From positions 1 through 63,039 of the forward strand of contig CAZJSD010000002.1 of the NCBI GenBank assembly GCA_964548815.1: 63,039 bases of DNA. Direction: 5' to 3'. Shown piece by piece: positions 1 to 63,039 of the stretch (the stretch's first letter is position 1; each line of letters begins with the position of its first letter). Made by a program: the position numbers and the translations under genes. Source of the stretch: an uncultured Muribaculaceae bacterium (lineage in GTDB: Bacteria; Bacillota_I; Bacilli_A; RF39; UBA660). Below the pieces are notes generated by a model, which was not told the DNA's origin, made no database searches, and saw only the letters and a list, made by a program, of their open reading frames with translations.

Positions 1-13
1 AATTTTGACATAT

Positions 14-46
14 AAAAACCTCGTTTCCTATGTCCAAGAAACGGGG
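14..46 (-). terminator. Rho-independent terminator downstream of small peptide ORF copy 1
   Basis: Minus-strand RNA reads CCCCGUUUC-(10-nt loop)-GAAACGAGG followed by UUUUUAU. The stem is 9 bp with one C:A mismatch and lies 17 nt after the ORF stop. Confidence 0.6.
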
Positions 47-62
47 TTCATATCATTAGGTG

Positions 63-155
63 TCATTTTTTTATTTCAATTACTAACAAGATTAATAATA
101 GAATAATAAGGGTGAGATATCTAAAAATGGAAATTATAAAGTATCTCTTTTTCAT
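63..155 (-). CDS. 30-aa hydrophobic peptide MKKRYFIISIFRYLTLIILLLILLVIEIKK (candidate type I toxin-like membrane peptide), copy 1
   Basis: ATG at 155 with GGAGG 5 nt upstream; TGA stop at 63..65. One predicted TM helix flanked by KKR and KK. Missed by the ORF track because of its size. Confidence 0.6.
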   Translation of the reverse strand: MKKRYFIISIFRYLTLIILLLILLVIEIKK

Positions 156-159
156 TTTG

Positions 160-183
160 ACCTCCTTTCTTTTGAAAAAAGGT
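160..183 (-). promoter_or_regulatory. SD-sequestering hairpin in the leader of peptide ORF copy 1
   Basis: Minus-strand RNA ACCUUUUUUC-AAAA-GAAAGGAGGU forms a 10-bp stem (8 Watson-Crick plus 2 G:U) that buries the GGAGG. An upstream GGAGGUA can pair with the same UACCUUU segment instead. Confidence 0.5.
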
Positions 184-277
184 AGACACCAGTTACTTTA
201 CCTCCAATAATAATATTAGACGTAGATTATAAAAAGTCCCCTATAATTAAAAAAATATTTTTAAAATATTACAAATA

Positions 278-286
278 TGTTATAAT
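278..286 (+). promoter_or_regulatory. Extended -10 promoter-like element (TGtTATAAT) on the plus strand, pointing antisense into peptide module copy 2
   Basis: TG at 278..279 and TATAAT at 281..286. There is no good -35. No plus-strand ORF lies downstream. Confidence 0.3.
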
Positions 287-354
287 TTACTTAGGGAAGC
301 ATTTCACTAATGCCTACCTTTTGTTGGTTATTGGCATTCAGATTAATCTGGGTG

Positions 355-447
355 TCATTTTTTTATTACAATTACTAATATTATTAATAATAGAATAATA
401 AGAGAGATATATCTTAGTATGGATAGAATATAATATCTCTTTTTCAT
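355..447 (-). CDS. 30-aa hydrophobic peptide MKKRYYILSILRYISLIILLLIILVIVIKK, copy 2
   Basis: Same architecture as copy 1 (ATG 447, GGAGG 5 nt upstream, TGA 355..357). It differs from copy 1 at 7 of 30 residues, six of them conservative. Confidence 0.6.
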   Translation of the reverse strand: MKKRYYILSILRYISLIILLLIILVIVIKK

Positions 448-451
448 TTTG

Positions 452-475
452 ACCTCCTTTCTTTTGAAAAAAGGT
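452..475 (-). promoter_or_regulatory. SD-sequestering hairpin in the leader of peptide ORF copy 2
   Basis: Sequence identical to 160..183. Confidence 0.5.
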
Positions 476-540
476 AGACACCAGTTACTTTACCTCCAAT
501 AATAATATTAGCCGTAAGTTATAGAAATTCCTCTATAAAA

Positions 541-570
541 ACCAAAAAAGTCCAATTATTTGGACTTTTT
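541..570 (-). terminator. Rho-independent terminator after parC (hairpin is symmetric enough to work on both strands)
   Basis: Stem AAAAGUCCAA / UUGGACUUUU with a 4-nt loop, directly after the parC stop and followed by U-rich sequence. A T-run is also present on the plus strand. Confidence 0.7.
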
Positions 571-571
571 C

Positions 572-3112
572 TTATTCTATTTTAAAATCATCTAGAAAAT
601 CATCTATTGTTAGTATTTCTTCATCTATTTCTTTTAAACTAACTTCTTTTTTTACTTCTTCTTTTACTTCTACTTCTTTAACATCATCTTTATTTTCTAG
701 TTCTTTAACACTAAACATACTAACTATTCTAACCTTTGAAATAGTACTTCCTGTCGCATATCTATCTGCGATTGTTATTTCAGAGTTTTTTAAGATAGTT
801 ATACCTTTAATATTTAGCATACCTATCATATCTTTAGTATTTGTTATCATTGCACTTATTACTTTATGTGGATTTGTCTTAATAACTCTTATTAATAATA
901 ATCCTTTTCTTGCTCTTGATGATTTTTCCATCTCAGTAAGTTTTACTCTTTTAGCGGTACCTTTATCTGTTACTACAGTTATGTATTCTGATTCTTTATT
1001 AAATACTTCCGCTGAAACAACATAATCGTTATCAAGCTTAATAGCTTTTACACCTGCTGCCCTTACTCCAACAACTGGTATTTCAGATGCGTTATACCAT
1101 AAACCATAACCATTATTAGTTGCGATAAATACTTCTGTATATGGACTAGATGTAACACTAATTACTTCATCATCATATTTTAGTTTCATACATGCGATAG
1201 GTTTATTATATCTTTGTACCTTGAAATCAGAAAGATTACTACGTTTTACCATACCATTTTTACTAAATATAGTTATTACTTCCTTGTGGTCAAAATCATA
1301 TACTGGCATAGAATATACTACTTTTTCATCATCTTTAATAGTAATAACATTACTAATATGCTTACCCATATCTTTCCATTTCATATCAGGTAATTCATGA
1401 ACAGGTATATATAAATAATTACCTATATTAGTAAATACTAATAAAGTATCAAGAGTATTCATTTCATATAGACCAATTATATAATCATTCTCTTTTAAAG
1501 TAATATCTTCATCATTTGATGAATTATAGCTTCTCTTAGATACTCTCTTTACATATCCTTCTTTAGTAACCGCTACTACAACATCTTCTTTAGGAATTAA
1601 TGCTTCTTGATCTATCTTAATTTCTTCTACTTCATCAATTATTTCAGTACGTCTATCTTCACCATACTCTTTCTTAATATCTAGAAGTTCTTTCTTAATT
1701 TGTTTCATTAATTTCTTTTCATCAGATAGAAGTGCTTCTAAACCTTCAATCACTTTAGTAAGGTTAGCAAGTTCTTCTTCTAAAGATACTATATCTGTAT
1801 TAGTTAATCTATATAATTGTAACTTAACAATAGCCGTTGCTTGATCTATAGTAAATCCATATTCTTTAGCTAGATTTTCTATAGCATCTTGTTTATTTTT
1901 ACTTGCTCTAATAGTTCTAATAACATCATCTAGAATTGATATAGCTTTTATTAAACCTTCAACTATATGAAATCTTTCTTTAGCGTGTGCTAAATCAAAT
2001 CTACTTCTTCTAGTTATAACTTCTTTTTGATGATTTATATATGCATCTAATATATCTATAATACCTACTTCTTTAGGTCTTCTATCTACTATCGCAATCA
2101 TATTATAGTTATATGTAACTTGCATATCAGTATTCTTTAATAAATAATTTAATATTAATTCAGTATTAGCGTCCTTTTTAAGATCAATAGTAATTATTAA
2201 TTCTCCTCTAGATGTTCCATCTACTACTTCATTAATACCATCAATCTTTTTCTCTATTCTAATATCATTCATCTTTTTAACTAAAGCTGCCTTATTAACT
2301 TCATAAGGTATTTCAGTTATTATGATTTGATTCTTACCTTTTTCAGTATTAAAATGATATTTTGATTTTACTACTACTTTTCCTTTACCAGTTTCCATTG
2401 CTTTTCTAATTTCATCTTTTCCACAAGCGATTCCTCCAGTAGGAAAATCTGGTCCTTGTACTATTTCTAATATATCATCTAGTGTGCAACTTGGTTTTTC
2501 TATTCTTAATACTGTTGCATCAATTATCTCACTTAGATTATGTGGTGGGATGTCTGTTGCGTAACCAGCAGAAATTCCTGTCGCACCATTAACAAGTAGA
2601 TTTGGAAATTTACAAGGTAATACTGTTGGTTCTAATTCTGTATCATCATAGTTTGGTGCCATTTCTACAGTATCTTTTTCTATATCTTTAAGTATTTCAC
2701 CTGCAATCTTAGAAAGTCTAACTTCTGTATAACGCATTGCAGCAGCTGAATCTCCATCCATAGATCCATTGTTACCATGCATATCTACATATGGAGTTAG
2801 CATTTTCCAGTCTTGGCTCATTCTTACCATCGCATCATATATTGATGAATCACCATGTGGATGGTATTTACCCATGATATCTCCAACTGCTCTTGCTGAC
2901 TTTCTATATTTATTATCATAGGTATTTTTACCTTTATACATTCCGTATAAAATTCTTCTTTGAACTGGCTTTAAACCATCTCTTACATCTGGTATAGCTC
3001 TATCTTGAATAATCTCTTTAGCATATCTACCAAATCTATCCCCCATAATTTCTTCTAGGGCATAATCATTAATTTTTTGTAATATTTCTTCAGTTTCTTT
3101 TTTTCTTGCCAT
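572..3112 (-). CDS. parC: DNA topoisomerase IV subunit A (type IIA topoisomerase A subunit)
   Basis: 846 aa with RAIPDVRDGLKPVQRRILY and HPHGDSSIYDAMVRMSQDW motifs. KPVQRR and the N-terminal DRFGRYAKEIIQ block are typical of Gram-positive ParC/GrlA rather than GyrA. It lies directly downstream of the B subunit. Confidence 0.85.
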   Translation of the reverse strand: MARKKETEEILQKINDYALEEIMGDRFGRYAKEIIQDRAIPDVRDGLKPVQRRILYGMYKGKNTYDNKYRKSARAVGDIMGKYHPHGDSSIYDAMVRMSQDWKMLTPYVDMHGNNGSMDGDSAAAMRYTEVRLSKIAGEILKDIEKDTVEMAPNYDDTELEPTVLPCKFPNLLVNGATGISAGYATDIPPHNLSEIIDATVLRIEKPSCTLDDILEIVQGPDFPTGGIACGKDEIRKAMETGKGKVVVKSKYHFNTEKGKNQIIITEIPYEVNKAALVKKMNDIRIEKKIDGINEVVDGTSRGELIITIDLKKDANTELILNYLLKNTDMQVTYNYNMIAIVDRRPKEVGIIDILDAYINHQKEVITRRSRFDLAHAKERFHIVEGLIKAISILDDVIRTIRASKNKQDAIENLAKEYGFTIDQATAIVKLQLYRLTNTDIVSLEEELANLTKVIEGLEALLSDEKKLMKQIKKELLDIKKEYGEDRRTEIIDEVEEIKIDQEALIPKEDVVVAVTKEGYVKRVSKRSYNSSNDEDITLKENDYIIGLYEMNTLDTLLVFTNIGNYLYIPVHELPDMKWKDMGKHISNVITIKDDEKVVYSMPVYDFDHKEVITIFSKNGMVKRSNLSDFKVQRYNKPIACMKLKYDDEVISVTSSPYTEVFIATNNGYGLWYNASEIPVVGVRAAGVKAIKLDNDYVVSAEVFNKESEYITVVTDKGTAKRVKLTEMEKSSRARKGLLLIRVIKTNPHKVISAMITNTKDMIGMLNIKGITILKNSEITIADRYATGSTISKVRIVSMFSVKELENKDDVKEVEVKEEVKKEVSLKEIDEEILTIDDFLDDFKIE

Positions 3113-3120
3113 ATTACCAC

Positions 3121-5028
3121 CTACTTAATTTGATAGTCGTCTTCTAAAGAGAATTCGACATTTTCCTCTATCCATACTTTTCTTGGTTCTACTTTTTCTC
3201 CCATAAGAACAGATACTCTTTTTTCAGCAAGTACTGCATCAGTAATATTTACTCTTATAAGAGTTCTTTTTGCTGGATCCATTGTTGTATCCCAAAGCTG
3301 TTCAGCATCCATTTCACCAAGTCCTTTATATCTTTGTAAATCTTCTACTGATTTACCTTTTGTTATTTCTTTTAATTCTTCATCTGAATAAACATATACT
3401 TCTTCTTTTTTATTAAACTTAACTTTATATAAAGGAGGACATGCGATATATAATCTTCCTTCTTCTATTAATGGTTTCATATATCTATAGAAGAACGTTA
3501 TTAATAATACCTGTATATGACATCCATCAACATCGGCATCGGTCATTATTATTACTTTATCATAGTTACAATTCTTTATATTAAAGTCTCCTCCAACACC
3601 TGCGCCAATTGTATAAATAAGAGTATTTATTTCAGCATTTTTATATGCATCATCAAGTGATGCTTTTTCAGTATTTAATACTTTACCTCTTAAAGGAAGT
3701 ATAGCTTGATAAGATCTATCTCTTCCTGATTTAGCAGAACCACCAGCTGAATCACCCTCTACTATGAATAATTCATTTTTAGATGCATCATGACGAGACG
3801 CTGGAGCTAGTTTATCAGATATATTCTTTTCTTTTTTAGTACCTGTACTTTTTCTAGCTTCATCTCTAGCTTTTCTAGCAGCATCTCTTGCCATCTTACC
3901 TTTTAAGGCTTTATTAATTATATTAACAGCGCTATCCTTATTTTCTTCTAAATAGAACTGCATATTTTCTAAAGTTATGTTTTCTGTTACTGGTTTAGCA
4001 ATTGGAGTCCCTAATTTACCTTTAGTTTGTCCTTCAAATTGAAGTAATGCTTCAGGTATTTTTAAAGATATAACCGCAGTTAATCCTTCTCTTACATCTG
4101 CTCCTTCAAAGTTCTTATCTTTAGCCTTTAAGAAATTATTCTTTCTAGCATAATCATTAAATACTTTTGTTAATGCACTCTTAAATCCTACTTCATGAGA
4201 ACCTCCATCAGCAGTCTTAACATTATTAACAAATGATACTATATTTTCATTATAAGAATCAGTATATTGCATAGCTATTTCAACTTCTATACCATCTTTA
4301 GATCCTTTAAAATGTAATATATTATTAATAGGAGTTTTATCTTCATTTATATATTCAACAAAAGACTTAATACCATTATCATAATGATATTTAGCTTCTC
4401 TTCCTTTTATTTCATCTATTACTTCTACAGTTAATCCCTTAAGAAGGAATGCAGACTCTTGCATACGTTCACATATTAAAGTAAATGAGAAATCTGTTGT
4501 ACTAAATAAATCTTTATTAGGTAAGAATCTAACAAGTGTTCCTGTTTTATTTGTTTTACCTACTTCTTCAAGTTTAGATACGACTTTTCCACCATCTTTA
4601 AAACTAATAGTATATTCTTTTCCATCTCTTCTAGAATTAACTACCATATAACTAGATAATGCATTAACTACAGACGCACCAACACCATGAAGTCCTCCAG
4701 ATACTTTATAGTTACCTTCTTCAAATTTTCCTCCAGCATGAAGAACAGTATAAATTACTTCTACTGTACTTTTTCCTGATTCATGTTTACCAACTGGTAC
4801 ACCCCTACCATTATCCTGAACACTAACTGATCCATCTTTATGTAATGTGATCTTAATAGAATCACCATAACCATTCATTACTTCATCTATAGAGTTATCA
4901 ACAATTTCCCATACTAAATGATGAAGACCCCTTTTATCTGTAGACCCTATATACATACCAGGTCTTTTTCTAACAGCTTCTAATCCCTCTAATATTTTTA
5001 TTGAACTTTCATCATACTTAGATGCCAT
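3121..5028 (-). CDS. parE: DNA topoisomerase IV subunit B
   Basis: GHKL ATPase and TOPRIM motifs (LEAVRKRPGMYIGS, EGDSAGGSAK, PLRGKVLN, DADVDGCHI). The start is placed at the second ATG (MASKYDES) because AGGAGG abuts the first ATG at 5034. Confidence 0.85.
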   Translation of the reverse strand: MASKYDESSIKILEGLEAVRKRPGMYIGSTDKRGLHHLVWEIVDNSIDEVMNGYGDSIKITLHKDGSVSVQDNGRGVPVGKHESGKSTVEVIYTVLHAGGKFEEGNYKVSGGLHGVGASVVNALSSYMVVNSRRDGKEYTISFKDGGKVVSKLEEVGKTNKTGTLVRFLPNKDLFSTTDFSFTLICERMQESAFLLKGLTVEVIDEIKGREAKYHYDNGIKSFVEYINEDKTPINNILHFKGSKDGIEVEIAMQYTDSYNENIVSFVNNVKTADGGSHEVGFKSALTKVFNDYARKNNFLKAKDKNFEGADVREGLTAVISLKIPEALLQFEGQTKGKLGTPIAKPVTENITLENMQFYLEENKDSAVNIINKALKGKMARDAARKARDEARKSTGTKKEKNISDKLAPASRHDASKNELFIVEGDSAGGSAKSGRDRSYQAILPLRGKVLNTEKASLDDAYKNAEINTLIYTIGAGVGGDFNIKNCNYDKVIIMTDADVDGCHIQVLLITFFYRYMKPLIEEGRLYIACPPLYKVKFNKKEEVYVYSDEELKEITKGKSVEDLQRYKGLGEMDAEQLWDTTMDPAKRTLIRVNITDAVLAEKRVSVLMGEKVEPRKVWIEENVEFSLEDDYQIK

Positions 5029-5059
5029 ATACATCCTCCTTTAGTATCAAACATATTGA

Positions 5060-5089
5060 ATTATAACACAAAAAACACTTTTTTTACAA
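5060..5089 (-). promoter_or_regulatory. Sigma-A-type promoter for parE-parC
   Basis: Minus strand reads TTGTAA-18 nt-TATAAT with TG at the extended -10 position (TGtTATAAT), about 30 nt upstream of the parE start. Confidence 0.55.
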
Positions 5090-5099
5090 GTATATAAAA

Positions 5100-5127
5100 G
5101 AAAAATGTAAAGCAAATGCCTTACATT
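5100..5127 (-). terminator. Rho-independent terminator after the 203-aa gene
   Basis: Minus-strand hairpin AUGUAAG-GCAUUUG-CUUUACAU (one bulge) followed by UUUUUCUUUU, starting 2 nt after the stop. Confidence 0.6.
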
Positions 5128-5128
5128 T

Positions 5129-5740
5129 TTATCTTTGTGATGAACAAATTAAGCCTGTATTTGTAGATAATAGTACTTTTTCTATTTTTGTACCATTAAT
5201 TTTTAAATTATATGTCTCAAGTTTGTCATTATCTCTTGATGAATAATCAGGAGTACATTGATAATAGATTAGATTGTTTTCATCAATTATCCATTTACTA
5301 GTATCTGCTTTATTCCCTAATATTGCTCCAAAAGAATTTCCTACTTCTTCAACTTTTTCTAAGTTAGAGTTGTATATTTCAAATTTATAATTCGACATCT
5401 TTTCATACCCTATAACTAAATAATCACCCATAATAGCTATATTACTAATTCCTTGATTAGATATTTCAATAACCTTATCGTCTACATATATTTTACTTAG
5501 TAGATTTGTATCATCAAAAATATATTTAATATTAACTTCTTTTCCATTAAATTCTACTTTCCCAAAATCCATATCATCAATAGATAATTCCCCAGAGTAA
5601 AGTCTATATTTAGATTCGTTTTTAACTGTATCTTTATTATTTGTAGCATTGCTATCATTTGTAGTAGTCTTTTCTACTACAGTTTCTTTAATAGTATATC
5701 CTGTTTTAATTATTCCTATTTCATTTAAGAATAAAAACAT
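5129..5740 (-). CDS. Hypothetical protein (probably the body of a membrane-anchored protein whose N-terminus lies in another frame)
   Basis: 203-aa ORF with no recognisable motifs and no convincing SD in front of ATG 5740. Confidence 0.5.
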   Translation of the reverse strand: MFLFLNEIGIIKTGYTIKETVVEKTTTNDSNATNNKDTVKNESKYRLYSGELSIDDMDFGKVEFNGKEVNIKYIFDDTNLLSKIYVDDKVIEISNQGISNIAIMGDYLVIGYEKMSNYKFEIYNSNLEKVEEVGNSFGAILGNKADTSKWIIDENNLIYYQCTPDYSSRDNDKLETYNLKINGTKIEKVLLSTNTGLICSSQR

Positions 5741-5810
5741 TACCCCCTATAATTAACAATAATAAAATAACCATTACTACTAAACCTGTATTACTTTTTT
5801 TATTTTCCAT
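5721..5810 (-). other. 29-codon ORF encoding an N-terminal TM anchor, offset by one nucleotide from 5129..5740 at a G5 run
   Basis: GAGGTGA SD 6 nt before ATG 5810. It encodes MENKKSNTGLVVMVILLLLIIGGNVFILK and ends at a TGA. Deleting one G from the GGGGG run (plus-strand CCCCC 5743..5747) fuses it in frame to the 203-aa ORF. Confidence 0.45.
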
Positions 5811-5856
5811 TTCTTTCACCTCTATTATAATCATACCCCCACATTTTTATTTCAAT

Positions 5857-5886
5857 AAAAAGAATTAGTACTTAACTAATTCTTTA
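5857..5886 (-). terminator. Rho-independent terminator after the nucleotidyltransferase gene
   Basis: 11-bp stem AAAGAAUUAGU / ACUAAUUCUUU with a 5-nt loop, then UUAUUG. Confidence 0.6.
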
Positions 5887-5913
5887 CAATTTTTTATTTT
5901 TTTATTATTTTAC

Positions 5914-6807
5914 CTAATTATTCCATAAATTATCTGGATATTCTTTATTCAATGTTAATTTCTTCAAAGCTTTTCTAACTTCTGGGACATCTTCTCTATA
6001 TGTAACTCCATACCAAGAAGAATTAGTATCAAGTACTCTTACTACTTTACCTTCTTCAACTGCTCTTTCAAGTTCTATAGGTATTAAGAACTCACAAGAA
6101 TCCAAATTATTTTCATTTTCTTTAAAGAAAATATTCATTCTTTTTTCTATGAATGGAAATATAGATGGATCAAATGTAAGCATATTCATTGATACTAAAT
6201 CATCACTTTTTACATCAAATACTTCACCATTTTCTAGTGATGTTGCCTTTATTTGATTTCCTACATATTCTAGTTTACTTTCTTTAATTGATTTTAAATT
6301 TCCATTTTCTGCCTTAATAACTCCTCTTTTTACAGATCCGTTTTCAGTCATAGTATTTTTTGCCTTATATCCAACAGTAGCATACTTATTATCGTTTGAA
6401 CTTCTTAAAAAATCTCTAGCTACCATAAATGCATCTCTTCCATAAAAATCATCTGCATTAATAACTAAAAATGGCCCAGTTATTTTATCCTTTGCTTCAT
6501 ATATAGCTTGAGCAGTTCCCCATGGTTTTTCTCTTCCTTCAGGTATTTTTACAAATGATGGAATATCTTCCATTTTTTGGAATACATATTCAACATCCAT
6601 ATATGGTTCTACTCTCTTTCCTATAGTATTCTTAAAATCTTTATGGTTTTCCTCTTTAATAATAAATACAACCTTATCAAATCCAGCTAATTTCGCATCA
6701 TAAATTGAATAATCAATAATAAACTCATCATTAGGACCCATTGGTTCTATTTGCTTTAATCCTCCAAATCTACTTCCCATACCAGCAGCCATAATTAATA
6801 ATTCCAT
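5914..6807 (-). CDS. Sugar-phosphate nucleotidyltransferase family protein
   Basis: N-terminal MAAGMGSRFGGLKQ signature (G-x-G-x-R-F/L) of NTP-sugar transferases. 297 aa. Confidence 0.7.
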   Translation of the reverse strand: MELLIMAAGMGSRFGGLKQIEPMGPNDEFIIDYSIYDAKLAGFDKVVFIIKEENHKDFKNTIGKRVEPYMDVEYVFQKMEDIPSFVKIPEGREKPWGTAQAIYEAKDKITGPFLVINADDFYGRDAFMVARDFLRSSNDNKYATVGYKAKNTMTENGSVKRGVIKAENGNLKSIKESKLEYVGNQIKATSLENGEVFDVKSDDLVSMNMLTFDPSIFPFIEKRMNIFFKENENNLDSCEFLIPIELERAVEEGKVVRVLDTNSSWYGVTYREDVPEVRKALKKLTLNKEYPDNLWNN

Positions 6808-6989
6808 TTTTACACCTCTAACTTACTTTCTTAATTGACTTATGATTTTTAACGATTCTTTAACTTATACATAGTTTAAGTAGTTGTTTTGATTATACAA
6901 ACAAACTCACTACAATTAACATATTAATTAACTATTACTATGAAACTTGTTTTAAATCATTATTAGTAATCATTTATTATTTGTTTTAT

Positions 6990-7016
6990 AGATGAGAACA
7001 ATTCATCTTTTTTTTC
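6990..7016 (+). terminator. Orphan plus-strand terminator-like hairpin inside a 418-bp intergenic region
   Basis: AGATGA-gaacaat-TCATCT followed by TTTTTTTT on the plus strand. There is no plus-strand ORF upstream. Confidence 0.3.
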
Positions 7017-7225
7017 TTGCTCTTGTAAATCATCCCTGTTTTAGAAATAAACCTACTCGGAACATTACTTGATATTTTACCATAAAGTAATATACTTCGT
7101 AAACTAATATTTTTTATTTTTTCTTGTTCATGAAAAAGAAACATATAAAACCCTATGGTACAAATATATATGACAAAAACTTTAAAAAAATAGTAAAAAA
7201 AATTATTTTTTAAAAGTGAAATTTT

Positions 7226-7918
7226 TTATTGATAAAAATATTTATTTAAAACTGATGTAACTTTTAGATATCCTAAATTATTTAAATGTAACCCTTCTCT
7301 TGTATATAATTCTTTTAAATATCCTTCCTTATCAACTAATTTACTGTAGACATCTATATAGTTAACACCACTTTCAATACACATATCTTTTATTTTCTTA
7401 TTAATGCTCTTTATTCTATTATTATCCATTTGTCTACAATAACCATAATCAGTTTCGACCATCTTTTTTGTATTTACAGGATAAATAGATTCTACATATA
7501 TAATAGCATTTCTTCTATTGTTTTTTATTCCATTAATAATAGTTTGAATATTAAACAAAATATCTTTTTCTTCTACATTTATACATAGATCATTAATACC
7601 AATAAGCAAAAATACTTTTGATGGATTATATTTGTATACATCTTCGTCTATTCTATTTATTAAATCCTCTGTTTTGTTTCCACTAATACCACTATTAATT
7701 ACATTTTTCTTTGGATAATACTTATCTACTTCATATTGATCAGTAATTGAATCACCAAAAAAAACTACGTTTTCATCTATAGCATTTGGTGCTTCTTTTT
7801 TAGTATTAGAAATATATAGTACAATATTTATTGTAATAGATACAAATAAAGCAACAATCAAAAAGATTAATACTATTTTTTTTGAAAAATCTTTTTTTTC
7901 TTTCCCATTATTTTTCAT
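7226..7918 (-). CDS. Membrane-anchored SGNH/GDSL family hydrolase
   Basis: N-terminal TM helix, then FFGDSITD (block I), GINDL and EGLHLN motifs. Confidence 0.75.
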   Translation of the reverse strand: MKNNGKEKKDFSKKIVLIFLIVALFVSITINIVLYISNTKKEAPNAIDENVVFFGDSITDQYEVDKYYPKKNVINSGISGNKTEDLINRIDEDVYKYNPSKVFLLIGINDLCINVEEKDILFNIQTIINGIKNNRRNAIIYVESIYPVNTKKMVETDYGYCRQMDNNRIKSINKKIKDMCIESGVNYIDVYSKLVDKEGYLKELYTREGLHLNNLGYLKVTSVLNKYFYQ

Positions 7919-7966
7919 TTTATTACCCCCATAAATAATAATTAGAACTATTATATCATAATTTAA

Positions 7967-8977
7967 TTATTTTAATTTATTTTTTTGATAATTCCATCCA
8001 TCTCTACACATATCTTCTAAAGTTTTAGTTGCTTTAAATCCTAATTCTTGTTTTGCTTTAGTAGGATCTGAATAACACATTGCTATATCTCCTGGTCTTC
8101 TAGAAACAATCTTATATGGAACATCTACATTATTTACTTTTTTAAATGTTTCTATCATTTCTAAGACACTATAACCTTTACCTGTTCCTAAATTATAAAT
8201 AAATATTCCATTACCTTCTTTATTTAATTTATCTAACGCAAGTAAATGACCTTTCGCTAAATCTACAACATGTATATAATCTCTTACACCAGTACCATCT
8301 TTAGTATCATAATTATTACCAAATACTGATAATTCTGGAAGAATACCAGCTGCAACTTTTGTTATAAATGGCATTAAATTATTAGGAATTCCTTTTGGAT
8401 CTTCCCCAATTAGGCCTGATTCATGAGCTCCAACTGGATTAAAATATCTAAGTATACATATATCCCATGTATTATCTGAATTGTATAAATCTTTTAATAT
8501 TTGTTCTATAAATAGTTTTGTAGTACCGTATGGATTTGTTGTTCCACCTATTTTACATTCTTCTGTAATAGGTATTACTTCAGGATCTCCATATACAGTT
8601 GCACTACTAGAAAAAACAAATTTCTTAACATTATATTTTTTCATTGTTTCAAGAAGAATAACCGCTCCTCCTATATTATTATGATAATACTCGAGTGGTT
8701 TTTCTACTGACTCACCTACTGCCTTAAAACCTGCAAAATTAATAACTGAATCTATTTCATTTTCCTCAAAAACTTTCTCTAATTCTTTCTTATCAAGATA
8801 GTTTATTTCATAGAACTTGAAATCTTTATTAGTAATCTTTTTAATGTTTTTTAGTACTTCTTTATTACTATTAGAAAAATTATCTATTATTACTACTTCT
8901 TCTCCTTTTTCAAGTAATTCAACTACAGTATGTGAACCAATATAACCAGCACCACCAGTTACCAATACCTTACTCAT
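7967..8977 (-). CDS. galE: UDP-glucose 4-epimerase
   Basis: 336 aa with VTGGAGYIGSH Rossmann motif, YGTTK (YxxxK) catalytic motif and typical GalE C-terminus. Confidence 0.85.
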   Translation of the reverse strand: MSKVLVTGGAGYIGSHTVVELLEKGEEVVIIDNFSNSNKEVLKNIKKITNKDFKFYEINYLDKKELEKVFEENEIDSVINFAGFKAVGESVEKPLEYYHNNIGGAVILLETMKKYNVKKFVFSSSATVYGDPEVIPITEECKIGGTTNPYGTTKLFIEQILKDLYNSDNTWDICILRYFNPVGAHESGLIGEDPKGIPNNLMPFITKVAAGILPELSVFGNNYDTKDGTGVRDYIHVVDLAKGHLLALDKLNKEGNGIFIYNLGTGKGYSVLEMIETFKKVNNVDVPYKIVSRRPGDIAMCYSDPTKAKQELGFKATKTLEDMCRDGWNYQKNKLK

Positions 8978-8986
8978 AAATCCTCC

Positions 8987-10153
8987 CTAATCTCTTGAAT
9001 ATAGATCTCTTGTATAAACTTTAGATTTAACTTTTTCTATTTCTTCATCTATTCTATTTGCTATTATTATATCAGAAATATCATTAAATAATTTTAAATC
9101 ATGAACAACTTCTATTCCTTCAAATGAATTTTCCAAAATAGTAGGTTCATATATAACAACATTTATATCTCGTTCTTTTAATATTTTAACAACACTTAAT
9201 ATAGCTGAAGATCTAAAATTATCTGATCCACTTTTCATAGTTAATCTATATACTCCAACTACATTAGGATTTCTTCTTTCTATCATATCCGCAATATGAT
9301 ATTTTCTTGTATCATTACTCTTTACAATTGCTTCAATCATATTTTGAGGAATTTCATTATAATTAGCTAGCAGTTGTTTAGTATCTTTTGGTAAACAATA
9401 TCCACCATAACCAAATGAAGGATTATTATATTGTTCACCTATTCTAGGATCTAAACATACGCCTTCAATTATATCCTTTGTATTTAATCCTTTTAATTCA
9501 GCATAAGTATCTAATTCATTAAAATAACTTACTCTTAATGCCAAATATGTATTTGCAAAAAGTTTTACTGCTTCTGCTTCAGTGGAATTCATATATTTGA
9601 TAGGAACATCTTTTTTTAATGAAGCATTTTTTAATAGGTTGGCAAACTCTTTTGCCCTTTCTGATTTTTCGCCAACTATTATTCTTGATGGATATAGATT
9701 ATCATATAGTGCCTTTCCTTCTCTCAAAAATTCTGGTGAAAACATTATATTATCTAAATTATATTTTTCTTTGACTGACTCTATAAATCCAACTGGTACA
9801 GTAGATTTAACTACCATAGTTGTATCTATATTCATAGATTTAACTTTCATAATTATATCTTCAACTGAAGATGTATCAAAGAAATTCATTTCATCATCAT
9901 AATTAGTTGGTGTACTAATAATTATAAACTTTGCATTTTCAAAGGCTTCTTTATAATCAAGTGTTGCTCTTAAATTTAAAGTTTTCTCTTTGAAATACTT
10001 CTCTATATATTCATCTTTAATAGGAGATATTCCTTTATTAATCATATTCACTTTTTTCTCAATTACGTCAAGTGCAACCACTTCATTATTTTGACTTAAT
10101 AGAGTCGCTAAGCTTAATCCAACATATCCTGTACCTGCTACTGCAATTTTCAT
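8987..10153 (-). CDS. ugd: UDP-glucose 6-dehydrogenase
   Basis: 388 aa with [17 protein letters not shown]-binding motif and [11 protein letters not shown] catalytic-cysteine motif. Confidence 0.85.
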
Positions 10154-10176
10154 AAAACATCACTCCTGAATAATTA

Positions 10177-11016
10177 TTAATTATCAAATCTATACTTCCC
10201 TATTATTCCTTTTTTATAATCTTTTACACCTCTAAATATATTTCTTATTTTTCTATATTTATCTTTTTCAAACATTATTATTCTAAATATTCTTAATTTT
10301 AAATGAGTTAAAACTTCACAGTATTCTGGTGCGATATCATAATATTCTTTTCTTATGTATCTATAATTTCTAGCAATATAATATTGCCTTAAGTAATTAT
10401 GATTAGTACATAAGAATGTTTTTCCTAAAAATCTATGATATTCTATATCACCTAAATCATGATCTATTTCAACATCATTAAACCTTACAATTCTATATCC
10501 ATGTTTTTTTAATCTTAAACAGTATTCAATATCTATTCCATCAATAAAGAAATCTTCATTATATCCACCAATTTCTTTATAAATATTCAAATTAACAAGA
10601 TTCCCAGATGTCATTACTTGTAGAGGATAATCAATAACATCTTTACTCTTTATAATATCCAACTTTGTATTATGCCATGGGACTAGTATTCCATCTTTTG
10701 AATAGTCATTATTTTTTATATAGTCCTTCATTCTATTAATAACTCCAGATTTAAATTTCGTATCTTGGTCCATAGTCAAAATCCAATTATATTTTTCTTT
10801 AATAGCCTTAGAACAAGCCATATTTAAGGCCTTCGCAACACCTATATTTTCATTATTAAAAATATAATTTATCTTTTTACTTTCAGGTATCTCATTCTTA
10901 CAATCTGAATTATCTATTACATATAATAAGTCTATATCATCTAAATAAGTTTTAATATTATCAATATAACCATCATCAGGATTATATAATACAACTACTC
11001 CCGCTATTCTTTCCAT
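10177..11016 (-). CDS. Glycosyltransferase family 2 (rhamnosyltransferase-like)
   Basis: GVVVLYNPD N-terminus, TMDQD (DxD) motif, 279 aa soluble GT-A architecture. Confidence 0.7.
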   Translation of the reverse strand: MERIAGVVVLYNPDDGYIDNIKTYLDDIDLLYVIDNSDCKNEIPESKKINYIFNNENIGVAKALNMACSKAIKEKYNWILTMDQDTKFKSGVINRMKDYIKNNDYSKDGILVPWHNTKLDIIKSKDVIDYPLQVMTSGNLVNLNIYKEIGGYNEDFFIDGIDIEYCLRLKKHGYRIVRFNDVEIDHDLGDIEYHRFLGKTFLCTNHNYLRQYYIARNYRYIRKEYYDIAPEYCEVLTHLKLRIFRIIMFEKDKYRKIRNIFRGVKDYKKGIIGKYRFDN

Positions 11017-11786
11017 TATACTTCCTCTGCAAATCCTTTTTCTAATTTTTTAAATATTAAAGTACCAATTAATAATACTCCTAAACTAAATAGGAATACT
11101 ATTCCTAATGCTTCAAAATTAGGAGCAGTTTTATAATAGAAAATATCTCTATATGAACCTATTATTGTTGTTAATGGATTTAAATTTAATAACCATTTGA
11201 ACTTTCCAAACATATCTACTGAATATAATATAGGTGTACCATAAAATAACATTTGAACAAAGAAATTAACTATATATTCTAAATCTCTAACATACACATC
11301 AATCGATGAAACTATCATAAATAGACCTAATTGAAGAATATATTGAACAACTAGTATTAATGGTAAATATATTAAATTAATACTAAAACCAATTCCACTA
11401 AAAAATACAAAAGCAAGTATTATTACACATGATATTAAGAAATTAATTAAACCACTTGTTACTACAGAAATAGATAATATTTCCCTCGGAAAATATACTT
11501 TCTTTATTATTCCGCCATTTATTAAATATGTATTTGTCATAGACATAGTGTTAGTAAACCATGTCCATGGCAATACACCAATAATAACGAAAACTACATA
11601 GTGTTCTTGCGTACTACGAAGTAATACAGAAAATATAATTGAATATATAAAAGTTGTTAATAATGGATTTATAAATGACCATAATATACCTAAAAAAGAA
11701 CCCTTATATTTACCTCTAATATCTTTATGTACACTTGTAATTAAAAACTCTCTATATTGAAATAATTCCCTTAACATATTAACCAC
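11016..11786 (-). CDS. ABC-2 type polysaccharide/teichoic-acid export permease (TagG/Wzm-like)
   Basis: 256 aa with about 6 TM helices. It overlaps the ATPase gene upstream and a GT gene downstream. Confidence 0.75.
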   Translation of the reverse strand: MVNMLRELFQYREFLITSVHKDIRGKYKGSFLGILWSFINPLLTTFIYSIIFSVLLRSTQEHYVVFVIIGVLPWTWFTNTMSMTNTYLINGGIIKKVYFPREILSISVVTSGLINFLISCVIILAFVFFSGIGFSINLIYLPLILVVQYILQLGLFMIVSSIDVYVRDLEYIVNFFVQMLFYGTPILYSVDMFGKFKWLLNLNPLTTIIGSYRDIFYYKTAPNFEALGIVFLFSLGVLLIGTLIFKKLEKGFAEEV

Positions 11787-12516
11787 ACACCTTCAAATAC
11801 TCTTCAATTACCTTAGATGTTTCTCCATCCATTCTAACTTCACCTTTATTTAACCAAATAGCTCTATTACATAATTTTTTAACTGAACTCAAACTATGTG
11901 AAACTATAACTATAGTTTTATCACTATTCTTTAGTTCATTTAATTTAGCAAAACATTTATCTTGGAAATGTTGATCACCAACTGCTAGTATTTCATCAAT
12001 TAGTAAGATTTCTGCATCTACATTAATTGCAACTGAAAAAGCAAGTCTCATATACATACCAGATGAATAAGTTCTAACAGGTGTGTCTATCGCATCACCA
12101 AGTTCAGAAAACTTAATGATGTCATCTACCCTTGAATCAATTTCTTTTTTAGATAAACCAAAAATTGAAGCATTAAAATAAATGTTTTCTCTTCCAGTAA
12201 AATCTTGATGAAATCCTGCACCTAACTCTAATAAAGAGGTTAGTTTTCCATGAGTAATTACTTTCCCCTTATTTGGATAAATAATTTTAGTCATTAATTT
12301 TAATAAAGTAGATTTTCCCGATCCATTAACACCAATTAAAGCAACTGTTTCACCCTTCTTAATTTCTAAGTTAATATTTTTTAAAACCATATGTCTCTCT
12401 GTTTTTGTTGTTTTCCAAAACACTAATCGTTCTTTTAAAGTGTATGCTTTATCATATACAGCTTTAAAAGATTTAGACATATTCTTAACTTCTATTGCAT
12501 TATCACTACTTTTCAT
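11779..12516 (-). CDS. ABC transporter ATP-binding protein (TagH/Wzt-like, short form)
   Basis: Walker A GVNGSGKST, signature YSSGMYMRL, Walker B LLIDE. Confidence 0.8.
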   Translation of the reverse strand: MKSSDNAIEVKNMSKSFKAVYDKAYTLKERLVFWKTTKTERHMVLKNINLEIKKGETVALIGVNGSGKSTLLKLMTKIIYPNKGKVITHGKLTSLLELGAGFHQDFTGRENIYFNASIFGLSKKEIDSRVDDIIKFSELGDAIDTPVRTYSSGMYMRLAFSVAINVDAEILLIDEILAVGDQHFQDKCFAKLNELKNSDKTIVIVSHSLSSVKKLCNRAIWLNKGEVRMDGETSKVIEEYLKVCG

Positions 12517-12545
12517 AAAAACTCCCTTCTACTATTAGTAATATA

Positions 12546-14699
12546 TTATTCATACAAATTTATTATCTCTTTTTCAATTTTATCCCATTCACGAGATTTA
12601 GCAGTTTTAAGTCCACCATTAATTAATTTTTTTCGTAATTTAGCATCAGAACTTATTTTTTCAATTTTTTCAACAGCATCTTCTATGTTACCTTGTTCAT
12701 ATAATAAACAATTTTCATTATCTCTTAAGTATTCTATATTCCCATCGTTAGGGGCCACAACTGCTATTCCTCCTGTTGCCATCATTTCTAATGGTGGATA
12801 AGAAAAACTTTCTAGTATACTAGACTTAATTAGTATATCTGCACTATTATATATTTTTCCAACTTCATCATAGGGAACTTTATGTAAGAATTCATCAACA
12901 TAGTACCATTTTTTTGGTTCACCTTGATATGATAAATACTTTATTTCATATTTACTTTTGTCTAATTTTTCTACTATTTTAAAACTCTCATCGACATTCT
13001 TATAATAATCTGAACTATTACCTTCAACAAGTATTCTTATTTTTTTATCAAAACTTCTTTTAGTAACAGGAAATTGTTCTAATTTTATTCCATTTGGTGC
13101 ATATTTGCAATCCCTTTCAAAATCATCCTTTAACCAATTTTCACACCATTTAGAGATTGTTATATAACAAACATCATCATATGAATATGTAGAATTAGCA
13201 TTTTGTTTTCCATAACAACCATAATTAATAAAATTAGTTTCAAAGTTTTGCACTAAATAAGACATTTTTCTTTTGTTAGGATATTCTCTAACAAAATATA
13301 AAGTTGACCATAGAGTTGCCACCATATTGTCTATATTACAAATACTTTCAGTCTTAAATCTAGATATTACATTTATTTCACCATCATTATTAATTATATT
13401 TTCTTCAACTTTATCCATATTAATTATAAAAACATCATAGCCATTATTTCTTAAAATATTACAATGCTTAATAACAACATTTACTCCACCAGATATATTT
13501 AATGTAGGTAAAACAAATGCAACTGATTTACTTAGTTTTGATTTAATAAACTTCGTATACTTATAACCTGAATATGTAGTTATATAATTTTTAATAGTTC
13601 TATTAAAAGCTTCTTCTGCAATTTTATTTCTTAATTTCATATCATTAATAAGTTTTTCTAATTTATCAAACCATTCTTTTTCATTGTTTTTAACTAAAAC
13701 TCCATCTACATTATTTCTTATTACTTTAAAAGCCCCTATATCTGAAGCAATTGTTGGAACTTTTACAAGTGCTGCTTCCATCCATTTGTTTTCAGATTTA
13801 GCTTCATTAAATAACGATTCTTCAAGTGGTGCTAAATTAATATCAATAGACGCTATTAACTCAGGTAACTTTTCCCAATCCACAAATGGAGATACTATTA
13901 TTCTCTCTTTATATTTATCTAACTCTTGAGGAATATCTAATATGCCTACCACTTTTAAATAAACATTTTTATACTTATCCATTATTTTAGTTAATACAGG
14001 TAATATCAATTCAAAATCAGGATTATGTGTTATCGAACCACTAAGATACCCTAATACTACTTTATCTTTATCTCTTTTTATTTTTTTACTTGCCTCCAAA
14101 GAATATAAACTCATTCTTTCAGACGCCACATTTCTATTAATATACACATCTTTAACATATTTTTTTAATTCTTTTGCAAGCACTTCTGTAGTAGTAGTTG
14201 CATAATCACATAGTTTTAATGTATCTCCCATTCTCTTTACGCCATCATAATATAAATCTAAATCTTCTTTACTCATAGTCTTTAAATATTTAATAGATTT
14301 AGTGTATTCTTTATCAAAGACTAAATCATCTATATCATAAAATACTGTTTTATTATTATATTTTGCTTTTTCTATAAACTGTTTTACTGTTTCTGTAATT
14401 GGGCACCTAAAAAACACAAATCCTCTATAATACTTTTCTTTATCTAAAGATAGTTGTTCATAGAATACTTGATCTGTACTTATTCCATTAGATTCCAATT
14501 GTTCTCTTTGATGCTCTACTCTATATCTACTTGGATGAGGTAAAGTACAACCATTTATAAAAAGGATATCTTTACATTTTTGTTTATCACCTTTCATTCC
14601 ATTAAAAATATACTTTTTAGTTTTTTTTACTAAATCTTTTACCCCCTCATTTTTTAATGTATTTCTTGTTTTAGATAACAAATAGTTTATTGAATCCAT
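12546..14699 (-). CDS. Large two-domain glycosyltransferase (C-terminal GT4-like domain)
   Basis: About 717 aa. The C-terminal ESFSYPPLEMMATGG matches the GT4 E-x7-E region. The start is placed at MDSINY, 4 nt after GGAGG; the alternative ATG is at 14711. Confidence 0.65.
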   Translation of the reverse strand: MDSINYLLSKTRNTLKNEGVKDLVKKTKKYIFNGMKGDKQKCKDILFINGCTLPHPSRYRVEHQREQLESNGISTDQVFYEQLSLDKEKYYRGFVFFRCPITETVKQFIEKAKYNNKTVFYDIDDLVFDKEYTKSIKYLKTMSKEDLDLYYDGVKRMGDTLKLCDYATTTTEVLAKELKKYVKDVYINRNVASERMSLYSLEASKKIKRDKDKVVLGYLSGSITHNPDFELILPVLTKIMDKYKNVYLKVVGILDIPQELDKYKERIIVSPFVDWEKLPELIASIDINLAPLEESLFNEAKSENKWMEAALVKVPTIASDIGAFKVIRNNVDGVLVKNNEKEWFDKLEKLINDMKLRNKIAEEAFNRTIKNYITTYSGYKYTKFIKSKLSKSVAFVLPTLNISGGVNVVIKHCNILRNNGYDVFIINMDKVEENIINNDGEINVISRFKTESICNIDNMVATLWSTLYFVREYPNKRKMSYLVQNFETNFINYGCYGKQNANSTYSYDDVCYITISKWCENWLKDDFERDCKYAPNGIKLEQFPVTKRSFDKKIRILVEGNSSDYYKNVDESFKIVEKLDKSKYEIKYLSYQGEPKKWYYVDEFLHKVPYDEVGKIYNSADILIKSSILESFSYPPLEMMATGGIAVVAPNDGNIEYLRDNENCLLYEQGNIEDAVEKIEKISSDAKLRKKLINGGLKTAKSREWDKIEKEIINLYE

Positions 14700-14764
14700 A
14701 AATCCTCCCATAACTTATATATCTATTTAATTATACCATTTTTATATATAAAAAAAAAGAAAAA

Positions 14765-15163
14765 TTATTCCAAAAATAATTTTCTAGTTATAAAATTAAA
14801 TACCATAACAATGGCTGTAGCCACTATTTTAACTATTAAATAACTAATTTTTATTATATCTGTTCCAAACCACATAATTAATTCAGTTAATCCTAATCCA
14901 ATTATACTAAATATTACAAATATAATAAAATTCTTTTGTTTACTTTTATTTTTATCTACATCAAACACCCATTTTACGCTAAGAATATAATTAGCAATTA
15001 CTGATACTGTAAAAGCTATTGCTGCACTTATTAATACATTTAATCCCAATACTTCCTTACATACCACTAAGGTTATATAATCTATTATAAAAGCTATTCC
15101 ACCAACTACGCCAAACCTGATTATTTGTATAAATAATTTATTGTTTTTTAATTTTTCTATCAT
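14765..15163 (-). CDS. GtrA family membrane protein
   Basis: 132 aa, 4 TM helices, RFGVVGGIAFIIDY N-terminal motif typical of GtrA-like proteins. Confidence 0.75.
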   Translation of the reverse strand: MIEKLKNNKLFIQIIRFGVVGGIAFIIDYITLVVCKEVLGLNVLISAAIAFTVSVIANYILSVKWVFDVDKNKSKQKNFIIFVIFSIIGLGLTELIMWFGTDIIKISYLIVKIVATAIVMVFNFITRKLFLE

Positions 15164-16835
15164 ATTTATTCTCCTTTAGAAATTTATTTAATCTATTTTT
15201 TACAAATTTTACAATTATAATTAAGCATATAAATTCTGCAATTTGTAATAATGGATATATTATTGATGTATAATCATATACCTTTCTTATTGATAAAAAT
15301 CTACAAAAGAAAGTTGTACCAAAGAATTGAACAAAACACGTTAATACTAAACCTAAAGTTATCAAAAACATAGAATTAAATGTTTCATCACTTGTTTTCT
15401 TAACTAAATTATAAAAGAATTTTACAATGAACCCACATAAACCTATCAACATTGCAAAGAATAACAAATATCCTAACATGCTATAAATTCTTTTAATACA
15501 GAAACATATTTTAACATAATAACTTGATAATTTATATATTCCTTTGTTAGCGTCTTTGTTTATAGTCTGTGACATTGTAAGTTCATCAAATAAAGCTAAT
15601 TCATTAGTTTCACCAGTTGATGGATATAATCCGACATCAAATCTATCATGAAGTATTAATGAATTAAGTGATTCTCCCATAAAGTTGATATAATCAGGAA
15701 TTTCTTCTTTTGTTATACCTTTAACAACACTGGATATATAAAAATCATTATTCTTTTTTAATTTTTTTGTATCAAACGCGTTTTGTAATTCATTATGTAC
15801 TTTTTTATAAAAATTATTTACCTCTTTTCCACCTTTTTTATATAATCCTGACTCTGCAGCAGCATCCTTGATAACCCAGTAAATAATATCCCCATTTATT
15901 TCTCCATTTTCATCTGTCCAAAAAGAGTTATACTTCTCATCCATTTTTTCTTTTATTAATAACAATGTAGGACTATTATCATAGGCCTTATTCATCATAT
16001 CATTTGTAATCCAATACTTCTTATCTCTGTTTTTCCCTTCAATATGAAGTAAATCGCTTATCATTTCTTTAAAATAAGTCCCACCTCTATCTGTTATTGT
16101 AAATTCTCCATATTTAAAGTAGTTAATAGACTTATAACCAAAACTAATCGCAAAAAGAGAGATAAAAGGGATAATTATCATGATTGCTTTTTTTATTACC
16201 CTATCCTTACTCTTATATACCTTATATATAGTAAAAAGAGCCCCTACACATAAAAGAGGTAATATCCATATTGAGTCTTCTTTTAAAAACCAAAAAAATG
16301 GTAAACAAATTGATAATAAAATTGTATATATTGTTCTTTTTTTATCATTAATATTTAAATATAAACCAATTATTCCAGAAACAACAAGTAATACAAAACT
16401 AATTAGTACTCCACCACGATATACTTTTTGAACATTTTCAACATGTAACATTACAGGAGAAAATAACAAGAATAAATATAAAAATGATAAATAATACTTG
16501 TTTTTTATTATTTTTTTTATTGTTAAAACAAAAACTATTATAGAAAATATATATAATACTATCAACGCTAAATAATAAGGTATACCTAACAAATAATTTG
16601 TTATCAAAAAGAACGGAAATGATATTCCTTTTGCTAAAGTGAATTGATCAAAGCTTCCTAACCAATCAAATGTCAAAAGCGATTTTGCATATCTAACAAA
16701 TAAATAATCATCGTACATTGCATCTGCTTGAAGTTGTAAGGGTATCCTGATGGCAATCATTATTCTAAATAATGTTAATAAACTTAGTAGTATAAACAAG
16801 AATTTATTATTCTTAATTTTATTAATTAACTTCAT
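15138..16835 (-). CDS. Large polytopic membrane protein, GT-C-like candidate glycosyltransferase
   Basis: About 565 aa with many TM helices and an extracytoplasmic loop. It lies adjacent to gtrA. The start is placed at the ATG (MKLINK) with GAGG 8 nt upstream rather than the GTG at 16874. Confidence 0.5.
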   Translation of the reverse strand: MKLINKIKNNKFLFILLSLLTLFRIMIAIRIPLQLQADAMYDDYLFVRYAKSLLTFDWLGSFDQFTLAKGISFPFFLITNYLLGIPYYLALIVLYIFSIIVFVLTIKKIIKNKYYLSFLYLFLLFSPVMLHVENVQKVYRGGVLISFVLLVVSGIIGLYLNINDKKRTIYTILLSICLPFFWFLKEDSIWILPLLCVGALFTIYKVYKSKDRVIKKAIMIIIPFISLFAISFGYKSINYFKYGEFTITDRGGTYFKEMISDLLHIEGKNRDKKYWITNDMMNKAYDNSPTLLLIKEKMDEKYNSFWTDENGEINGDIIYWVIKDAAAESGLYKKGGKEVNNFYKKVHNELQNAFDTKKLKKNNDFYISSVVKGITKEEIPDYINFMGESLNSLILHDRFDVGLYPSTGETNELALFDELTMSQTINKDANKGIYKLSSYYVKICFCIKRIYSMLGYLLFFAMLIGLCGFIVKFFYNLVKKTSDETFNSMFLITLGLVLTCFVQFFGTTFFCRFLSIRKVYDYTSIIYPLLQIAEFICLIIIVKFVKNRLNKFLKENKYDRKIKKQ

Positions 16836-16974
16836 AAACAATACCTCAACTGAATTTTGAATTTTTATATACACTTTAATTATATAATTTTTTTTTAAAA
16901 AAATAAATAGGATTCTTGTAAAAAATAAAGCCCATATGGTGTATAATCACTTGATATATGATATTTATAATAAT

Positions 16975-17003
16975 AAAGGAACTATTATTAAATAGTCCCA
17001 ACA
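16975..17003 (-). terminator. Terminator-like hairpin after the acyltransferase gene
   Basis: Minus strand GGGACUAUU-UAAU-AAUAGUUCC (one mismatch) followed by UUUAUUAUU. Confidence 0.45.
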
Positions 17004-17051
17004 GCTAATATACTATAATATTTTATAAAAAATAAAACTCTAACTATTCTT

Positions 17052-18167
17052 CTAAAAATTTCCAAAGTAATTACTAAGTTTTACTTTTATTCTTTTCACT
17101 ATTTTCAATTTGCCTAGCAAAATAGTTATACCCTTTCTAATATATTCAACAATAATACTAGCAACAAATATAATAATAGCTATAACAATCATTTTAAAAA
17201 AAACTCTACTAGGTGTATTATTAGTTATAGGAGCAAATATCTTTGAATAAAGATTATTATAAACAACCTTGTTTTCATGAACTAAATAAACACCAAATGT
17301 TATTTTTCCAATAGAATTAATTATCTTTGATTTTATATTTAATTCGCCAAAATATAAAAAATAAAAGATAGTTTGAAAGAATAAAAACGGATTGGAATAC
17401 CCTATAATTTGAGAAGTTATTATATCACTAACTCTTCTTAATATCTCGTTATTGCTTGTTGCTAATGACTCTCCAAATTGATAGTTAATAAAATTCAAAA
17501 AAGATGTAAATAAGAATAATACTAAAAATGTAACTCTCAATTTGTTATTAGAAAACTTTTTAAAGCACTCACTTTCTCTAATTGGATACTTTGCAAAATA
17601 AGCTCCTACTATATAGATAAAAATAAAACCTATTATAGTTAAACCGTTATTAGAAAACGCCTTTTGACCAGTTATAAAAGGTATTAAATCAAAACAAATA
17701 AACATAATAATTAGTATATTCTTATGTTCTTTTTTTGTAGTGTGTTCTATAAACTTATTTAATAATGGAGATATTAAATAAAGTATTATATAGTAATTTA
17801 TAAACCAATAATTATTTAAGTTTAAAATAGATGTGTCCTCTAGAATATCTAAAGGGGTTACATATTTATGTAAAACATATATATTTATAATTTCATACGC
17901 TATATTATAAAACAAAACTACGCCGAGCAAATATAGTACCTTTTTATATTTAACTTTTTTGTTATATTGATAATAACCAGTAATCATTACAAATGAATTA
18001 ACATGAACACTTATAAGAATAAACACAAAAGATATTAAATAATGAAAAGTTCCACTAGAATTATTTAATGCATTTGTATGTTGAATTATATGCCATAATA
18101 TAATTAAAAGCATTGATACAATTCTCAGTAATTCATATCTTGAGTCTCTTTCTTTTTTTTCTTTCAT
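17052..18167 (-). CDS. Acyltransferase family 3 membrane protein (polysaccharide O-acyltransferase)
   Basis: 371 aa, about 10 TM helices, N-terminal RDSRYELLRIVSMLLIILWH motif typical of acyltransferase_3 proteins. Confidence 0.7.
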   Translation of the reverse strand: MKEKKERDSRYELLRIVSMLLIILWHIIQHTNALNNSSGTFHYLISFVFILISVHVNSFVMITGYYQYNKKVKYKKVLYLLGVVLFYNIAYEIINIYVLHKYVTPLDILEDTSILNLNNYWFINYYIILYLISPLLNKFIEHTTKKEHKNILIIMFICFDLIPFITGQKAFSNNGLTIIGFIFIYIVGAYFAKYPIRESECFKKFSNNKLRVTFLVLFLFTSFLNFINYQFGESLATSNNEILRRVSDIITSQIIGYSNPFLFFQTIFYFLYFGELNIKSKIINSIGKITFGVYLVHENKVVYNNLYSKIFAPITNNTPSRVFFKMIVIAIIIFVASIIVEYIRKGITILLGKLKIVKRIKVKLSNYFGNF

Positions 18168-18251
18168 CCCATAACCCTCCTTAATATTATTATAACCTAT
18201 TAATGGTAATTATAATATACAGTATTCATATTTTTTCCAAAAAAAAAGAAA

Positions 18252-19238
18252 TTATTTTTCTTTTTTTGTATTTATTAAAATAAACTCGAATAATTGTCTG
18301 TGCTTTTTAACTACAACTTCTAATATTATTCCACATACAAAACTCAAAACAGAAATCATTAACATAAACCCAGAAAATATTAAAGTTGGGAATCTATTAA
18401 CTAAACCAGTTTTAAAATAATCAATAAATACTGGAATTCCAAAACCTAGTGATATTAATAAAAATACAATTCCAAATATTGAAAAAAATACTTGTGGTTT
18501 ATATTCTTTAAATAATCTCGCAATTGTTTTAACAACTTTAATTCCATCACTAATTGTATTAAGTTTAGAAACACTTCCTTCAGGTCTATCTCTATATTGA
18601 ACAGGTATTTCTTTTAACAATAAATTCTTATCAAGGGAATGAATAGTCATTTCAGTTTCAATTTCAAAACCCTTTGATAAAATTGGGAATGTTTTAACAA
18701 AATCATAGCTAAAAGCTCTATATCCAGTCATAATATCCCTAACATTACTTTTAAATAATTTATTAATCAATCCTCTTACTAATACGTTACCGAAATTATG
18801 AAATGGTCTTTTATTTTCTTCAAAATAAGTAGAAGATAATCTATCACCAATAACCATATCTGCTTGACCATTTAGAACATAATAACACATCTCTCTTGCA
18901 TGCTCTGCAGGATATGTATCATCTCCATCAATCATCAAATAACAATCAGCATTAATATCCTTGAACATAGATCTAATAACATTTCCTTTTCCTTGCTTAT
19001 ATTCATATTTAACAATTGCACCTGCTTTTTTTGCAATCTCATCAGTATTATCTTTAGAGTTATTATCATAAACATAAATATCAGCTTCTGGTAACACTTT
19101 TTTATAGTCTTTTACTACTTTTTCAATAGTTAAACTTTCATTATAGCATGGTATTAAAACTGCTATCTTCTTTCCATTAAAACTTTCTTTTGAATAATCC
19201 ACCTTTTTTTCTTCTTGCATTACATCTTTCTTTTTCAT
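18252..19238 (-). CDS. GT2 polyprenyl-phosphate glycosyltransferase (GtrB/CsbB-like)
   Basis: IAVLIPCYNES and YDNNSKDNT motifs, DGDD (DxD), and two C-terminal TM helices. Confidence 0.75.
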   Translation of the reverse strand: MKKKDVMQEEKKVDYSKESFNGKKIAVLIPCYNESLTIEKVVKDYKKVLPEADIYVYDNNSKDNTDEIAKKAGAIVKYEYKQGKGNVIRSMFKDINADCYLMIDGDDTYPAEHAREMCYYVLNGQADMVIGDRLSSTYFEENKRPFHNFGNVLVRGLINKLFKSNVRDIMTGYRAFSYDFVKTFPILSKGFEIETEMTIHSLDKNLLLKEIPVQYRDRPEGSVSKLNTISDGIKVVKTIARLFKEYKPQVFFSIFGIVFLLISLGFGIPVFIDYFKTGLVNRFPTLIFSGFMLMISVLSFVCGIILEVVVKKHRQLFEFILINTKKEK

Positions 19239-19307
19239 AAATCCTCCACTAATTATTACTTATATAATAACAAATTTTTTATTATTTTTCAATAAACGCG
19301 TTAAATT

Positions 19308-20789
19308 TTATAAATAAACTCTATAGATAGATATTAACGCAACTATATTAAACATTATCACTATCATTAATGAACAAAAATTAATCTTTTCTTCATCATT
19401 CTTAGTCATAAATAGTAATGATACTATTGGTATCAATGGAATAAAGTATCTACCTTGAATTCCATCAACAAAATGAGCACGTAGTTCAGTCCATTGTAGA
19501 TACAAAGAAGTAAAAATCAATAGCGTTGTTCCTATCAATATTAAGAAACTAAAAATTTTCTCATAATTATTTAATAGGAAAACTTTTCTATTATTTTTAA
19601 CGACCATATATAATAACATGATTAGACTTACTGCAGCAAAAATATATGACGTGTTAACAGTCCAAGCCCCTAACGAATAACCAATCATTTGTTCTGAATA
19701 GGTAAATAAGAATTTGTCAACTGTATTAAATAATATTAATACATATTCTAATGGATTTGAGATAATATACATCAATTGATCACTTGAATTAGATTTTCTT
19801 GAACTCATAAATTGATCCAAATATGGTGCAGAAATTTTTAACCATATCATGTTAAATAAAATGGAAACAAAAAGAACAAAGCAACAATAAATAATTTTTT
19901 GCTTTTTGCTTTTAAAACAACTTGTTGGAATTAATAATATTAAGAAACATAATGGTAAATATACAATTTTACTTAGTGATATAAAAAGTAATAATAAAGA
20001 TAAAATTATATAGTGTCTTTTAGTAAACTTTATTTCTTTTATTTTTGACCACATTGTAAATGCAAAAAGTGAAAATGTTGCCCAAATAGTCATTGAATCA
20101 GCCGATAACGATGTTGCCTCTTGCATAGATATAGGTAGTAAGCTCATAAAAAATATTAATTCTTTTTTTACCGGAATATACTTAATTGCAAGATAAATAG
20201 CTAATACATAGAATGAAAAATTAAATATTTTCCCTAATAATATTTGAAAAACAATTGGTAATTTTAATATGTTTGCTATTCCTACTCCTATTGCTTGAGG
20301 AATATAACAAACGAATGAATACAAAGATTTATTTGTATATGTATAAAGCTTTTTCTTTCCTTCCAATTTCATATTCATATTACTTATTACATCAGAATAA
20401 CTTTTTGAACTATATACCTTTTCTACATTCACTGAATATGATCTTCCATAAACCTTATCCTTTTTTGGAGTAGTTAAATGAAATTCTGATACTTCAAGTG
20501 ACCTAAAATAATCTGATGAATCATCTGGTAATTGTGATGGTGGAAAACCAAAAATATAAAAAATACCAAAAGTTATTGAAAATATTAAAAACAATGTTTC
20601 TATTTTTAACCTGCTAAATTTAGAAATTAAAAAATAACCCAATAATAATAGTGCAAAAAATACAATTGATAAAAGTATTATCATACCCTTACCTGTTTTT
20701 ATATTACTAATTCTACATACAAAAAATAAAAACGTAATAATTGCTAAAATTATATAAGTAATTTTCGTTTTATCAATTTTTTTAATCAT
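19308..20789 (-). CDS. Large polytopic membrane protein (GT-C/DUF2142-like candidate)
   Basis: About 493 aa with more than 10 TM helices, immediately downstream of the GtrB-like gene. The start is placed at MIKKIDK (AGGAGA 7 nt upstream). A TGtTATAAT element lies just upstream. Confidence 0.5.
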   Translation of the reverse strand: MIKKIDKTKITYIILAIITFLFFVCRISNIKTGKGMIILLSIVFFALLLLGYFLISKFSRLKIETLFLIFSITFGIFYIFGFPPSQLPDDSSDYFRSLEVSEFHLTTPKKDKVYGRSYSVNVEKVYSSKSYSDVISNMNMKLEGKKKLYTYTNKSLYSFVCYIPQAIGVGIANILKLPIVFQILLGKIFNFSFYVLAIYLAIKYIPVKKELIFFMSLLPISMQEATSLSADSMTIWATFSLFAFTMWSKIKEIKFTKRHYIILSLLLLFISLSKIVYLPLCFLILLIPTSCFKSKKQKIIYCCFVLFVSILFNMIWLKISAPYLDQFMSSRKSNSSDQLMYIISNPLEYVLILFNTVDKFLFTYSEQMIGYSLGAWTVNTSYIFAAVSLIMLLYMVVKNNRKVFLLNNYEKIFSFLILIGTTLLIFTSLYLQWTELRAHFVDGIQGRYFIPLIPIVSLLFMTKNDEEKINFCSLMIVIMFNIVALISIYRVYL

Positions 20790-20886
20790 TATATCATCTC
20801 CTAATGCTTTAATCATTTTAATTATAACATTTACGCAATAATAAAAAAAGAATTTAATCCTTTTTTTTATTATTATATTTTCACTA

Positions 20887-22095
20887 CTACCTTTTTTTCT
20901 TTCTTTTTAATGAATCTTTAATAGTTCTAATAGGCTTAGTTATTTTCCATGAATTGCTATTAATTATTTCATTTATTCGTTTTTTTAAACTATTATTTTC
21001 AGAAATTAAAGAATTATTATCTGCTATTAAAGAACCATTTTTATCAATCAAATTATAAATCAAAGTATCTACTTGATTTGAATTCAATATTTCAACATCA
21101 AACGATATATTTATGTCTTGATTTTTCTTTATTGTTTTACTTATTATTATTGATGGAAATTCAGAATAATAATAATCTCCATCATCAAAACAAGCACCAT
21201 TTATAATATGATAATTTATAGTTTTATTATTTAATTTGATATTATTTACCTTAATCATACCAAATTTTCCAAATACAAATTTAAACAATTTTGTATCACA
21301 AGGAGATTTTACACTCGCCACAAAATGATTATTCTTCTTTTTATACTTGCCTACTATATCATAATCATAATTCATATTTTCAACATTTGTATCATCTCCA
21401 AAATAGAATCTATAATTATCTAATTGATTTATTCTTTTGTGTGGTACATTTATAAAATATTCATTATCAAAAACATTCATATCTAGTAATTTATATTTTA
21501 GTTTTGTTTGATATGCGCAAAAGCAAAAAGATAATTGATCTCTACAACTATAATCCATGACCATATCAAACCATAATTTACATGTCTCTTTTACCTTTTC
21601 GCTTTTTAAATTCTTTGCAAAAATAGTATTTTCCATTAAACCATTATGTTCTGGATAATTCTTAGATTTAATATAATCCATTTCTTTTATAATTTGTTTT
21701 TTTTCTTCTTTCATGTATTTTAAACATGCTTTCCCCTCAACATAGATACAATCACGCATACTATGTCTAAAACCAATCAAATCATATTTATCAAAATCAC
21801 AACAATTCTTAATAAACTCAGTTATTGGTTTTCTTAATGAAATAGAACCATCAATATATACCGAATAATCATAATTATTATTTATTAATTCATGACCTAA
21901 TATTTTTATTTTTCGATTTAATCTTATATTATCCAAACCATCGTTTTCTATATATACTACTTTCCAAAAATCAGACTTTAATTCCTTATTATTTGTAAAA
22001 AGAATATAATCTATATTTTTTTCTTTAAACTCCTTAAATTCTTTTACATCATCATATGAACCTGTTATACAAGTATAAACGCATACTTTCTTCAT
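20887..22095 (-). CDS. DUF616/TOD1-like putative glycosyltransferase
   Basis: The N-terminal VCVYTCITGSYDD motif resembles the DUF616 family. The C-terminal coiled-coil ends in SWKITKPIR, as seen in several polysaccharide GTs. Confidence 0.5.
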   Translation of the reverse strand: MKKVCVYTCITGSYDDVKEFKEFKEKNIDYILFTNNKELKSDFWKVVYIENDGLDNIRLNRKIKILGHELINNNYDYSVYIDGSISLRKPITEFIKNCCDFDKYDLIGFRHSMRDCIYVEGKACLKYMKEEKKQIIKEMDYIKSKNYPEHNGLMENTIFAKNLKSEKVKETCKLWFDMVMDYSCRDQLSFCFCAYQTKLKYKLLDMNVFDNEYFINVPHKRINQLDNYRFYFGDDTNVENMNYDYDIVGKYKKKNNHFVASVKSPCDTKLFKFVFGKFGMIKVNNIKLNNKTINYHIINGACFDDGDYYYSEFPSIIISKTIKKNQDINISFDVEILNSNQVDTLIYNLIDKNGSLIADNNSLISENNSLKKRINEIINSNSWKITKPIRTIKDSLKRKKKR

Positions 22096-22107
22096 AAAAA
22101 ACTCCTA

Positions 22108-23937
22108 CTAAAAACTTATTTTAAACATGTTAACATCAACATTGCCATTTATCCCGTTTATTCTTCCATCAGAGCAATATTGCCAACCAACATAATTTCC
22201 TTCATATTGGTTTCTCTTATAGTATTGTGCAACCCATATTGGATATTGCTTTATACTATCACTATTTAATCTTCCATATTCAAAATATGAAATACTTCCA
22301 TACACACCAACATTTTTATATCCATAATTATGCATTGTTTCCACAAACGTTGGTATTACTAAACTATATGTTGATACTGGAATTGGTTCTTCAGCATCAT
22401 AGAAAACATAAGTATTCTTTGGAATTCCATATTTTTCCATCATTTCTTTTACAAATTTAGCTTCGTTTCTTGCTGAAAAGTCATATTCAGCATAGCCATA
22501 TATATAAAGAGCGTATGGTATATTTAATCTTTTTACTTCACTTATATTATAAGCAAATTTAGAATCAGTACCTGGTGCGTCATATGAAGTCATTCCCCAG
22601 CCGACTCTTATAATAGCTCCATCTACTCCATCATTTTTTACTTGTTCCCAGTTAATAGTATCTTGCCATGATGAAACATCTATTACTTTTTTTACATCTT
22701 CACCCATCATTTCTCCATCTTGGTTAAAGAAATATTTTTTCCCTGTAATGATCTTCCAACCTGTTGCTTTTGAACCATCTTCCAAAATATAACTATTTCC
22801 TTGCCAACCAGATTTTAAGGAGCAATCTTCATTAAATCTATATAATAACCCATCAATTGTCTGATCAGTATTTACTAATTGACCATCTGAATTAGCATAA
22901 TATGTTTTGTTATTATGTTTAATCCATCCAGTTTTTCTTTCAAAACTACTTGGATCAAAATAATACTTTCTACCTTCTATTTCTTGTATATATCTTTGTA
23001 ATATACCATTGTTATTAGCATAGTATATTTTTCCTTTATATTCAAACAGTCCAGTTTTAAGCTCTCCTTCTTCATTTGTTACTAATGCATCACCCCAATT
23101 ATCTATCCAACCTTTTCTCATATAATATGTTGTTTTTCCAAAAAAGTATTTCTTTCCATCTATTTCTTGTACTTCATTTTGTAATACTCCATTATCATTG
23201 GCATAATATGTTTTGCCGTCATACTCAAATAAACCTGTATATACTTCACCATTTTCATTTGTTACTAATGCATCACCCCAATTATCTATCCAACCTTTTC
23301 TCATATAATATGTTGTTTTTCCAAAAAAGTATTTCTTTCCATCTATTTCTTGTACTTCATTTTGTAATACTCCATTATCATTGGCATAATATGTTTTCCC
23401 TTCGTAATCAAATAAACCTGTATATACTTCACCATTTTCATTTGTTACTATCATATCACCCCAGTCATTAATCATGCCTTTCCACATATAATATGTAGTT
23501 CTTCCAAAAAAGTATTTCTTTCCATTTACTTCTTGTACTCTATTTTGTAATACTCCATTATCATTGGCATAATATGTTTTCCCTTCATAATCAAATAAAC
23601 CTGTATATACTTCACCATTTTCATTTGTTACTATCATATCACCCCAGTCATTAATCATGCCTTTCCACATATAATATGTAGTTCTTCCAAAAAAGTATTT
23701 CTTTCCATTTACTTCTTGTACTCTATTTTGTAATACTCCATTATCATTGGCATAATATGTTTTCCCTTTATAATTAAACAAACCTGTTTTAAGTATTCCT
23801 TCTTCATATATATATTTATTACCATCTTTTTCCACTATTTCGGCATTAACATTGCTTATATTAAAAGCAAAAGTAATTATTACAATGAATACAATTATTA
23901 AAAGATTCTTTTTTAAACTCCTTTTCATATTTTTCAC
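22108..23937 (-). CDS. Secreted GH25 muramidase with N-terminal cell-wall-binding repeats
   Basis: Signal peptide, then five 61-aa units containing GLF-Y-GKTYYAN-NGVLQ type repeats. The C-terminal IDVSSWQDTINWEQVKNDGVDGAIIRVG is the GH25 N-terminal signature. Confidence 0.8.
   Translation of the reverse strand: MKNMKRSLKKNLLIIVFIVIITFAFNISNVNAEIVEKDGNKYIYEEGILKTGLFNYKGKTYYANDNGVLQNRVQEVNGKKYFFGRTTYYMWKGMINDWGDMIVTNENGEVYTGLFDYEGKTYYANDNGVLQNRVQEVNGKKYFFGRTTYYMWKGMINDWGDMIVTNENGEVYTGLFDYEGKTYYANDNGVLQNEVQEIDGKKYFFGKTTYYMRKGWIDNWGDALVTNENGEVYTGLFEYDGKTYYANDNGVLQNEVQEIDGKKYFFGKTTYYMRKGWIDNWGDALVTNEEGELKTGLFEYKGKIYYANNNGILQRYIQEIEGRKYYFDPSSFERKTGWIKHNNKTYYANSDGQLVNTDQTIDGLLYRFNEDCSLKSGWQGNSYILEDGSKATGWKIITGKKYFFNQDGEMMGEDVKKVIDVSSWQDTINWEQVKNDGVDGAIIRVGWGMTSYDAPGTDSKFAYNISEVKRLNIPYALYIYGYAEYDFSARNEAKFVKEMMEKYGIPKNTYVFYDAEEPIPVSTYSLVIPTFVETMHNYGYKNVGVYGSISYFEYGRLNSDSIKQYPIWVAQYYKRNQYEGNYVGWQYCSDGRINGINGNVDVNMFKISF
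23076..23807. repeat. Four tandem 183-bp repeats (two near-identical A units, two near-identical B units) inside the GH25 gene
   Basis: Units start at 23076, 23259, 23442 and 23625. A more diverged fifth unit lies at about 22893..23075. Confidence 0.9.
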
Positions 23938-23943
23938 TCCTCT

Positions 23944-24435
23944 CTACTTTACAATTACTCTTCTAATAGCAATTGATTTCCCATATGAATAGATAACCCT
24001 ATATTCGCCCTTTTTATCAATATTAACATTATTTTCAATAGTTATTTTATCACTAACATCATTACCATTTGAATCAATTGCTTTAACGCCAGGTTCATTA
24101 TACTTTTCACCTTGCTTAATTTCGACTTCTTCATCTCCTATTAATTCTATATTAATAGTAACATTACCTTCTTTTTCATTTTTGTTTTCCTCTTCTTCTG
24201 TTTGAGCTGGTCCTGAAGAGTTTTCTTTTGATTCTTTTTTATCATCTTTTTTTGAAATATTTTCCTCTACATCTTTTTTTTCATCTATATGCTTTTCGTT
24301 TATATTAGTATTTTTATTTTTATTATCATTATTGCTGCCAATCACATTATATTTAAATAATAATATAACAATTATCAATAAAATTAAGATAATTGAAAGG
24401 ACATATAATAACACTCTAAATTTGTTCCTTTTCAT
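23944..24435 (-). CDS. Membrane-anchored protein with C-terminal Ig-like (DUF5011-like) domain
   Basis: Start placed at MKRNKF (GGGTGA SD 6 nt upstream). TM helix, K/E/N-rich linker, then the IKQGEKYNEPGVKAIDSNGNDVSDKITI pattern. Confidence 0.55.
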   Translation of the reverse strand: MKRNKFRVLLYVLSIILILLIIVILLFKYNVIGSNNDNKNKNTNINEKHIDEKKDVEENISKKDDKKESKENSSGPAQTEEEENKNEKEGNVTINIELIGDEEVEIKQGEKYNEPGVKAIDSNGNDVSDKITIENNVNIDKKGEYRVIYSYGKSIAIRRVIVK

Positions 24436-24546
24436 TATATTCACCCACTTTAATTCTAACATAATTAAATTAAAATAACAAACATACAATATTATTTTTT
24501 GTTATAACTAAAAAAAAATTACAAAAAATGTAATCTTTCTGTAAAA

Positions 24547-25464
24547 TCATTTCCTTTTTTTAGGTAATTTTATAAGTTTTCCAAATCTAGTTTCCCATTT
24601 ATCAGGATGAATTTTAAGATAACCAGCCATATCATATAACGTTATTTCACCAAAATATACTTCCCCATTTACTTCATAAAAATCTACTCTCATATGTGGG
24701 AATCCCTTGGAAAGTTTTTCCGCAAAAGTTCTCATTAGTTCATAATTAACTGGTTTATGTGGAACTTTTTTATTGTTAGGATGCCATTCATTTGTCCATT
24801 TAAGATGCTTAAATTTATCATTGAAATAATCAAAATTTAATTCCTCTGTCTTACTTTGTCTATTAGTTGCTAATAATGTTGCTGCAACATAACCATCAAA
24901 AGAATATAATTTATAATCTCTTAGCTCCTTATCTACATTGTCTTCCATATACTTTTCAATTAAGATTCTTGGTTTAACATTTTTATATGGCCATTCACGT
25001 GATTGATAGAAAAAATTATTTTTTAATGATTTTTCAATTTTTTCCTTAATCATCTCTTTATCTATTTTACCGTCTTTAATTACAAAAACACTTCCTGAAT
25101 CATGAGTTGTTTTAATGACATATGATTTTGGTAACTTTTTAAAATCTATATCTTCCCATTTATCATAAATTCCTATTGTTGGAATTATATGCTTTTCTCC
25201 AATTATTTTTCCAACATATTCTTTTGCTTCATATTTATCTACCATAGTAGTATATAATGGATTTCTATCATATAACTTTAACCATTGTAATTTTTCGTCA
25301 AATGTTATTGGATTTTTTAAATCTAATTTATATCCCATTTCATTATAAAATTGAAATTTTATAAATATTTTATCAGGTAATCTTAATATCCCTTTTTCAT
25401 CTAATTTAAGAAAAAACTTAGATGGATGTTTTACGTATTTTAGTATTCTGTTATAATTAATCAT
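24547..25464 (-). CDS. TupA-like ATP-grasp family protein
   Basis: The block NPITFDEKLQWLKLYDRNPLYTTMVDKYEAKEYV matches the characteristic N-terminal region of the TupA-like ATP-grasp family (teichuronopeptide biosynthesis). Confidence 0.65.
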   Translation of the reverse strand: MINYNRILKYVKHPSKFFLKLDEKGILRLPDKIFIKFQFYNEMGYKLDLKNPITFDEKLQWLKLYDRNPLYTTMVDKYEAKEYVGKIIGEKHIIPTIGIYDKWEDIDFKKLPKSYVIKTTHDSGSVFVIKDGKIDKEMIKEKIEKSLKNNFFYQSREWPYKNVKPRILIEKYMEDNVDKELRDYKLYSFDGYVAATLLATNRQSKTEELNFDYFNDKFKHLKWTNEWHPNNKKVPHKPVNYELMRTFAEKLSKGFPHMRVDFYEVNGEVYFGEITLYDMAGYLKIHPDKWETRFGKLIKLPKKRK

Positions 25465-25483
25465 TTTCTTATCCTCCTAAAAA

Positions 25484-26536
25484 TCACTTTTTATCAATAT
25501 AGTATTGCTTATACCATTCTGCAAAATTTCTTAAGCCGTCTCTTAAACTTGTATTTGGTTTATAATCAAAATCTTTTTCTAGTGCAGAAGTGTCCGCATA
25601 TGTAACTTCTACATCACCTGGTTGCATTGCCACTAATTCTTTATGTGATTCAAAATCATAATCTTTTGGTAATACTTTCGCTTTAATTAATTCTTCCTGT
25701 AATATATTAACAAAATCTAATAAATTTTCTGGATTTGAATTACCTATGTTATATACTGCATATGGTGGAATTGGAAGACCATCTTCACCATTCTTTTTTT
25801 CAGGTGCGCCCATCATAACTCTTATTATTCCTTCAACTATATCATCTATATAAGTAAAGTCTCTTTTACAATTGCCAAAGTTATATATCTTGATTGTATC
25901 TCCATTTATTAATTTATTAGTAAAACTAAAATATGCCATATCTGGTCTACCTGCAGGTCCATATACTGTAAAAAATCTAAGACCAGTAGAAGGAATGTTG
26001 TATAGTTTTGAATATGCATGAGAAAGTAATTCATCACTCTTTTTTGTTGCGGCATATAAACTTACTGGAGTATCAACTTTATCGTCTACATTAAATGGTA
26101 CTTTAGTATTACCTCCATAAACAGATGATGAAGATGCATATACTAAATGTTCTACTGGATTATGTCTACATGCCTCTAGTATATTATAAAAACCAATTAT
26201 ATTTGATTCTATATAAGTATCAGGATGATCTATTGAATATCTAACTCCCGCTTGAGCAGCTAAATTAACTACTATTTGAGGTTTATATTCATTAAATATA
26301 TTATTTATTAATGTTTTATCCGCAAGATTTCCTTTGATAAATTTAAAATTTTCATAATTTAATAATTTATTTAATCTATATTCTTTTAATTTAACATCAT
26401 AATAATCATTCATATTATCTAAACCAATTATTTTAGAATTAGTTTCATTTAAAAGTCTCATACATAAATTACTTCCAATAAATCCAGATGAACCTGTTAC
26501 TAATATAGTTTTATTATTTAAATCTATTTTATTCAT
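25484..26536 (-). CDS. NAD-dependent epimerase, UDP-glucuronate 4-epimerase-like
   Basis: VTGSSGFIGSNL Rossmann motif, YAATK catalytic motif, and the YYDVKLKEYRL block typical of the Cap1J/UDP-GlcA epimerase group. The alternative start is at 26554. Confidence 0.7.
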   Translation of the reverse strand: MNKIDLNNKTILVTGSSGFIGSNLCMRLLNETNSKIIGLDNMNDYYDVKLKEYRLNKLLNYENFKFIKGNLADKTLINNIFNEYKPQIVVNLAAQAGVRYSIDHPDTYIESNIIGFYNILEACRHNPVEHLVYASSSSVYGGNTKVPFNVDDKVDTPVSLYAATKKSDELLSHAYSKLYNIPSTGLRFFTVYGPAGRPDMAYFSFTNKLINGDTIKIYNFGNCKRDFTYIDDIVEGIIRVMMGAPEKKNGEDGLPIPPYAVYNIGNSNPENLLDFVNILQEELIKAKVLPKDYDFESHKELVAMQPGDVEVTYADTSALEKDFDYKPNTSLRDGLRNFAEWYKQYYIDKK

Positions 26537-26571
26537 ATACCATATACCCTCCATAATAATATTATCTTATC

Positions 26572-26608
26572 ATAAAAAAATAAAGTAAACAATATTTACT
26601 TTATTTTG
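26572..26608 (-). terminator. Terminator after the second GH25 gene
   Basis: AAAGUAAA-UAUUG-UUUACUUU hairpin followed by AUUUUUUU on the minus strand. Confidence 0.5.
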
Positions 26609-26619
26609 ATATCATCTTT

Positions 26620-28176
26620 TTAATAAAAAATATTCAAATCTACTCTTCCTTCTATTCCAGGAACATATCCATCAGATGTATATTGCCATCCTATATAATC
26701 ATTATCATATTCACATCTAGTATAGTACTGCGCAACCCACTTAGGTATTTTCTTTTGTAAAGAACTAAGTCCGCCACTAGTAAGCATAGACAAATTTCCA
26801 TATACTCCTACATTATCATAACCTAATTCATTAAGGGTAGATATATATTTATTAATAACTCTTTTATATAAAGCTTTAGTATATTTAACTCCATTAAACT
26901 CTGTAAGTTCTGCATCATAAAATATTGGGTATGATAAATTAACACTATATTTTTTTATCATTTCATCAGTAAAACTAGCTTCTATTATAGCGGCTTCTTC
27001 TGTTTGAGCATATCCAAATATATATATTCCATATGGAATACCTAATCTATTTAATTCACTTATATTTCTTTCAAATTTATTATCTAATACTGGACTATCA
27101 TTATTTGTTGTACCATAACCAACTCTAACAATGACACCATCTACTAGACCAGATTCCTTTAACATATCAAAATTAATATCTCCTTGCCAAGAAGAAATAT
27201 CAATAATAGATTTTACATCTTTTTTCATTAATACTCCCGTCTCAAAATCAAAGTAATATCTTATTCCATCTATTAATTGTAAGCCTAATAGTTTATTACT
27301 ATTTTCATCCAAAAAATAAGTATTTCCATCTATTACTTGAAACCCATTTTGAAGTATTCCTTCTTCATTAAATACATATATTCTTCCATTTATTTCTCTT
27401 TGCCCAGTCACTATTACTCCATCTTCATCTAAGTAATAATTATCATAAAAACTATTTCTAATTAAGTGTCCTTCTTCATCAAAATAGTATTTCTTATCAT
27501 CTATTTCTTTTATACCTTTCACTATTCCTTCTTTAGAAAAGTAATATGTATTACTATCTATATCTTTAAATCCAGTATATAGTTTACCAGAACCATCATA
27601 ATAACAGTTTTCTATTATTATATCTTTTTGTAATATACCTTCTTCATTAAAATAATAAATATCATTTTCTATTTCTTTATTACCTACTACATATCCTTCA
27701 TTTTCAAAATAATAAGTATTATTATCAATATCATAAAAGCCTATAATTTGTTTACCATCTTCTCCATAATATTTTTTATCTATAAATAAACTTCTTTGCA
27801 TTACTCCTTCTTCATTAAAGAAATAATTATAACCATCTATTTCTTTTTCACCAATTACCCTTATATCATTTTCATAATAATACATTTTATTATCTTCTTC
27901 TATGAAACCATTTTTCTTAGGATTTTCTTCTTCATTAATAGGTTCATTAACTACTACTTCTTCTATTATAGGTTCTGCCTTTTCTTCTTTTTTTAATAAC
28001 CCATCAATATTATCTGTATCCTCAGTTATATATTTATAATTTTCTTTAGCGACTTTACTTACCTTACTTTTCTTTTCAACCTTTCTAGTAGATGCCTCTA
28101 TATCTACATCATCAAAAATAAATACACTTAAAATAGCTGTCACTAATATTAAAATAATAATCAATATTTTTTTCAT
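26620..28176 (-). CDS. Secreted GH25 muramidase with cell-wall-binding repeats (paralogue of 22108..23937)
   Basis: Signal peptide, about 8 degenerate YYF-x-EGI/V repeats, and C-terminal IDISSWQGDINFDMLKESGLVDGVIVRVG GH25 domain. Confidence 0.8.
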   Translation of the reverse strand: MKKILIIILILVTAILSVFIFDDVDIEASTRKVEKKSKVSKVAKENYKYITEDTDNIDGLLKKEEKAEPIIEEVVVNEPINEEENPKKNGFIEEDNKMYYYENDIRVIGEKEIDGYNYFFNEEGVMQRSLFIDKKYYGEDGKQIIGFYDIDNNTYYFENEGYVVGNKEIENDIYYFNEEGILQKDIIIENCYYDGSGKLYTGFKDIDSNTYYFSKEGIVKGIKEIDDKKYYFDEEGHLIRNSFYDNYYLDEDGVIVTGQREINGRIYVFNEEGILQNGFQVIDGNTYFLDENSNKLLGLQLIDGIRYYFDFETGVLMKKDVKSIIDISSWQGDINFDMLKESGLVDGVIVRVGYGTTNNDSPVLDNKFERNISELNRLGIPYGIYIFGYAQTEEAAIIEASFTDEMIKKYSVNLSYPIFYDAELTEFNGVKYTKALYKRVINKYISTLNELGYDNVGVYGNLSMLTSGGLSSLQKKIPKWVAQYYTRCEYDNDYIGWQYTSDGYVPGIEGRVDLNIFY

Positions 28177-28239
28177 ACCAAAACCTCCTTCAATAGTTAT
28201 ATTCTCTTTTGAAAAAGGTTTTTCCCCTATTTTTTATAA

Positions 28240-28268
28240 AAAAATTAAAAAAAGAGTTAAATTAACTC
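28240..28268 (-). terminator. Rho-independent terminator after leuS
   Basis: AAGAGUUAA-UUU-AACUCUU followed by UUUUUAAUUUUUU, directly after the stop. Confidence 0.65.
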
Positions 28269-30683
28269 TTATTTTATTACGAAACTAACTAATTTTTTAG
28301 GAACAACTATTTCTTTTATTATTTCGTGTCCTTCTAAATAATTCTTAACATTATCTATTTCTTTAGCTTTTTCTTTCATTTCTTCTTCTGTAACAGAATC
28401 ATCTACTACTATTTTTCCTCTTACTTTTCCATTTACTTGAACAACCATTTCAAATGTATCTTCCACTAATTTAGATTCATCACATTTTGGCCATTCTTCA
28501 TAAGAAATAGTATTATCATGTCCTAATTTATTCCATATTTCTTCCGTTACAAATGGTGCGATTGGATTTAATAACTTTAAAAATCCTTCTGCGTATTCTT
28601 TAGGGAATACTTCTTCTTTTTGAACTGCATTTAAGAAAATCATTAACTGAGATATAGCTGTATTAAATGATAATTTTTCATAATCTTCAGTTACTTTCTT
28701 AATAGTTTGATTATAGATTTTTTCTAAGTTTTTATTTTCTTTATCTTGAATCTTAGATTCTTCAATAAACATTCTATATACTTTATCTATAAATTTCTTT
28801 GCACCATTTACGCCTTCTTCGCTCCAAGGTTTTTCAGCTTCTAATGGTCCCATAAACATTTCATATAATCTTAAAGTATCTGCACCATATGTATTTGCGA
28901 CATCCATTGGATCTACTGCATATTCTGGATATCTTTTTCCCATCTTTAATCCATTTGAACCAAGAATCATTCCTTGGTGAACTAATTTAGTAAATGGTTC
29001 TTGAACACCCACTAATTTTTTATCATATAAATATTCATTCCACATTCTTGCATATAACAAATGTCCAACTGCATGTTCTGGACCACCAACATATAAATCT
29101 ACTGGCATCCAATGATCTATTAATTCTTTTCTAGCAAATTCATTATCATTCTTTGGATCAATATATCTTAAGAAATACCAAGAAGAAGCTGCTGAACCAG
29201 GCATTGTAGAAGTTTCTCTAACTCCTTTTTTACCATTAATAGTTACATTCTTCCATTCAGTCGCACTCTCAAGTGGTGCTTTTCCATTTCTTCCTTTATA
29301 ATCAGAAAGTTCTGGTAAAACTAATGGTAACTCGCTGTCATCTAAAGCCTCTTGAGTACCATCTTCAAAATTAACTATAGGAATTGGTTCACCCCAATAT
29401 CTTTGTCTAGCAAATATCCATTCTCTTATTCTATAATTTGTTTGTTCTCTTCCTTTACCCATCTTAACTAGTTTTTCAGTAATTGCTTTTTTAGCTTCTT
29501 CAACAGTTAAACCAGTAAATTCTTCACTATTAATTAATTTACATCCTTTTCCTAAGTAATCTTGTTTTTCAAAAGCGCAAGTATCAGTTTCTCTTCCATC
29601 AATTACTTGAATCATTGGAATATCATATTTAACTGCATATTCATAATCTCTTTGATCATGAGATGGTACTGCCATAACTGCTCCTGTACCATAACTAGCT
29701 AAAACAAAGTCTCCTAAATAAATAGGTACTTCTTTATTATTAACAGGATTAATTGCCATTACTCCTTCTAATTTAACACCTGATTTATCTTTATTCATTT
29801 CAGTTCTATCAAAATCAGACTTTTTAGCTGTTTCTTCTCTATATTTTTCTACTTCATCAAAATTAGTTATTCTTGTCTTTAATTCATCAACTAATTTACT
29901 TTCAGGCGCAAGTACCATAAATGTAATACCATATATAGTTTCAATACATGTAGTATAAATAGAAAATTTCCCTCCGCCTACTATATCAAAATCTACTTCT
30001 ACACCAGTACTTTTTCCTATCCAGTTTCTTTGCATCTCTTTAGTTGATTCTGGCCAGTCTAATTCATCTAATCCAGATAGTAATTTTTCAGCATATTTAG
30101 GCATATCAATAACCCATTGTTTCATATTTTTTCTAACAACAGGATATCCTCCTCTTTCACTTTTACCATCAATTACTTCATCGTTAGCAAGTACTGTTCC
30201 TAATTCTTCACACCAGTTAACAGGCATATCTATTTGTTTCGCAAGTCCATCTTCATACAATCTTTTAAAAATCCATTGAGTCCATTTATAATAAGATGGT
30301 TCATGAGAAGATATACATCTATCCCAATCAAATGATAAACCAATTGATTTTAATTGTTTAGTAAAATACTCTATATTCTTTTGTGTAAAGCCATCAGGAT
30401 GTTTACCAGTCTTAATCGCAAATTGTTCAGCTGGTAATCCAAATGAATCATATCCAATTGGATGAAGAACATTATATCCTTGCATTCTTTTCATTCTTGA
30501 CACAATATCTGTTGCGGTATAACCTTCAACATGCCCTGCATGTAAACCTACTCCTGATGGATAAGGAAACATGTCTAAAGCATAATACTTAGGCTTACTA
30601 AAGTCTTCTACATCCGTCTTAAATGTTTTATTTTTATCCCAATATTCTATCCATTTCTTTTCTACTTCTTTAAAATTATACAT
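28269..30683 (-). CDS. leuS: Leucine--tRNA ligase
   Basis: About 804 aa with a HIGH-region variant (GLHAGHVEGY), KMGKR (KMSKS-type) motif and typical LeuS N-terminus YNFKEVEKKW. The start is placed at ATG 30683 (AGGAAG SD); the ORF track begins at a GTG at 30689. Confidence 0.9.
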   Translation of the reverse strand: MYNFKEVEKKWIEYWDKNKTFKTDVEDFSKPKYYALDMFPYPSGVGLHAGHVEGYTATDIVSRMKRMQGYNVLHPIGYDSFGLPAEQFAIKTGKHPDGFTQKNIEYFTKQLKSIGLSFDWDRCISSHEPSYYKWTQWIFKRLYEDGLAKQIDMPVNWCEELGTVLANDEVIDGKSERGGYPVVRKNMKQWVIDMPKYAEKLLSGLDELDWPESTKEMQRNWIGKSTGVEVDFDIVGGGKFSIYTTCIETIYGITFMVLAPESKLVDELKTRITNFDEVEKYREETAKKSDFDRTEMNKDKSGVKLEGVMAINPVNNKEVPIYLGDFVLASYGTGAVMAVPSHDQRDYEYAVKYDIPMIQVIDGRETDTCAFEKQDYLGKGCKLINSEEFTGLTVEEAKKAITEKLVKMGKGREQTNYRIREWIFARQRYWGEPIPIVNFEDGTQEALDDSELPLVLPELSDYKGRNGKAPLESATEWKNVTINGKKGVRETSTMPGSAASSWYFLRYIDPKNDNEFARKELIDHWMPVDLYVGGPEHAVGHLLYARMWNEYLYDKKLVGVQEPFTKLVHQGMILGSNGLKMGKRYPEYAVDPMDVANTYGADTLRLYEMFMGPLEAEKPWSEEGVNGAKKFIDKVYRMFIEESKIQDKENKNLEKIYNQTIKKVTEDYEKLSFNTAISQLMIFLNAVQKEEVFPKEYAEGFLKLLNPIAPFVTEEIWNKLGHDNTISYEEWPKCDESKLVEDTFEMVVQVNGKVRGKIVVDDSVTEEEMKEKAKEIDNVKNYLEGHEIIKEIVVPKKLVSFVIK

Positions 30684-31053
30684 TTTCACTCTTCCTTTCT
30701 AAATGTTTTAAATACTTCGCTATAAAATAATATACAACCCAAATCGTTGGTAGTATTAATATAACTAATACAACTATTTTTAACCATACTTCTTTTATAT
30801 TAAAAACAATCATTACTAATCCTGCAAACATGAGCGCATTAAAGAAATTTAAAATTCTAAGTGTCCTAATCAAACCTATTTTTTCTATATCAATTTTATA
30901 ATATCCTTTTAATACTTCTATTTCAGCGGGATATTTTTTCTTCTTTGATTTTTTTCTTGCCCTAGATTGTGGGAAAACCACAAAAAGCATATAAATCAAA
31001 TAACCCACTATAAAATAAACAATAAAATATAAAAAATATTGCATAAAATTCAT
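30676..31053 (-). CDS. Small integral membrane protein of unknown function, first gene of the T-box/leuS operon
   Basis: 125 aa with 3 predicted TM helices and a K-rich loop (RARKKSKKKK). AGGAG lies 8 nt before the ATG. Its stop overlaps the leuS start by 8 nt. Confidence 0.65.
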   Translation of the reverse strand: MNFMQYFLYFIVYFIVGYLIYMLFVVFPQSRARKKSKKKKYPAEIEVLKGYYKIDIEKIGLIRTLRILNFFNALMFAGLVMIVFNIKEVWLKIVVLVILILPTIWVVYYFIAKYLKHLERKSENV

Positions 31054-31069
31054 AAACTCAACTCCTTTT

Positions 31070-31269
31070 TAAAGAAAAAAATTCCTATGATGTAAGGACT
31101 CTTATAAGCGGTACCACCTTACTTCATAGAAACTATGCACTTAAATCTTTATCGCAGATATGCGTTATTTGACTCCAAAACAAGTTCATAAATTCATTAT
31201 TATTAGCTTTCACCAACCACTAACTCTCTTTAAATAAATCCTTTATTACTACTTTTCTTCGCTGTCAAC
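31070..31269 (-). ncRNA. T-box leader (tRNA-Leu-responsive riboswitch, tentative specifier CUU)
   Basis: The minus strand contains the AAGGUGGUACCGC T-box sequence (31108..31120), an AGAGAG box, a GGUUGGUGAAAGC distal-loop-like segment, GAA-CUU-G in the expected specifier region, and a terminator ending in U7 (31074..31080). Confidence 0.8.
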
Positions 31270-31275
31270 AAATTA

Positions 31276-31304
31276 ATTATAATATATATTTATATTTAAT
31301 TCAA
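31276..31304 (-). promoter_or_regulatory. Sigma-A-type promoter for the T-box leader
   Basis: Minus strand TTGAAT-17 nt-TATAAT. The predicted TSS falls just before the leader. Confidence 0.5.
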
Positions 31305-31319
31305 TATTTATTTTAAAAA

Positions 31320-31328
31320 TGATATAAT
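31320..31328 (+). promoter_or_regulatory. Extended -10 promoter element for the radical SAM gene
   Basis: TGaTATAAT, 17 nt before the ATG at 31346, with GTAGGTGG as SD. Confidence 0.45.
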
Positions 31329-31345
31329 ACTTTGTAGGTGGTTTT

Positions 31346-32269
31346 ATGTTTAAGTATAGTTTAGATAATAAAAGATATTATACATTAAATTATTACTATC
31401 AAAAGAAATATGGATGTAAAGTATTTAAAGTTAGTTTAAATGCTGGTTTTACATGCCCTAATATTGATGGTACTAAAGGTGTTGGAGGCTGCTCTTATTG
31501 CCTAAATGGTTCTGGTGAAAAAGTAACTACAAATAACTTAGTAGATCAATTTGAGTCTATTAAAGAAGTAATGCTTAAAAAATGGCCTACTTCTAAATAT
31601 ATTGGTTATTTTCAAGCAAATACTAATACATATGCACCTCTTTCTGAACTAAAAGAAAAATATGAAACTATACTTAAACTAGATGGAGTTGTTGGTCTTA
31701 ATATCGCAACGAGACCAGATTCTATTACCCCTGAAGTCTATGACTATTTAGAAGAATTAAATAAGAAAACAGATTTAGTTATAGAATTAGGTCTACAAAC
31801 AATTAATGAAAAAACAGCCAAACTTATTAATAGATGTTCTACTCTAGATGAATTTGAAAACTGTTTAGAAGAACTAAACAAAAGAAATATAGATGTAGTT
31901 GTGCATATTATTAATGGTTTACCTTATGAAACTAAAGAAGATATGATTAACACTGTTAAATATTTATCACATAAAAAAATACTAGGTATTAAAATACATA
32001 TGCTTCATATTCTAAAAGATACAAATATGTTTAAACAGTACCTAAAAAATCCTTGGCATATACTTTCAAGAGAAGAATACGTTGATATAGTATGTGATCA
32101 GTTAGAATATTTAAGAGAAGACATAGTTATAAACAGAATAACTGGTGATCCTATTAAAGAAGAATTAGTTGAGCCTGAATGGCTTATAAAAAAATTTGGA
32201 GTATTAAATGAAATTGATAAAGAAATGGTAAAAAGGGATTCTTATCAAGGAATTAAATATAGAGATTAA
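31346..32269 (+). CDS. TIGR01212-type radical SAM protein
   Basis: CPNIDGTKGVGGCSYC cluster and overall YtqA-like layout. 307 aa. Confidence 0.75.
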   Translation: MFKYSLDNKRYYTLNYYYQKKYGCKVFKVSLNAGFTCPNIDGTKGVGGCSYCLNGSGEKVTTNNLVDQFESIKEVMLKKWPTSKYIGYFQANTNTYAPLSELKEKYETILKLDGVVGLNIATRPDSITPEVYDYLEELNKKTDLVIELGLQTINEKTAKLINRCSTLDEFENCLEELNKRNIDVVVHIINGLPYETKEDMINTVKYLSHKKILGIKIHMLHILKDTNMFKQYLKNPWHILSREEYVDIVCDQLEYLREDIVINRITGDPIKEELVEPEWLIKKFGVLNEIDKEMVKRDSYQGIKYRD

Positions 32270-32272
32270 TCT

Positions 32273-32998
32273 CTATATTTTTATTATTAAAAACATAAAT
32301 ATCATTCCAATTATAAAGAATATATTTAATAATTTGTTTTCTTTATATTTTTTTGCTTCTTTTATTAAATCAAATAAAGATAAATATATCATAATTCCGC
32401 ATACTAGCGAAAATAATATACCAATAATCATTTTATTATTTAAATCTTTAAAAAATATAAATGCAAGCAAAGCTCCAAAAGGTTCTGATAAAGCTGCGAT
32501 AAGAGTATAAAAAAATGCTTTTAATCTACTATTAGTACTATAATAAATAGGAACACTAATACTTATCCCCTCCGGTATATTATGTAGAGCTATTGCTAAT
32601 GCTAAAGATAATCCTAATTTATAATCAATAGATGTCATCATATAGGTTAATATCCCTTCTGGTATATTATGAATAATAATCGCAACTAATGATAATACCC
32701 CTACCTTTTCTAACTCATTATCAGTCTTTAAATTATTATTTATTATTCTAATAATAAAAATACCAACAAAAAATAATACTAAAAAAACTATTAAACCAAG
32801 AATAATTCCAAATATTTTATTAAATATTTTTAATGATTCAACTAATAGATCAAATGTAGATATGGAAAACATTACTCCACTTGCAAACGACAAAGAACAT
32901 ACTATAATCTTTTTTATATTTTTATAATTAATAAAAATAGGAATTATCCCAATTAATGTACTAAATCCTGAAATAATAGTAAGAAATAAACCATTCAA
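32273..32998 (-). CDS. ZIP family metal (zinc) transporter
   Basis: 241 aa with 7-8 TM helices and two HNIPEG motifs. Confidence 0.8.
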   Translation of the reverse strand: MNGLFLTIISGFSTLIGIIPIFINYKNIKKIIVCSLSFASGVMFSISTFDLLVESLKIFNKIFGIILGLIVFLVLFFVGIFIIRIINNNLKTDNELEKVGVLSLVAIIIHNIPEGILTYMMTSIDYKLGLSLALAIALHNIPEGISISVPIYYSTNSRLKAFFYTLIAALSEPFGALLAFIFFKDLNNKMIIGILFSLVCGIMIYLSLFDLIKEAKKYKENKLLNIFFIIGMIFMFLIIKI

Positions 32999-33033
32999 AA
33001 AAAATCACCCATTTATTTATATGAAAAAAAGAA

Positions 33034-33804
33034 CTATTTTAGTTCTTTAAAAGCTTCATTAATAACATTATCTATATTTATCTCTTTTTTATTTTCTTTT
33101 TTAAAACAACCTAGATATTCAATATTTCCTGAACCACCTGTTATTGGTGAATAAGTAATATTTTGAATATTATAACCTATATCACTAAATGATTTTAATA
33201 CTTTTTCTATTACTTCTTTATGTACCTCTTTATTAAGTGGTATACCTTTATACATATCAGATATATCTTTTCCACATTCAAATTGTGGTTTTATTAATAA
33301 AACTATTTCTTTAGGATCTATTTCTTTTAATTTACTTATTATTTTTGTAACTGATATAAAACTAATATCAATTGTTACCGTATCTATTATATCTGTTATG
33401 TTAAAATTCCTGATGTCGGTATTTTCATGTAGTTCTACTCTTGAATCTTTTTTTAAATTTTCATCAAATTGATTACTTCCTACATCTACTGCGATTACTT
33501 TTTTAATATTATTTCTAAGCGCTACATCAGAAAATCCTCCAGTACTTGATCCTATATCAAGCATTACTTTATTACTTAAATCTATATTAAATACTTCTAT
33601 TGCTTTTAATAATTTTAACGCACCTTTAGATACATAATCAAACTTATTATTAATAACTAATTCTGATTCATCAGATACTTTTGTACTAGGTTTAGTTATT
33701 ACTTTTCCATCTACTAGAACATTACCATTTTTTATTTCATATTCTCCTCTTGTTCTAGATATTACTAATCCTTTTTTTACTAAAAGAGAATCTAATCTAT
33801 CCAT
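33034..33804 (-). CDS. tlyA: TlyA family rRNA 2'-O-methyltransferase
   Basis: N-terminal S4-like RLDSLLVKKGL, SAM-binding DIGSSTGGFSD, 256 aa. Confidence 0.8.
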   Translation of the reverse strand: MDRLDSLLVKKGLVISRTRGEYEIKNGNVLVDGKVITKPSTKVSDESELVINNKFDYVSKGALKLLKAIEVFNIDLSNKVMLDIGSSTGGFSDVALRNNIKKVIAVDVGSNQFDENLKKDSRVELHENTDIRNFNITDIIDTVTIDISFISVTKIISKLKEIDPKEIVLLIKPQFECGKDISDMYKGIPLNKEVHKEVIEKVLKSFSDIGYNIQNITYSPITGGSGNIEYLGCFKKENKKEINIDNVINEAFKELK

Positions 33805-35293
33805 TATAAACCTCTTTTAGATAGTTAGATTCTTTAGCAAGACCAGGCATAGTTAATACATTACCCATATATAAAACTATATATCCTGCCCCATTATATA
33901 CTTTAATATCTGTAATAGTCATAGTAAAATCTTTAGGGAACCCTAATACTTTTTCATTATCTGTTATCGACATAGGAGTCTTACAAACACATATAGGTAA
34001 TCCTGGATGTAATCTATCAATTAATTCTATTTTTTTCTTAACTTCATCATTATAAACAATCTCTTTAGCAAAGAACATATCTTTAATTTTATTGATTTTT
34101 TCTTCTAATGAATCATTTAAATTATATATATCAAACTTTTTAGTATTTGGAGTTATATCTTTAATAGCGTTTGCAAGTTCTATGCATCCATCTTCTCCAT
34201 CAGAGTACATTCTAGATATACATAACTTAATATTCTTATTTTCTAAATATTCTCTTAAACTATTTATATCTTCATTTGTATCATCATCAAATTTATTTAA
34301 AGATACAATTAAATTATCAGTAAACTTACTCATATTTTCTATATGATAATCTAAGTTATCAAAACCACCATTATATTTAATTGCTCTCATAGTAACATTT
34401 AATACTACTGCATCCGGATATAATTCTCCTTTTCTTGAAAGTAGATCAAAGAACTTCATTCCTCCTGTATCTGTGCCAAATCCTGCTTCTGTAATAGTTA
34501 TATCAGATACTGACATAGCCATTTTTATTGATCTAATAGATGATGAACCATATGATATATTGGCAAATGGTCCAGTATGTACAATAACAGGATTATTATA
34601 TAAAGTAGATACTAAATTAGGTTTAAATGCATCTTCAAGTACATATAAAAGAGCATCTACTAGTTTTAAATCTTTAACATATATTTCTCTACCTTCTTTA
34701 GTATAACCTACTAATATATTACCTAAATTATTTCTTAAATCATTAATGGTTTCAGATAACCCTACAACAGACATTAATTCTGATGCTGGAGTTATTACAA
34801 AACTAGTTTCTTTACCATTAATTATTACTTTTCTAAGTGATCTATCATTAATATCTAAACATCTATTAAATGTTATAGTTTCTATACCAAGTTCATTTCC
34901 TTGAAATATATGATTATCAATTACTGCGCTTATTAAATTATTAGCGTATGTTATCGCATGAAAATCACCAGTAAAATTTAAATTAATTTTCTTTTCAGGA
35001 ACTATCTTTGCTTTTCCTCCTCCAATTGCGCCACCTTTCTTACCAAATACAGGTCCCATAGATGGTTCTCTTAAAACCCCTATAGTATTAATTCCAATCT
35101 TATTTAGAGAATCAACTAACCCAATTGTAGTAGTAGTTTTACCCTCACCAAATGGAGTTGGATTAATAGATGTTACTAAAACTAATTTACCTGATTTTTT
35201 ATTACTATAATCAATATTGATTTTTGCTATATCATTTCCATATAGTTCATATTCATTAATATTTAATTTATTTATAATATCTAATATCTTCAT
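33797..35293 (-). CDS. fhs: Formate--tetrahydrofolate ligase (short, divergent form)
   Basis: PTPFGEGKTTTTIGL P-loop signature and overall collinearity with FTHFS. The start is placed at the ATG (MKILDI) behind AGGGTGA; the GTG at 35302 is the alternative. Confidence 0.75.
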   Translation of the reverse strand: MKILDIINKLNINEYELYGNDIAKINIDYSNKKSGKLVLVTSINPTPFGEGKTTTTIGLVDSLNKIGINTIGVLREPSMGPVFGKKGGAIGGGKAKIVPEKKINLNFTGDFHAITYANNLISAVIDNHIFQGNELGIETITFNRCLDINDRSLRKVIINGKETSFVITPASELMSVVGLSETINDLRNNLGNILVGYTKEGREIYVKDLKLVDALLYVLEDAFKPNLVSTLYNNPVIVHTGPFANISYGSSSIRSIKMAMSVSDITITEAGFGTDTGGMKFFDLLSRKGELYPDAVVLNVTMRAIKYNGGFDNLDYHIENMSKFTDNLIVSLNKFDDDTNEDINSLREYLENKNIKLCISRMYSDGEDGCIELANAIKDITPNTKKFDIYNLNDSLEEKINKIKDMFFAKEIVYNDEVKKKIELIDRLHPGLPICVCKTPMSITDNEKVLGFPKDFTMTITDIKVYNGAGYIVLYMGNVLTMPGLAKESNYLKEVYNG

Positions 35294-35308
35294 ATTTCTC
35301 ACCCTTTC

Positions 35309-36142
35309 CTAATCAAATAGTTTTTCTATGACCAAATCTTTAGATTTTAAATCATTATTCTTTCTTAATAATAAGTTTTCATAAAATTTAATTAAAAAAC
35401 TGTTATCTTCTTCTATATTTAATTTTCTATTGAAGTAATTACTCCTAACTAAAGCATTTCTATAATAAACTGATTTATCTTCGAATAAAGAATTATCCAC
35501 ACTATATCCTAAACTAGTCAAATATTTTTCTATAAAAACAGCAGTTGTTCTTGTATTGCCTTCTCTAAATGGATGTACCTGCCATATTCTAGAAGAGAAC
35601 TCAGCTATACTATTTATTATATCTACTATATTCATTTTTTTATAATTCTTTTCTTTTTCTAAAGAAATATCATATTCTAATGATTCTTCTAAAGTATTAA
35701 AATCTCCATATGAAACAGAATCATTATTTAATATTTTTTCTGATTTTGAAAAATTAACATTTCTAAAATTACCCGCAAATTCATATACATCTTGAAATAA
35801 ATATTTATGAACATATTTTAGATAATCTACTGATAATTCAAACTTATCCTCATTTAATAATTCAACTATCCTTGTAGATACAAAATCACACTCTAATTCA
35901 TCTTCATTGATATCATTATTTTTTTCTTTATAGTATTTATTTAACTCTTTTTGAACTTCTTCTATATTGATATTATCTTTTATATATTTTTCTTTTAGTT
36001 CTAAAAGATACTTAGAAGGCTTTAAATTATCTACTTCTTGAAGTCCAATAGCCATATCCCATTGTGTTTTTTTTAGATAAGTACTTGTTTTATAATCTTC
36101 TACATATTCATTAACACTAGAATCATAATTATATTCATCCAT
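35309..36142 (-). CDS. Fic/Fido domain protein with non-canonical active-site motif
   Basis: Contains HPFREGNTRTTA where the canonical motif is HxFx(D/E)GNGRxxR. The start is placed at MDEYNY (GGGGAGG SD 7 nt upstream); the ORF track's extension to 36214 runs through the promoter. Confidence 0.75.
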   Translation of the reverse strand: MDEYNYDSSVNEYVEDYKTSTYLKKTQWDMAIGLQEVDNLKPSKYLLELKEKYIKDNINIEEVQKELNKYYKEKNNDINEDELECDFVSTRIVELLNEDKFELSVDYLKYVHKYLFQDVYEFAGNFRNVNFSKSEKILNNDSVSYGDFNTLEESLEYDISLEKEKNYKKMNIVDIINSIAEFSSRIWQVHPFREGNTRTTAVFIEKYLTSLGYSVDNSLFEDKSVYYRNALVRSNYFNRKLNIEEDNSFLIKFYENLLLRKNNDLKSKDLVIEKLFD

Positions 36143-36165
36143 ATTAAGCCTCCCCACATATTTCA

Positions 36166-36193
36166 TTATAACATTATTATGTTTTTTTTCAAT
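36166..36193 (-). promoter_or_regulatory. Sigma-A-type promoter for the fic gene
   Basis: Minus strand TTGAAA-16 nt-TATAAT with TGt extended -10. Confidence 0.55.
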
Positions 36194-36197
36194 TTTA

Positions 36198-36218
36198 AAG
36201 TGCAAATTTTGCACTTTG
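36198..36218. promoter_or_regulatory. Perfect 10-1-10 palindrome AAAGTGCAAA-T-TTTGCACTTT between the divergent fic and spoVS genes (candidate operator)
   Basis: Read directly from the sequence. It lies 4 nt upstream of the fic -35 hexamer. Confidence 0.5.
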
Positions 36219-36281
36219 ACATTTTAGTAATAATTATTATTCATGGATAATATATTTTTATTAGAAAGAGAGGAAATAATT

Positions 36282-36542
36282 ATGGAAATAATCAAAGTGT
36301 CATCTAAATCAAATCCTAATTCAGTTGCAGGTGCTCTCGCAAATACATTAAGAGAAAAAAATGCGATAGAAATGCAGGCAATTGGTGCAGGAGCACTTAA
36401 TCAAGCTATTAAAGCAATTGCTATTGCAAGAGGTTTTGTCGCACCTTCTGGTAAAAATTTAGTATGTATTCCTGCATTTAGTAATATATTAATTGATAAT
36501 GAAGAAAAAACTGCGATTAAACTTATAGTAGAAGCTAGATAA
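36282..36542 (+). CDS. spoVS: Stage V sporulation protein S family protein
   Basis: 86 aa. MEIIKVSSKSNPNSVAGALA...AIGAGALNQAIKAIAIARGF is the highly conserved SpoVS sequence. A GAGAGGAAA SD precedes the ATG at 36282. Confidence 0.9.
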   Translation: MEIIKVSSKSNPNSVAGALANTLREKNAIEMQAIGAGALNQAIKAIAIARGFVAPSGKNLVCIPAFSNILIDNEEKTAIKLIVEAR

Positions 36543-36831
36543 GCTTCTTTTTTATTTCATCTATATCATCAAAATTAATTTTACAATTAGATATAGTTAT
36601 AATTCTATTAATAAAATTTATATATTTAATTTGACCTATAAAACTTATATATTCAAAATTATAAAAATATGATATTTCTACATTTTCTCCTATTCTAAAT
36701 CTTTTTAAAATTTTATCTATACTTTCTATATCAACATACTTATTTTCATGTTTTTCCTCTTCCCTTTTTATTGCTTCTTTTAAGCCACCTAAAGCATCAA
36801 AAGGCATAAATATTTTTGCTCTATTCTGCAT
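36535..36831 (-). CDS. yolD: YolD-like protein
   Basis: 98 aa with an MPFDALGGLKEAI motif. It overlaps the upstream Y-family polymerase gene by 11 nt, the usual yolD/uvrX-type pairing. Confidence 0.7.
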   Translation of the reverse strand: MQNRAKIFMPFDALGGLKEAIKREEEKHENKYVDIESIDKILKRFRIGENVEISYFYNFEYISFIGQIKYINFINRIITISNCKINFDDIDEIKKKLI

Positions 36832-38065
36832 TGTGACCTCCTATATATTTATTTCTCTCTCTTGCGGTACCATTCTTATCTAAACTAATACATCTAAGAA
36901 TAGAATTTTTACCAAACTTATTCTTTAAATTACTTATAGTTTTTTCTAATACTTCTTCTTTAGTATTATCTTCTTTCTTAAATAAATTTAACTGTTCATA
37001 TTCTTTCTTACCTAAATCATTAAAAGATAATCCTATTCTTCTAATTTTTGAATCTTCTAAAACTCTATAACTATATTCATCTAATATTAATCTTAATATT
37101 TCCTTATAACTATTTGTTTGATCACATTTAAAAGAAAAATGTACACCACCTGATTCTTCCCTAGTAAAACCTAAAAATACTGATATATTACTTGTATATA
37201 AATCTTTGGAAACTAGTTCTAACACTAATACATCTATCATTTCAATTAATACTACCTTGGCTTCTCTATAGTTATAATCTCTAAATAATATTTGACTATG
37301 GCTAATAGATGAAGACTTAGGTTTATAAGACTTAACTTCTTTCAAAGTACATGTTTCTCTTCCCCAAGCATGATCAATTAATATTTCGGCGTTAATACCA
37401 AATTCTTTAAACAAAATCTTTGGATTTGCTTTCGCAACATCTTCCATAGTTTTTAAATGATGTTTATGTAGTCTATTTTCTATACCTCTTCCTATTTGCC
37501 AAAAGTCAGAAAGTGGTGTATGATTCCATAACTTTTCTTTATATAATTCTTCATTTAAATATCCTATATGACTCTTATTCTTTTTAGATATAATATCTAA
37601 AGCAATTTTAGCAAGATACATATTAGTACCAATACCCGCAGTTGCGCATATTCCTGTTCTTTTATATACTTCATCTATTATAGTTTTTGCCAAACACACT
37701 TCATTTTTCTTATATGTTTTTAAATAAGAAGTAACATCTATAAATACTTCATCTATAGAATAGACATATATGTCTTCTTTAGAAAAAAAGTCTAAATAAA
37801 TACCATATACTTTAGCAGAATATTCTATATACTTTTTCATTCTAGGTTTTGCGACAATATATTTTATTCCTTTAGGTATATCATATATTCTACATCTGTT
37901 TTTAATACCTCTTTCTTTCATTTTAGGAGAAATAGCGAGACATATTGCGCCCTTACTTCTTCCTATATCTGCGACTACTAAATCTGTCTTAAAAGGATCA
38001 AGACCTCTTTCTACACACTCTACAGACGCAAAAAATGTTTTTAAATCAATACAAATATATGTCAT
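36821..38065 (-). CDS. Y-family DNA polymerase (UmuC/UvrX/DinB-like)
   Basis: N-terminal ICIDLKTFFASVE (catalytic Asp, FASVE motif) and SIDEVFIDVT motif. The start is placed at MTYICIDL. Confidence 0.8.
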   Translation of the reverse strand: MTYICIDLKTFFASVECVERGLDPFKTDLVVADIGRSKGAICLAISPKMKERGIKNRCRIYDIPKGIKYIVAKPRMKKYIEYSAKVYGIYLDFFSKEDIYVYSIDEVFIDVTSYLKTYKKNEVCLAKTIIDEVYKRTGICATAGIGTNMYLAKIALDIISKKNKSHIGYLNEELYKEKLWNHTPLSDFWQIGRGIENRLHKHHLKTMEDVAKANPKILFKEFGINAEILIDHAWGRETCTLKEVKSYKPKSSSISHSQILFRDYNYREAKVVLIEMIDVLVLELVSKDLYTSNISVFLGFTREESGGVHFSFKCDQTNSYKEILRLILDEYSYRVLEDSKIRRIGLSFNDLGKKEYEQLNLFKKEDNTKEEVLEKTISNLKNKFGKNSILRCISLDKNGTARERNKYIGGHNAE

Positions 38066-38078
38066 AATACCACCTAGC

Positions 38079-38087
38079 AAAATTATA
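38079..38087 (-). promoter_or_regulatory. Extended -10 element (TGaTATAAT) in front of the Y-family polymerase operon
   Basis: Minus strand ACGTATGATATAATT. No good -35 is present. Confidence 0.4.
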
Positions 38088-38119
38088 TCATACGTTTGTT
38101 TGTATTTCTACGAACAAAT

Positions 38120-38148
38120 AAAAAAAAGAATAGATTTTTTTCTATTCT
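38120..38148 (-). terminator. Rho-independent terminator after essC (stop codon inside the stem)
   Basis: AGAAUAGA-AAAAAA-UCUAUUCU followed by U8 on the minus strand. Confidence 0.75.
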
Positions 38149-41100
38149 TTATATTTTTCAACAAATTTAACATATGATGGTAAACCTTTTTTAACAACAA
38201 ATCCAAAGTTATAAGGTACATCCTCTTTCATTTCAGGTATACGCTTAGAAACATTAATAAGCATTTGATCAGATAGACCATTACCTAAATAAATTCCATC
38301 ATTTGCGTTAATATTATCTTTAAACCAACTATCATAATTAAATTTCTTTAATTTATCCACAGTATCAACACAAATAAAGTTTACCATACCTAAACCTGAT
38401 GCATCATTAAATAAGTCTGCAATTTTATTTTGATTATCTGATGATAATTTACTCTTAAATGAAGTTAAACCTAGTATAATACAATTTACTTTAGGAATTC
38501 CATTAAATACTGCCTTATTATTTCCACCATCTTTATATTTCTTTTCACAATCTATATTATAATTAACAAGTGATTCAAAAATTTGATCAAAATTATTATC
38601 AAAATATTTTGTATATTTCTTAATCTCATCATTAAATGCCATATCTTCTGCATTTATAACGATATTACTATATACTTTCTTATAAATAAATTGATAAATT
38701 AATGGTTCCATAATATTCTCAAATAATGTACCATCTTGAGATGTTACCATATTAATCTTTGTCTTAGTAAAATCATAAGTACAAATAGATAAATCTGATT
38801 TATTAACTCCAAGTGCTATATCATCAATATTCTTAATTCCATCTTTAACATCATCAAATGTAACAATCTCTGGTAATATAGGTATCTTCTTAGCAATATC
38901 TTTATATTTATTCTTTAATTGTTCATTTACACTTCTAATATAATTTGGAATTTGATCTTTTTCAGTAACAAAAGCTGTTTGGAATTCATAAGCATTATCT
39001 AGTTTAATTAAACCTCTACCAAATACTTTTGATGGGAATACTTTTCTAACATTACCTAAAATAGTAGAATAATCATCATCATTATTTTGAGTAAGAGAAA
39101 ATACTTGACCAAAATTTTGTTTTAATTTAAATCTAACTCCATTAGGTGTATTAACTGCTAAAACAAAATATATACCATATTTAATAGAATCTCTTGTTAA
39201 TAAATTTAATGTATCATCATAATCAGGATAACTTTCTTGATATCCTTCATAGTTATTTATTACAATAACCATATTAGGAACAGATGATCCACTATTCTTA
39301 CAATATGTTAAATAATCTCCATTATAATTAGCAAATAATTTTTTTCTATTATTCATTTCATTTTGAATCATTTTAAATAAATTATCTATTTTCTCACTAT
39401 CTGATGTATAAACTATATCACCAACATATGGAGAACCTTCAAAATATCTAAGAGCTTCTGATCCAAAATCCATAATATAATAGTTTACTTCAGTAGGTGT
39501 ATACGCAAGCATTGAAGAATAAATCATTGTTGTAATAAAGTTTTCTTTTCCTGATCCTGCAGTACCATATACAAGCATATTCCCTTCTTTACTAAATGGC
39601 ACAGTTAATAATCTTTGTTCCTGCATTTGTGGAACGTCATATTCACCTATAACTAGATTTAAAACAAAGTTTTCTTTTTTATAATTATATTTTTTTATAA
39701 GATCTACTGCTAATATGAAATTAGGTATTCTACTTAACCATAGTGGTTTAGTATGAATATTTTCTTCTAATGCGATATTACATAAATATTTAACAATATT
39801 ATTTAATTCTTCACCTAAGTTCGCAACTGTTTTAACTTCTTTTTTCGTTTCAACATTTCTAGTTACATATCCTATATTATTAACAAATTCAACTGAAGTA
39901 TCTATATTTTTCTTTATACTGTCTGATGGTAAATACTTTCCACCAGTCCATGCTGATTGACCTAGTAAAAATACTTCATCATAACCAACTTGTAAATAAA
40001 ATCTACCTGTTTGAGTTAAGAATGCTGCATCTGGTTTTTTAATAACTTCTGATGAATCACTCTTTTCTTGAACTCTTAAACATACTCTAAATCTTGTATT
40101 TGACCAAATTTGAGAATCAACAACACCACTTGGTTTTTGAGTGGCAAGAATCAAATGAACTCCTAAACTACGACCAATTCTCGCTGTAGATATTAATTGT
40201 TCCATAAATTCAGGTTGTTGTTGTTTTAATTCAGCAAACTCATCTGCAATAATAAGTAAATGTGATACAGGTTCTTTAACCACACCATTTCTGTACATTT
40301 CTTGATATTTATATATATCTATAGTACTTTCTTCACTTATTTCTCTTGCTCTATTAAATAAAGCTTGTCTTCTTTTTAATTCTGATTCAATAGAAGCAAG
40401 TGATCTATTAATTTCTATCTTATCTAAATTTGTAATAACTCCAACTAAATGTGGTAATTTAATACCAGTAGTCTGATTTTCAAAAGCACCAGCTAAACCT
40501 CCACCTTTATAGTCTATCAATATAAATTGAACTTCTTCAGGATGATAATTAACCGCTAATGAAAGAATATAAGTAATAATAAATTCAGATTTACCAGATC
40601 CAGTCATACCTGCTATAAGACCATGTGGTCCATGATACTTTTCATGTAAATCTAGACTTATTTTTTCACCATTCTTACCAACACCAACCATCGCATTCAT
40701 ATTCATAATTGGAGTATTTTCTTCCCATCTATTCTTAGAATTAAACTGTTCTATCTTACCTAGTCCATACATCTCTAAGAAGCCTATTTTCTTAGGTATC
40801 GCACCTTCTCCTTCATCATGTAATTCAACTGGTGTATTAGAAAGCAATTCTACACACTTTGATATATCAATATTTGATTCATCAATAACAAACTTTTGAT
40901 TTTCACTATTAGATACATTTTTAGATATTTCTGATTCTGGTTCACCTAACTGAATAAACGTTTGACATTGATCAGGTAAATTAGATATTCTATCATTTAA
41001 AATTATTAAACTAAATCCTAAATACTTTTTAGAATTAATTAAATGAGTAAATAAATCTAAGTTCCTAACAACTGTATAATTATCCACAATTATTAAGAAT

Positions 41101-42764
41101 AATGTATTAAATGAATCAATTTTAACTTCTTCATTTTCCTTAAATGCTTCATTTCTTTCAACATAAAATTTATCTAAATTATAAGTTAATTCTTTATATT
41201 CTTGTTCATTAGTTGCAAAGAATCTCATTTCTTTACCATTAGACCAAAGGTGTGGCATAGATTTATATTTTTCCCATTTTTTAGAATTATCTCTTGTTGT
41301 AAATACCGCAATTTTTAATGATTCATAACTATGAAATGTCATTGCTTGAAGCATTATATTATCAATTATTTTATTTTGTAATTTTTCTTTACCAACAATC
41401 GCAGATATATAATTATCTCTAAAAGAAAATGGAATTGGTACTTTTTCTAATGTCTTATTATAATTACCTATTTCTTTCATTTTTTCCATAAGATTATCTT
41501 CAATCATGGTAAAGTGTTCTTCAGGATAATCTATTTCTACTTTCATAGTAGAATTACCTGTACCTAAACTAACACTTAGGAAATCTTCATCATATACTCT
41601 TCTTTCCCATAGTCTATCTTGTTTTTCATATATTACTTTTTCACATTCTTCTAAACTAAGGTAACTCTTATGCATTAAATCTTCTTGTTTTACTTTTTCT
41701 TCTTTTAATTGTTCTTTTATTTTTTCTATATATTCACTATATTTTCTTTGTCTTTTCTTCTCTCTCTTTTTTCTTAAATGTTTTTGAAAAGCATTAGTCA
41801 CAAGTGGCCATAAAAAGAAACTAAGCATCATTGCCGCACTCATTACTAATTGAGGCATTACTTCTTTTATTGTCTTTCTACCTTCATTAACACTACTCAT
41901 AGTTGTATAAAATGTCATAACAGAAGTCATACTCATTGTAAGCATTGGGCCAATAGTTAATATCGCAGGCATCTCTTCTCCTTCACCTTTTGAAGGAGGC
42001 GCATCTATCTTAACTTTTAATTCATCTATTTTGTATAAGAATCTAGGTTTTCTAAAGAAATAATCATCTTGTGAATAAACTTCCATATCTTTATCTTCAT
42101 TAGGATCTTCTACAACAGCACTGTCACTTACTTTTATTTCATATTTTCCCATAAAAGTACTAACTCTATTAAACGGATTATTGATACCTACAACTAGATT
42201 TCCATCTATCTTTAAGAAAACTAATTTTAATCCCATATAGAATAGTACATCACCATAATCTATTTTTTGTTTGTTATATGCACATAATCCATTAATAAAT
42301 ATAGGATAATTATCCACAGTTTTATTTAAATATAATATATCATTTTCTTGTTTTATAACAAAATCATTTTCACTAACAAAATCAACATTATAAATAATAT
42401 TAGCTCTATCACTTCTTCCAATAGTCATACCTATTGATGTTTCATTTGCGCAAGAATAATATTGAATAGTATTTTCAAATAAGGGCTCTGTAAATAATAT
42501 TAAACCATTAGTAGAATAAGAATGATTTAAAACTATCATACTGTTCTCTTCTAAATAAGTAAAAGGAACTTTTTTACCAGCACTCGCAATATAGTAATCA
42601 CTATTACTAATTAATCTCCACTTACCATCTGGACTAGCTTCAACATTAATAATATTTCTATCTATTCCTTTATCATCTATTTCATTTAACCAAATATTAC
42701 CTTCTATTCTATCTGGTAGCTTATATTCTAATAGCTTTCTATCTTTAATCAATAAAACCTTCAT
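38142..42764 (-). CDS. essC: Type VII secretion FtsK/SpoIIIE-family ATPase EssC
   Basis: 1540 aa with an N-terminal FHA-like region, two TM helices (about aa 270-330) and three P-loop domains (GMTGSGKSE, GTAGSGKEN, and a degenerate third). Confidence 0.85.
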   Translation of the reverse strand: MKVLLIKDRKLLEYKLPDRIEGNIWLNEIDDKGIDRNIINVEASPDGKWRLISNSDYYIASAGKKVPFTYLEENSMIVLNHSYSTNGLILFTEPLFENTIQYYSCANETSIGMTIGRSDRANIIYNVDFVSENDFVIKQENDILYLNKTVDNYPIFINGLCAYNKQKIDYGDVLFYMGLKLVFLKIDGNLVVGINNPFNRVSTFMGKYEIKVSDSAVVEDPNEDKDMEVYSQDDYFFRKPRFLYKIDELKVKIDAPPSKGEGEEMPAILTIGPMLTMSMTSVMTFYTTMSSVNEGRKTIKEVMPQLVMSAAMMLSFFLWPLVTNAFQKHLRKKREKKRQRKYSEYIEKIKEQLKEEKVKQEDLMHKSYLSLEECEKVIYEKQDRLWERRVYDEDFLSVSLGTGNSTMKVEIDYPEEHFTMIEDNLMEKMKEIGNYNKTLEKVPIPFSFRDNYISAIVGKEKLQNKIIDNIMLQAMTFHSYESLKIAVFTTRDNSKKWEKYKSMPHLWSNGKEMRFFATNEQEYKELTYNLDKFYVERNEAFKENEEVKIDSFNTLFLIIVDNYTVVRNLDLFTHLINSKKYLGFSLIILNDRISNLPDQCQTFIQLGEPESEISKNVSNSENQKFVIDESNIDISKCVELLSNTPVELHDEGEGAIPKKIGFLEMYGLGKIEQFNSKNRWEENTPIMNMNAMVGVGKNGEKISLDLHEKYHGPHGLIAGMTGSGKSEFIITYILSLAVNYHPEEVQFILIDYKGGGLAGAFENQTTGIKLPHLVGVITNLDKIEINRSLASIESELKRRQALFNRAREISEESTIDIYKYQEMYRNGVVKEPVSHLLIIADEFAELKQQQPEFMEQLISTARIGRSLGVHLILATQKPSGVVDSQIWSNTRFRVCLRVQEKSDSSEVIKKPDAAFLTQTGRFYLQVGYDEVFLLGQSAWTGGKYLPSDSIKKNIDTSVEFVNNIGYVTRNVETKKEVKTVANLGEELNNIVKYLCNIALEENIHTKPLWLSRIPNFILAVDLIKKYNYKKENFVLNLVIGEYDVPQMQEQRLLTVPFSKEGNMLVYGTAGSGKENFITTMIYSSMLAYTPTEVNYYIMDFGSEALRYFEGSPYVGDIVYTSDSEKIDNLFKMIQNEMNNRKKLFANYNGDYLTYCKNSGSSVPNMVIVINNYEGYQESYPDYDDTLNLLTRDSIKYGIYFVLAVNTPNGVRFKLKQNFGQVFSLTQNNDDDYSTILGNVRKVFPSKVFGRGLIKLDNAYEFQTAFVTEKDQIPNYIRSVNEQLKNKYKDIAKKIPILPEIVTFDDVKDGIKNIDDIALGVNKSDLSICTYDFTKTKINMVTSQDGTLFENIMEPLIYQFIYKKVYSNIVINAEDMAFNDEIKKYTKYFDNNFDQIFESLVNYNIDCEKKYKDGGNNKAVFNGIPKVNCIILGLTSFKSKLSSDNQNKIADLFNDASGLGMVNFICVDTVDKLKKFNYDSWFKDNINANDGIYLGNGLSDQMLINVSKRIPEMKEDVPYNFGFVVKKGLPSYVKFVEKYKE

Positions 42765-42798
42765 TAAAGCCCTTCTTCCTATTCTTTATACTATATAT

Positions 42799-42827
42799 AT
42801 TATATCTTTTATATCATTTCAAGTCAA
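42799..42827 (-). promoter_or_regulatory. Near-consensus sigma-A promoter dedicated to essC
   Basis: Minus strand TTGACT-17 nt-TATAAT, about 35 nt upstream of the essC ATG. Confidence 0.65.
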
Positions 42828-42834
42828 TTAATAA

Positions 42835-42861
42835 TAAAGAAAAAGAACCAAAAATGGTTCT
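42835..42861 (-). terminator. Rho-independent terminator closing the WXG/substrate operon
   Basis: AGAACCA-UUUU-UGGUUCU followed by UUUUCUUUAUU. It lies about 140 nt after the stop of the 454-aa gene. Confidence 0.7.
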
Positions 42862-43004
42862 ATTCAAACATTTTTAAAAATTCATAAAAAGTAATTCTTG
42901 GTTTCATAAAAACAATTCTGTTTCTTTGTGTACAAAAATTGTTAATTTGATTTTATATTAAAAATTCTATCAAAAGATATTTACATCTATCGCAGACTAT
43001 TTAA

Positions 43005-44369
43005 CTAATTCATGCCAAAAGTATTTTTTGTCCATTTCTTATAAATATTTCTTGCACTTGTTGTATTTGTATTTTTATTATTACTATTATTTTGATTATT
43101 ATTTGTATTACTACTTGGTGTAGGATGATGTCCACCAAATGTGGATGTACCAGTAACCTTATAATCCATTGGTGTATAGTGAGAAGTAGAGTTAGTATTA
43201 GTATTAGTATTGCTTTTATTTGCAGCTGCTGCTCTACCTTCTCTAACTGCTTTTTCAGCAGGTGTTTCTTTTGGATGATCTTTTCTATATTGTTCCGATT
43301 GTTCTGCAGCTCTCTGTTTTGCTTCTTCCTCAGAATGAGGATAATTACCTCCCACAGTTGAAGGACCTGTACCGCCAGGTGTTGAACCTCCTCCTGATGA
43401 AGGATTATATCCATTTCCTCCCGTACCACCATAATAAGGTGAGCCTCCTCCTGATGATGGATTATTAGAAGATGGATTATTAATTGATTCAGTAGAACCA
43501 TCCATTTTTTGTGGTTCAGGTTTAACTATTTCGGTAGTTCTACCACCCTTTACATATGAATCAAAATCTGGCATTGATGGATAATTATAATTTGTTTTAA
43601 CTACTAATGATGAGTCATATGATACTTTCTTTGCAGAATCTGGTAATGCATTTTCTATTTTACTTATATTAGTTTCATAGTTATACATCCAACTAAACAT
43701 ACATTGACGATAATACTCTGTATTGTCAAATAGTTTTTCAACAACACCATGTACATATCTTAAATAAGAATCACTTGAAACCATTGAACTTAATGATAAG
43801 AATTTTTCATAGTTTTGTTGAAATCTCCATCTAAAATCATCAAATGAATCTATTGCGGCTGAAAACTTATTTATATTTATTGAAAAATATTCTTCTTTTC
43901 CAAGAGGTGTAAATGGTATATTAGGACTAATAGGATCTAATCCTCCACTTGAATCACTTGTTGTATCTTTCATAGTTCCTGAACCATCAACAAATGTACC
44001 AGTTGATGAACCTTCAACAGCAGTTTTAAATGATTTTAATTTATTTTCAATATTTGTTGCTTTTGTATTTAAACTATCAAAATCAGTATCACTTTCCATA
44101 CTCTTTTGTATAGTATCTATTTCAGACGCTATTTTTATTACTTCTATATATTTTTGAATAGCTGCCTTTATTTCATCTAATTTTAATGATAATGCTTCAT
44201 ATGAATTAAGTAATATCGAACTTGAGTTAGCGTTCCATTCTGCAGATTTAAATGATGATGCAGAACTCTCTGCTGCTTGTTTTAATGAAGGAATAGATGA
44301 TGAAAGTGACTCTAATTGTGATTGAACTGAAGATAGATTTATATTATTAAAATAATTTGTCTTATACAT
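43005..44369 (-). CDS. Putative T7SS substrate: helical N-terminal domain plus long G/S/N/P/T-rich low-complexity tail
   Basis: 454 aa with no TM helix or signal peptide. The first ~110 aa are a helical hairpin-like region (AEWNANSS at the turn). The C-terminal ~170 aa are compositionally biased. It is located in the WXG operon. Confidence 0.5.
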   Translation of the reverse strand: MYKTNYFNNINLSSVQSQLESLSSSIPSLKQAAESSASSFKSAEWNANSSSILLNSYEALSLKLDEIKAAIQKYIEVIKIASEIDTIQKSMESDTDFDSLNTKATNIENKLKSFKTAVEGSSTGTFVDGSGTMKDTTSDSSGGLDPISPNIPFTPLGKEEYFSININKFSAAIDSFDDFRWRFQQNYEKFLSLSSMVSSDSYLRYVHGVVEKLFDNTEYYRQCMFSWMYNYETNISKIENALPDSAKKVSYDSSLVVKTNYNYPSMPDFDSYVKGGRTTEIVKPEPQKMDGSTESINNPSSNNPSSGGGSPYYGGTGGNGYNPSSGGGSTPGGTGPSTVGGNYPHSEEEAKQRAAEQSEQYRKDHPKETPAEKAVREGRAAAANKSNTNTNTNSTSHYTPMDYKVTGTSTFGGHHPTPSSNTNNNQNNSNNKNTNTTSARNIYKKWTKNTFGMN

Positions 44370-44383
44370 TGTTTCACCCTCCT

Positions 44384-45448
44384 CTATTTTCTACTTTCTA
44401 AAAATGCAGACATTATGTCAGCTAATGCTTTATCCGAATTTTCTCCTGGCATAGCAGCAGTAGTACCACTATCAAATGCACCTGATGTCGTTATACTTTC
44501 TAATAATTCCTTATCAACACCACCAGTATTTACAGCTGCAGCATTTGAATTGATTTTTCCATCTGTATGAACTTCGTTTATGGTATTAGTATTAACTCCA
44601 TAAGCATCAGTTGTGACAGAATTTTCTCTAACATTATCATTAGCATGAGTTTCATTTATTAAACCTTGATTTACACCTTGTGCATTTATATTAGCTTCAT
44701 TACTATTTATATTATCATTAATTACTACTGTATTAATTCCTTCTTCATTTACACCCTGTGCATTTGTATCAGCTGTAGTTGCATTAACATTATCGTTAGC
44801 TTTTATAGAAGTAAATGTTTCACTCATTAATTTAGAATCAACTTGTTTATTTTGTTCCACTAATTTTTCAACTGATGTTGTTGCTTTAGGTATTAGTTCA
44901 GATACTATTGATTTTATATTTTCTAATGAATATTCTTTACCTTTTGCTTCAAGTTGTTGCCAGAATCTATCTCCCGCTTCACCTCTCCACATTTTATCTC
45001 TTCCATCTACAATAGATTGTATTTCATCAAGACTATCCTTTATCTTTTTAGCAAGACTTTTTATCTGTTCACATGCATTTAATGTAGAATCATATTTAAA
45101 ATACACATATGTACCATCTGTAGGTACATTATCACCAGGATGTATTGGTTTTGTTGGATCTAAAATAATATCTGGTGTTTCTATACGCGAATCTAGTCCT
45201 GTATCTTTTGAATCTGGATTTTGTCCTCCTGGTCCATTTGGGCTCATATCAATATCTGTTTTTACTATCTTAGCATCTAGTCCTGTACTTTTTGAATCTG
45301 GATTTTGTCCTCCTGGTCCATTTTGATATACAGCATCCTGTGTTTTTGTAATTCTTGGGCCTAGTGAATCAGTTGTTGTTCTATTAATTGGTTGTGTAGG
45401 ATCAATATTCCAGTTTGATTTTGATATTATTGAATTTAAATCAGCCAT
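44384..45448 (-). CDS. Putative T7SS substrate with an internal WXG100-like domain flanked by repeats
   Basis: 354 aa. N-terminal 28-aa repeats (GPGGQNPDSK-TGLD), a central MWRGEAGDRFWQQL (W-x-G) helical domain, and C-terminal N-x-N/AQGVN repeats. Confidence 0.55.
   Translation of the reverse strand: MADLNSIISKSNWNIDPTQPINRTTTDSLGPRITKTQDAVYQNGPGGQNPDSKSTGLDAKIVKTDIDMSPNGPGGQNPDSKDTGLDSRIETPDIILDPTKPIHPGDNVPTDGTYVYFKYDSTLNACEQIKSLAKKIKDSLDEIQSIVDGRDKMWRGEAGDRFWQQLEAKGKEYSLENIKSIVSELIPKATTSVEKLVEQNKQVDSKLMSETFTSIKANDNVNATTADTNAQGVNEEGINTVVINDNINSNEANINAQGVNQGLINETHANDNVRENSVTTDAYGVNTNTINEVHTDGKINSNAAAVNTGGVDKELLESITTSGAFDSGTTAAMPGENSDKALADIMSAFLESRK
45191..45323. repeat. Two 49-nt near-identical direct repeats with 84-nt period inside the 354-aa gene
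   Basis: 45191..45239 versus 45275..45323, with 2 mismatches by hand alignment. Confidence 0.8.
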
Positions 45449-45463
45449 TTTTAATCATCCTTC

Positions 45464-45772
45464 CTATATTTTTTTATTTGCGAAATAATTATCAAAGTCT
45501 GTATATGCTTTATGACCTTTTTCAAGATCTTCACAACCATCTTGTAAACATTCACAATATTTATTTATTAAGTCTATATATCCTTCTAATTGTGCTGTAT
45601 ATTTTTTAGATATAGTTCCCTTCCAAAAACCATTTAAATCACCAATAGTAGTTTTTAATTCTTTATTAGCAGCCTTAATAGTCTCGTGACTAGTCTTTAA
45701 CGTTTGACTATCATATCTATATGTATTAAACGTACTAAAATAAATTGTATCACTACTTGATTTTGTAGCCAT
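45464..45772 (-). CDS. WXG100 family protein (divergent)
   Basis: 102 aa, predicted helix-turn-helix with FWKGT at the turn. Confidence 0.6.
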   Translation of the reverse strand: MATKSSSDTIYFSTFNTYRYDSQTLKTSHETIKAANKELKTTIGDLNGFWKGTISKKYTAQLEGYIDLINKYCECLQDGCEDLEKGHKAYTDFDNYFANKKI

Positions 45773-45800
45773 AGTATCATCCCTCCTATTTTTTACCCTC

Positions 45801-45860
45801 GTCAGTAAATATTAAGAAAGTAATATTCACTGACCAGAGACTCTATATTATAGAGTTTCT
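45801..45860 (-). promoter_or_regulatory. Two consecutive stable hairpins without U-tract directly after esxA (candidate RNA stabiliser or processing site)
   Basis: Hairpin 1 at 45836..45860 has a 10-bp stem. Hairpin 2 at 45801..45834 has a 14-bp stem (GUCAGUGAAUAUUA / UAAUAUUUACUGAC, one G:U). The SD of the next gene follows. Confidence 0.55.
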
Positions 45861-45864
45861 TATA

Positions 45865-46155
45865 TTATTGCATAAGTTGTGTATCTGCTTTTTGATAGTT
45901 TTCAACAACTGATGTTAAGTGTGCAGCTTCATCCGTAACTGCTTTGTAGAAATCTGCAAATTTTGCTTGTAATGTGTTGAATTTAGATTTTGAATTTTCA
46001 GCTGCAGTTCCACCCCAAACATCTTCATTACCAATTTTATTTACTAATGCAGTTATATCATCTAATACAGTTTGCATATCTCTTGAATAATTTTGAAGAT
46101 TTTGGCTTATTGTATTAATTTGAGCATATGTCAAATTTGAACCGTTCATATTCAT
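45865..46155 (-). CDS. esxA: WXG100 family type VII secretion target (EsxA-like)
   Basis: 96 aa with canonical VWGGTAAE W-x-G turn and typical EsxA length and helical pattern. Confidence 0.8.
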   Translation of the reverse strand: MNMNGSNLTYAQINTISQNLQNYSRDMQTVLDDITALVNKIGNEDVWGGTAAENSKSKFNTLQAKFADFYKAVTDEAAHLTSVVENYQKADTQLMQ

Positions 46156-46172
46156 TCCTCCTTGTTAATTTA

Positions 46173-46463
46173 TTATTTTATACCATCTTGGTTAGCTTCA
46201 TTTACTTTTTGATAAGAATTAGCTGCTTGAATAAGGAACTCACCCATTTCATTAATAGCTTGATATAAAGTTCTCATATTTTCAATTTCAACAGCTACAG
46301 CTCCAGTATACTTTTCAGCATCTGAACCTTTCCAATAATTTCTTAAATTATCATTTTCACCATTAATTTTAGTAAGTATTTCATTAAAGTCATTAGCCTT
46401 TTCTAGAATACTATTACCTAATTGTCTAGTTTGATTATAATCGATACTTAAATCCATAACCAT
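46173..46463 (-). CDS. WXG100 family protein
   Basis: About 96 aa with YWKGSDAEKY at the turn. The start is placed at the ATG (MVMDLS) 5 nt after GGGAGG; the ORF track's TTG start at 46478 is rejected. Confidence 0.7.
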   Translation of the reverse strand: MVMDLSIDYNQTRQLGNSILEKANDFNEILTKINGENDNLRNYWKGSDAEKYTGAVAVEIENMRTLYQAINEMGEFLIQAANSYQKVNEANQDGIK

Positions 46464-46482
46464 TCCACCTCCCTTCAATATC

Positions 46483-46719
46483 TTATAGTAGGATTAATTT
46501 TGAGCCATTATGAATACCTGAATTCTTCACATATACATTTTCATCAATTAATTTACAATCTTCTTTATTCATCAATAGATATTGTTTAGGCTGTAAATAC
46601 TTCACTGATTCAATAATAGTGTTTTTAATTGTTCCTACCTTCTTATTAACAGGAATAAATATGTCATAATTTTCATCAAGTAATGGAATAAAAATAGTAA
46701 CTAATATCTTATTATTCAT
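46483..46719 (-). CDS. esaB: EsaB/YukD ubiquitin-like T7SS protein
   Basis: 78 aa from MNNKILVTIF. Small beta-grasp-like pattern (DIFIPVNKKVGTIK...GSKLILL). AAGGAG SD precedes it. This is the typical first gene of T7SSb loci. Confidence 0.65.
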   Translation of the reverse strand: MNNKILVTIFIPLLDENYDIFIPVNKKVGTIKNTIIESVKYLQPKQYLLMNKEDCKLIDENVYVKNSGIHNGSKLILL

Positions 46720-46794
46720 ATAATTCTCCTTACTAGATAAAACTAGAGTTCTACCTCTACCATATCTTATCCTATAAGTAATAATAACAAATAA

Positions 46795-46823
46795 AGAAAA
46801 AAATGTAAACATAATTGTTTACA
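46795..46823 (-). terminator. Rho-independent terminator after the MBL-fold hydrolase gene
   Basis: AUGUAAACA-AUUA-UGUUUACAU followed by U7. Confidence 0.7.
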
Positions 46824-46836
46824 TTTTACTGTTATT

Positions 46837-47397
46837 TCACATATTAAAAAATATGCAATTATTCTTTTCATAACCTAAACTTGTATCTATTCCATGTCCA
46901 GGATATATAGTTATATTATCGTTATACTTTTTTATATTTTTTATTGATTTACACATATCATTATAATTACCATATTCTAAATCTGTTCTACCTATGCTTA
47001 GATGAAAAATAAAATCACCTGTAAACATTATATCTTCTTTTTTAAAGTAATAAGTAACTGAATCATTTCTATGACCAGGTGTATATATTACTTCAAAATA
47101 TAAGCCGTTTATATTGTATTCTTTTTCTTTTACATCTATTAAGTTTTTATAGTTTAGTTCTTTATTTACATTATGATAATATATAGGAACATCATATACC
47201 TTTATTAAATCATCTAACGCTCCTATATGGTCAAAATGAGCATGTGTAATAAGAATCCCTTCTATTTTAGTGTCTCCTATCATATTAAGTATCTTATCTA
47301 TTTCATCACCAGGATCTACTATTAAACCAAAATTATTGTCTTTTATTAGATAACAATTTTCATTTAAATATCCTACTTCTACTTTTTTTATTTCCAT
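46837..47397 (-). CDS. MBL-fold metallo-hydrolase
   Basis: HAHFDHIG (HxHxDH) motif. 186 aa. Confidence 0.8.
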   Translation of the reverse strand: MEIKKVEVGYLNENCYLIKDNNFGLIVDPGDEIDKILNMIGDTKIEGILITHAHFDHIGALDDLIKVYDVPIYYHNVNKELNYKNLIDVKEKEYNINGLYFEVIYTPGHRNDSVTYYFKKEDIMFTGDFIFHLSIGRTDLEYGNYNDMCKSIKNIKKYNDNITIYPGHGIDTSLGYEKNNCIFFNM

Positions 47398-47894
47398 TAA
47401 AATAACTCCAATAATTCTTCTAAGGAGGTAACATTTTTAAAATCACATTCTTCTTTTTCTCTAGTACATTTAACACCTATTCCGCCTTTAGATTCCCATT
47501 CTCTTAAATTACCAGAATAATCATCTACTAAAATAGCATCTTTTGTTTGAGTCATCATTGTTTTAGAACAAGATTTTGGAACAGGAATTATTGTTAAATC
47601 ATCAAATAAATTATTTATAAATTCTATTTTAGCTTTTGCTTCTTTTAAAGAATTAATATGAGTTAATATAGATATATTAAATTTCTTTGATTCTTTTAAT
47701 TTTTTAATAGAATTAATACTATTTGATAACTCTTCACTTTCTTCTATTAAAGTTTCCCAATCAATTTTAGAATATAATAATCCTATTTCTTTAGTTTGAG
47801 TTTTAACATCTAAATTTAATTTTTTTGCTAAATTATATACTGGCGTAATAGTATCAAGTATTACTCCATCAAAGTCTATATATAAATTTTTCAT
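47397..47894 (-). CDS. HAD-superfamily hydrolase (5'(3')-deoxyribonucleotidase-like)
   Basis: N-terminal YIDFDGVILDT (DxDx[TV]) motif. 165 aa. Confidence 0.6.
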   Translation of the reverse strand: MKNLYIDFDGVILDTITPVYNLAKKLNLDVKTQTKEIGLLYSKIDWETLIEESEELSNSINSIKKLKESKKFNISILTHINSLKEAKAKIEFINNLFDDLTIIPVPKSCSKTMMTQTKDAILVDDYSGNLREWESKGGIGVKCTREKEECDFKNVTSLEELLELF

Positions 47895-48562
47895 TATAAA
47901 TCAACTCCTTCTAATAGTTCCCATACACCTTTTTGTTCAGGTAACTGTTTAAATGTCATATTTTCTTTTGTTACAGGATGTATAAATTCTAATTTATACG
48001 CATATAACGCCAATTGTTCTTTATCTTGAATTCCATATCTTTGATCACCATATAAAGCATGCCCTATATTAGACATTTGTAATCTTATTTGGTGATGTCT
48101 TCCTGTTTCTAAATCTACTTTTATCAAAGATAAATCACTTTCTTTATCATACTTTAATCTATTATATGTAAGAATACTTTCTTTGCCATTCTTATCAATA
48201 TATGAATTATTAGTTTTATTATCTTTCAAAATATAATCAACTAATTTTTCCTCTTCTTTAGTTTTACCATGTACTACCGCTAAATATGTTTTCTTTATAA
48301 TTCTATTTCTTACTTCATCAGATAAACGAGATGCCGCTTTAGATGTTTTCGCAAATACCATAACTCCTGAAGCTGGTCTATCTAATCTATGAACTAAACC
48401 TAAATATACATTCCCTGGTTTATTATATTTTTCTTTTATATAATCTTTTATTATAGTAAGCATATCCATATCTTTTGATGAATCTTCTTGTGTAGGAATA
48501 TTAAATGGTTTTATAACTACTATAACATGATTATCTTCATATAATATATTTAACTTATTCAT
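47894..48562 (-). CDS. RluA family pseudouridine synthase
   Basis: HRLDRPASGVMVFAKT catalytic motif. The start is uncertain (ATG 48562, ATG 48580 or GTG 48589). Confidence 0.8.
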   Translation of the reverse strand: MNKLNILYEDNHVIVVIKPFNIPTQEDSSKDMDMLTIIKDYIKEKYNKPGNVYLGLVHRLDRPASGVMVFAKTSKAASRLSDEVRNRIIKKTYLAVVHGKTKEEEKLVDYILKDNKTNNSYIDKNGKESILTYNRLKYDKESDLSLIKVDLETGRHHQIRLQMSNIGHALYGDQRYGIQDKEQLALYAYKLEFIHPVTKENMTFKQLPEQKGVWELLEGVDL

Positions 48563-49421
48563 TTTTTTCCCATCTTCCATATATTCCACAAGGTAATACT
48601 AAGTCACTATTCTCCATAGGTAATCCTACTTCTCCAGAAGATAATTTTCCTTTATGTTCTTGGTTAACTGTAACATTTAATACATTTTCTAATACTTTAG
48701 AACTAATACCTGTTGTATAAGAGTTTATTAAGAAAAATACTGGATCATTACTTAATACTTTTGTACAAAGTTCTACTAAGTCATATAAGTTTTCTTCAAA
48801 CTTCCATACCTCTTTATTAGCACCTCTTCCAAATGAAGGAGGATCCATTATTATAGCATCATATTTATGGCCTCTTCTTATTTCTCTTTCAACAAATTTA
48901 ATACAATCATCTACTATAAATCTCACATATCTATCTTCTAGATTAGAACTCTTTATATTTTCTTTAGCAATATCTATCATACCTTTTGAAGCATCTACAT
49001 GTACAACATCTGCACCTGCATAAGCTGCCGCTACTGTCGCACCACCAGTATACGCAAATAAGTTTAATACATTTAATTTTCTATTTTCTTTTTTTATTTT
49101 ATCAATAATAAAATCCCAATTAAATGCTTGCTCTGGAAATAAACCTGTATGTTTAAATCCCATAAGTTTTAAATTAAATGTTAAATCTTTATACTTTATT
49201 TGCCAAGATTCAGGTACTTTTTTTATATATTCCCAAGCTCCTCCACCAGTTTTACTTCTATGATAATAAGCATGTACTTCCTTCCATACATCTGGATTAC
49301 TCTTTTTATTCCATATAACTTGTGGATCAGGTCTTCTAAGTATTATCCCATTCCAACTCTCAACTTTTTCTCCATTACTCATATCAAGTAATTTATAATC
49401 TTTAAAATCAGCAGTATTCAT
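48555..49421 (-). CDS. Class I SAM-dependent (rRNA-type) methyltransferase
   Basis: LFAYTGGATVAAA SAM-binding region and IIMDPPSFGRG (DPPxF) motif, as in the RlmI/RlmK-like group. Confidence 0.7.
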   Translation of the reverse strand: MNTADFKDYKLLDMSNGEKVESWNGIILRRPDPQVIWNKKSNPDVWKEVHAYYHRSKTGGGAWEYIKKVPESWQIKYKDLTFNLKLMGFKHTGLFPEQAFNWDFIIDKIKKENRKLNVLNLFAYTGGATVAAAYAGADVVHVDASKGMIDIAKENIKSSNLEDRYVRFIVDDCIKFVEREIRRGHKYDAIIMDPPSFGRGANKEVWKFEENLYDLVELCTKVLSNDPVFFLINSYTTGISSKVLENVLNVTVNQEHKGKLSSGEVGLPMENSDLVLPCGIYGRWEKNE

Positions 49422-49454
49422 AAAAAATCACCTAAATATATATTAACATAAAGA

Positions 49455-49484
49455 TAAGAAAAAAACATTATTTTCATAATGTTT
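49455..49484 (-). terminator. Rho-independent terminator after rfbA
   Basis: AAACAUUAU-GAAA-AUAAUGUUU followed by UUUUCUUAUC, starting at the stop codon. Confidence 0.7.
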
Positions 49485-50408
49485 TTACTTATTTGTCAAT
49501 ACTAATTTTTTTGATTTATTTTGAATTTCTTCGTTTTTTTTTGATACATATTCTGTTAAAAATTTACCATAATCATTCTTTTTCATTAATTCACCTGCGG
49601 CAAGAATTGTATCTTCATCAATCCAACCTTGATCATAAGCAATAGCTTCAGGTGAACATATAACTCTTCCTTGATTCTTTTGTACTAATTGAATCATATT
49701 ATTTGCTTCCATCATACTATCAATTGTACCTGTATCAAACCAAGTAAAACCTCCTCCAAGTAATTCTGCTCTTAGATTTCCTTCTTTTAAATACATATCA
49801 TTTAAAGATGTAATTTCAAGTTCTCCTCTTTTAGATGGTTTAACTTGTTTTGCTTTTTCTGATACACCTTTTGGATAAAAATATAATCCAGTTATTGCAA
49901 AATCAGATTTTGGTTCTTGTGGTTTTTCTTCAACACTTAATACATTATTATCTTCATCTATTTCCATAATACCAAATCTTTGAGGATCTCTAACTTGATA
50001 TCCAAATATTGATGCCTTTCCTTCATTTGCTTTTTCTTTAGCATTAATTAACATCTTTTTAAAATCATTACCAAAATAAATATTATCACCTAGTACCATA
50101 GCACATGGATCATCACCTATAAATTCTTCTCCTAAAATAAAAGCTTGTGCAAGTCCATCTGGTGATGGTTGTATACAATAATCTAAGTTAATACCAAATT
50201 GTGATCCGTCTTTTAATAGTTTTTTAAAATTTGGTTGATCCTCTTCTGTAGTTATAACTAGTATATCTTTAATACCCGCAAGCATTAAAACAGATAATGG
50301 ATAATAAATCATTGGTTTATCATATATAGGCATTACTTGCTTACTAATTGCTTGAGTTATTGGATAAAGTCTAGTTCCAGAACCTCCTGCTAAAATAATT
50401 CCTTTCAT
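49485..50408 (-). CDS. rfbA: Glucose-1-phosphate thymidylyltransferase
   Basis: MKGIILAGGSGTRLYPIT N-terminus and overall RmlA pattern, with a C-terminal K/E-rich extension. Confidence 0.85.
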   Translation of the reverse strand: MKGIILAGGSGTRLYPITQAISKQVMPIYDKPMIYYPLSVLMLAGIKDILVITTEEDQPNFKKLLKDGSQFGINLDYCIQPSPDGLAQAFILGEEFIGDDPCAMVLGDNIYFGNDFKKMLINAKEKANEGKASIFGYQVRDPQRFGIMEIDEDNNVLSVEEKPQEPKSDFAITGLYFYPKGVSEKAKQVKPSKRGELEITSLNDMYLKEGNLRAELLGGGFTWFDTGTIDSMMEANNMIQLVQKNQGRVICSPEAIAYDQGWIDEDTILAAGELMKKNDYGKFLTEYVSKKNEEIQNKSKKLVLTNK

Positions 50409-50485
50409 AATCCACAACCTCCTAAAAAAATTATAACAACTATGTAAATTAATGTCAAATAAAAAGAATAAAATAAAAACTCATT

Positions 50486-51655
50486 CTATCTATTCTTTTC
50501 TTTTAATAATTTATCAAATAGTTTTTTATATTTTTTTACAATTATTTCCCATGTATATTCTGATTTTATTCTATTTTTTGCTTTTTCACCATATTCACTT
50601 TGTTCTTTGCTTTTAAACTTTTCTATTAATTCTATTTGTTTACATAAAGAACCATCTTCATTAGAAAAGTATATAGCAGCATTTTCTCCAACTTCTTTAT
50701 TATAAGGTGCATCATATAAAATATTAACATCAGTAATACTTAATGCTTCAAGAAGTGATGGATTTGTTCCTCCTGCTGAATGACCATGAATATAACCTTT
50801 AGCATTTTTTCTTAATCTAACAAGAATATCTTGATCATATACTGGACCAACAAACTTAATTCTAGAATCTTTATCAAAACCAGTAGATAATTTTAATTTC
50901 TCATAGAATTTATTTTTTTCTACATTAGATACTATTACTAAATCTTTTTTTGTTGTAGAATTCATATATTCTTTAATAACCAATTCATAATTATTCTCTG
51001 GAACAAATCTTCCAACGATTAGATAATATTCTCTTTTTTTTATATTATGCATATCCATAAAATATTTAGTCTTTTGATCTATATCTTTAACATCTTTTAA
51101 ATACGCACCGTAAGCAATAAATGTTGTTGGTTTTTTATATCTTGACTTAACATATTTTTCTATGTTTTTACTATCACAAACAACATAATCTGATGCATTT
51201 ATCATAGTCTTCTCAGAAAATTTCAAGTATGATTTAATAAGAAAATTCCATTTAGCTCTTTGCCATTCTATCCCATCTGGATTAATAACTATCTTTACGC
51301 CCATTTTTGTTAGTTTTCTATGTATAAATGTGAATAATGGCCCAACTCTATAACCTAATGTATACATAACAACATTTTCTAATTTTTCTTTTTTAATATA
51401 CTTCATAAAGTATAAAGTTGCTTTAAATGCAAAAGTCATCATAGTCATAGAACCTTGTTTAGGAACATATATTTGTGGACATGTAACACCATTTCTTACT
51501 TCAATATTACTATTTCTTTTTTTATGAGTAAGCTCTGGTACATAAAACAATGTATTTTTATCATTGTAATTATTAATTAAATTAGTGACAAATGTTTCCC
51601 ATCCACCATATTCTTTTTCATAACCTCTCGCACCAATTATTATTATATTTTTCAT
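50486..51655 (-). CDS. DUF1972-type GT4 glycosyltransferase (RgpA/WchF-like rhamnosyltransferase candidate)
   Basis: The N-terminal IIGARGYEKEYGGWETFV block is characteristic of DUF1972 glycosyltransferases. The ATGA overlap with the upstream GT2 gene supports the start at 51655. Confidence 0.65.
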   Translation of the reverse strand: MKNIIIIGARGYEKEYGGWETFVTNLINNYNDKNTLFYVPELTHKKRNSNIEVRNGVTCPQIYVPKQGSMTMMTFAFKATLYFMKYIKKEKLENVVMYTLGYRVGPLFTFIHRKLTKMGVKIVINPDGIEWQRAKWNFLIKSYLKFSEKTMINASDYVVCDSKNIEKYVKSRYKKPTTFIAYGAYLKDVKDIDQKTKYFMDMHNIKKREYYLIVGRFVPENNYELVIKEYMNSTTKKDLVIVSNVEKNKFYEKLKLSTGFDKDSRIKFVGPVYDQDILVRLRKNAKGYIHGHSAGGTNPSLLEALSITDVNILYDAPYNKEVGENAAIYFSNEDGSLCKQIELIEKFKSKEQSEYGEKAKNRIKSEYTWEIIVKKYKKLFDKLLKEKNR

Positions 51656-52524
51656 TTCTTTTTTCTCCCTATATTTTTGAAGAAACATATAACATATGAT
51701 ACTCCTAGACTAATATAATAAGTTAGTCCTAGTAATATCATATCAAAAATATTAGCATTTAAATAGTTTTTTACAAAATATTTTTGACTTTGTTTTAACA
51801 TTTTATATTTTTTTATTGAATCAAAGGATTTATCTACAGAAATCGATAAATCATGTTTAACACATACTTCATTATCAATATATGTCTTTTTGTTTATATT
51901 CATTAATTTTTTCGCAAGTATATTTTCTTCATAGTATAAGAATGTAGAATCATCAAAATTACCAATTAAACTCATAACATCTTTTCTTATCATAAAGAAG
52001 CATCCTGAAACAACATCTACTTTTGTTAATCTATCTTTATATTTTTCTTCATTGTAATATAAATTCTTCTTTACTTTTCTTTGAATATAATTAATATTCA
52101 TTAATATTTCATCTTTAATTGCAGGCAATCTCCATCCCTTAATTGTTTCATCTAATTGATTAATAACTGGACTTATAATTGCAATATCTCCATTTTTATC
52201 CATTTCTTTTTTTAATTTTGTAATTACATTCTCTTCTACAAGAATATCTGGATTAGAAATAATTATATAATCTACATCATATTTTTCATTTAAATAATTA
52301 ATTCCATAATTATTTCCATATGCGTAACCTCTATTTTTATCGGTTTTAATTACATCTATTTTACTATTATTAATTTTACTTAACTTTTCATATGAACCAT
52401 CATTACTATTATTATCTACTATAATTATTTGATTTAATACTTTATAGTTTTTAATAGTATCTATATATTTACTAGTTGTTTCATAATCATTATAGTTTAA
52501 TATAACCATTCCTATTTTAGACAT
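51652..52524 (-). CDS. Glycosyltransferase family 2
   Basis: VILNYNDYETT, VDNNSNDGS and SNPD motifs, with a C-terminal TM helix. Confidence 0.7.
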   Translation of the reverse strand: MSKIGMVILNYNDYETTSKYIDTIKNYKVLNQIIIVDNNSNDGSYEKLSKINNSKIDVIKTDKNRGYAYGNNYGINYLNEKYDVDYIIISNPDILVEENVITKLKKEMDKNGDIAIISPVINQLDETIKGWRLPAIKDEILMNINYIQRKVKKNLYYNEEKYKDRLTKVDVVSGCFFMIRKDVMSLIGNFDDSTFLYYEENILAKKLMNINKKTYIDNEVCVKHDLSISVDKSFDSIKKYKMLKQSQKYFVKNYLNANIFDMILLGLTYYISLGVSYVICFFKNIGRKKK

Positions 52525-52532
52525 TATCTCAC

Positions 52533-54836
52533 CTACTTAAATACTTTTAATAACATATCTTTTGTATTCTTAGAATCATATTTCATCGCTGTTTCTCTTG
52601 CTTTTTTCTTCATCTTATTTGTTTCTTCATTATTCATTTTCTTCATTTCTAATATTTTATTTGCTAAATCCTTATAATCTTGTGGTTTAAAGAATTTGCC
52701 ATTTTTATTATTAACAACGTAATCAGTTGGTCCATAATTATTACTTGCGATTACTAGTGTTTCACATGCCATAGCTTCTAAACCAACTAATCCTAAACTT
52801 TCACTTTGTCTATATGTTGGAAATACAAATATATCTAATGAATTATATATATTAATTAGTTCTTCTTGAGAAACCATATTTCTTATTTCTAAATAGTCTT
52901 TAATTCCTAGATCCTTAACTAATTCATTAAATTTATCTTCTTCCAATCCTCCACCTACTACTAAGAATTTTTCATTAGTGATTTTATCTTTATCTACTAA
53001 TTCTTTAATAGCTTTTAAGAAAACATCATATCCTTTATTCTTCTCTATTCTAGATACATAACCTATATATGAATACTTATCACTTAATGATAAAGTTTTT
53101 TTAGCATCTTTTTGATTAGTTTTAATAAATCTATTAGTATCTACTCCTCCAGAAGGATATACATAAATCTTATCTTCATTATAATTATATTTAGTTTTAA
53201 TTACATTTTTATAATAATTAGAAGGCACAACAACACTATCCGCATATTTTATATATTTTTTACTTCTTTCTTCATTTTTCTTTTCAAAATCCATATCCGC
53301 AAGCACATCATTACCATGAGCATTTAGTATTAATTTAACGTTCTTACTAGTTATTTTAGATATAACCGCACCCAAGGATGAATGAGATATAAAATGAACA
53401 TATATATAATCATAATTATTAAACAATGATTTCCATATAGTATGAATATATAATTTCATATAAGAAAATATTTTAGTAATCTTCCCTGGATGTTTAGTCA
53501 TGACAACTCTATCTACCAAAAATCCATTATTTATTAGTAATTCTTCCACATTTTTTACAAATATACCATAGTGTTTATATTTATCACTTGGATACATGTT
53601 AGATACTAATAGTATTTTTTTCTTTTCCATTACTATTTCATTTCTACTTAGTATATATAACAATGCTATATAAATAGATACCATTGGTTTAGTTAATACA
53701 TGCCCAGTGAATAATGAAATAATTATAAATAAAATACACGCAAATGACTTATCATTTCTTAATATATTAAATTTAGTTGTATAAAGAATAAGGAGAATAT
53801 ATGCAAAAGTACCAAATATTCCAATGCTATAGAAAATATCAAATATATCTATCTCAATTACATTAATCTTTTCTATTTTTGTTTTTCCTAAACCATATAT
53901 AAAGTCTTGTGTTTCACCCTTCATAAATTCTTTATGAACATTACTTAGATTAGATAGTCTTTTACTAAAAACAATATTATCTATATTTTCTAATTTAAAT
54001 ACGTCTTTAACACTATGTATTTTATAATAATCTAAAGTAGTATTAATATTCTTAATCATAGGTATTTTTGGAAATAATACTATTAATATAATAACAATAG
54101 GAATACCTATTAATAAAGGAAGTTTACTCTTCTTTTCATTCATAACAACATATGAATATCTAAGTCTCTTATATAATAAATACAATAATGTTATTATAAT
54201 TCCTATAAATAGAGTTTTAGTTCCAACTAATACAATTACACATAATAATTCTAAATATGTAACTACTTTTAAAATATAACTCTTTGACTTATTAACATAT
54301 GTTAAAACTATTGGCGATAAACCAACTAAAATAGCACTAATTTCATTTCCACCTATAAAGAATCCAAAATAACCAACTTTATTTGAATAACTTTCTGTTA
54401 AACTATATCCAAGATTAAATAAATATGGAATTATTATTAAATTCAAATAGAATAAATAAATCTTCACAATTAATTTATCATCTATTTTGTCATTATTATA
54501 TTTAGAAAAGAATAATAAAGTCATAGGTAAATAGAATATCTGAAATAAATTTGTTATTTCGGGTAAAATATTTCCTTTATATGTTCCAAAGAAATACATT
54601 AACGCTAAAGCAACATAAAGTGCAAAAAATATAAGTATTTTTTTATTTTCAACATTATATCTAATCCAAATAATACATAATAATAAGAATATTCCTCTAA
54701 CTATTGTACCTATTGAAAAACCTAAATTAGTATTTCTAACAAATATAGATGTTAATGCATCTAATAAAGGACTAAATAGTAAAAATAGATATATAAATTT
54801 ATCAAAATTTTTATTAAATTTTATAGTTTTTTTCAT
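52533..54836 (-). CDS. Fusion protein: N-terminal O-antigen polymerase/ligase-like polytopic domain plus C-terminal GT4 glycosyltransferase
   Basis: About 767 aa from MKKTIKF (GAGG SD). Roughly 10-12 TM helices occupy the first ~400 aa, followed by a soluble GT4 domain with ESLGLVGLEAMACET (E-x7-E). Confidence 0.6.
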   Translation of the reverse strand: MKKTIKFNKNFDKFIYLFLLFSPLLDALTSIFVRNTNLGFSIGTIVRGIFLLLCIIWIRYNVENKKILIFFALYVALALMYFFGTYKGNILPEITNLFQIFYLPMTLLFFSKYNNDKIDDKLIVKIYLFYLNLIIIPYLFNLGYSLTESYSNKVGYFGFFIGGNEISAILVGLSPIVLTYVNKSKSYILKVVTYLELLCVIVLVGTKTLFIGIIITLLYLLYKRLRYSYVVMNEKKSKLPLLIGIPIVIILIVLFPKIPMIKNINTTLDYYKIHSVKDVFKLENIDNIVFSKRLSNLSNVHKEFMKGETQDFIYGLGKTKIEKINVIEIDIFDIFYSIGIFGTFAYILLILYTTKFNILRNDKSFACILFIIISLFTGHVLTKPMVSIYIALLYILSRNEIVMEKKKILLVSNMYPSDKYKHYGIFVKNVEELLINNGFLVDRVVMTKHPGKITKIFSYMKLYIHTIWKSLFNNYDYIYVHFISHSSLGAVISKITSKNVKLILNAHGNDVLADMDFEKKNEERSKKYIKYADSVVVPSNYYKNVIKTKYNYNEDKIYVYPSGGVDTNRFIKTNQKDAKKTLSLSDKYSYIGYVSRIEKNKGYDVFLKAIKELVDKDKITNEKFLVVGGGLEEDKFNELVKDLGIKDYLEIRNMVSQEELINIYNSLDIFVFPTYRQSESLGLVGLEAMACETLVIASNNYGPTDYVVNNKNGKFFKPQDYKDLANKILEMKKMNNEETNKMKKKARETAMKYDSKNTKDMLLKVFK

Positions 54837-54971
54837 AGATACAACCTCACAAACTATTACAAATATTATACCATTATAAAAAGAAAAAAGAAATAGCATC
54901 CCGCATATTTCTCTTTTTAACATATTTACCATCATGTCATTATTATTATGTGCATATCAACAATAATTATA

Positions 54972-56591
54972 CTAACTAAAGAAATCTCTTCTTGCTTCTT
55001 CCAATTCTCTTTTTCTTTCTCTTTTTAGTTTTCTCATTTCTTCTCTAGTTAATGGTCTATCCTCTATTTCTTGTTTTGATGTCTCATTAACCGGATTAAT
55101 CTTAGTTGTTTTTCCTTCTTTAATTTTCATTGTATTTGTTTTAGACAAATTTTCTTTTTTCTTTTCATCTATTTTGTTAGACTTTTCTTTAATCATTTCT
55201 TTTAGTTTTTCTTTTTCTTCTTCTATGTCTTCCTCATCCATAGTAGGAAATTCTTCTTTTTCTTTCTTTCCTCCTGTTTTAATAAATCTCTTAGTTTTCT
55301 TATTAACAGTATATAAAGAAATTATAATTATAAGCATGATTACTATAAGAGCAGCTAAACCAATTAGTGCTATCTCTAATTTTTTTATCAAAGATCTATA
55401 TATATCTACTTGTACACTATAGAATCTTTGAAATGTATTTTCTTCCATGTCATATAAATAGAAATTCTTTTGACCTGTTGTCATATTTAAAGCATATACC
55501 AATCTAAACTTAGAACCTAACTCTAAATAATAACCATCTACTATTTCATTATTTATCTCTATTTTACCTTTTTTATATCCATGAGGAACATCTTTCTTAT
55601 TTGGTTCTAATATTATTAATCTTAATCCACTAGATTTAAATTCAGAATATTTAGTGAATGTTCCATTCTTTTGATTATATATATACCAAGATGCATTACC
55701 ATGTTCATCTATTAACGCTACTAATAGATAACCTGTAAATGAATTAGAATATGCATCTACTTCTTCTTTTTCAATTACAATTGTTGTCTTAGTAAATCCT
55801 TCTGGAACTTTAAGTCCTATATCTTTCTTCGCAACTGTATACTTTTTCTTGTTGATAGTAATTTCAATAGGATTATTCTCTTTTCTAGTAACAGTTAATA
55901 TATATTTTCTAACTTCACCATTTTCCGCAGTTACTGATACTTCAAACTTATTAATTCCCTCTTTTAATTCTTTTTCACCAAGTCCTTCAACTGATGCTTT
56001 ATCATCTTCTAATTCACCTTTAATATTTATTTTATCTTTTTTACCATCTACAACAGCAGTATACTCCATTTTATCTTTATTAAATGCTGGAGATATCTTA
56101 ACTCCATCAATAGATAGTGTTTTTAAATAACTATTAGATGATTTATCTGGATCTACTTCTTTTGTATCATCATCGTCATCATTACTATAAGATGAACTAC
56201 TTCCTCCACCATTTGGTTTTGTTGCTTCTACTATACTTACTGTACATGTATCACTAGATGTTATTTCGTCATTTTCTGACGCAACATCTACATCATATAC
56301 ATAAAAACTAGCGCTTCCTGGATTTCCTGCGGTAAAATATATAGTTCTAGAAAAACTACTTACTTCTTCACCAGAAATAGTTAAACTTCCACTTGAATAT
56401 GATACGTTCCCATCTGAACCTATTTTACCAAACCATATAGGCGCTGGTCCTCCTATACTTCCGTAAAAAGTTACACCAAATGTTTCTCCTGATTCAACAG
56501 ATGAAGGAGCAGAACAATGAAATGAATCTGCATATATATTTATTGGAATCAATAGAAGTAATGTAATTAATATGTATTTTATTTTTTTCAT
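54972..56591 (-). CDS. Surface protein: signal peptide, beta-sandwich N-domain, cadherin-like beta-sandwich domain, C-terminal TM anchor and K/E-rich cytoplasmic tail
   Basis: The SYLKTLSIDGVKISPAFNKDKMEYTAVV...RKYILTVTRKE pattern is that of the bacterial cadherin-like domain. A TM helix lies at about aa 405-430. There is a D-rich linker (NDDDDD). Confidence 0.6.
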   Translation of the reverse strand: MKKIKYILITLLLLIPINIYADSFHCSAPSSVESGETFGVTFYGSIGGPAPIWFGKIGSDGNVSYSSGSLTISGEEVSSFSRTIYFTAGNPGSASFYVYDVDVASENDEITSSDTCTVSIVEATKPNGGGSSSSYSNDDDDDTKEVDPDKSSNSYLKTLSIDGVKISPAFNKDKMEYTAVVDGKKDKINIKGELEDDKASVEGLGEKELKEGINKFEVSVTAENGEVRKYILTVTRKENNPIEITINKKKYTVAKKDIGLKVPEGFTKTTIVIEKEEVDAYSNSFTGYLLVALIDEHGNASWYIYNQKNGTFTKYSEFKSSGLRLIILEPNKKDVPHGYKKGKIEINNEIVDGYYLELGSKFRLVYALNMTTGQKNFYLYDMEENTFQRFYSVQVDIYRSLIKKLEIALIGLAALIVIMLIIIISLYTVNKKTKRFIKTGGKKEKEEFPTMDEEDIEEEKEKLKEMIKEKSNKIDEKKKENLSKTNTMKIKEGKTTKINPVNETSKQEIEDRPLTREEMRKLKRERKRELEEARRDFFS

Positions 56592-56602
56592 TTTTCCACC
56601 CC

Positions 56603-58582
56603 TTACTGTTGTAATGTGCTTGAACCTAATATATGTGACTTAATCTTTGAAAAATCTTGCGCACTTATTTTTCCATCTTTATTTGTATCTGCAGCGCTAT
56701 TAAACGCTCCATTTAATGTTGTTGAACCTAATATATGTGATTTTACTTTTGAAAAGTCTTGTGCACTTATTTTTCCATCACCATTTGTATCTCCATAAAT
56801 AATAACATTATATGTTTTTGTATTTCCATTAATAGTTATAGATATCTTTTGACCTGTTGCTATCGAACCACTAGTTATTTCTTTATTACTAGAATTATAT
56901 ATTTTTACACTTATACCTGAAGCTTTAGATTTCAAATAATTAGAAACTTTACTTATGTCTTCACCTAAACTAAATCCTGTTAGGTTACTATTATCATTTT
57001 TATATCCAGAGGCACTAACTACATTGTCTGGTGTAGCTGTGCTTGGATCTACTTTTTCTTCTTCTTTTCTTGTTATAGTAACCGTATATGTTTTCTTAGA
57101 ACTATCTTCTGCAGTTACTTCAACATTTATAGTATTTGTTCCAACTTTTAAGTTTACTGTTCCAGTTCCATTTACTGTTGCTTTATCATGTGCTTTAGTC
57201 GCACTTACTGTTACAGAACTTACATTATAATCAACTGTTGCGTTATAAGTTGTGATACTTGAATTAAATGCTGGATTTAAAGTAACATTACTAATACTTA
57301 AACCATTTAAATTATTATTATTTGACTTAGTAGGAATATAACTTCCTCCACCCATATCTGAATAAACAGGTATTTTGAATGTATAACTATTATTTAATAA
57401 ATTATTATTAAAATATGATGAATATGTTGTATAACTTTCTTTATATGGAGCTTGTATATTTGCCATATATTGATGCCAGTATCTGCTTCCACCTACTATG
57501 TTAAATTTTTGATAATATAATGTATCTTGATTATTTGATATATATCCATCTGATATACCAGCAGCTCCTCCATTTATTGCTAAATACGGATTATTCCATC
57601 CATGAGATACTGCATAACTTAATGCATTACTTACTATTTCTGATGTTGTACTTCCTGATGCATTAAAATTAAAGTAATTATAATATGTTTGACCACCATA
57701 ACCCATCGCTGATGTAGCAGATCCATTTGTTCCTTGTTCTTGTAATACTCTCGCTGCTAAATGAACTGGATTAACATTATTATTTCTTCCTGCTTCCATA
57801 AATGCTCTTGCATATGTATAATTTTGTCCATTATAGTTAAATGATCCTGACATAAATGTTCCATTTAACATTGATTGAACATCACTTTCAGTAACATTTG
57901 AATTATATGATAATTGTTCAAACATAAATATACTATTATCATCTAAGAAATTTCTTGGATCCATATAATACTTTAATGTATCTTTACTAGGAGCATACCA
58001 ACCTGGTTCAAATTGAATATAACTTCCATTTGAATAAGCAGCACCATCAGTAGATAACTGATTAGTATTAGTTGTACTAATTAAGTTCTTATAAATTGGT
58101 GAATATTCTCCATTAACTGCATCAGTTAAACTAACACCTGTATTAGATACTTCAAAATTCCATTTAGGATGAATCGCATGCATTTTAGTTAAACTTTCAA
58201 CATAACTTTCTGGAAATCCTTTTGCTCTTAACGAATTTGCATAATTCTGATCTAAATTTACAGTTTGTTTGTTTCCTAAGTATTCTTGAAGAATATATCC
58301 TGTATAAGTAAATCCCCAATAATTCCATTTTATTTGAGCCCATGATCCAGAATAACCTATTACTTCCACTACTCTTGGTCTATAAAGCCATATTATTCCA
58401 CCTTCATCATGATATACTCTTCCACAACTTGTACTTGGACATGTTCTAGGTCCTAACTCAGTTGCGTCTATATATGCATATGTATATGTTGATGCCATTG
58501 CGTTTACTTTATCTGGAACAAATGGCAATACACAAGATAAAAGCATAACAAAACTCAAAAGATAAGTACTTATTTTTTTCAT
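56603..58582 (-). CDS. Secreted peptidoglycan hydrolase: SH3b-like, GH73-type glucosaminidase, cadherin-like domain, C-terminal dockerin
   Basis: Signal peptide and a central region with RAFMEAGRNNNVNPVHLAARVLQEQG (glucosaminidase-like). LNGLSISNVTLNPAFNSSITTYNATV...YTVTITRKE is cadherin-like. The duplicated DTNGDGKISAQDFSKVKSHILG / DTNKDGKISAQDFSKIKSHILG are dockerin Ca-binding repeats. Confidence 0.7.
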   Translation of the reverse strand: MKKISTYLLSFVMLLSCVLPFVPDKVNAMASTYTYAYIDATELGPRTCPSTSCGRVYHDEGGIIWLYRPRVVEVIGYSGSWAQIKWNYWGFTYTGYILQEYLGNKQTVNLDQNYANSLRAKGFPESYVESLTKMHAIHPKWNFEVSNTGVSLTDAVNGEYSPIYKNLISTTNTNQLSTDGAAYSNGSYIQFEPGWYAPSKDTLKYYMDPRNFLDDNSIFMFEQLSYNSNVTESDVQSMLNGTFMSGSFNYNGQNYTYARAFMEAGRNNNVNPVHLAARVLQEQGTNGSATSAMGYGGQTYYNYFNFNASGSTTSEIVSNALSYAVSHGWNNPYLAINGGAAGISDGYISNNQDTLYYQKFNIVGGSRYWHQYMANIQAPYKESYTTYSSYFNNNLLNNSYTFKIPVYSDMGGGSYIPTKSNNNNLNGLSISNVTLNPAFNSSITTYNATVDYNVSSVTVSATKAHDKATVNGTGTVNLKVGTNTINVEVTAEDSSKKTYTVTITRKEEEKVDPSTATPDNVVSASGYKNDNSNLTGFSLGEDISKVSNYLKSKASGISVKIYNSSNKEITSGSIATGQKISITINGNTKTYNVIIYGDTNGDGKISAQDFSKVKSHILGSTTLNGAFNSAADTNKDGKISAQDFSKIKSHILGSSTLQQ

Positions 58583-58677
58583 ATTACCACCGGTCCCTTC
58601 TTATTATCTAATTATATCAAAAAATACTACATATTTTTTATTTCGGCAAGAAAAAAATAATAAGGGATGTAAAGAAA

Positions 58678-58704
58678 TGTAAAAACAGATGATTAATCAT
58701 CTGT
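58678..58704 (-). terminator. Rho-independent terminator after the 602-aa membrane protein gene (stop codon in the loop)
   Basis: ACAGAUGA-UUAA-UCAUCUGU followed by UUUUAC. Confidence 0.65.
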
Positions 58705-60492
58705 CTTTTTCATTGTTATACCTATAAAGAATGGTACTAATATAAATATAGGATAAATATATCTAAATTCTGAATATACTGGAGAAAGAAATAATGATAC
58801 CCATAATATAATTGATGGAATATAATACTCTATCCTATTTTTATTTTTTATATTATATATTATTAATAATACTAATACTGTACAATAGAAACCAACATTA
58901 AAAAATACTGAAACAAAACTATTATCTTTTAAACTAAATGGAATAGATAATAAAACCGGAACTAATAATCCAAATAACAATATATTTTTCTTTTCTCTAA
59001 GATTCCATAATATAATTAAGAATATAATAGTTACTATTAATACAAGAAATAAGAAAATAAATATTGTATCTATATTTGAGTGTTTTATACCTAATTGATC
59101 TACTTTATCTAGTATTATGGAAGGATAATATGTATTCATATAATAATAACCATAATTATTTGAAATAAATGACTCTAGATATCTATTACTATGTTTAAAA
59201 AATAATTTCACATTTAATCCAATATAATCTAATTTGTGTTTATTAAAGAATTTTTTATTAAGTAAACCTTTAGTATTATCTGCGATTATTGGGTTATAAA
59301 CATCCCCTATCTTATTCGAATAAAAATTCTCTATTTGTTTTATCTCTTTTTTACTAAGTTTATCTTTATCACATTTATATATTCTAGATATTGATTGAGA
59401 CGGAAAAGATAAAGTTTCTCCTATTTCAAAATCATTAATATTTAAAGCATTAAAGATTATAAATTTCGAAATAAAGAAAACGAAAATAATACTTAAAAAT
59501 ATAGGTAATAGCTTTTTATAATTACTTCTATTCATTATAAATAATATAATTAATGTAATAATAACTACATATACTCCATTATTTCTTAAATACATTACTA
59601 ATAAAGATATAATTATAAATAAAATAATATTCTTCTTACTCTTAAAATAATCTTTATTATTTGAATAATAGTAAATTATTATTGAGAATAACGCAAAGGA
59701 TAATGAGAAAAAAATGTCTTTCCATAAACTAATACTATAGAAAATATTTATTGGATGAAAAGCAAAAAACATAAGTGATATTATTCTAATAATTATAGGT
59801 ACTTTATGTTTTGACATTAAGTGTAATACATAAGAAAATAATAAAGAAACTAAACTAATTTGAAATAAAGAATACAAGAATACTCCAATATTTATACTCT
59901 TAAATAACATTCCAAACTTTATAAATAAGGCCAAAATACCAGTATGTAAAATAGAATGATTATTCATTAAATGAATAATACCTTTAACCTGCATTATTTC
60001 ATTATATGAATCATATGTTAATATCCCAGGATAGAATTTAATCAAAAATAGTAACTCTACTACAAATATTAAAATAAAATTAACAAAGAAAGAAAACTTT
60101 GATGTTGTAAATATTTCTTTTTTTCCTATATATATTTTTCTCTCTTCATTTTCACTACTCTTATATTTATCAATTAAAGTGAATAAATTATTTATTAATA
60201 GATAAAAAATTATAAAATAACTAATTATATTTAGTAAAAAATATCTATTAATGAAACTAAAAGAATATGTTTTTTCTATCCCATCACATATTACATATAT
60301 AATAGATAAGACTATGCTTAATATGATACTTACTTTATTATATTTTTTATTAATTCTATTACACAAATAATTAATAATAAAATATGATATACCAAATACT
60401 ATTATTGACATTAACTGACTTATATTAAACTTTATACATATAAAAAAAGTAAGAATCAAAGATATCAATAAAGATATTATTTTTTTATTCAC
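58693..60492 (-). CDS. Large polytopic membrane protein of unknown function
   Basis: About 600 aa with more than 12 TM helices. The start is uncertain (GTG at 60492 behind AGAGGTG, or 60501). Confidence 0.5.
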   Translation of the reverse strand: MNKKIISLLISLILTFFICIKFNISQLMSIIVFGISYFIINYLCNRINKKYNKVSIILSIVLSIIYVICDGIEKTYSFSFINRYFLLNIISYFIIFYLLINNLFTLIDKYKSSENEERKIYIGKKEIFTTSKFSFFVNFILIFVVELLFLIKFYPGILTYDSYNEIMQVKGIIHLMNNHSILHTGILALFIKFGMLFKSINIGVFLYSLFQISLVSLLFSYVLHLMSKHKVPIIIRIISLMFFAFHPINIFYSISLWKDIFFSLSFALFSIIIYYYSNNKDYFKSKKNIILFIIISLLVMYLRNNGVYVVIITLIILFIMNRSNYKKLLPIFLSIIFVFFISKFIIFNALNINDFEIGETLSFPSQSISRIYKCDKDKLSKKEIKQIENFYSNKIGDVYNPIIADNTKGLLNKKFFNKHKLDYIGLNVKLFFKHSNRYLESFISNNYGYYYMNTYYPSIILDKVDQLGIKHSNIDTIFIFLFLVLIVTIIFLIILWNLREKKNILLFGLLVPVLLSIPFSLKDNSFVSVFFNVGFYCTVLVLLIIYNIKNKNRIEYYIPSIILWVSLFLSPVYSEFRYIYPIFILVPFFIGITMKKTDD

Positions 60493-60542
60493 TCTAAACA
60501 CCTCTTAGATTTATATTTTATTACAATTAATAATTCATTTCA

Positions 60543-60580
60543 AGAAAAAAATAAATATAACTTATTAATTATATTTATTT
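60543..60580 (-). terminator. AT-only terminator-like hairpin after srtB
   Basis: 11-bp A/U stem AAAUAAAUAUA / UAUAUUUAUUU followed by a U-run. Confidence 0.4.
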
Positions 60581-61390
60581 TTAATTCTTTTTGCTTTTTT
60601 TAATCAATTTTGCGTGTATTACTGTCTTCTCTGAATCAGAATAACATGTACTTAAAGTAAGGATTATATCATTTTCATTAAAATCAGTTTGAAAGTCATA
60701 TAAACTTCTACTCTTTAATGTATTTAAGAATCCTAGATACTCATTATTATCAGAAAAATATGTTGTTATATAATAACCTTCTGTTTTAATCTTATATACA
60801 GAAAATATTTGCCACAAAGAATTCTCTGTTTCTGTAGATATTCTTATTATATGATTATCTTTGTTATTATACCAATTTGGCTTTAATGCTTTACTTAATG
60901 AACCAAACATAGATTTATCTAATCTACTATGTCCATATATTATATTATTTCTATTATTGAAACTACTATCATTTCTATAATCCATAAAAATCCATCCAGC
61001 ATCATTATAAGTTTTATCAATAGAATGATTTAGATAATAGTCATTGTTATCTGTTTGTACAAAAGGATAATTAACATTAGTATTATTAACATTTATCCAA
61101 CCAACAATATCGCTATTTTTCTTTTTTAATTCACTTATATTTACATCTAATAAATTAAATTTTATATAATACCAATATGGATTATTCTTATCATCTACTT
61201 CTGATACTAAAATAGTATCTTTACTATCTTTTACTTCTTTGACATCCGCAAGATCATTTATCTTTTTAGAGTTTTCTTTAGTTTTTTTATTATCTTTCAT
61301 CCAATCAATAATTTTCATACCTGAAAAAATGATAATAAAAAATAGAATAAGTGTAATTATATTAGATATTTTTATTCTCTTCTTTTTCAT
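60581..61390 (-). CDS. srtB: Class B sortase
   Basis: N-terminal TM anchor, VQTDNNDYYLNH block, YGHS and catalytic TLSTCY motif. The 269-aa length is typical of SrtB. Confidence 0.8.
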   Translation of the reverse strand: MKKKRIKISNIITLILFFIIIFSGMKIIDWMKDNKKTKENSKKINDLADVKEVKDSKDTILVSEVDDKNNPYWYYIKFNLLDVNISELKKKNSDIVGWINVNNTNVNYPFVQTDNNDYYLNHSIDKTYNDAGWIFMDYRNDSSFNNRNNIIYGHSRLDKSMFGSLSKALKPNWYNNKDNHIIRISTETENSLWQIFSVYKIKTEGYYITTYFSDNNEYLGFLNTLKSRSLYDFQTDFNENDIILTLSTCYSDSEKTVIHAKLIKKSKKN

Positions 61391-61427
61391 ATTTTCTCCA
61401 TCTTTATTATTACATAAAAATTATAGC

Positions 61428-61455
61428 ATAAAAAAAGACTATATTAAATAGTCTT
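61428..61455 (-). terminator. Rho-independent terminator after the beta-helix surface protein gene
   Basis: AAGACUAU-UUAAU-AUAGUCUU followed by U6. The stop codon lies in the stem. Confidence 0.7.
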
Positions 61456-62863
61456 AATTATTTTTAATTACTTTTTTACCAATAATACCAATTACTGAAA
61501 CTGATAATAATGATATATAAATAAAGATTGGGTCAAATGTTTTTGGAACATCAACTGTCTTTTGAACATCTTCATATGCTAATGCATAAGTAGAGAATTC
61601 TCCTGACTTAAATGATACTGTACCATTTCCATTATCAGTTACATCTTTAATTAATGTAGCTTTTCCATTATGTACTCTTACCACATAATATTTTCTTGCA
61701 TATCCATCTTTTACTTTTGGTAAGTTTTCTGGAATTCCTAAAGTTACTGTTACTTCATCTGATTCAGACACTACACCTACAATATCTCCATCTGGAGTAA
61801 CTTTAACTAATAATACATCATAATAAGAAGCTAAATTATATTTATCTTTTATTATTTCTGCAATTTTAGCAGCATCTCCTTCATCAACAGATTCTTCTGG
61901 AACTATACCATTTATTACTTGATTTTTTAAATCTGATTCTTTTACTACTACATATTTACCGTCATTGTCTCCACCCATTACTTCATATGCATTATAGCCT
62001 TCTGGTATTGTGCCTTCTTCTGGTTCATCAGAATATACTCCACCTGTTAATTCTACAACTACGTTATCTCCCATAGTTTCAACAGCTTTTACTGCACCAT
62101 TTAATTTTGCATCTGATGAAATCTTAGTAACCATTGTAGCCATTTCTGGGTAGTTAGCTTCCTTATCTACTACAATTGCACTTGCATTTACAAGTATGCC
62201 TGCATCACATGCTTTTCCTTTAATTCCTGGTGTTATTTCACTAGAATTAATTGTTCCTCCTGTTATATTTAGAGTTCCTGCTCTTTGAACAATACCTGGA
62301 CCATTTGTTGAATTAATTGTTCCTCCTGCAACATTAACAGTTCCTCTATTTGGATGATAAACACCACATGAAACAAAACCAGAAGTAGTTATATTACTTG
62401 TAATTGTTCCTCCATTAATATTAATTGTATAGTCCTTATACACTTCAGTATTAGAACCATTTCCTCCTACACCACAGTTATCTGATGTTACAATTGTTCC
62501 ACCATTCATTGTAAATGTAGAATTTTTTGCTACAAATACACCAAACTCTACTGATCTGATATTTCCGCTTTCTAATGTAAATGTAGAACCATTATCAACA
62601 ACAACACCATTATTATTGATACTCTCAATAGTTCCTTCACCTGTAACTGTTACATTTGCGCCATTAACCACACGCAAAGCACCATTTGCTGGAGCAGTGA
62701 TACTATGTCCATTTAAATTGATTGTCGCATTAGCACCATCTACTACAACTTGTTCATTAATATCTTCTTCTAATGTATAATCACTAGTTATTGATAATGC
62801 ATTAGCTTTTGATACTCCAAACACAAATAATAACATTAAAAATATCATTATCTTTTTTTTCAT
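61454..62863 (-). CDS. Secreted beta-helix-repeat surface protein with C-terminal sorting-signal-like tail (candidate SrtB substrate)
   Basis: Signal peptide, repeated (N/A/T)GGTI-x-S segments, and the tail VPKTFD followed by a hydrophobic helix and KKVIKNN. Confidence 0.6.
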   Translation of the reverse strand: MKKKIMIFLMLLFVFGVSKANALSITSDYTLEEDINEQVVVDGANATINLNGHSITAPANGALRVVNGANVTVTGEGTIESINNNGVVVDNGSTFTLESGNIRSVEFGVFVAKNSTFTMNGGTIVTSDNCGVGGNGSNTEVYKDYTININGGTITSNITTSGFVSCGVYHPNRGTVNVAGGTINSTNGPGIVQRAGTLNITGGTINSSEITPGIKGKACDAGILVNASAIVVDKEANYPEMATMVTKISSDAKLNGAVKAVETMGDNVVVELTGGVYSDEPEEGTIPEGYNAYEVMGGDNDGKYVVVKESDLKNQVINGIVPEESVDEGDAAKIAEIIKDKYNLASYYDVLLVKVTPDGDIVGVVSESDEVTVTLGIPENLPKVKDGYARKYYVVRVHNGKATLIKDVTDNGNGTVSFKSGEFSTYALAYEDVQKTVDVPKTFDPIFIYISLLSVSVIGIIGKKVIKNN

Positions 62864-62946
62864 ACTATTCCTCCTTTATTTTTCCCTAGTATTACCTTAA
62901 TAATAACATTAATATTTTTCAATTACAATAAGTTTTAATCATTTTA

Positions 62947-62977
62947 CACAAAAAAAAGAGTTATTGTAAACTCTTTG
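62947..62977 (-). terminator. Rho-independent terminator for a gene entering from beyond the right edge
   Basis: AAAGAGUU-UACAAU-AACUCUUU followed by U7 on the minus strand. Confidence 0.6.
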
Positions 62978-63038
62978 TAATATTAGGTTCTATAATATTT
63001 GATGGGGATAAAATATTCTCATCATTTTTTATTAAATA
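62961..63038 (-). CDS. Possible 3' end (25 codons plus stop) of a minus-strand gene truncated by the window edge
   Basis: The frame is open from the window edge to a TAA lying in the terminator loop (…NIIEPNITKSLQ*). It is too short to identify. Confidence 0.3.
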   Translation of the reverse strand, partial: YLIKNDENILSPSNIIEPNITKSLQ

Positions 63039-63039
63039 A

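Follow-up and report, generated by a model that had tools for sequence, protein, structure and literature searches.

Two tandem copies of a short module in the window (the whole stretch of DNA analysed, 63,039 nt) belong to an unnamed and widespread family of probable modules of toxin peptide and antisense-RNA antidote. As judged by comparison of sequences and predicted structures, the family probably constitutes a new type I toxin-antitoxin family that is built like bsrG/SR4 and belongs to the Gram-positive "3′-overlap" kind. According to this model, each full module would consist of two convergent genes, one for a toxin mRNA and one for a cis-antisense sRNA. The toxin mRNA, of a predicted ~230-260 nt, would encode a 30-aa membrane peptide with a single helix, and its Shine-Dalgarno (SD) sequence would be shut by an upstream anti-SD once transcribed. 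The first ~30 nt of the mRNA would pair with its own 3′ UTR to form a panhandle bearing the SD hairpin, the ORF and a stop-adjacent hairpin. The sRNA probably has its start past the 3′ arm of the toxin mRNA and stops at an intrinsic terminator, the 3′ arm of which covers the TGA stop codon. By pairing perfectly with the toxin 3′ UTR over a long stretch it would bring about cleavage by RNase III and decay, and it may slightly reinforce closure of the SD, because the sRNA and the leader compete for the same 3′ arm. If the labile sRNA were lost, the stable folded mRNA would persist and the peptide would presumably damage the membrane.

The tandem arrangement described in an earlier note on this DNA was reproduced in detail. 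Positions 59-255 and 351-547 form a direct repeat with an offset of 292 and an identity of 87%, and the 188-nt copies (59-246 and 351-538) differ at exactly 21 positions, 15 of them within the ORF and six located 5′ of the longest identical run, which spans 78 nt (142-219 versus 434-511). Both 30-aa minus-strand ORFs were recovered with the peptides given for them (Table 1); these differ at seven residues (F6Y, I8L, F11L, L14I, T15S, L23I and E27V). A 37-nt part of the identical block (475..439 in copy 2) occurs twice in the window, with 0.00 occurrences expected by chance, and neither sequence matching nor a scan with the sRNA profile found a further copy of the module or the sRNA elsewhere in the 63-kb window. 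The limits of the repeat stand as described, but the modules themselves reach further than had been assumed, and the antitoxin side of copy 2 (278-365, + strand) had been overlooked. On the 3′ side of the ORFs the copies cease to resemble each other at 59/351, because copy 1 is interrupted at position 55/56. By its predicted elements, copy 2 is a complete module and copy 1 is a module truncated by an insertion sequence (IS). A GTG ORF that overlaps the leader was rejected as a gene because it differs in length between the copies (22 aa in copy 1, 47 aa in copy 2).

Table 1. Positions of the observed and predicted features of the tandem modules and their borders in the window
Feature	Position	Strand	Details
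Left end of IS3-family insertion sequence	1..55	-	terminal TGATATGAA at 55..47; hairpin 43..22 with the transposase ribosome-binding site, GAGG
Start codon (ATG) of OrfA of the IS	11..9	-	ATGTCAAAATT = MSK..
Remnant of the antisense terminator of copy 1 (3′ stem half and T-run)	56..73	+	5′ half displaced by the IS
Toxin-like ORF of copy 1, MKKRYFIISIFRYLTLIILLLILLVIEIKK	63..155	-	TGA stop 65..63; family profile 50 bits, E 1.8e-14
Putative 5′ UTR of copy 1 toxin mRNA	156..221	-	-10 box TATAAT 231..226; anti-SD/SD hairpin 183..160
Candidate extended -10 element of the antisense sRNA, TGtTATAAT	278..286	+	read directly; weak -35 region at ~258-263
Predicted antitoxin sRNA of copy 2, ~72 nt, AGGGAAGCAUUUCACUAAUGCCUACCUUUUGUUGGUUAUUGGCAUUCAGAUUAAUCUGGGUGUCAUUUUUUU	293..365	+	terminator stem 332-357; U-run 358-364
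Putative 3′ UTR of copy 2 toxin mRNA	294..354	-	stop-adjacent hairpin 354..332; 3′ arm AAAAGGUAGGCAUUAGUGAAAUGCUUCCC at 322..294 predicted to pair with the leader; homologous to the 3′ regions of relatives
Toxin-like ORF of copy 2, MKKRYYILSILRYISLIILLLIILVIVIKK	355..447	-	TGA stop 357..355; family profile 51 bits, E 7e-15
Predicted leader elements of copy 2	helix 5′ arm ~506..472; anti-SD/SD hairpin 475..452	-	from folds
Putative 5′ UTR of copy 2 toxin mRNA	448..513	-	-10 box TATAAC 523..518; -35 box TTGGTT 545..540; -10 box of relatives TATAAT
Terminator of the upstream topoisomerase IV subunit A gene (572..3112)	544..571	-	5′ limit of the tandem pair

The two peptides are members of a conserved family with the consensus MKKRIFIIKVLRYIAIILLLLTLLVIVIKK. 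The exact 24-nt hairpin of the window gave 0 matches in the genome collection, this variant being rare, and the family was therefore reached via the peptide profile instead; a search of 1.84 billion representative proteins returned 6 matches and a follow-up search returned 32. A DNA pattern built on the end of the ORF matched 119 loci from species-representative genomes, among which 81 carry family ORFs, six of these as same-strand tandem pairs. The hosts, every one of them uncultured, are mostly low-GC gut MAGs of Bacilli, "Tenericutes" and Erysipelotrichaceae. The comparative set comprised ~85 modules, with subsets that vary by test (83 ORFs, 86 regions, 80 folds and 51 hairpins), and the p-values given below overstate independence, the compared sequences being phylogenetically related. 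The earlier note had recognised no named family in peptide or leader, and this was confirmed: the peptides and the family profile had no match in Pfam or NCBIfam (E<=10), PHROGs, PADLOC or PDB sequences, and Rfam, scanned at gathering thresholds over the whole window and permissively (E<=10) over 1-700, gave only chance-level matches in the region. Exact look-up found neither peptide on record, a cluster look-up gave no name for any family member, and the peptide strings were absent from the literature searched. Reading of TGA as Trp, a possibility prompted by the many database calls that end in "IKKWHL", was rejected, because the neighbouring genes lack in-frame TGA codons.

The constraint on the peptide that had been suspected from the two copies (dN 0.125 and dS 0.56 between them) extends to the family, in which the median dN/dS is 0.34 (83 distinct ORFs), so that the ORF is, by these estimates, under purifying selection. 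Its Arg codons alternate between AGA and CGN, its length is constant at 30 codons, and start codon, SD and stop codon are conserved. The layout of the peptide is likewise conserved: MKKR..R12 leads into ~17 hydrophobic residues, and KK closes the chain. Hydrophobic, shorter than 60 aa, charged at some positions and predicted to form a transmembrane helix, the peptide agrees with the definition of type I toxins (PMC6563280).

The modules sit in chromosomal intergenic sites between housekeeping genes, in multiple and tandem copies at sites that vary within and between genomes, next to no conserved neighbour gene. BLASTN of positions 1-600 against phages and plasmids gave nothing relevant and a scan of IMG/VR with the peptide profile found no relative; an origin from a prophage or plasmid is therefore not supported. 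Export of the peptide, for instance as a leaderless bacteriocin or a holin-like lysis peptide, in place of a role as intracellular toxin is very unlikely. A small, cationic and hydrophobic peptide encoded by tandem paralogues would suit such a role, but immunity, transporter or lysin genes are not conserved nearby, the phage and viral collections hold no match, and tight silencing by antisense RNA and mRNA structure would be atypical of bacteriocin genes.

Transcription of copy 2 presumably starts ~5-7 nt past the -10 box TATAAC, and the leader of copy 1 is identical to that of copy 2 from position 219 downwards. Both leaders form the hairpin ACCUUUUUUC-AAAA-GAAAGGAGGU, which had been proposed to bury the SD, in their minimum-free-energy folds as well as in their centroid folds. 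The predicted probability that the SD is paired is 0.994 in the window, and closure is a trait of the whole family, with a value of 0.78 as against 0.44 in 125 control genes with GGAGG from the same loci (p 7e-15). RNAalifold found no consensus helix for 57 leaders, because the register and loop length of the anti-SD/SD hairpin shift between sequences; pairing probabilities computed for each sequence were used in its place.

Across the family modules, ~30 nt of the leader are predicted to pair with the 3′ UTR. At least 10 such pairs are present in 78 of 80 full-length minimum-free-energy folds (mean 23), and the duplex of leader and 3′ UTR is more stable in cognate combinations (mean -33.1 kcal/mol) than in non-cognate ones (-26.2 kcal/mol); that of copy 2 has -30.3 kcal/mol. 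Of the transitions in the two arms, 146 allow a G.U pair on the toxin strand and 52 do not (p 1.6e-11), a bias that indicates selection at the level of RNA and not of DNA. It bears on the idea of a non-coding repeat or miniature mobile element with inverted repeats of ~30 nt at its ends and an incidental ORF. At the DNA level, leader and 3′ UTR are indeed imperfect inverted repeats of each other (87% identity over ~29 nt), copies are dispersed over intergenic sites, and contigs often break at them. Such an element would nevertheless hardly account for the strand bias, for a dN/dS of 0.34 with switching between Arg codon families, for an ORF of constant length with conserved start, SD and stop, or for conserved promoters outside the repeats, and the contig break in the window has its own explanation in an IS3-family element (see below); this origin is accordingly the most improbable of those considered here.

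The earlier note had assigned another role to the 5′ part of the leader, in which the anti-SD would alternate between the SD and an upstream decoy GGAGGUA. As a full explanation, a purely cis-acting two-state switch of this kind would dispense with an RNA antitoxin. The leader in the window indeed contains a GGAGGUA that can pair with UACCUUU, within a 78-nt block shared by both copies, but relatives have GGAAC, GGGAA or GAAGC at the homologous position, none of which is SD-like. The "decoy" segment is instead the 5′ arm of the ~30-nt helix with the 3′ UTR of the mRNA, with which it pairs and co-varies, and in the folds of the window leaders it is unpaired with the anti-SD. A conserved antisense gene is predicted as well. 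The decoy is thus not supported, and the switch is a highly improbable account of the module. The SD is predicted to be closed in each modelled state (0.84 in the free mRNA, 0.90 with the 3′ region blocked and 0.88 in the nascent mRNA). The toxin-antitoxin model therefore does not account for translational activation, which counts against it, and the sRNA would have only a small effect on translation.

The type I toxin-antitoxin reading, which the earlier note had put forward from the peptides and leader, gains its missing half from a predicted convergent antisense sRNA gene that is conserved in the family, with a promoter of its own and an intrinsic terminator that overlaps the toxin stop codon; the separately transcribed antisense RNA of the type I definition is here a gene prediction. 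The antisense strand carries a TTGACA/TTGCAA-17-TATTAT promoter including an extended TG (score >=10) in 64 of 86 regions, compared with 15 on the sense strand and 8 in shuffled sequences, and an antisense promoter lies at a fixed distance in 66 of the 86. The stop-adjacent hairpin is more stable on the antisense strand in 41 of 51 distinct sequences (mean -12.8 versus -9.2 kcal/mol, Wilcoxon 6e-8), with 53 G.U pairs on the antisense strand and 8 on the sense strand. In the outer stem of the antisense terminator, 93% of cells are paired and 21 cells are changed on both sides; its covariation score of 0.367 compares with 0.193 in shuffles (0/500 reach 0.367), and all one-sided changes yield G.U on the antisense strand. 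The terminator, like the helix of leader and 3′ UTR, is thus under selection specific to its own strand.

In the window, the family sRNA profile matches + 288-365 (E 1.8e-5), and the stop-adjacent hairpin has -10.6 kcal/mol on the + strand versus -2.7 kcal/mol on the toxin strand. The predicted sRNA has ~72 nt, whereas in most relatives it has ~120 nt. Its complementarity to the 3′ UTR of toxin 2 and the final ~8-11 nt of the toxin ORF is complete, the U-run being the complement of the Lys29 and Lys30 codons, and the duplex of the sRNA with mRNA 2 has a calculated energy of -129 kcal/mol. A consensus scan listed the terminator of this sRNA but missed its promoter, because the match to the -35 box is poor; in the two loci nearest in architecture (L143 and L079), the -10 box likewise lies 76-80 nt from TGACAC. 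Past the 3′ UTR of copy 2 there is no G+C-rich terminator, which makes the 3′ end of this mRNA hard to place and might allow read-through into copy 1. The poor -35 region of the sRNA and the want of a clear terminator for toxin mRNA 2 are observations that speak against the toxin-antitoxin reading.

Copy 1 had been said to end in a good intrinsic terminator. The hairpin and T-run in question (43..22, - strand) belong, however, to the left end of an IS3-family element inserted 7 nt past the stop codon of copy 1. The 28-nt IS hairpin recurs in 11 metagenome contigs, in which the upstream DNA is unrelated and the shared part begins with TGATATGAA or TGAACTGAA and is followed by OrfA. Assignment to the IS3 family is based on the terminal TG..., the helix-turn-helix of OrfA (HTH_Tnp_1, 19.8 bits, a weak match below the cutoff) and the rve/DDE core of OrfB (rve, E 2.5e-24 in L162); the window carries only the first 55 nt of the element, with the start of OrfA. 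The contig terminates inside the IS, and two independent assemblies end at window position 1; the element thus explains the assembly break, and a continuing tandem array at the contig end was rejected. What is left of the antitoxin side of copy 1 is a short remnant: the 3′ end of the copy 2 sRNA (sRNA2) matches 59-75 exactly, and nhmmer gives a residual match at 52-73 (E 0.77). Copy 1 is thus, from the sequence at the junction, a module that has lost its 3′ arm and sRNA gene to the insertion. It is probably silenced by its intact SD hairpin, and possibly also by cross-pairing of sRNA2 with the end of its ORF.

The persistence of copy 1 without its own antitoxin is an observation against the toxin-antitoxin reading, as a potent toxin might not permit it, and it would be readily understood if the peptide were a harmless small membrane protein, for example a complex subunit or a regulator, tuned by a cis-antisense RNA without any toxin-antitoxin logic. 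The location of the modules between housekeeping genes, away from prophages and plasmids, would also suit such a protein. So would the charge layout, since a basic N-terminus and a C-terminus of KK only are unlike the hydrophobic N-terminus and charged C-tail that are usual among Gram-positive type I toxins, which again counts against a toxin. On the other hand, closure of the SD, the 5′-3′ panhandle and an antisense RNA of 70-120 nt are kept in ~85 modules, which seems excessive for a benign peptide, and three layers of silencing are a hallmark of type I toxins. Multiple, tandem and variably sited copies are better suited to selfish modules than to the fixed partner of a complex, and no neighbour gene is conserved. 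We therefore consider the harmless protein unlikely and retain the toxin-antitoxin reading.

Among known systems, the closest in layout is bsrG/SR4. In the bsrG mRNA, nt 1-35 pair with nt 232-262 in a helix, P1, that bears the ORF together with one stem-loop for the SD and one for the stop codon, as established by probing (PMC3834814); folding predicts the same layout in 78 of 80 family members. [quoted passage not shown] As in the Gram-positive layout of the TxpA/BsrG type (PMC8594479), the terminator of the sRNA extends over the stop codon and the 2-3 codons before it. Blocking of the 3′ region slightly raises the predicted pairing of the SD, which is the same direction as the effect of SR4. 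However, no similarity of peptide or RNA to TxpA/BsrG or RatA/SR4 was detected in the Pfam/NCBIfam and Rfam scans (E<=10), and several features set the family apart from bsrG/SR4: its peptide has 30 aa and a basic N-terminus, the 3′ arm of its panhandle is the terminator hairpin itself, whereas the bsrG arm precedes a separate terminator, the U-run of its sRNA terminator is encoded by the last two Lys codons, and the sRNA of the window has just ~72 nt. The B. subtilis systems are, moreover, borne on prophages, and the modules described here are chromosomal and intergenic in uncultured gut Bacilli.

Convergent promoters, a stem-loop that sequesters the SD and intramolecular pairing of the 5′ end of the toxin mRNA are also found in Fst/RNA II (par of pAD1), and a small toxin with one transmembrane helix is common to the Fst/Ldr group (PMC7472228). 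The family consensus, however, lacks Trp, Pro and Gly and ends in KK only, and so departs from the Fst/Ldr signature (PMC7472228). The repeats of the family are inverted, so that leader and sRNA resemble each other and are not complementary, in contrast to the direct repeats DRa/DRb; there are two separate terminators where Fst/Ldr systems have one shared bidirectional terminator; and the interaction is predicted in the 3′ UTR and not, as in Fst/RNA II, at the translation start. In hok/Sok and aapA1/IsoA1, the full-length mRNA is locked by 5′-3′ pairing and the SD is closed co-transcriptionally by local hairpins (PMC6733600; Franch et al. 1997, cited in PMC8594479), and both principles are predicted to recur in the family. 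In these systems, however, the mRNA is processed at its 3′ end and bound by the antisense RNA in its 5′ region, whereas the antisense RNA of the family is encoded opposite the 3′ UTR; the family also has no mok-like overlapping frame, no known 3′ processing site and no match to Pfam HOK_GEF. The type I modules of C. difficile (for example, CD2517.1/RCd8) resemble the family in their convergent overlapping genes, long complementarity, chromosomal location and toxins without homology to other families (PMC6563280), but their toxins, of 34-59 aa, are hydrophobic at the N-terminus and rich in lysine towards the C-terminus and are linked to prophages or CRISPR arrays, whereas the family peptide has the opposite charge layout and no prophage link.

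Leader and sRNA are near-copies that would both bind one 3′ arm, which is half of the toxin's terminator, and it is conceivable, if somewhat doubtful, that the module acts as a device of three-way RNA competition in which the sRNA evicts the leader from the panhandle and tags the mRNA for RNase III. Such competition would couple mRNA stability, integrity of the terminator and closure of the SD in one switch. Matched 5′ and 3′ arms might then define "specificity classes" (for example, in the two copies of L071) that let orthogonal modules coexist in one genome, and the orphan copy 1 may stay silent only through a leader 100% identical to that of copy 2 and pairing of its ORF end with sRNA2.

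Type I systems are known from few lineages, and a 2025 paper names only Proteobacteria, Firmicutes and Tenericutes (PMC12390103). The present family, whose genes are almost never annotated, would be a well-delimited and comparatively supported example from abundant uncultured gut Bacilli with small genomes (in humans, rabbits, ruminants and chickens). Its ~85 natural variants of one RNA design, which combines an SD lock, a 5′-3′ panhandle and an overlapping antisense terminator, could be used for covariance models, for annotation of MAGs and for tests of mRNA silencing and activation. The family also exemplifies how codon choice can be set by the opposite strand, because the two terminal Lys codons and the rare TGA stop appear to be fixed by the terminator of the opposing gene. 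The annotation of the window is corrected to one complete module, one IS-truncated module and one IS3-family end.

The window covers nearly all of the ENA gut-metagenome scaffold XIEF21-1_SAMN15829918 scaffold_532. The tandem pair lies directly 3′ of the terminator of the topoisomerase IV subunit A gene, in DNA of about 25% G+C in which the minus strand carries nearly all genes; with a T-box leader as well, the DNA has the traits of a low-GC Bacillota chromosome. The repeat, mismatch, block and ORF figures of the earlier note were all reproduced: positions 59-255 recur at 351-547 with an offset of 292, 59-246 and 351-538 differ by 21 mismatches, a block of 78 nt is identical (142-219 and 434-511), and each copy carries a 30-aa ORF. 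A 37-nt part of this block occurs twice in the window (0 expected). The two peptides differ at 7 residues, and E27V is the sole non-conservative change, as the count of six conservative changes in seven had implied. The ORFs of copies 1 and 2 show a dN of 0.125 and a dS of 0.56, and the median dN/dS over 83 distinct family ORFs among the matches listed is 0.34; the third codon position is the most variable, and two Arg positions alternate between AGA and CGN codons. Judged by this substitution pattern, the family ORF codes for protein.

A profile of the two window peptides gave 6 matches (E 3e-5 to 3e-4) among 1.84 billion representative proteins, and a second protein search seeded with these 6 gave 32 matches; none of the matches is named or has a Pfam domain, and the family consensus is MKKRIFIIKVLRYIAIILLLLTLLVIVIKK. 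N-terminal extensions of database members, such as 'ECLPLILKEKGGLIKM', are the leader translated by mis-calling, which shows DNA-level conservation of the leader, and the C-termini 'IKKWHL' and 'IKKMTL' or 'IKNDT' represent TGA-CAC-CT read through and one A more or fewer, respectively, in the A-run before TGACAC. Because the mis-called C-termini were informative, a scan of species-representative genomes was designed on the reverse complement of the ORF end (GTGTCAN{1,3}TTTTTATNNCNANNAYYAA), and it found at least 119 loci. Among the matches listed, 81 of 119 loci carry the family ORF and 6 have same-strand tandem pairs; the MAGs that host them bear the labels uncultured Bacilli, Tenericutes, Erysipelotrichaceae, 'Mycoplasma sp. 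CAG:611' and Candidatus Onthousia, from the gut of rabbit, goat, sheep, chicken and human. The contigs L039, L043, L058, L074, L116, L118, L130, L144 and L145 were binned as Muribaculaceae, Phocaeicola vulgatus or Acidaminococcus fermentans; several of them, L058 excepted, bear the family, and they are probably mis-binned low-GC Bacilli contigs. The module sites vary by genome (prfA-prmC, beside smc, beside uvrB, after parC), and no relative was found in phage, plasmid and viral collections. The contigs of L028 (1773 nt) and L029 (3914 nt) terminate in or just past a family module; modules or adjoining elements seem often to break short-read assemblies.

Sequestration of the SD by the leader, as first proposed, is borne out by the folds: the hairpin ACCUUUUUUC-AAAA-GAAAGGAGGU is both the minimum-free-energy (MFE) and the centroid structure of the two window leaders, with an SD pairing probability of 0.994, and across the family this probability is 0.78 versus 0.44 in 125 other GGAGG genes of the same loci (p 7e-15). 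Some 30 nt of leader sequence complement the 3′ UTR, with mean duplex energies of -33.1 kcal/mol for cognate and -26.2 kcal/mol for non-cognate combinations (-30.3 in window copy 2), and in 78 of 80 full-length folds the predicted MFE structure joins these 5′ and 3′ arms into a panhandle that averages 23 pairs and carries the SD hairpin at its top. As DNA, the leader shares 87% identity with the 3′ arm in reverse complement; transitions in the arms favour G.U pairing in the toxin-strand RNA by 146:52 (p 1.6e-11, a value that, like all statistics here, comes from related sequences and overstates their independence), which points to selection on the arms as RNA rather than as a DNA inverted repeat. 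Compensation is illustrated by UGUCUACC with GGUAGACA, by UGUCUGCC with GGCAGACA in L116, by UGUCUACC with GGUAGGCA (U.G) in the window and by the GUCGUCC clade with GGCGAC. RNAalifold found no consensus in the leader alignment because of register shifts. The GGAGGUA that had been taken for a decoy SD in a translational switch is the form that the 5′ arm takes in the window (GGAAC or GGGAA in relatives) and pairs with GCUUCC in the 3′ UTR. In the tandem pair of L071 (1036-1130 and 1582-1676, plus strand), near-identical ORFs are combined with two different leader/3′-arm classes, each internally matched (GGAACAUU..GUCGUCC with GGAGGAGACAUUCAC..UUAAUGUUCC, and GGGAAUAUCAG..GUCUACC with GGGUAGACAUUCAAC..CUGAAUGUUCCC), and the arms look like interchangeable modules of specificity.

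The hairpin next to the stop codon is more stable on the strand opposite the ORF in 41 of 51 distinct sequences among the matches listed (mean -12.8 versus -9.2 kcal/mol, Wilcoxon 6e-8; -10.6 versus -2.7 in window copy 2), and its G.U pairs number 53 on the antisense strand versus 8 on the ORF strand. In the outer ten pairs of the aligned hairpins, 93% of cells pair, 21 cells are changed on both sides, and every change confined to one side yields G.U in the antisense RNA; the covariation score of this stem is 0.367 versus 0.193 in shuffles, none of 500 of which reaches it. Since the antisense strand also has, behind the hairpin, a U-run complementary to the last two Lys codons, we predict that the hairpin is the intrinsic terminator of an antisense transcript, and this double use explains the strong fixation of 'KK-TGA-CAC'. 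Of 86 distinct distal regions among the matches listed, 64 have a strong antisense promoter (score at least 10), against 15 for the sense strand and 8 for shuffles, and in 66 of the 86 the distance between the end of its -10 box and TGACAC is 110-129 nt, so that the predicted sRNA is about 120 nt long. A minority clade to which L143, L079 and the window belong has its -10 box only 71-80 nt away, and for copy 2 the promoter element, terminator and T-run together predict the shorter sRNA2. A profile of the family antisense region matches the window at 288-365 on the plus strand (E 1.8e-5) and nothing else in the 63 kb save a remnant at 52-73.

Features of a complete module (toxin-strand order, from alignments) and of the window
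Feature	Position	Strand	Description
Toxin promoter			sigma-70-type, -10 box TATAAT
Leader			~55-65 nt; starts GGAAC or GGGAA; includes (G)UGUCUACCUCC
SD region			loop, SD GAAAGGAGG, 7-9 nt, ATG
ORF			30 codons, ends AUA-AAA-AAA-UGA
Stop-adjacent hairpin			GACAC...GUGUC, directly 3′ of stop codon
Toxin terminator			AGGUAGACAUUCA...UGAAUGUUUCC, then U-run
Antisense promoter		opposite	TTGACA-17-TATTAT
30-aa ORF, copy 1	63..155	-	
30-aa ORF, copy 2	355..447	-	
Antisense -10 element	278-286	+	TGtTATAAT
Predicted sRNA2	293-365	+	~72 nt
Antisense terminator, copy 2	332-357	+	then T7 at 358-364
IS junction	between 56 and 55	-	...AAAAAAATGACACCTAA joined to TGATATGAA...
T-box leader, RF00230	31091-31271	-	Rfam match of 103 bits (E 1.2e-21); precedes the minus-strand ORFs 30676..31053 and 28269..30689

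TGA is the stop codon of 114 of 123 family ORFs among the matches listed, and neighbouring genes in L003-L030 almost always end in TAA. Gene callers often translate this TGA as Trp ('IKKWHL...'), a reading that was ruled out: the neighbouring genes have no in-frame TGA, so it is a true stop, and it forms the first nucleotides of the antisense gene's terminator arm. The A-run before TGACAC has 6, 7 or 8 A depending on the member (ORF ends of L023-L027, L005 and L055; proteins P0006, P0007 and P0012), 6 A giving IKN and a tail of up to ~16 residues and 8 A giving IKKMT..., and the C-terminus of these variants is, from the sequences, set by homopolymer length; the 6-A form occurs in several independent assemblies, which excludes a read error.

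The modules encode a membrane-type peptide of 30 aa, lock its SD with an anti-SD, form a panhandle in the folds and include a convergent antisense gene that reaches over the end of the ORF; they are probably type I toxin-antitoxin systems, as predicted from sequence. The core of the earlier note's reading stands, with the antitoxin gene now located; the decoy switch and the copy 1 terminator do not. [quoted passage not shown] By analogy, the sRNA would pair with the 3′ UTR and destabilise the toxin mRNA. When the 3′ region was blocked in silico, SD pairing rose slightly, from 0.84 to 0.90 (a rise in 51 of 80 models), and mRNA decay is therefore more likely to be the main effect of the sRNA. 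The SD is closed in every state modelled. The closest architecture is that of bsrG/SR4, which combines a 5′-3′ helix P1 with a short stem holding the SD, a stem-loop at the stop codon and a 3′-overlapping sRNA (PMC3834814). No sequence homology to bsrG/SR4 or any other family was detected in Rfam, Pfam, NCBIfam, PHROG, PADLOC and PDB searches, in line with the earlier note, which recognised no named family, and the peptide strings occur in none of the papers searched. Neither the Fst/Ldr signature nor the direct repeats and bidirectional terminator of par-type loci are present (PMC7472228), and the 5′-3′ locking principle is the sole feature common with hok/Sok and aapA1/IsoA1. The modules are best placed in a family of their own that would work like a bsrG/SR4-type type I toxin-antitoxin system and lies outside every named family.

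The hairpin that had been read as the intrinsic terminator of copy 1 (28 nt) recurs in 11 other metagenome contigs with unrelated DNA upstream, where the common sequence starts TGATATGAA or TGAACTGAA and runs on into OrfA (MSKLSYEDKINLY..., weak HTH_Tnp_1) and OrfB (rve, E 2.5e-24). By this comparison, window 1-55 (minus strand) belongs to an IS3-family element and forms its left end. The window terminates 11 nt into OrfA (ATGTCAAAATT), inside the IS, and two independent assemblies stop exactly at position 1, as a multi-copy IS would explain. The junction lies 7 nt past the copy 1 stop codon, within the 5′ arm of the stop-adjacent hairpin, so copy 1 has lost its antisense terminator, 3′ arm and sRNA gene. 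Between sRNA2 and the copy 1 mRNA there is a perfect duplex of ~16-17 nt at the ORF end (best overall -35.6 kcal/mol), and the duplex with the copy 2 mRNA reaches -129 kcal/mol. Identity over 78 nt beside ORFs with a dS of 0.56 implies either gene conversion or selection matching both leaders to the sole remaining 3′ arm and sRNA. Within the identical block, a promoter-like TAGACA-17-AATAAT (10/12 matches; 183-211 and 475-503, plus strand) points away from the ORF across the toxin promoter and may have arisen incidentally from the conserved GGUAGACA/UGUCUACC element.

The left-end hairpin of the IS (43..22, minus strand) holds the GAGG ribosome-binding site of OrfA and could shield the transposase from read-through translation. 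At L158:1670-1720, a miniature palindromic IS end (TGATATGG-CCCCGTTTCTTGGACATAGGAAACGAGG-TTCATATCA), whose inverted repeats flank the hairpin alone and no transposase, may be a MITE-like derivative. The insertion sites in L153, L154, L155, L156, L158, L159 and the window (56-72) all lie ~10-20 nt 3′ of an A-run (for example GAAAAAAGAC.., AAAAAAAGATAC.., ATAAAAAAATGACAC..), which suggests that the IS prefers terminator-like targets.

Follow-up and report, generated by a model that had tools for sequence, protein, structure and literature searches.

A streamlined and probably functional type VII secretion locus without EssA, EssB or EsaA genes in uncultured gut Bacilli

On the minus strand of a 63-kb scaffold from a ruminant-gut metagenome (63,039 nucleotides, analysed over its whole length and referred to here as the window), positions 38142–46719 encode a YukD/EsaB-like protein, three WXG100 proteins, a 354-aa WXG-domain protein, a 454-aa LXG-like protein and a 1540-aa EssC. 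On balance, we regard this as an intact type VII secretion (T7SS) locus of a distinct, streamlined kind that is probably functional. Among the observations in its favour, genes for EssA, EssB and EsaA are missing near essC throughout a clade of related species, and the core genes of the locus are well conserved where its cargo genes have diverged. We further infer that the apparatus would assemble and secrete, and that the three missing components are most likely absent from the genome, and from the lineage, altogether.

The genes that an earlier note on this DNA had named are all present on the minus strand at the coordinates in Table 1, and its description of the surroundings holds as well: an MBL hydrolase gene lies on one side and a Pol IV gene with YolD on the other, and at each border an AT-rich hairpin followed by a T-run can be seen by eye (38149–38126 and 46826–46801). 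The automated terminator scan, which demands at least three G-C pairs, missed both. Judged by its sequence, the hairpin that overlaps the essC stop codon is probably the terminator between essC and the Pol IV/YolD cassette; the one at the opposite border overlaps a promoter-like site found by the scan before yukD (46809–46781). Within the locus, the promoter-like site just upstream of essC has the top score in the region and suggests that essC may form its own transcription unit, started from there. A mobile island was considered and rejected: in the relatives L011, L013, L015, and L022 the locus is likewise bordered by the MBL hydrolase gene, the Pol IV cassette, or both.

Table 1. Genes and putative transcription signals of the T7SS locus, in window coordinates.
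Feature	Coordinates	Strand	Basis or remarks
YukD/EsaB-like protein, ubiquitin-like, 78 aa, TsxB equivalent	46483..46719	(-)	sub-threshold Pfam YukD
WXG100 protein 1 (WXG1; core, EsxA/EsxB-like)	46173..46478	(-)	PF06013 41.3 bits
WXG100 protein 2 (WXG2; core partner of WXG1)	45865..46155	(-)	PF06013 41.5 bits; C-terminal YxxxD
WXG100 protein 3 (WXG3; variable)	45464..45772	(-)	PF06013 33.1 bits
354-aa WXG-domain protein	44384..45448	(-)	weak PF06013; in-clade profile
454-aa LXG-like effector	43005..44369	(-)	AF2 secondary structure; in-clade profile
Terminator-like hairpin AGAACCAtttttGGTTCT then TTTTCTTT (T-run)	42844..42861	(-)	between cargo genes and essC; scan
Promoter-like TTGACT-17-TATAAT, 11/12 matches	42799..42827	(-)	just upstream of essC; consensus match only
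EssC/TsxC	38142..42764	(-)	1540 aa; TIGR03928, PF01580
AT-rich hairpin AAGAATAGA-aaaaaa-TCTATTCTT + T-run	38119..38149	(-)	overlaps essC stop codon; read directly
AT-rich hairpin AAATGTAAAC-aattat-GTTTACATTT + T-run	46793..46826	(-)	after MBL hydrolase gene; read directly
Note: The gene caller starts WXG1 at MDLSIDY, giving 94 aa. The mechanical ORF of the YukD-like protein runs to 46812, and the gene call and the orthologues begin at MNNKIL.

EssC identifies the locus. It scores 1007 bits against the NCBIfam equivalog TIGR03928 (T7_EssCb_Firm, cutoff 778) and E = 5e-47 against PF01580, and its top match in the PDB is B. subtilis YukB (9qks, 397 bits). The chain is built of an FHA-like N-terminal region (residues ~1–215), two TM helices (~265–321), a DUF/stalk, and three FtsK/SpoIIIE P-loop domains, of which D1 has both Walker A (GMTGSGKS) and Walker B (IIADE) intact. 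D1 is also the most conserved region, with a mean of 78% identity to the window residue over 119 homologues, and, given this conservation and the intact Walker motifs, EssC is under constraint; the 1540-codon gene is intact in more than 100 homologues. The TM-like peaks are present in the relatives too. The N-terminal extension of the window protein (~230 residues) has no match to PF00498 at E ≤ 0.1, and homologues at 53–63% identity do match PF00498 (FHA) or PF16697; only the GR-motif glycine reaches 90% conservation or more across the EssC proteins of the clade, and phmmer gave no alignment of this region with YukB. Clade EssC proteins are 29–33% identical to the EssC of Listeria and B. mycoides (T7SSb) and 31–35% identical to a T7SSc TscC; by sequence identity they are equidistant from the T7SSb and T7SSc ATPases. 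The label “type VIIb,” under which the locus had been introduced, is thus unjustified: EssA, EssB, and EsaA were sought and none was found, and the EssC is no closer to T7SSb than to TscC.

The YukD-like protein matches Pfam YukD below threshold (E = 0.004) over profile positions 3–76 of 76; in a genuine T7SSc locus, TscB is sub-threshold as well. Four of six clade orthologues match the family, yukD adjoins essC in eight relatives, and the size, placement, and conservation of the protein agree with the assignment. PDB searches with the sequence alone and with a six-sequence profile returned nothing relevant, and an hhalign comparison with canonical EsaB covered just the YD(I/L)xIP strand, with a probability of 11%. 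All three WXG100 genes exceed the PF06013 gathering score (27.3). In the nearest species (L022), identity is 83% for EssC, 87% for the YukD-like protein, 91% for WXG1, and 92% for WXG2, against 48% for WXG3, 44% for the 354-aa protein, and 40% for the 454-aa protein. In L013/L014, WXG1 is 69–78% and WXG3 27–31% identical. In seven orthologues of WXG2 the tryptophan of WxG and the aspartate of the C-terminal Y/F-x-x-x-D are invariant. The L022 counterpart of WXG3 is the C-terminal portion of a 342-aa protein, and WXG3 is probably a cargo-associated partner.

The two larger proteins, described earlier as WXG-related, are fast-evolving cargo, not candidate machinery. The 354-aa protein matches PF06013 below threshold (residues 125–167, E = 0.0018), and an in-clade iterative profile places it firmly within the WXG100 superfamily. 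Its layout in a low-confidence AF2 model comprises a disordered, repeat-bearing N-terminus, a WXG hairpin at ~120–216 (MWRGEAG), then a tail rich in repeats and a helix at the C-terminus; no hydrophobic segment was found on the Kyte-Doolittle scale, and the protein is probably a secreted substrate. In the 454-aa protein, AF2 secondary structure gives two N-terminal helical hairpin modules at 12–121 and 166–241, followed by a low-complexity tail that is rich in G, P, S, N, and T and in which no domain is recognised. For both models secondary structure alone was used, since mean pLDDT was 40–41 (input was a two-sequence alignment for the 454-aa protein and a single sequence for the 354-aa protein). 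No Pfam family matches the 454-aa protein, PF04740 (LXG) included, and a homologue search with it returned one relative, the candidates being swamped by low-complexity words; the in-clade profile ties its N-domain to the N-termini of proteins of 1032–1897 aa and to proteins that end in Peptidase_M15_4 or CW_7. A neighbouring 2573-aa protein in relatives starts LXG-like and ends in an ADP-ribosyltransferase. Because toxin or cell-wall domains occur in the 454-aa family in related species, the larger proteins are cargo and not machinery. That they might be divergent equivalents of EssB and EsaA was considered and rejected: they have no TM segment, evolve fast, and belong to WXG100 and LXG-like cargo families. 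Within the locus only EssC has TM helices, as had been claimed; the maximal 19-residue Kyte-Doolittle mean of the five WXG/LXG-like proteins is at most 0.63.

No EssA, EssB, or EsaA family is detectable anywhere in the window, according to precomputed Pfam assignments for every called gene of the scaffold. For EssB/YukC there is no PF10140 match on the scaffold and no protein with a mid-protein TM segment in the locus; for EssA/YueC there is no Pfam EssA match on the scaffold; for EsaA/YueB phmmer gave no match, and the large scaffold proteins are otherwise assigned or match no T7SS family (a look-up of the protein at 12546–14711 found no record). Searching 972 ORFs (270 kb, from the window and nine clade loci) by phmmer with the EsaA, EssA, and EssB of Listeria and B. 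mycoides gave nothing at E ≤ 10, and the same search recovered EssC and EsxA. Canonical EsaB as a phmmer query missed the YukD-like proteins of the clade, so divergent homologues can escape pairwise searches of this kind. Pfam likewise places no kinase, PP2C, vWA, DUF6382, or DUF5050 family on the scaffold, and no FHA-only or beta-propeller family.

The absence extends well beyond this scaffold. In 13 loci, which represent three EssC subclades (42–83% identity), the 10 kb around essC contain no gene for EssA, EssB, or EsaA; the hosts are uncultured gut “Bacilli” of about a dozen related species, Clostridium sp. CAG:433 among them. In none of the species sampled do EssA, EssB, and EsaA homologues belong to the system at this locus. 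Comparative synteny, a check that the earlier note had proposed, thus finds the pared-down layout kept across the whole clade. At its smallest, in L020, the locus is essC-yukD-WXG-WXG alone, set between housekeeping genes. The T7 gene blocks of the relatives contain no TM protein except in L007, where ORFs of 288 and 354 aa, encoding unannotated single-TM and 3-TM proteins, sit at the far end of the block, and no membrane protein is conserved beside essC across the clade. Several relatives, L022 among them, carry a conserved glycosyltransferase set inside the locus, adjoining the LXG-like gene, and these enzymes may glycosylate T7 cargo; sporulation genes lie beside essC in some relatives, and DUF4176 is present in one. 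A literature search found no paper on the T7SS of this clade, and the text supplements of Garrett et al. list no Erysipelotrich, CAG, or “Bacilli bacterium” entries.

Two options are live, partners encoded elsewhere or a minimal apparatus centred on EssC, and the conservation of the pared-down layout across the clade makes the minimal apparatus likelier than it would be from a single locus. Two rival readings posit further partners. The locus might be part of an ordinary T7SSb with essA, essB, and esaA in another part of the chromosome, for which speaks the relative L010 (EssC 72% identical), where the 10 kb on either side of essC contain neither yukD nor a WXG gene, which shows that members of this lineage can have their T7 genes scattered; the order of the genes next to essC is fluid among the relatives as well, EssC lies above the NCBIfam cutoff, and its FHA-like domains correspond to the EssB-binding module of B. 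subtilis (PMC12637312). We nevertheless consider a split locus quite unlikely: in the Listeria and B. mycoides controls the genes stand in one block with essC (esxA-esaA-essA-esaB-essB-essC), the clade lacks them near essC in all 13 loci, its EssC is no nearer to T7SSb than to the T7SSc ATPase and its FHA region does not align with YukB in phmmer, and two conserved, non-identical WXG100 proteins take the place of the single EsxA. The alternative, a distinct variant that needs lineage-specific partners unrelated to EssA, EssB, and EsaA, either unlinked or unrecognisable (compare TscD, TsfJ, and TsdI), strikes us as unlikely. In its favour, each of the eight variants in Garrett et al. includes one or more further conserved components (PMC11217815), the FHA-like domains retained by EssC, which in T7SSb bind EssB, hint at some partner, and the two membrane proteins of L007 would be candidates; against it stand the lack of any membrane protein conserved beside essC, the four-gene L020 locus with no membrane partner gene, and the absence from the scaffold of kinase, phosphatase, FHA-only, vWA, and beta-propeller families.

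A decaying remnant, its accessory genes shed as the genome shrank and its EssC and WXG proteins no longer secreting, is very improbable. Genomes in the clade do appear small, as suggested by the 1.27–1.49-Mb contigs of two near-complete relatives (ERZ28752595:contig_12859, 1.27 Mb; OW818670.1/GCA_942493215.1, 1.49 Mb), the orphan essC would fit decay, and no toxin domain can be recognised in the window locus. Yet decay accords poorly with an essC that is intact in so many homologues and most conserved in its catalytic D1, with YukD, WXG1, and WXG2 conserved where the cargo genes fell to 40–48%, with the large toxin cargo kept at the locus in relatives, and with promoter-like, RBS, and terminator signals in place.

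Returning to the streamlined system, the conserved machinery at the locus would consist of EssC as motor and membrane channel, the YukD-like ubiquitin-fold protein, and the non-identical WXG100 pair, with WXG3 and the 354-aa and 454-aa proteins as variable cargo or cargo partners. Drawing an analogy to the YukB/YukD structure of B. subtilis and to the EccC pore of ESX systems, we propose that an EssC hexamer may form a channel from 12 TM helices, and YukD would clamp the FHA and DUF domains of EssC, stabilising the assembly. The WXG1/WXG2 dimer might then engage the ATPase domains through the C-terminal YxxxD tail of WXG2 and be exported along with the helical N-domains of the larger substrates, again by analogy. 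In its strongest form, this proposes that an EssC with FHA-like domains but no EssB, together with one YukD-like protein, is a complete translocon, the WXG100 heterodimer being the sole other core part, and so the simplest T7SS yet; we advance this form tentatively, and it may well not hold.

T7SSb is a major weapon in bacterial competition among Bacillota. For the question of which of its parts are needed to move folded substrates across membrane and wall, and above all of what EssA, EssB, and EsaA do, a lineage that keeps only EssC, YukD, and a WXG100 pair under selection would be a natural minimal system of four genes, one that, if our strongest form is true, shows how little machinery is enough to export T7 substrates through the envelope of a Gram-positive cell. 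Such a system would also carry the recently proposed T7SSa–j diversity into abundant uncultured gut and rumen Bacilli that the RefSeq-based survey left unsampled. Should unlinked partners exist, the finding shrinks to a split locus of modest interest.

Published systems provide precedent. The premise that T7SS of Firmicutes always pair EssC with EssA, EssB, and EsaA is outdated: Garrett, Higginson and Palmer (2024) describe seven variants in Bacillota and one in actinobacteria (T7SSc–j) without these genes, and in B. anthracis a WXG100 protein is secreted without them (PMC11217815). For T7SSb, the published model builds the channel from a hexamer of YukB and gives YukC no more than the place of an outer crown, and the FHA domains of EssC bind the EssB pseudokinase (PMC12637312). 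Of the broad T7SS core (TsxA-TsxB-TsxC), the window has the membrane FtsK/SpoIIIE ATPase with multiple P-loops (EssC) and three genes encoding WXG100 proteins, and the YukD-like protein is a sub-threshold candidate for TsxB. With T7SSb the locus shares an EssC of similar length with an FHA-like N-terminus, two TM helices, a DUF, and three P-loop domains, as well as a YukD/EsaB-like protein, WXG100 proteins, and LXG-like polymorphic cargo with small helical partners; it differs in the missing EssA, EssB, and EsaA, on the scaffold and near essC in the 13 loci, in the low identity of its EssC, and in having a WXG100 pair in place of a single EsxA.

Among the other variants, T7SSd, e, and j combine the membrane kinase TsxD with TsxI, a large envelope protein of Ig-like type, and e and j add TsxF/J/K; on our scaffold Pfam finds no kinase, phosphatase, or FHA-only protein, and the locus has no TM partner. 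T7SSh and i are marked by an EspG-like chaperone (TsxG) and a kinase-like single-TM protein (TshM), h having no FHA and lying beside Tad genes and i adding the LytR-like TsiN; no Tad, kinase, or LytR-type family is found on our scaffold and no TM partner in the locus, EspG- and TshM-like proteins having been recognised in that paper mainly by fold. T7SSc (B. anthracis, Brevibacillus) resembles our locus in lacking EssA, EssB, and EsaA, in an ATPase similarly distant from this EssC, and in a YukD-like protein that is sub-threshold in Pfam. However, its TscC has no FHA region, where our EssC has an N-terminal extension, and it has a vWA protein, a membrane Ser/Thr kinase, a PPM phosphatase, and an EspG-like protein, none of them on this scaffold; the control T7SSc locus L021 shows the vWA protein and the FHA-less ATPase. 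T7SSf (Clostridia) is alike in its ATPase with FHA domains, its YukD-like and WXG100 proteins, and the lack of an EssB-like kinase or pseudokinase, and unlike in TsfF (PPM phosphatase), TsfJ (a DUF6382+FHA membrane protein), and TsfV (TadZ-like AAA+), which are undetected on the scaffold; TsfC was compared by description only. T7SSg (Acetivibrio/Paenibacillus; PMC11217815), the simplest published variant, likewise has two WXG100 proteins, a YukD-like protein, and the ATPase, to which it adds a single protein, TsgL, a beta-propeller with DUF5050; it differs further in a TsgC without FHA and in adjacent Tad pilus genes, with neither TsgL nor Tad counterparts on the scaffold here. By gene content, read for T7SSh and i from Pfam families and TM segments, the locus matches none of T7SSc–j, and, if the tentative four-gene translocon is real, it would represent an eleventh T7SS subtype, outside the RefSeq-based T7SSa–j scheme.

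The T7 locus lies on a 63,223-bp metagenome scaffold (ENA ERZ28654662, XIEF21-1_SAMN15829918 scaffold_532) that the window covers nearly entirely; its G+C content is about 25%, and the minus strand carries nearly all genes. Seven genes make up the locus, bordered on one side by the gene for an MBL-fold hydrolase and on the other by a Pol IV/YolD cassette (Table). The product of essC scores 1007 bits against TIGR03928 (cutoff 778), with B. subtilis YukB as its best solved relative (397 bits). All three WXG100 genes exceed the Pfam gathering score; the YukD-like protein matches Pfam YukD over its full length but below threshold (E = 0.004), and four of six clade orthologues match that family. 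None of the six non-EssC proteins contains a TM-compatible hydrophobic segment, and the MBL gene and essC are each followed by an AT-rich hairpin and a T-run. Since gene content, TM absence and hairpins were all recovered, the earlier note's description of the locus and its flanks is borne out. A third terminator-like hairpin separates the cargo genes from essC, directly followed by a near-consensus promoter-like site (TTGACT-17-TATAAT), the best in the region, which suggests that essC is transcribed apart from yukD and the WXG/cargo genes.

Table. Positions of features in the window and, where prefixed with an L-number, in essC loci of related genomes (L022, nearest species).
Feature	Position (strand)	Identity to L022	Remark
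MBL-fold hydrolase gene	46837-47397		one border of T7 locus
YukD-like protein	46483-46719 (-)	87%	78 aa
WXG1	46173-46478 (-)	91%	
WXG2	45865-46155 (-)	92%	
WXG3	45464-45772 (-)	48%	
354-aa protein	44384-45448 (-)	44%	central WXG hairpin
454-aa protein	43005-44369 (-)	40%	helical, low-complexity
Spacer	42765-43004		240 bp; exact place of four GT genes in L022
Hairpin and promoter-like site	42799-42861		
EssC	38142-42764 (-)	83%	1540 aa
Pol IV/YolD cassette	36535-38080		other border of T7 locus
Fic-domain protein and SpoVS genes	35309-36542		beside YolD/Pol IV cassette
T-box leader	31091-31271 (-)		Rfam RF00230, 103 bits
Leucyl-tRNA synthetase gene	28269-30689		
Cadherin-like proteins	54972-61390		two, large
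L020 locus	10001-15548		
L010 essC	10001-14626		
L022 WXG3 homologue	3330-4358		C-terminal part of a 342-aa protein
L011 cargo	15048-22769		2573 aa, ADP-ribosyltransferase
L013 cargo	3915-9608		1897 aa
L015 cargo	6593-7555		320 aa, Peptidase_M15_4/VanY
L014 cargo	8376-9698		440 aa, CW_7 repeat
L022 GT genes	6303-9893		
L016 GT genes	6661-9623		
L012 GT genes	3065-4015		
L013 GT genes	18490-20334		
L014 GT genes	4780-6657		

Precomputed Pfam matches, which cover all called genes of the scaffold, include none to the YukC/EssB, EssA or EsaA families and none to kinases, PP2C phosphatases, vWA, DUF6382 or DUF5050, the accessories of other described T7SS variants; rescanning the scaffold genes without a Pfam match gave nothing relevant. 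As positive controls we used two canonical T7SSb loci, one of Listeria monocytogenes and one on a plasmid of B. mycoides; each carries esxA-esaA-essA-esaB-essB-essC in a single block. We searched 972 stop-to-stop ORFs from the window and nine related loci (270 kb) with phmmer; control EsaA, EssA and EssB had no match at E ≤ 10, and the same search recovered homologues of the control EssC and EsxA. Canonical EsaB likewise found no match among these ORFs, so pairwise searches can overlook divergent small proteins in this lineage.

More than 100 full-length EssC homologues (42-83% identity), nearly all from metagenomes and the few named ones labelled “Bacilli bacterium,” split into three subclades. 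The GTDB representatives with close relatives are MAGs from rumen, goat and sheep and, from the human gut, “Clostridium sp. CAG:433”; relatives with 53% and 44% identity in EssC lie on a complete 1.49-Mb chromosome (OW818670.1) and a 1.27-Mb contig. The comparative synteny proposed in the earlier note, which covered ±10 kb of essC at 13 loci representing all three subclades (the window, L006, L007, L010-L016, L019, L020 and L022), shows that the pared-down layout recurs: no YukC, EssA or EsaA match occurs within that distance in any of the 13, and their T7 gene blocks enclose no TM protein, TM-bearing ORFs being found only in L007, at the far end of the block. Most telling is L020, where the locus consists of essC, a YukD-like gene (83 aa) and a pair of WXG100 genes only, surrounded by housekeeping genes, and is a natural minimal set. 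This relative is prevalent (P0104, on 27 contigs), with murA-type housekeeping genes on one side and opposite-strand genes on the other.

Taking L022 as the identity reference, the genes divide into a conserved core and divergent cargo (Table). Two features persist in WXG2 orthologues, the WxG tryptophan and a C-terminal Y/F-x-x-x-D. By an iterative profile built within the clade, the 354-aa protein belongs to the WXG100 superfamily, and the helical modules at the N-terminus of the 454-aa protein are linked to the N-terminal ends of proteins of 1032-1897 aa, to a 320-aa protein ending in Peptidase_M15_4/VanY, and to the CAG:433 positional orthologue, whose CW_7 repeat is of the cell-wall-binding kind. 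L011 has a 2573-aa neighbour that opens in a similar LXG-like way and carries a terminal ADP-ribosyltransferase domain; it is beyond the reach of this profile. Pfam LXG does not match the 454-aa protein, and the AF2 models of both proteins are too poor for fold comparison. Because of the identity split and the profile links, we read the two proteins as variable T7 cargo, putatively LXG-like polymorphic effectors and partners; their candidacy as stand-ins for the missing membrane proteins was rejected, as profile and divergence mark them as cargo.

Large polymorphic cargo occupies the same chromosomal site in relatives, and the window's T7 locus has no recognisable toxin domain. In the 354-aa protein, the N-terminal extension has the motif GPGGQNPDSK(S/D)TGLD in duplicate and the tail has repeats of N-x-NAQGVN-like units; an alternative call begins 39 codons later (315 aa), and the L013 and L014 orthologues are without the extension. 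In L022 an N-terminal extension is fused to the WXG3 homologue. Five relatives have homologous GT2 glycosyltransferase genes (35-48% identical) within or next to the T7 locus, joined by a GT8 in L022 and L016; they adjoin the LXG-like gene in L012, L013, L016 and L022 and flank the other block end in L014. The window has no homologue of these genes. These enzymes may glycosylate the Ser/Thr/Asn-rich cargo tails.

Elsewhere on the scaffold, the T-box leader lies upstream of an ORF of 125 aa and of the leucyl-tRNA synthetase gene. The Cadherin-like pair, one member also with dockerin and EF-hand matches, has a sortase and a DUF6020 membrane protein as neighbours, and the group may be a cell-surface adhesin cluster. 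Much of what remains is cell-wall glycopolymer biosynthesis, with two choline-binding GH25 lysozymes. Besides SpoVS in the window, SpoIIR, GerQ and CotE genes occur near essC in relatives, so these Bacilli probably form spores; their genomes seem to be small, with contigs of 1.27-1.49 Mb in two relatives.

EssC itself is most conserved in its first ATPase domain (119 sequences, on average 78% identical to the window residue), with Walker A (GMTGSGKS) and Walker B (IIADE) intact, and less so in the N-terminal ~215 residues (29-38%). Window EssC has no Pfam FHA match; homologues at 53-63% identity match PF00498. Since near-invariance within the clade is limited to the Gly of the GR motif, phosphothreonine binding by this FHA-like region is unlikely, as reported likewise for T7SSb (PMC11217815). 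Clade EssC shares 29-33% identity with T7SSb EssC and 31-35% with TscC of the Brevibacillus laterosporus T7SSc, whose locus has confirmed T7SSc accessory genes. As T7SSb and T7SSc ATPases are equally distant from each other (32-35%), the divergence is, by identity, that of a subtype and not of a recent derivative of canonical T7SSb.

In the B. subtilis core unit, a hexamer of YukB is modelled as the channel at the centre, YukD sits between the FHA and DUF domains of YukB, and YukC forms only an outer crown (PMC12637312). Because YukB is central and YukC merely peripheral there, an EssC hexamer stabilised by YukD would be a plausible self-sufficient translocon; the WXG1/WXG2 pair, in an EsxA/EsxB role, would engage the EssC ATPase domains and co-export the LXG-like cargo. 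We lean, with some reserve, towards a genuinely streamlined system without EssA, EssB or EsaA homologues. Partners specific to the lineage, and unrecognised, are a tentative alternative: all published variants include one further conserved component or more (PMC11217815), and the FHA-like domains of EssC suggest a partner beyond YukD. That the canonical EssA, EssB and EsaA are encoded elsewhere we think rather unlikely. In L010 (rumen MAG RUG13038, EssC 72%) essC stands alone, flanked by an ABC transporter and Mur ligase genes; the 10 kb on each side include neither yukD nor a WXG gene, so unlinked components are possible in the lineage. A decaying remnant is very improbable; essC is intact in all homologues. 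Pending a whole-genome check, the core of four genes, shared clade-wide, makes a good candidate by which to define the minimal T7SS.

The earlier note's premise, built on characterised Firmicute T7SSb loci that encode and require EssA, EssB and EsaA, is dated, and systems without these proteins are already known as a general phenomenon: B. anthracis secretes a WXG100 protein without them, and eight further arrangements, T7SSc-j, have been defined from RefSeq, sharing only a WXG100 protein, a YukD-like protein (missing in T7SSd) and the ATPase, with accessories that differ per variant (Garrett, Higginson and Palmer 2024, PMC11217815). The text supplements of that study list no entries from this clade, and our literature search found no publication on its T7SS. 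By gene content, the window locus fits none of T7SSc-j. T7SSc, g and h are without an FHA extension, whereas window EssC has an N-terminal FHA-like one; the kinases of T7SSc, d, e and j and the PPM phosphatases of T7SSc, e, f and j have no counterpart on the scaffold. A separate FHA protein sets T7SSe, f and j apart, and, more tentatively, an EspG-like chaperone with a kinase-like single-TM protein sets apart T7SSh and i; adjacent Tad genes further distinguish T7SSg and h, the former also by its DUF5050 propeller. T7SSg, with two WXG100 proteins, B, C and one further protein, is nonetheless closest in spirit, and the locus is best classed as an unusually minimal variant of the T7SS.
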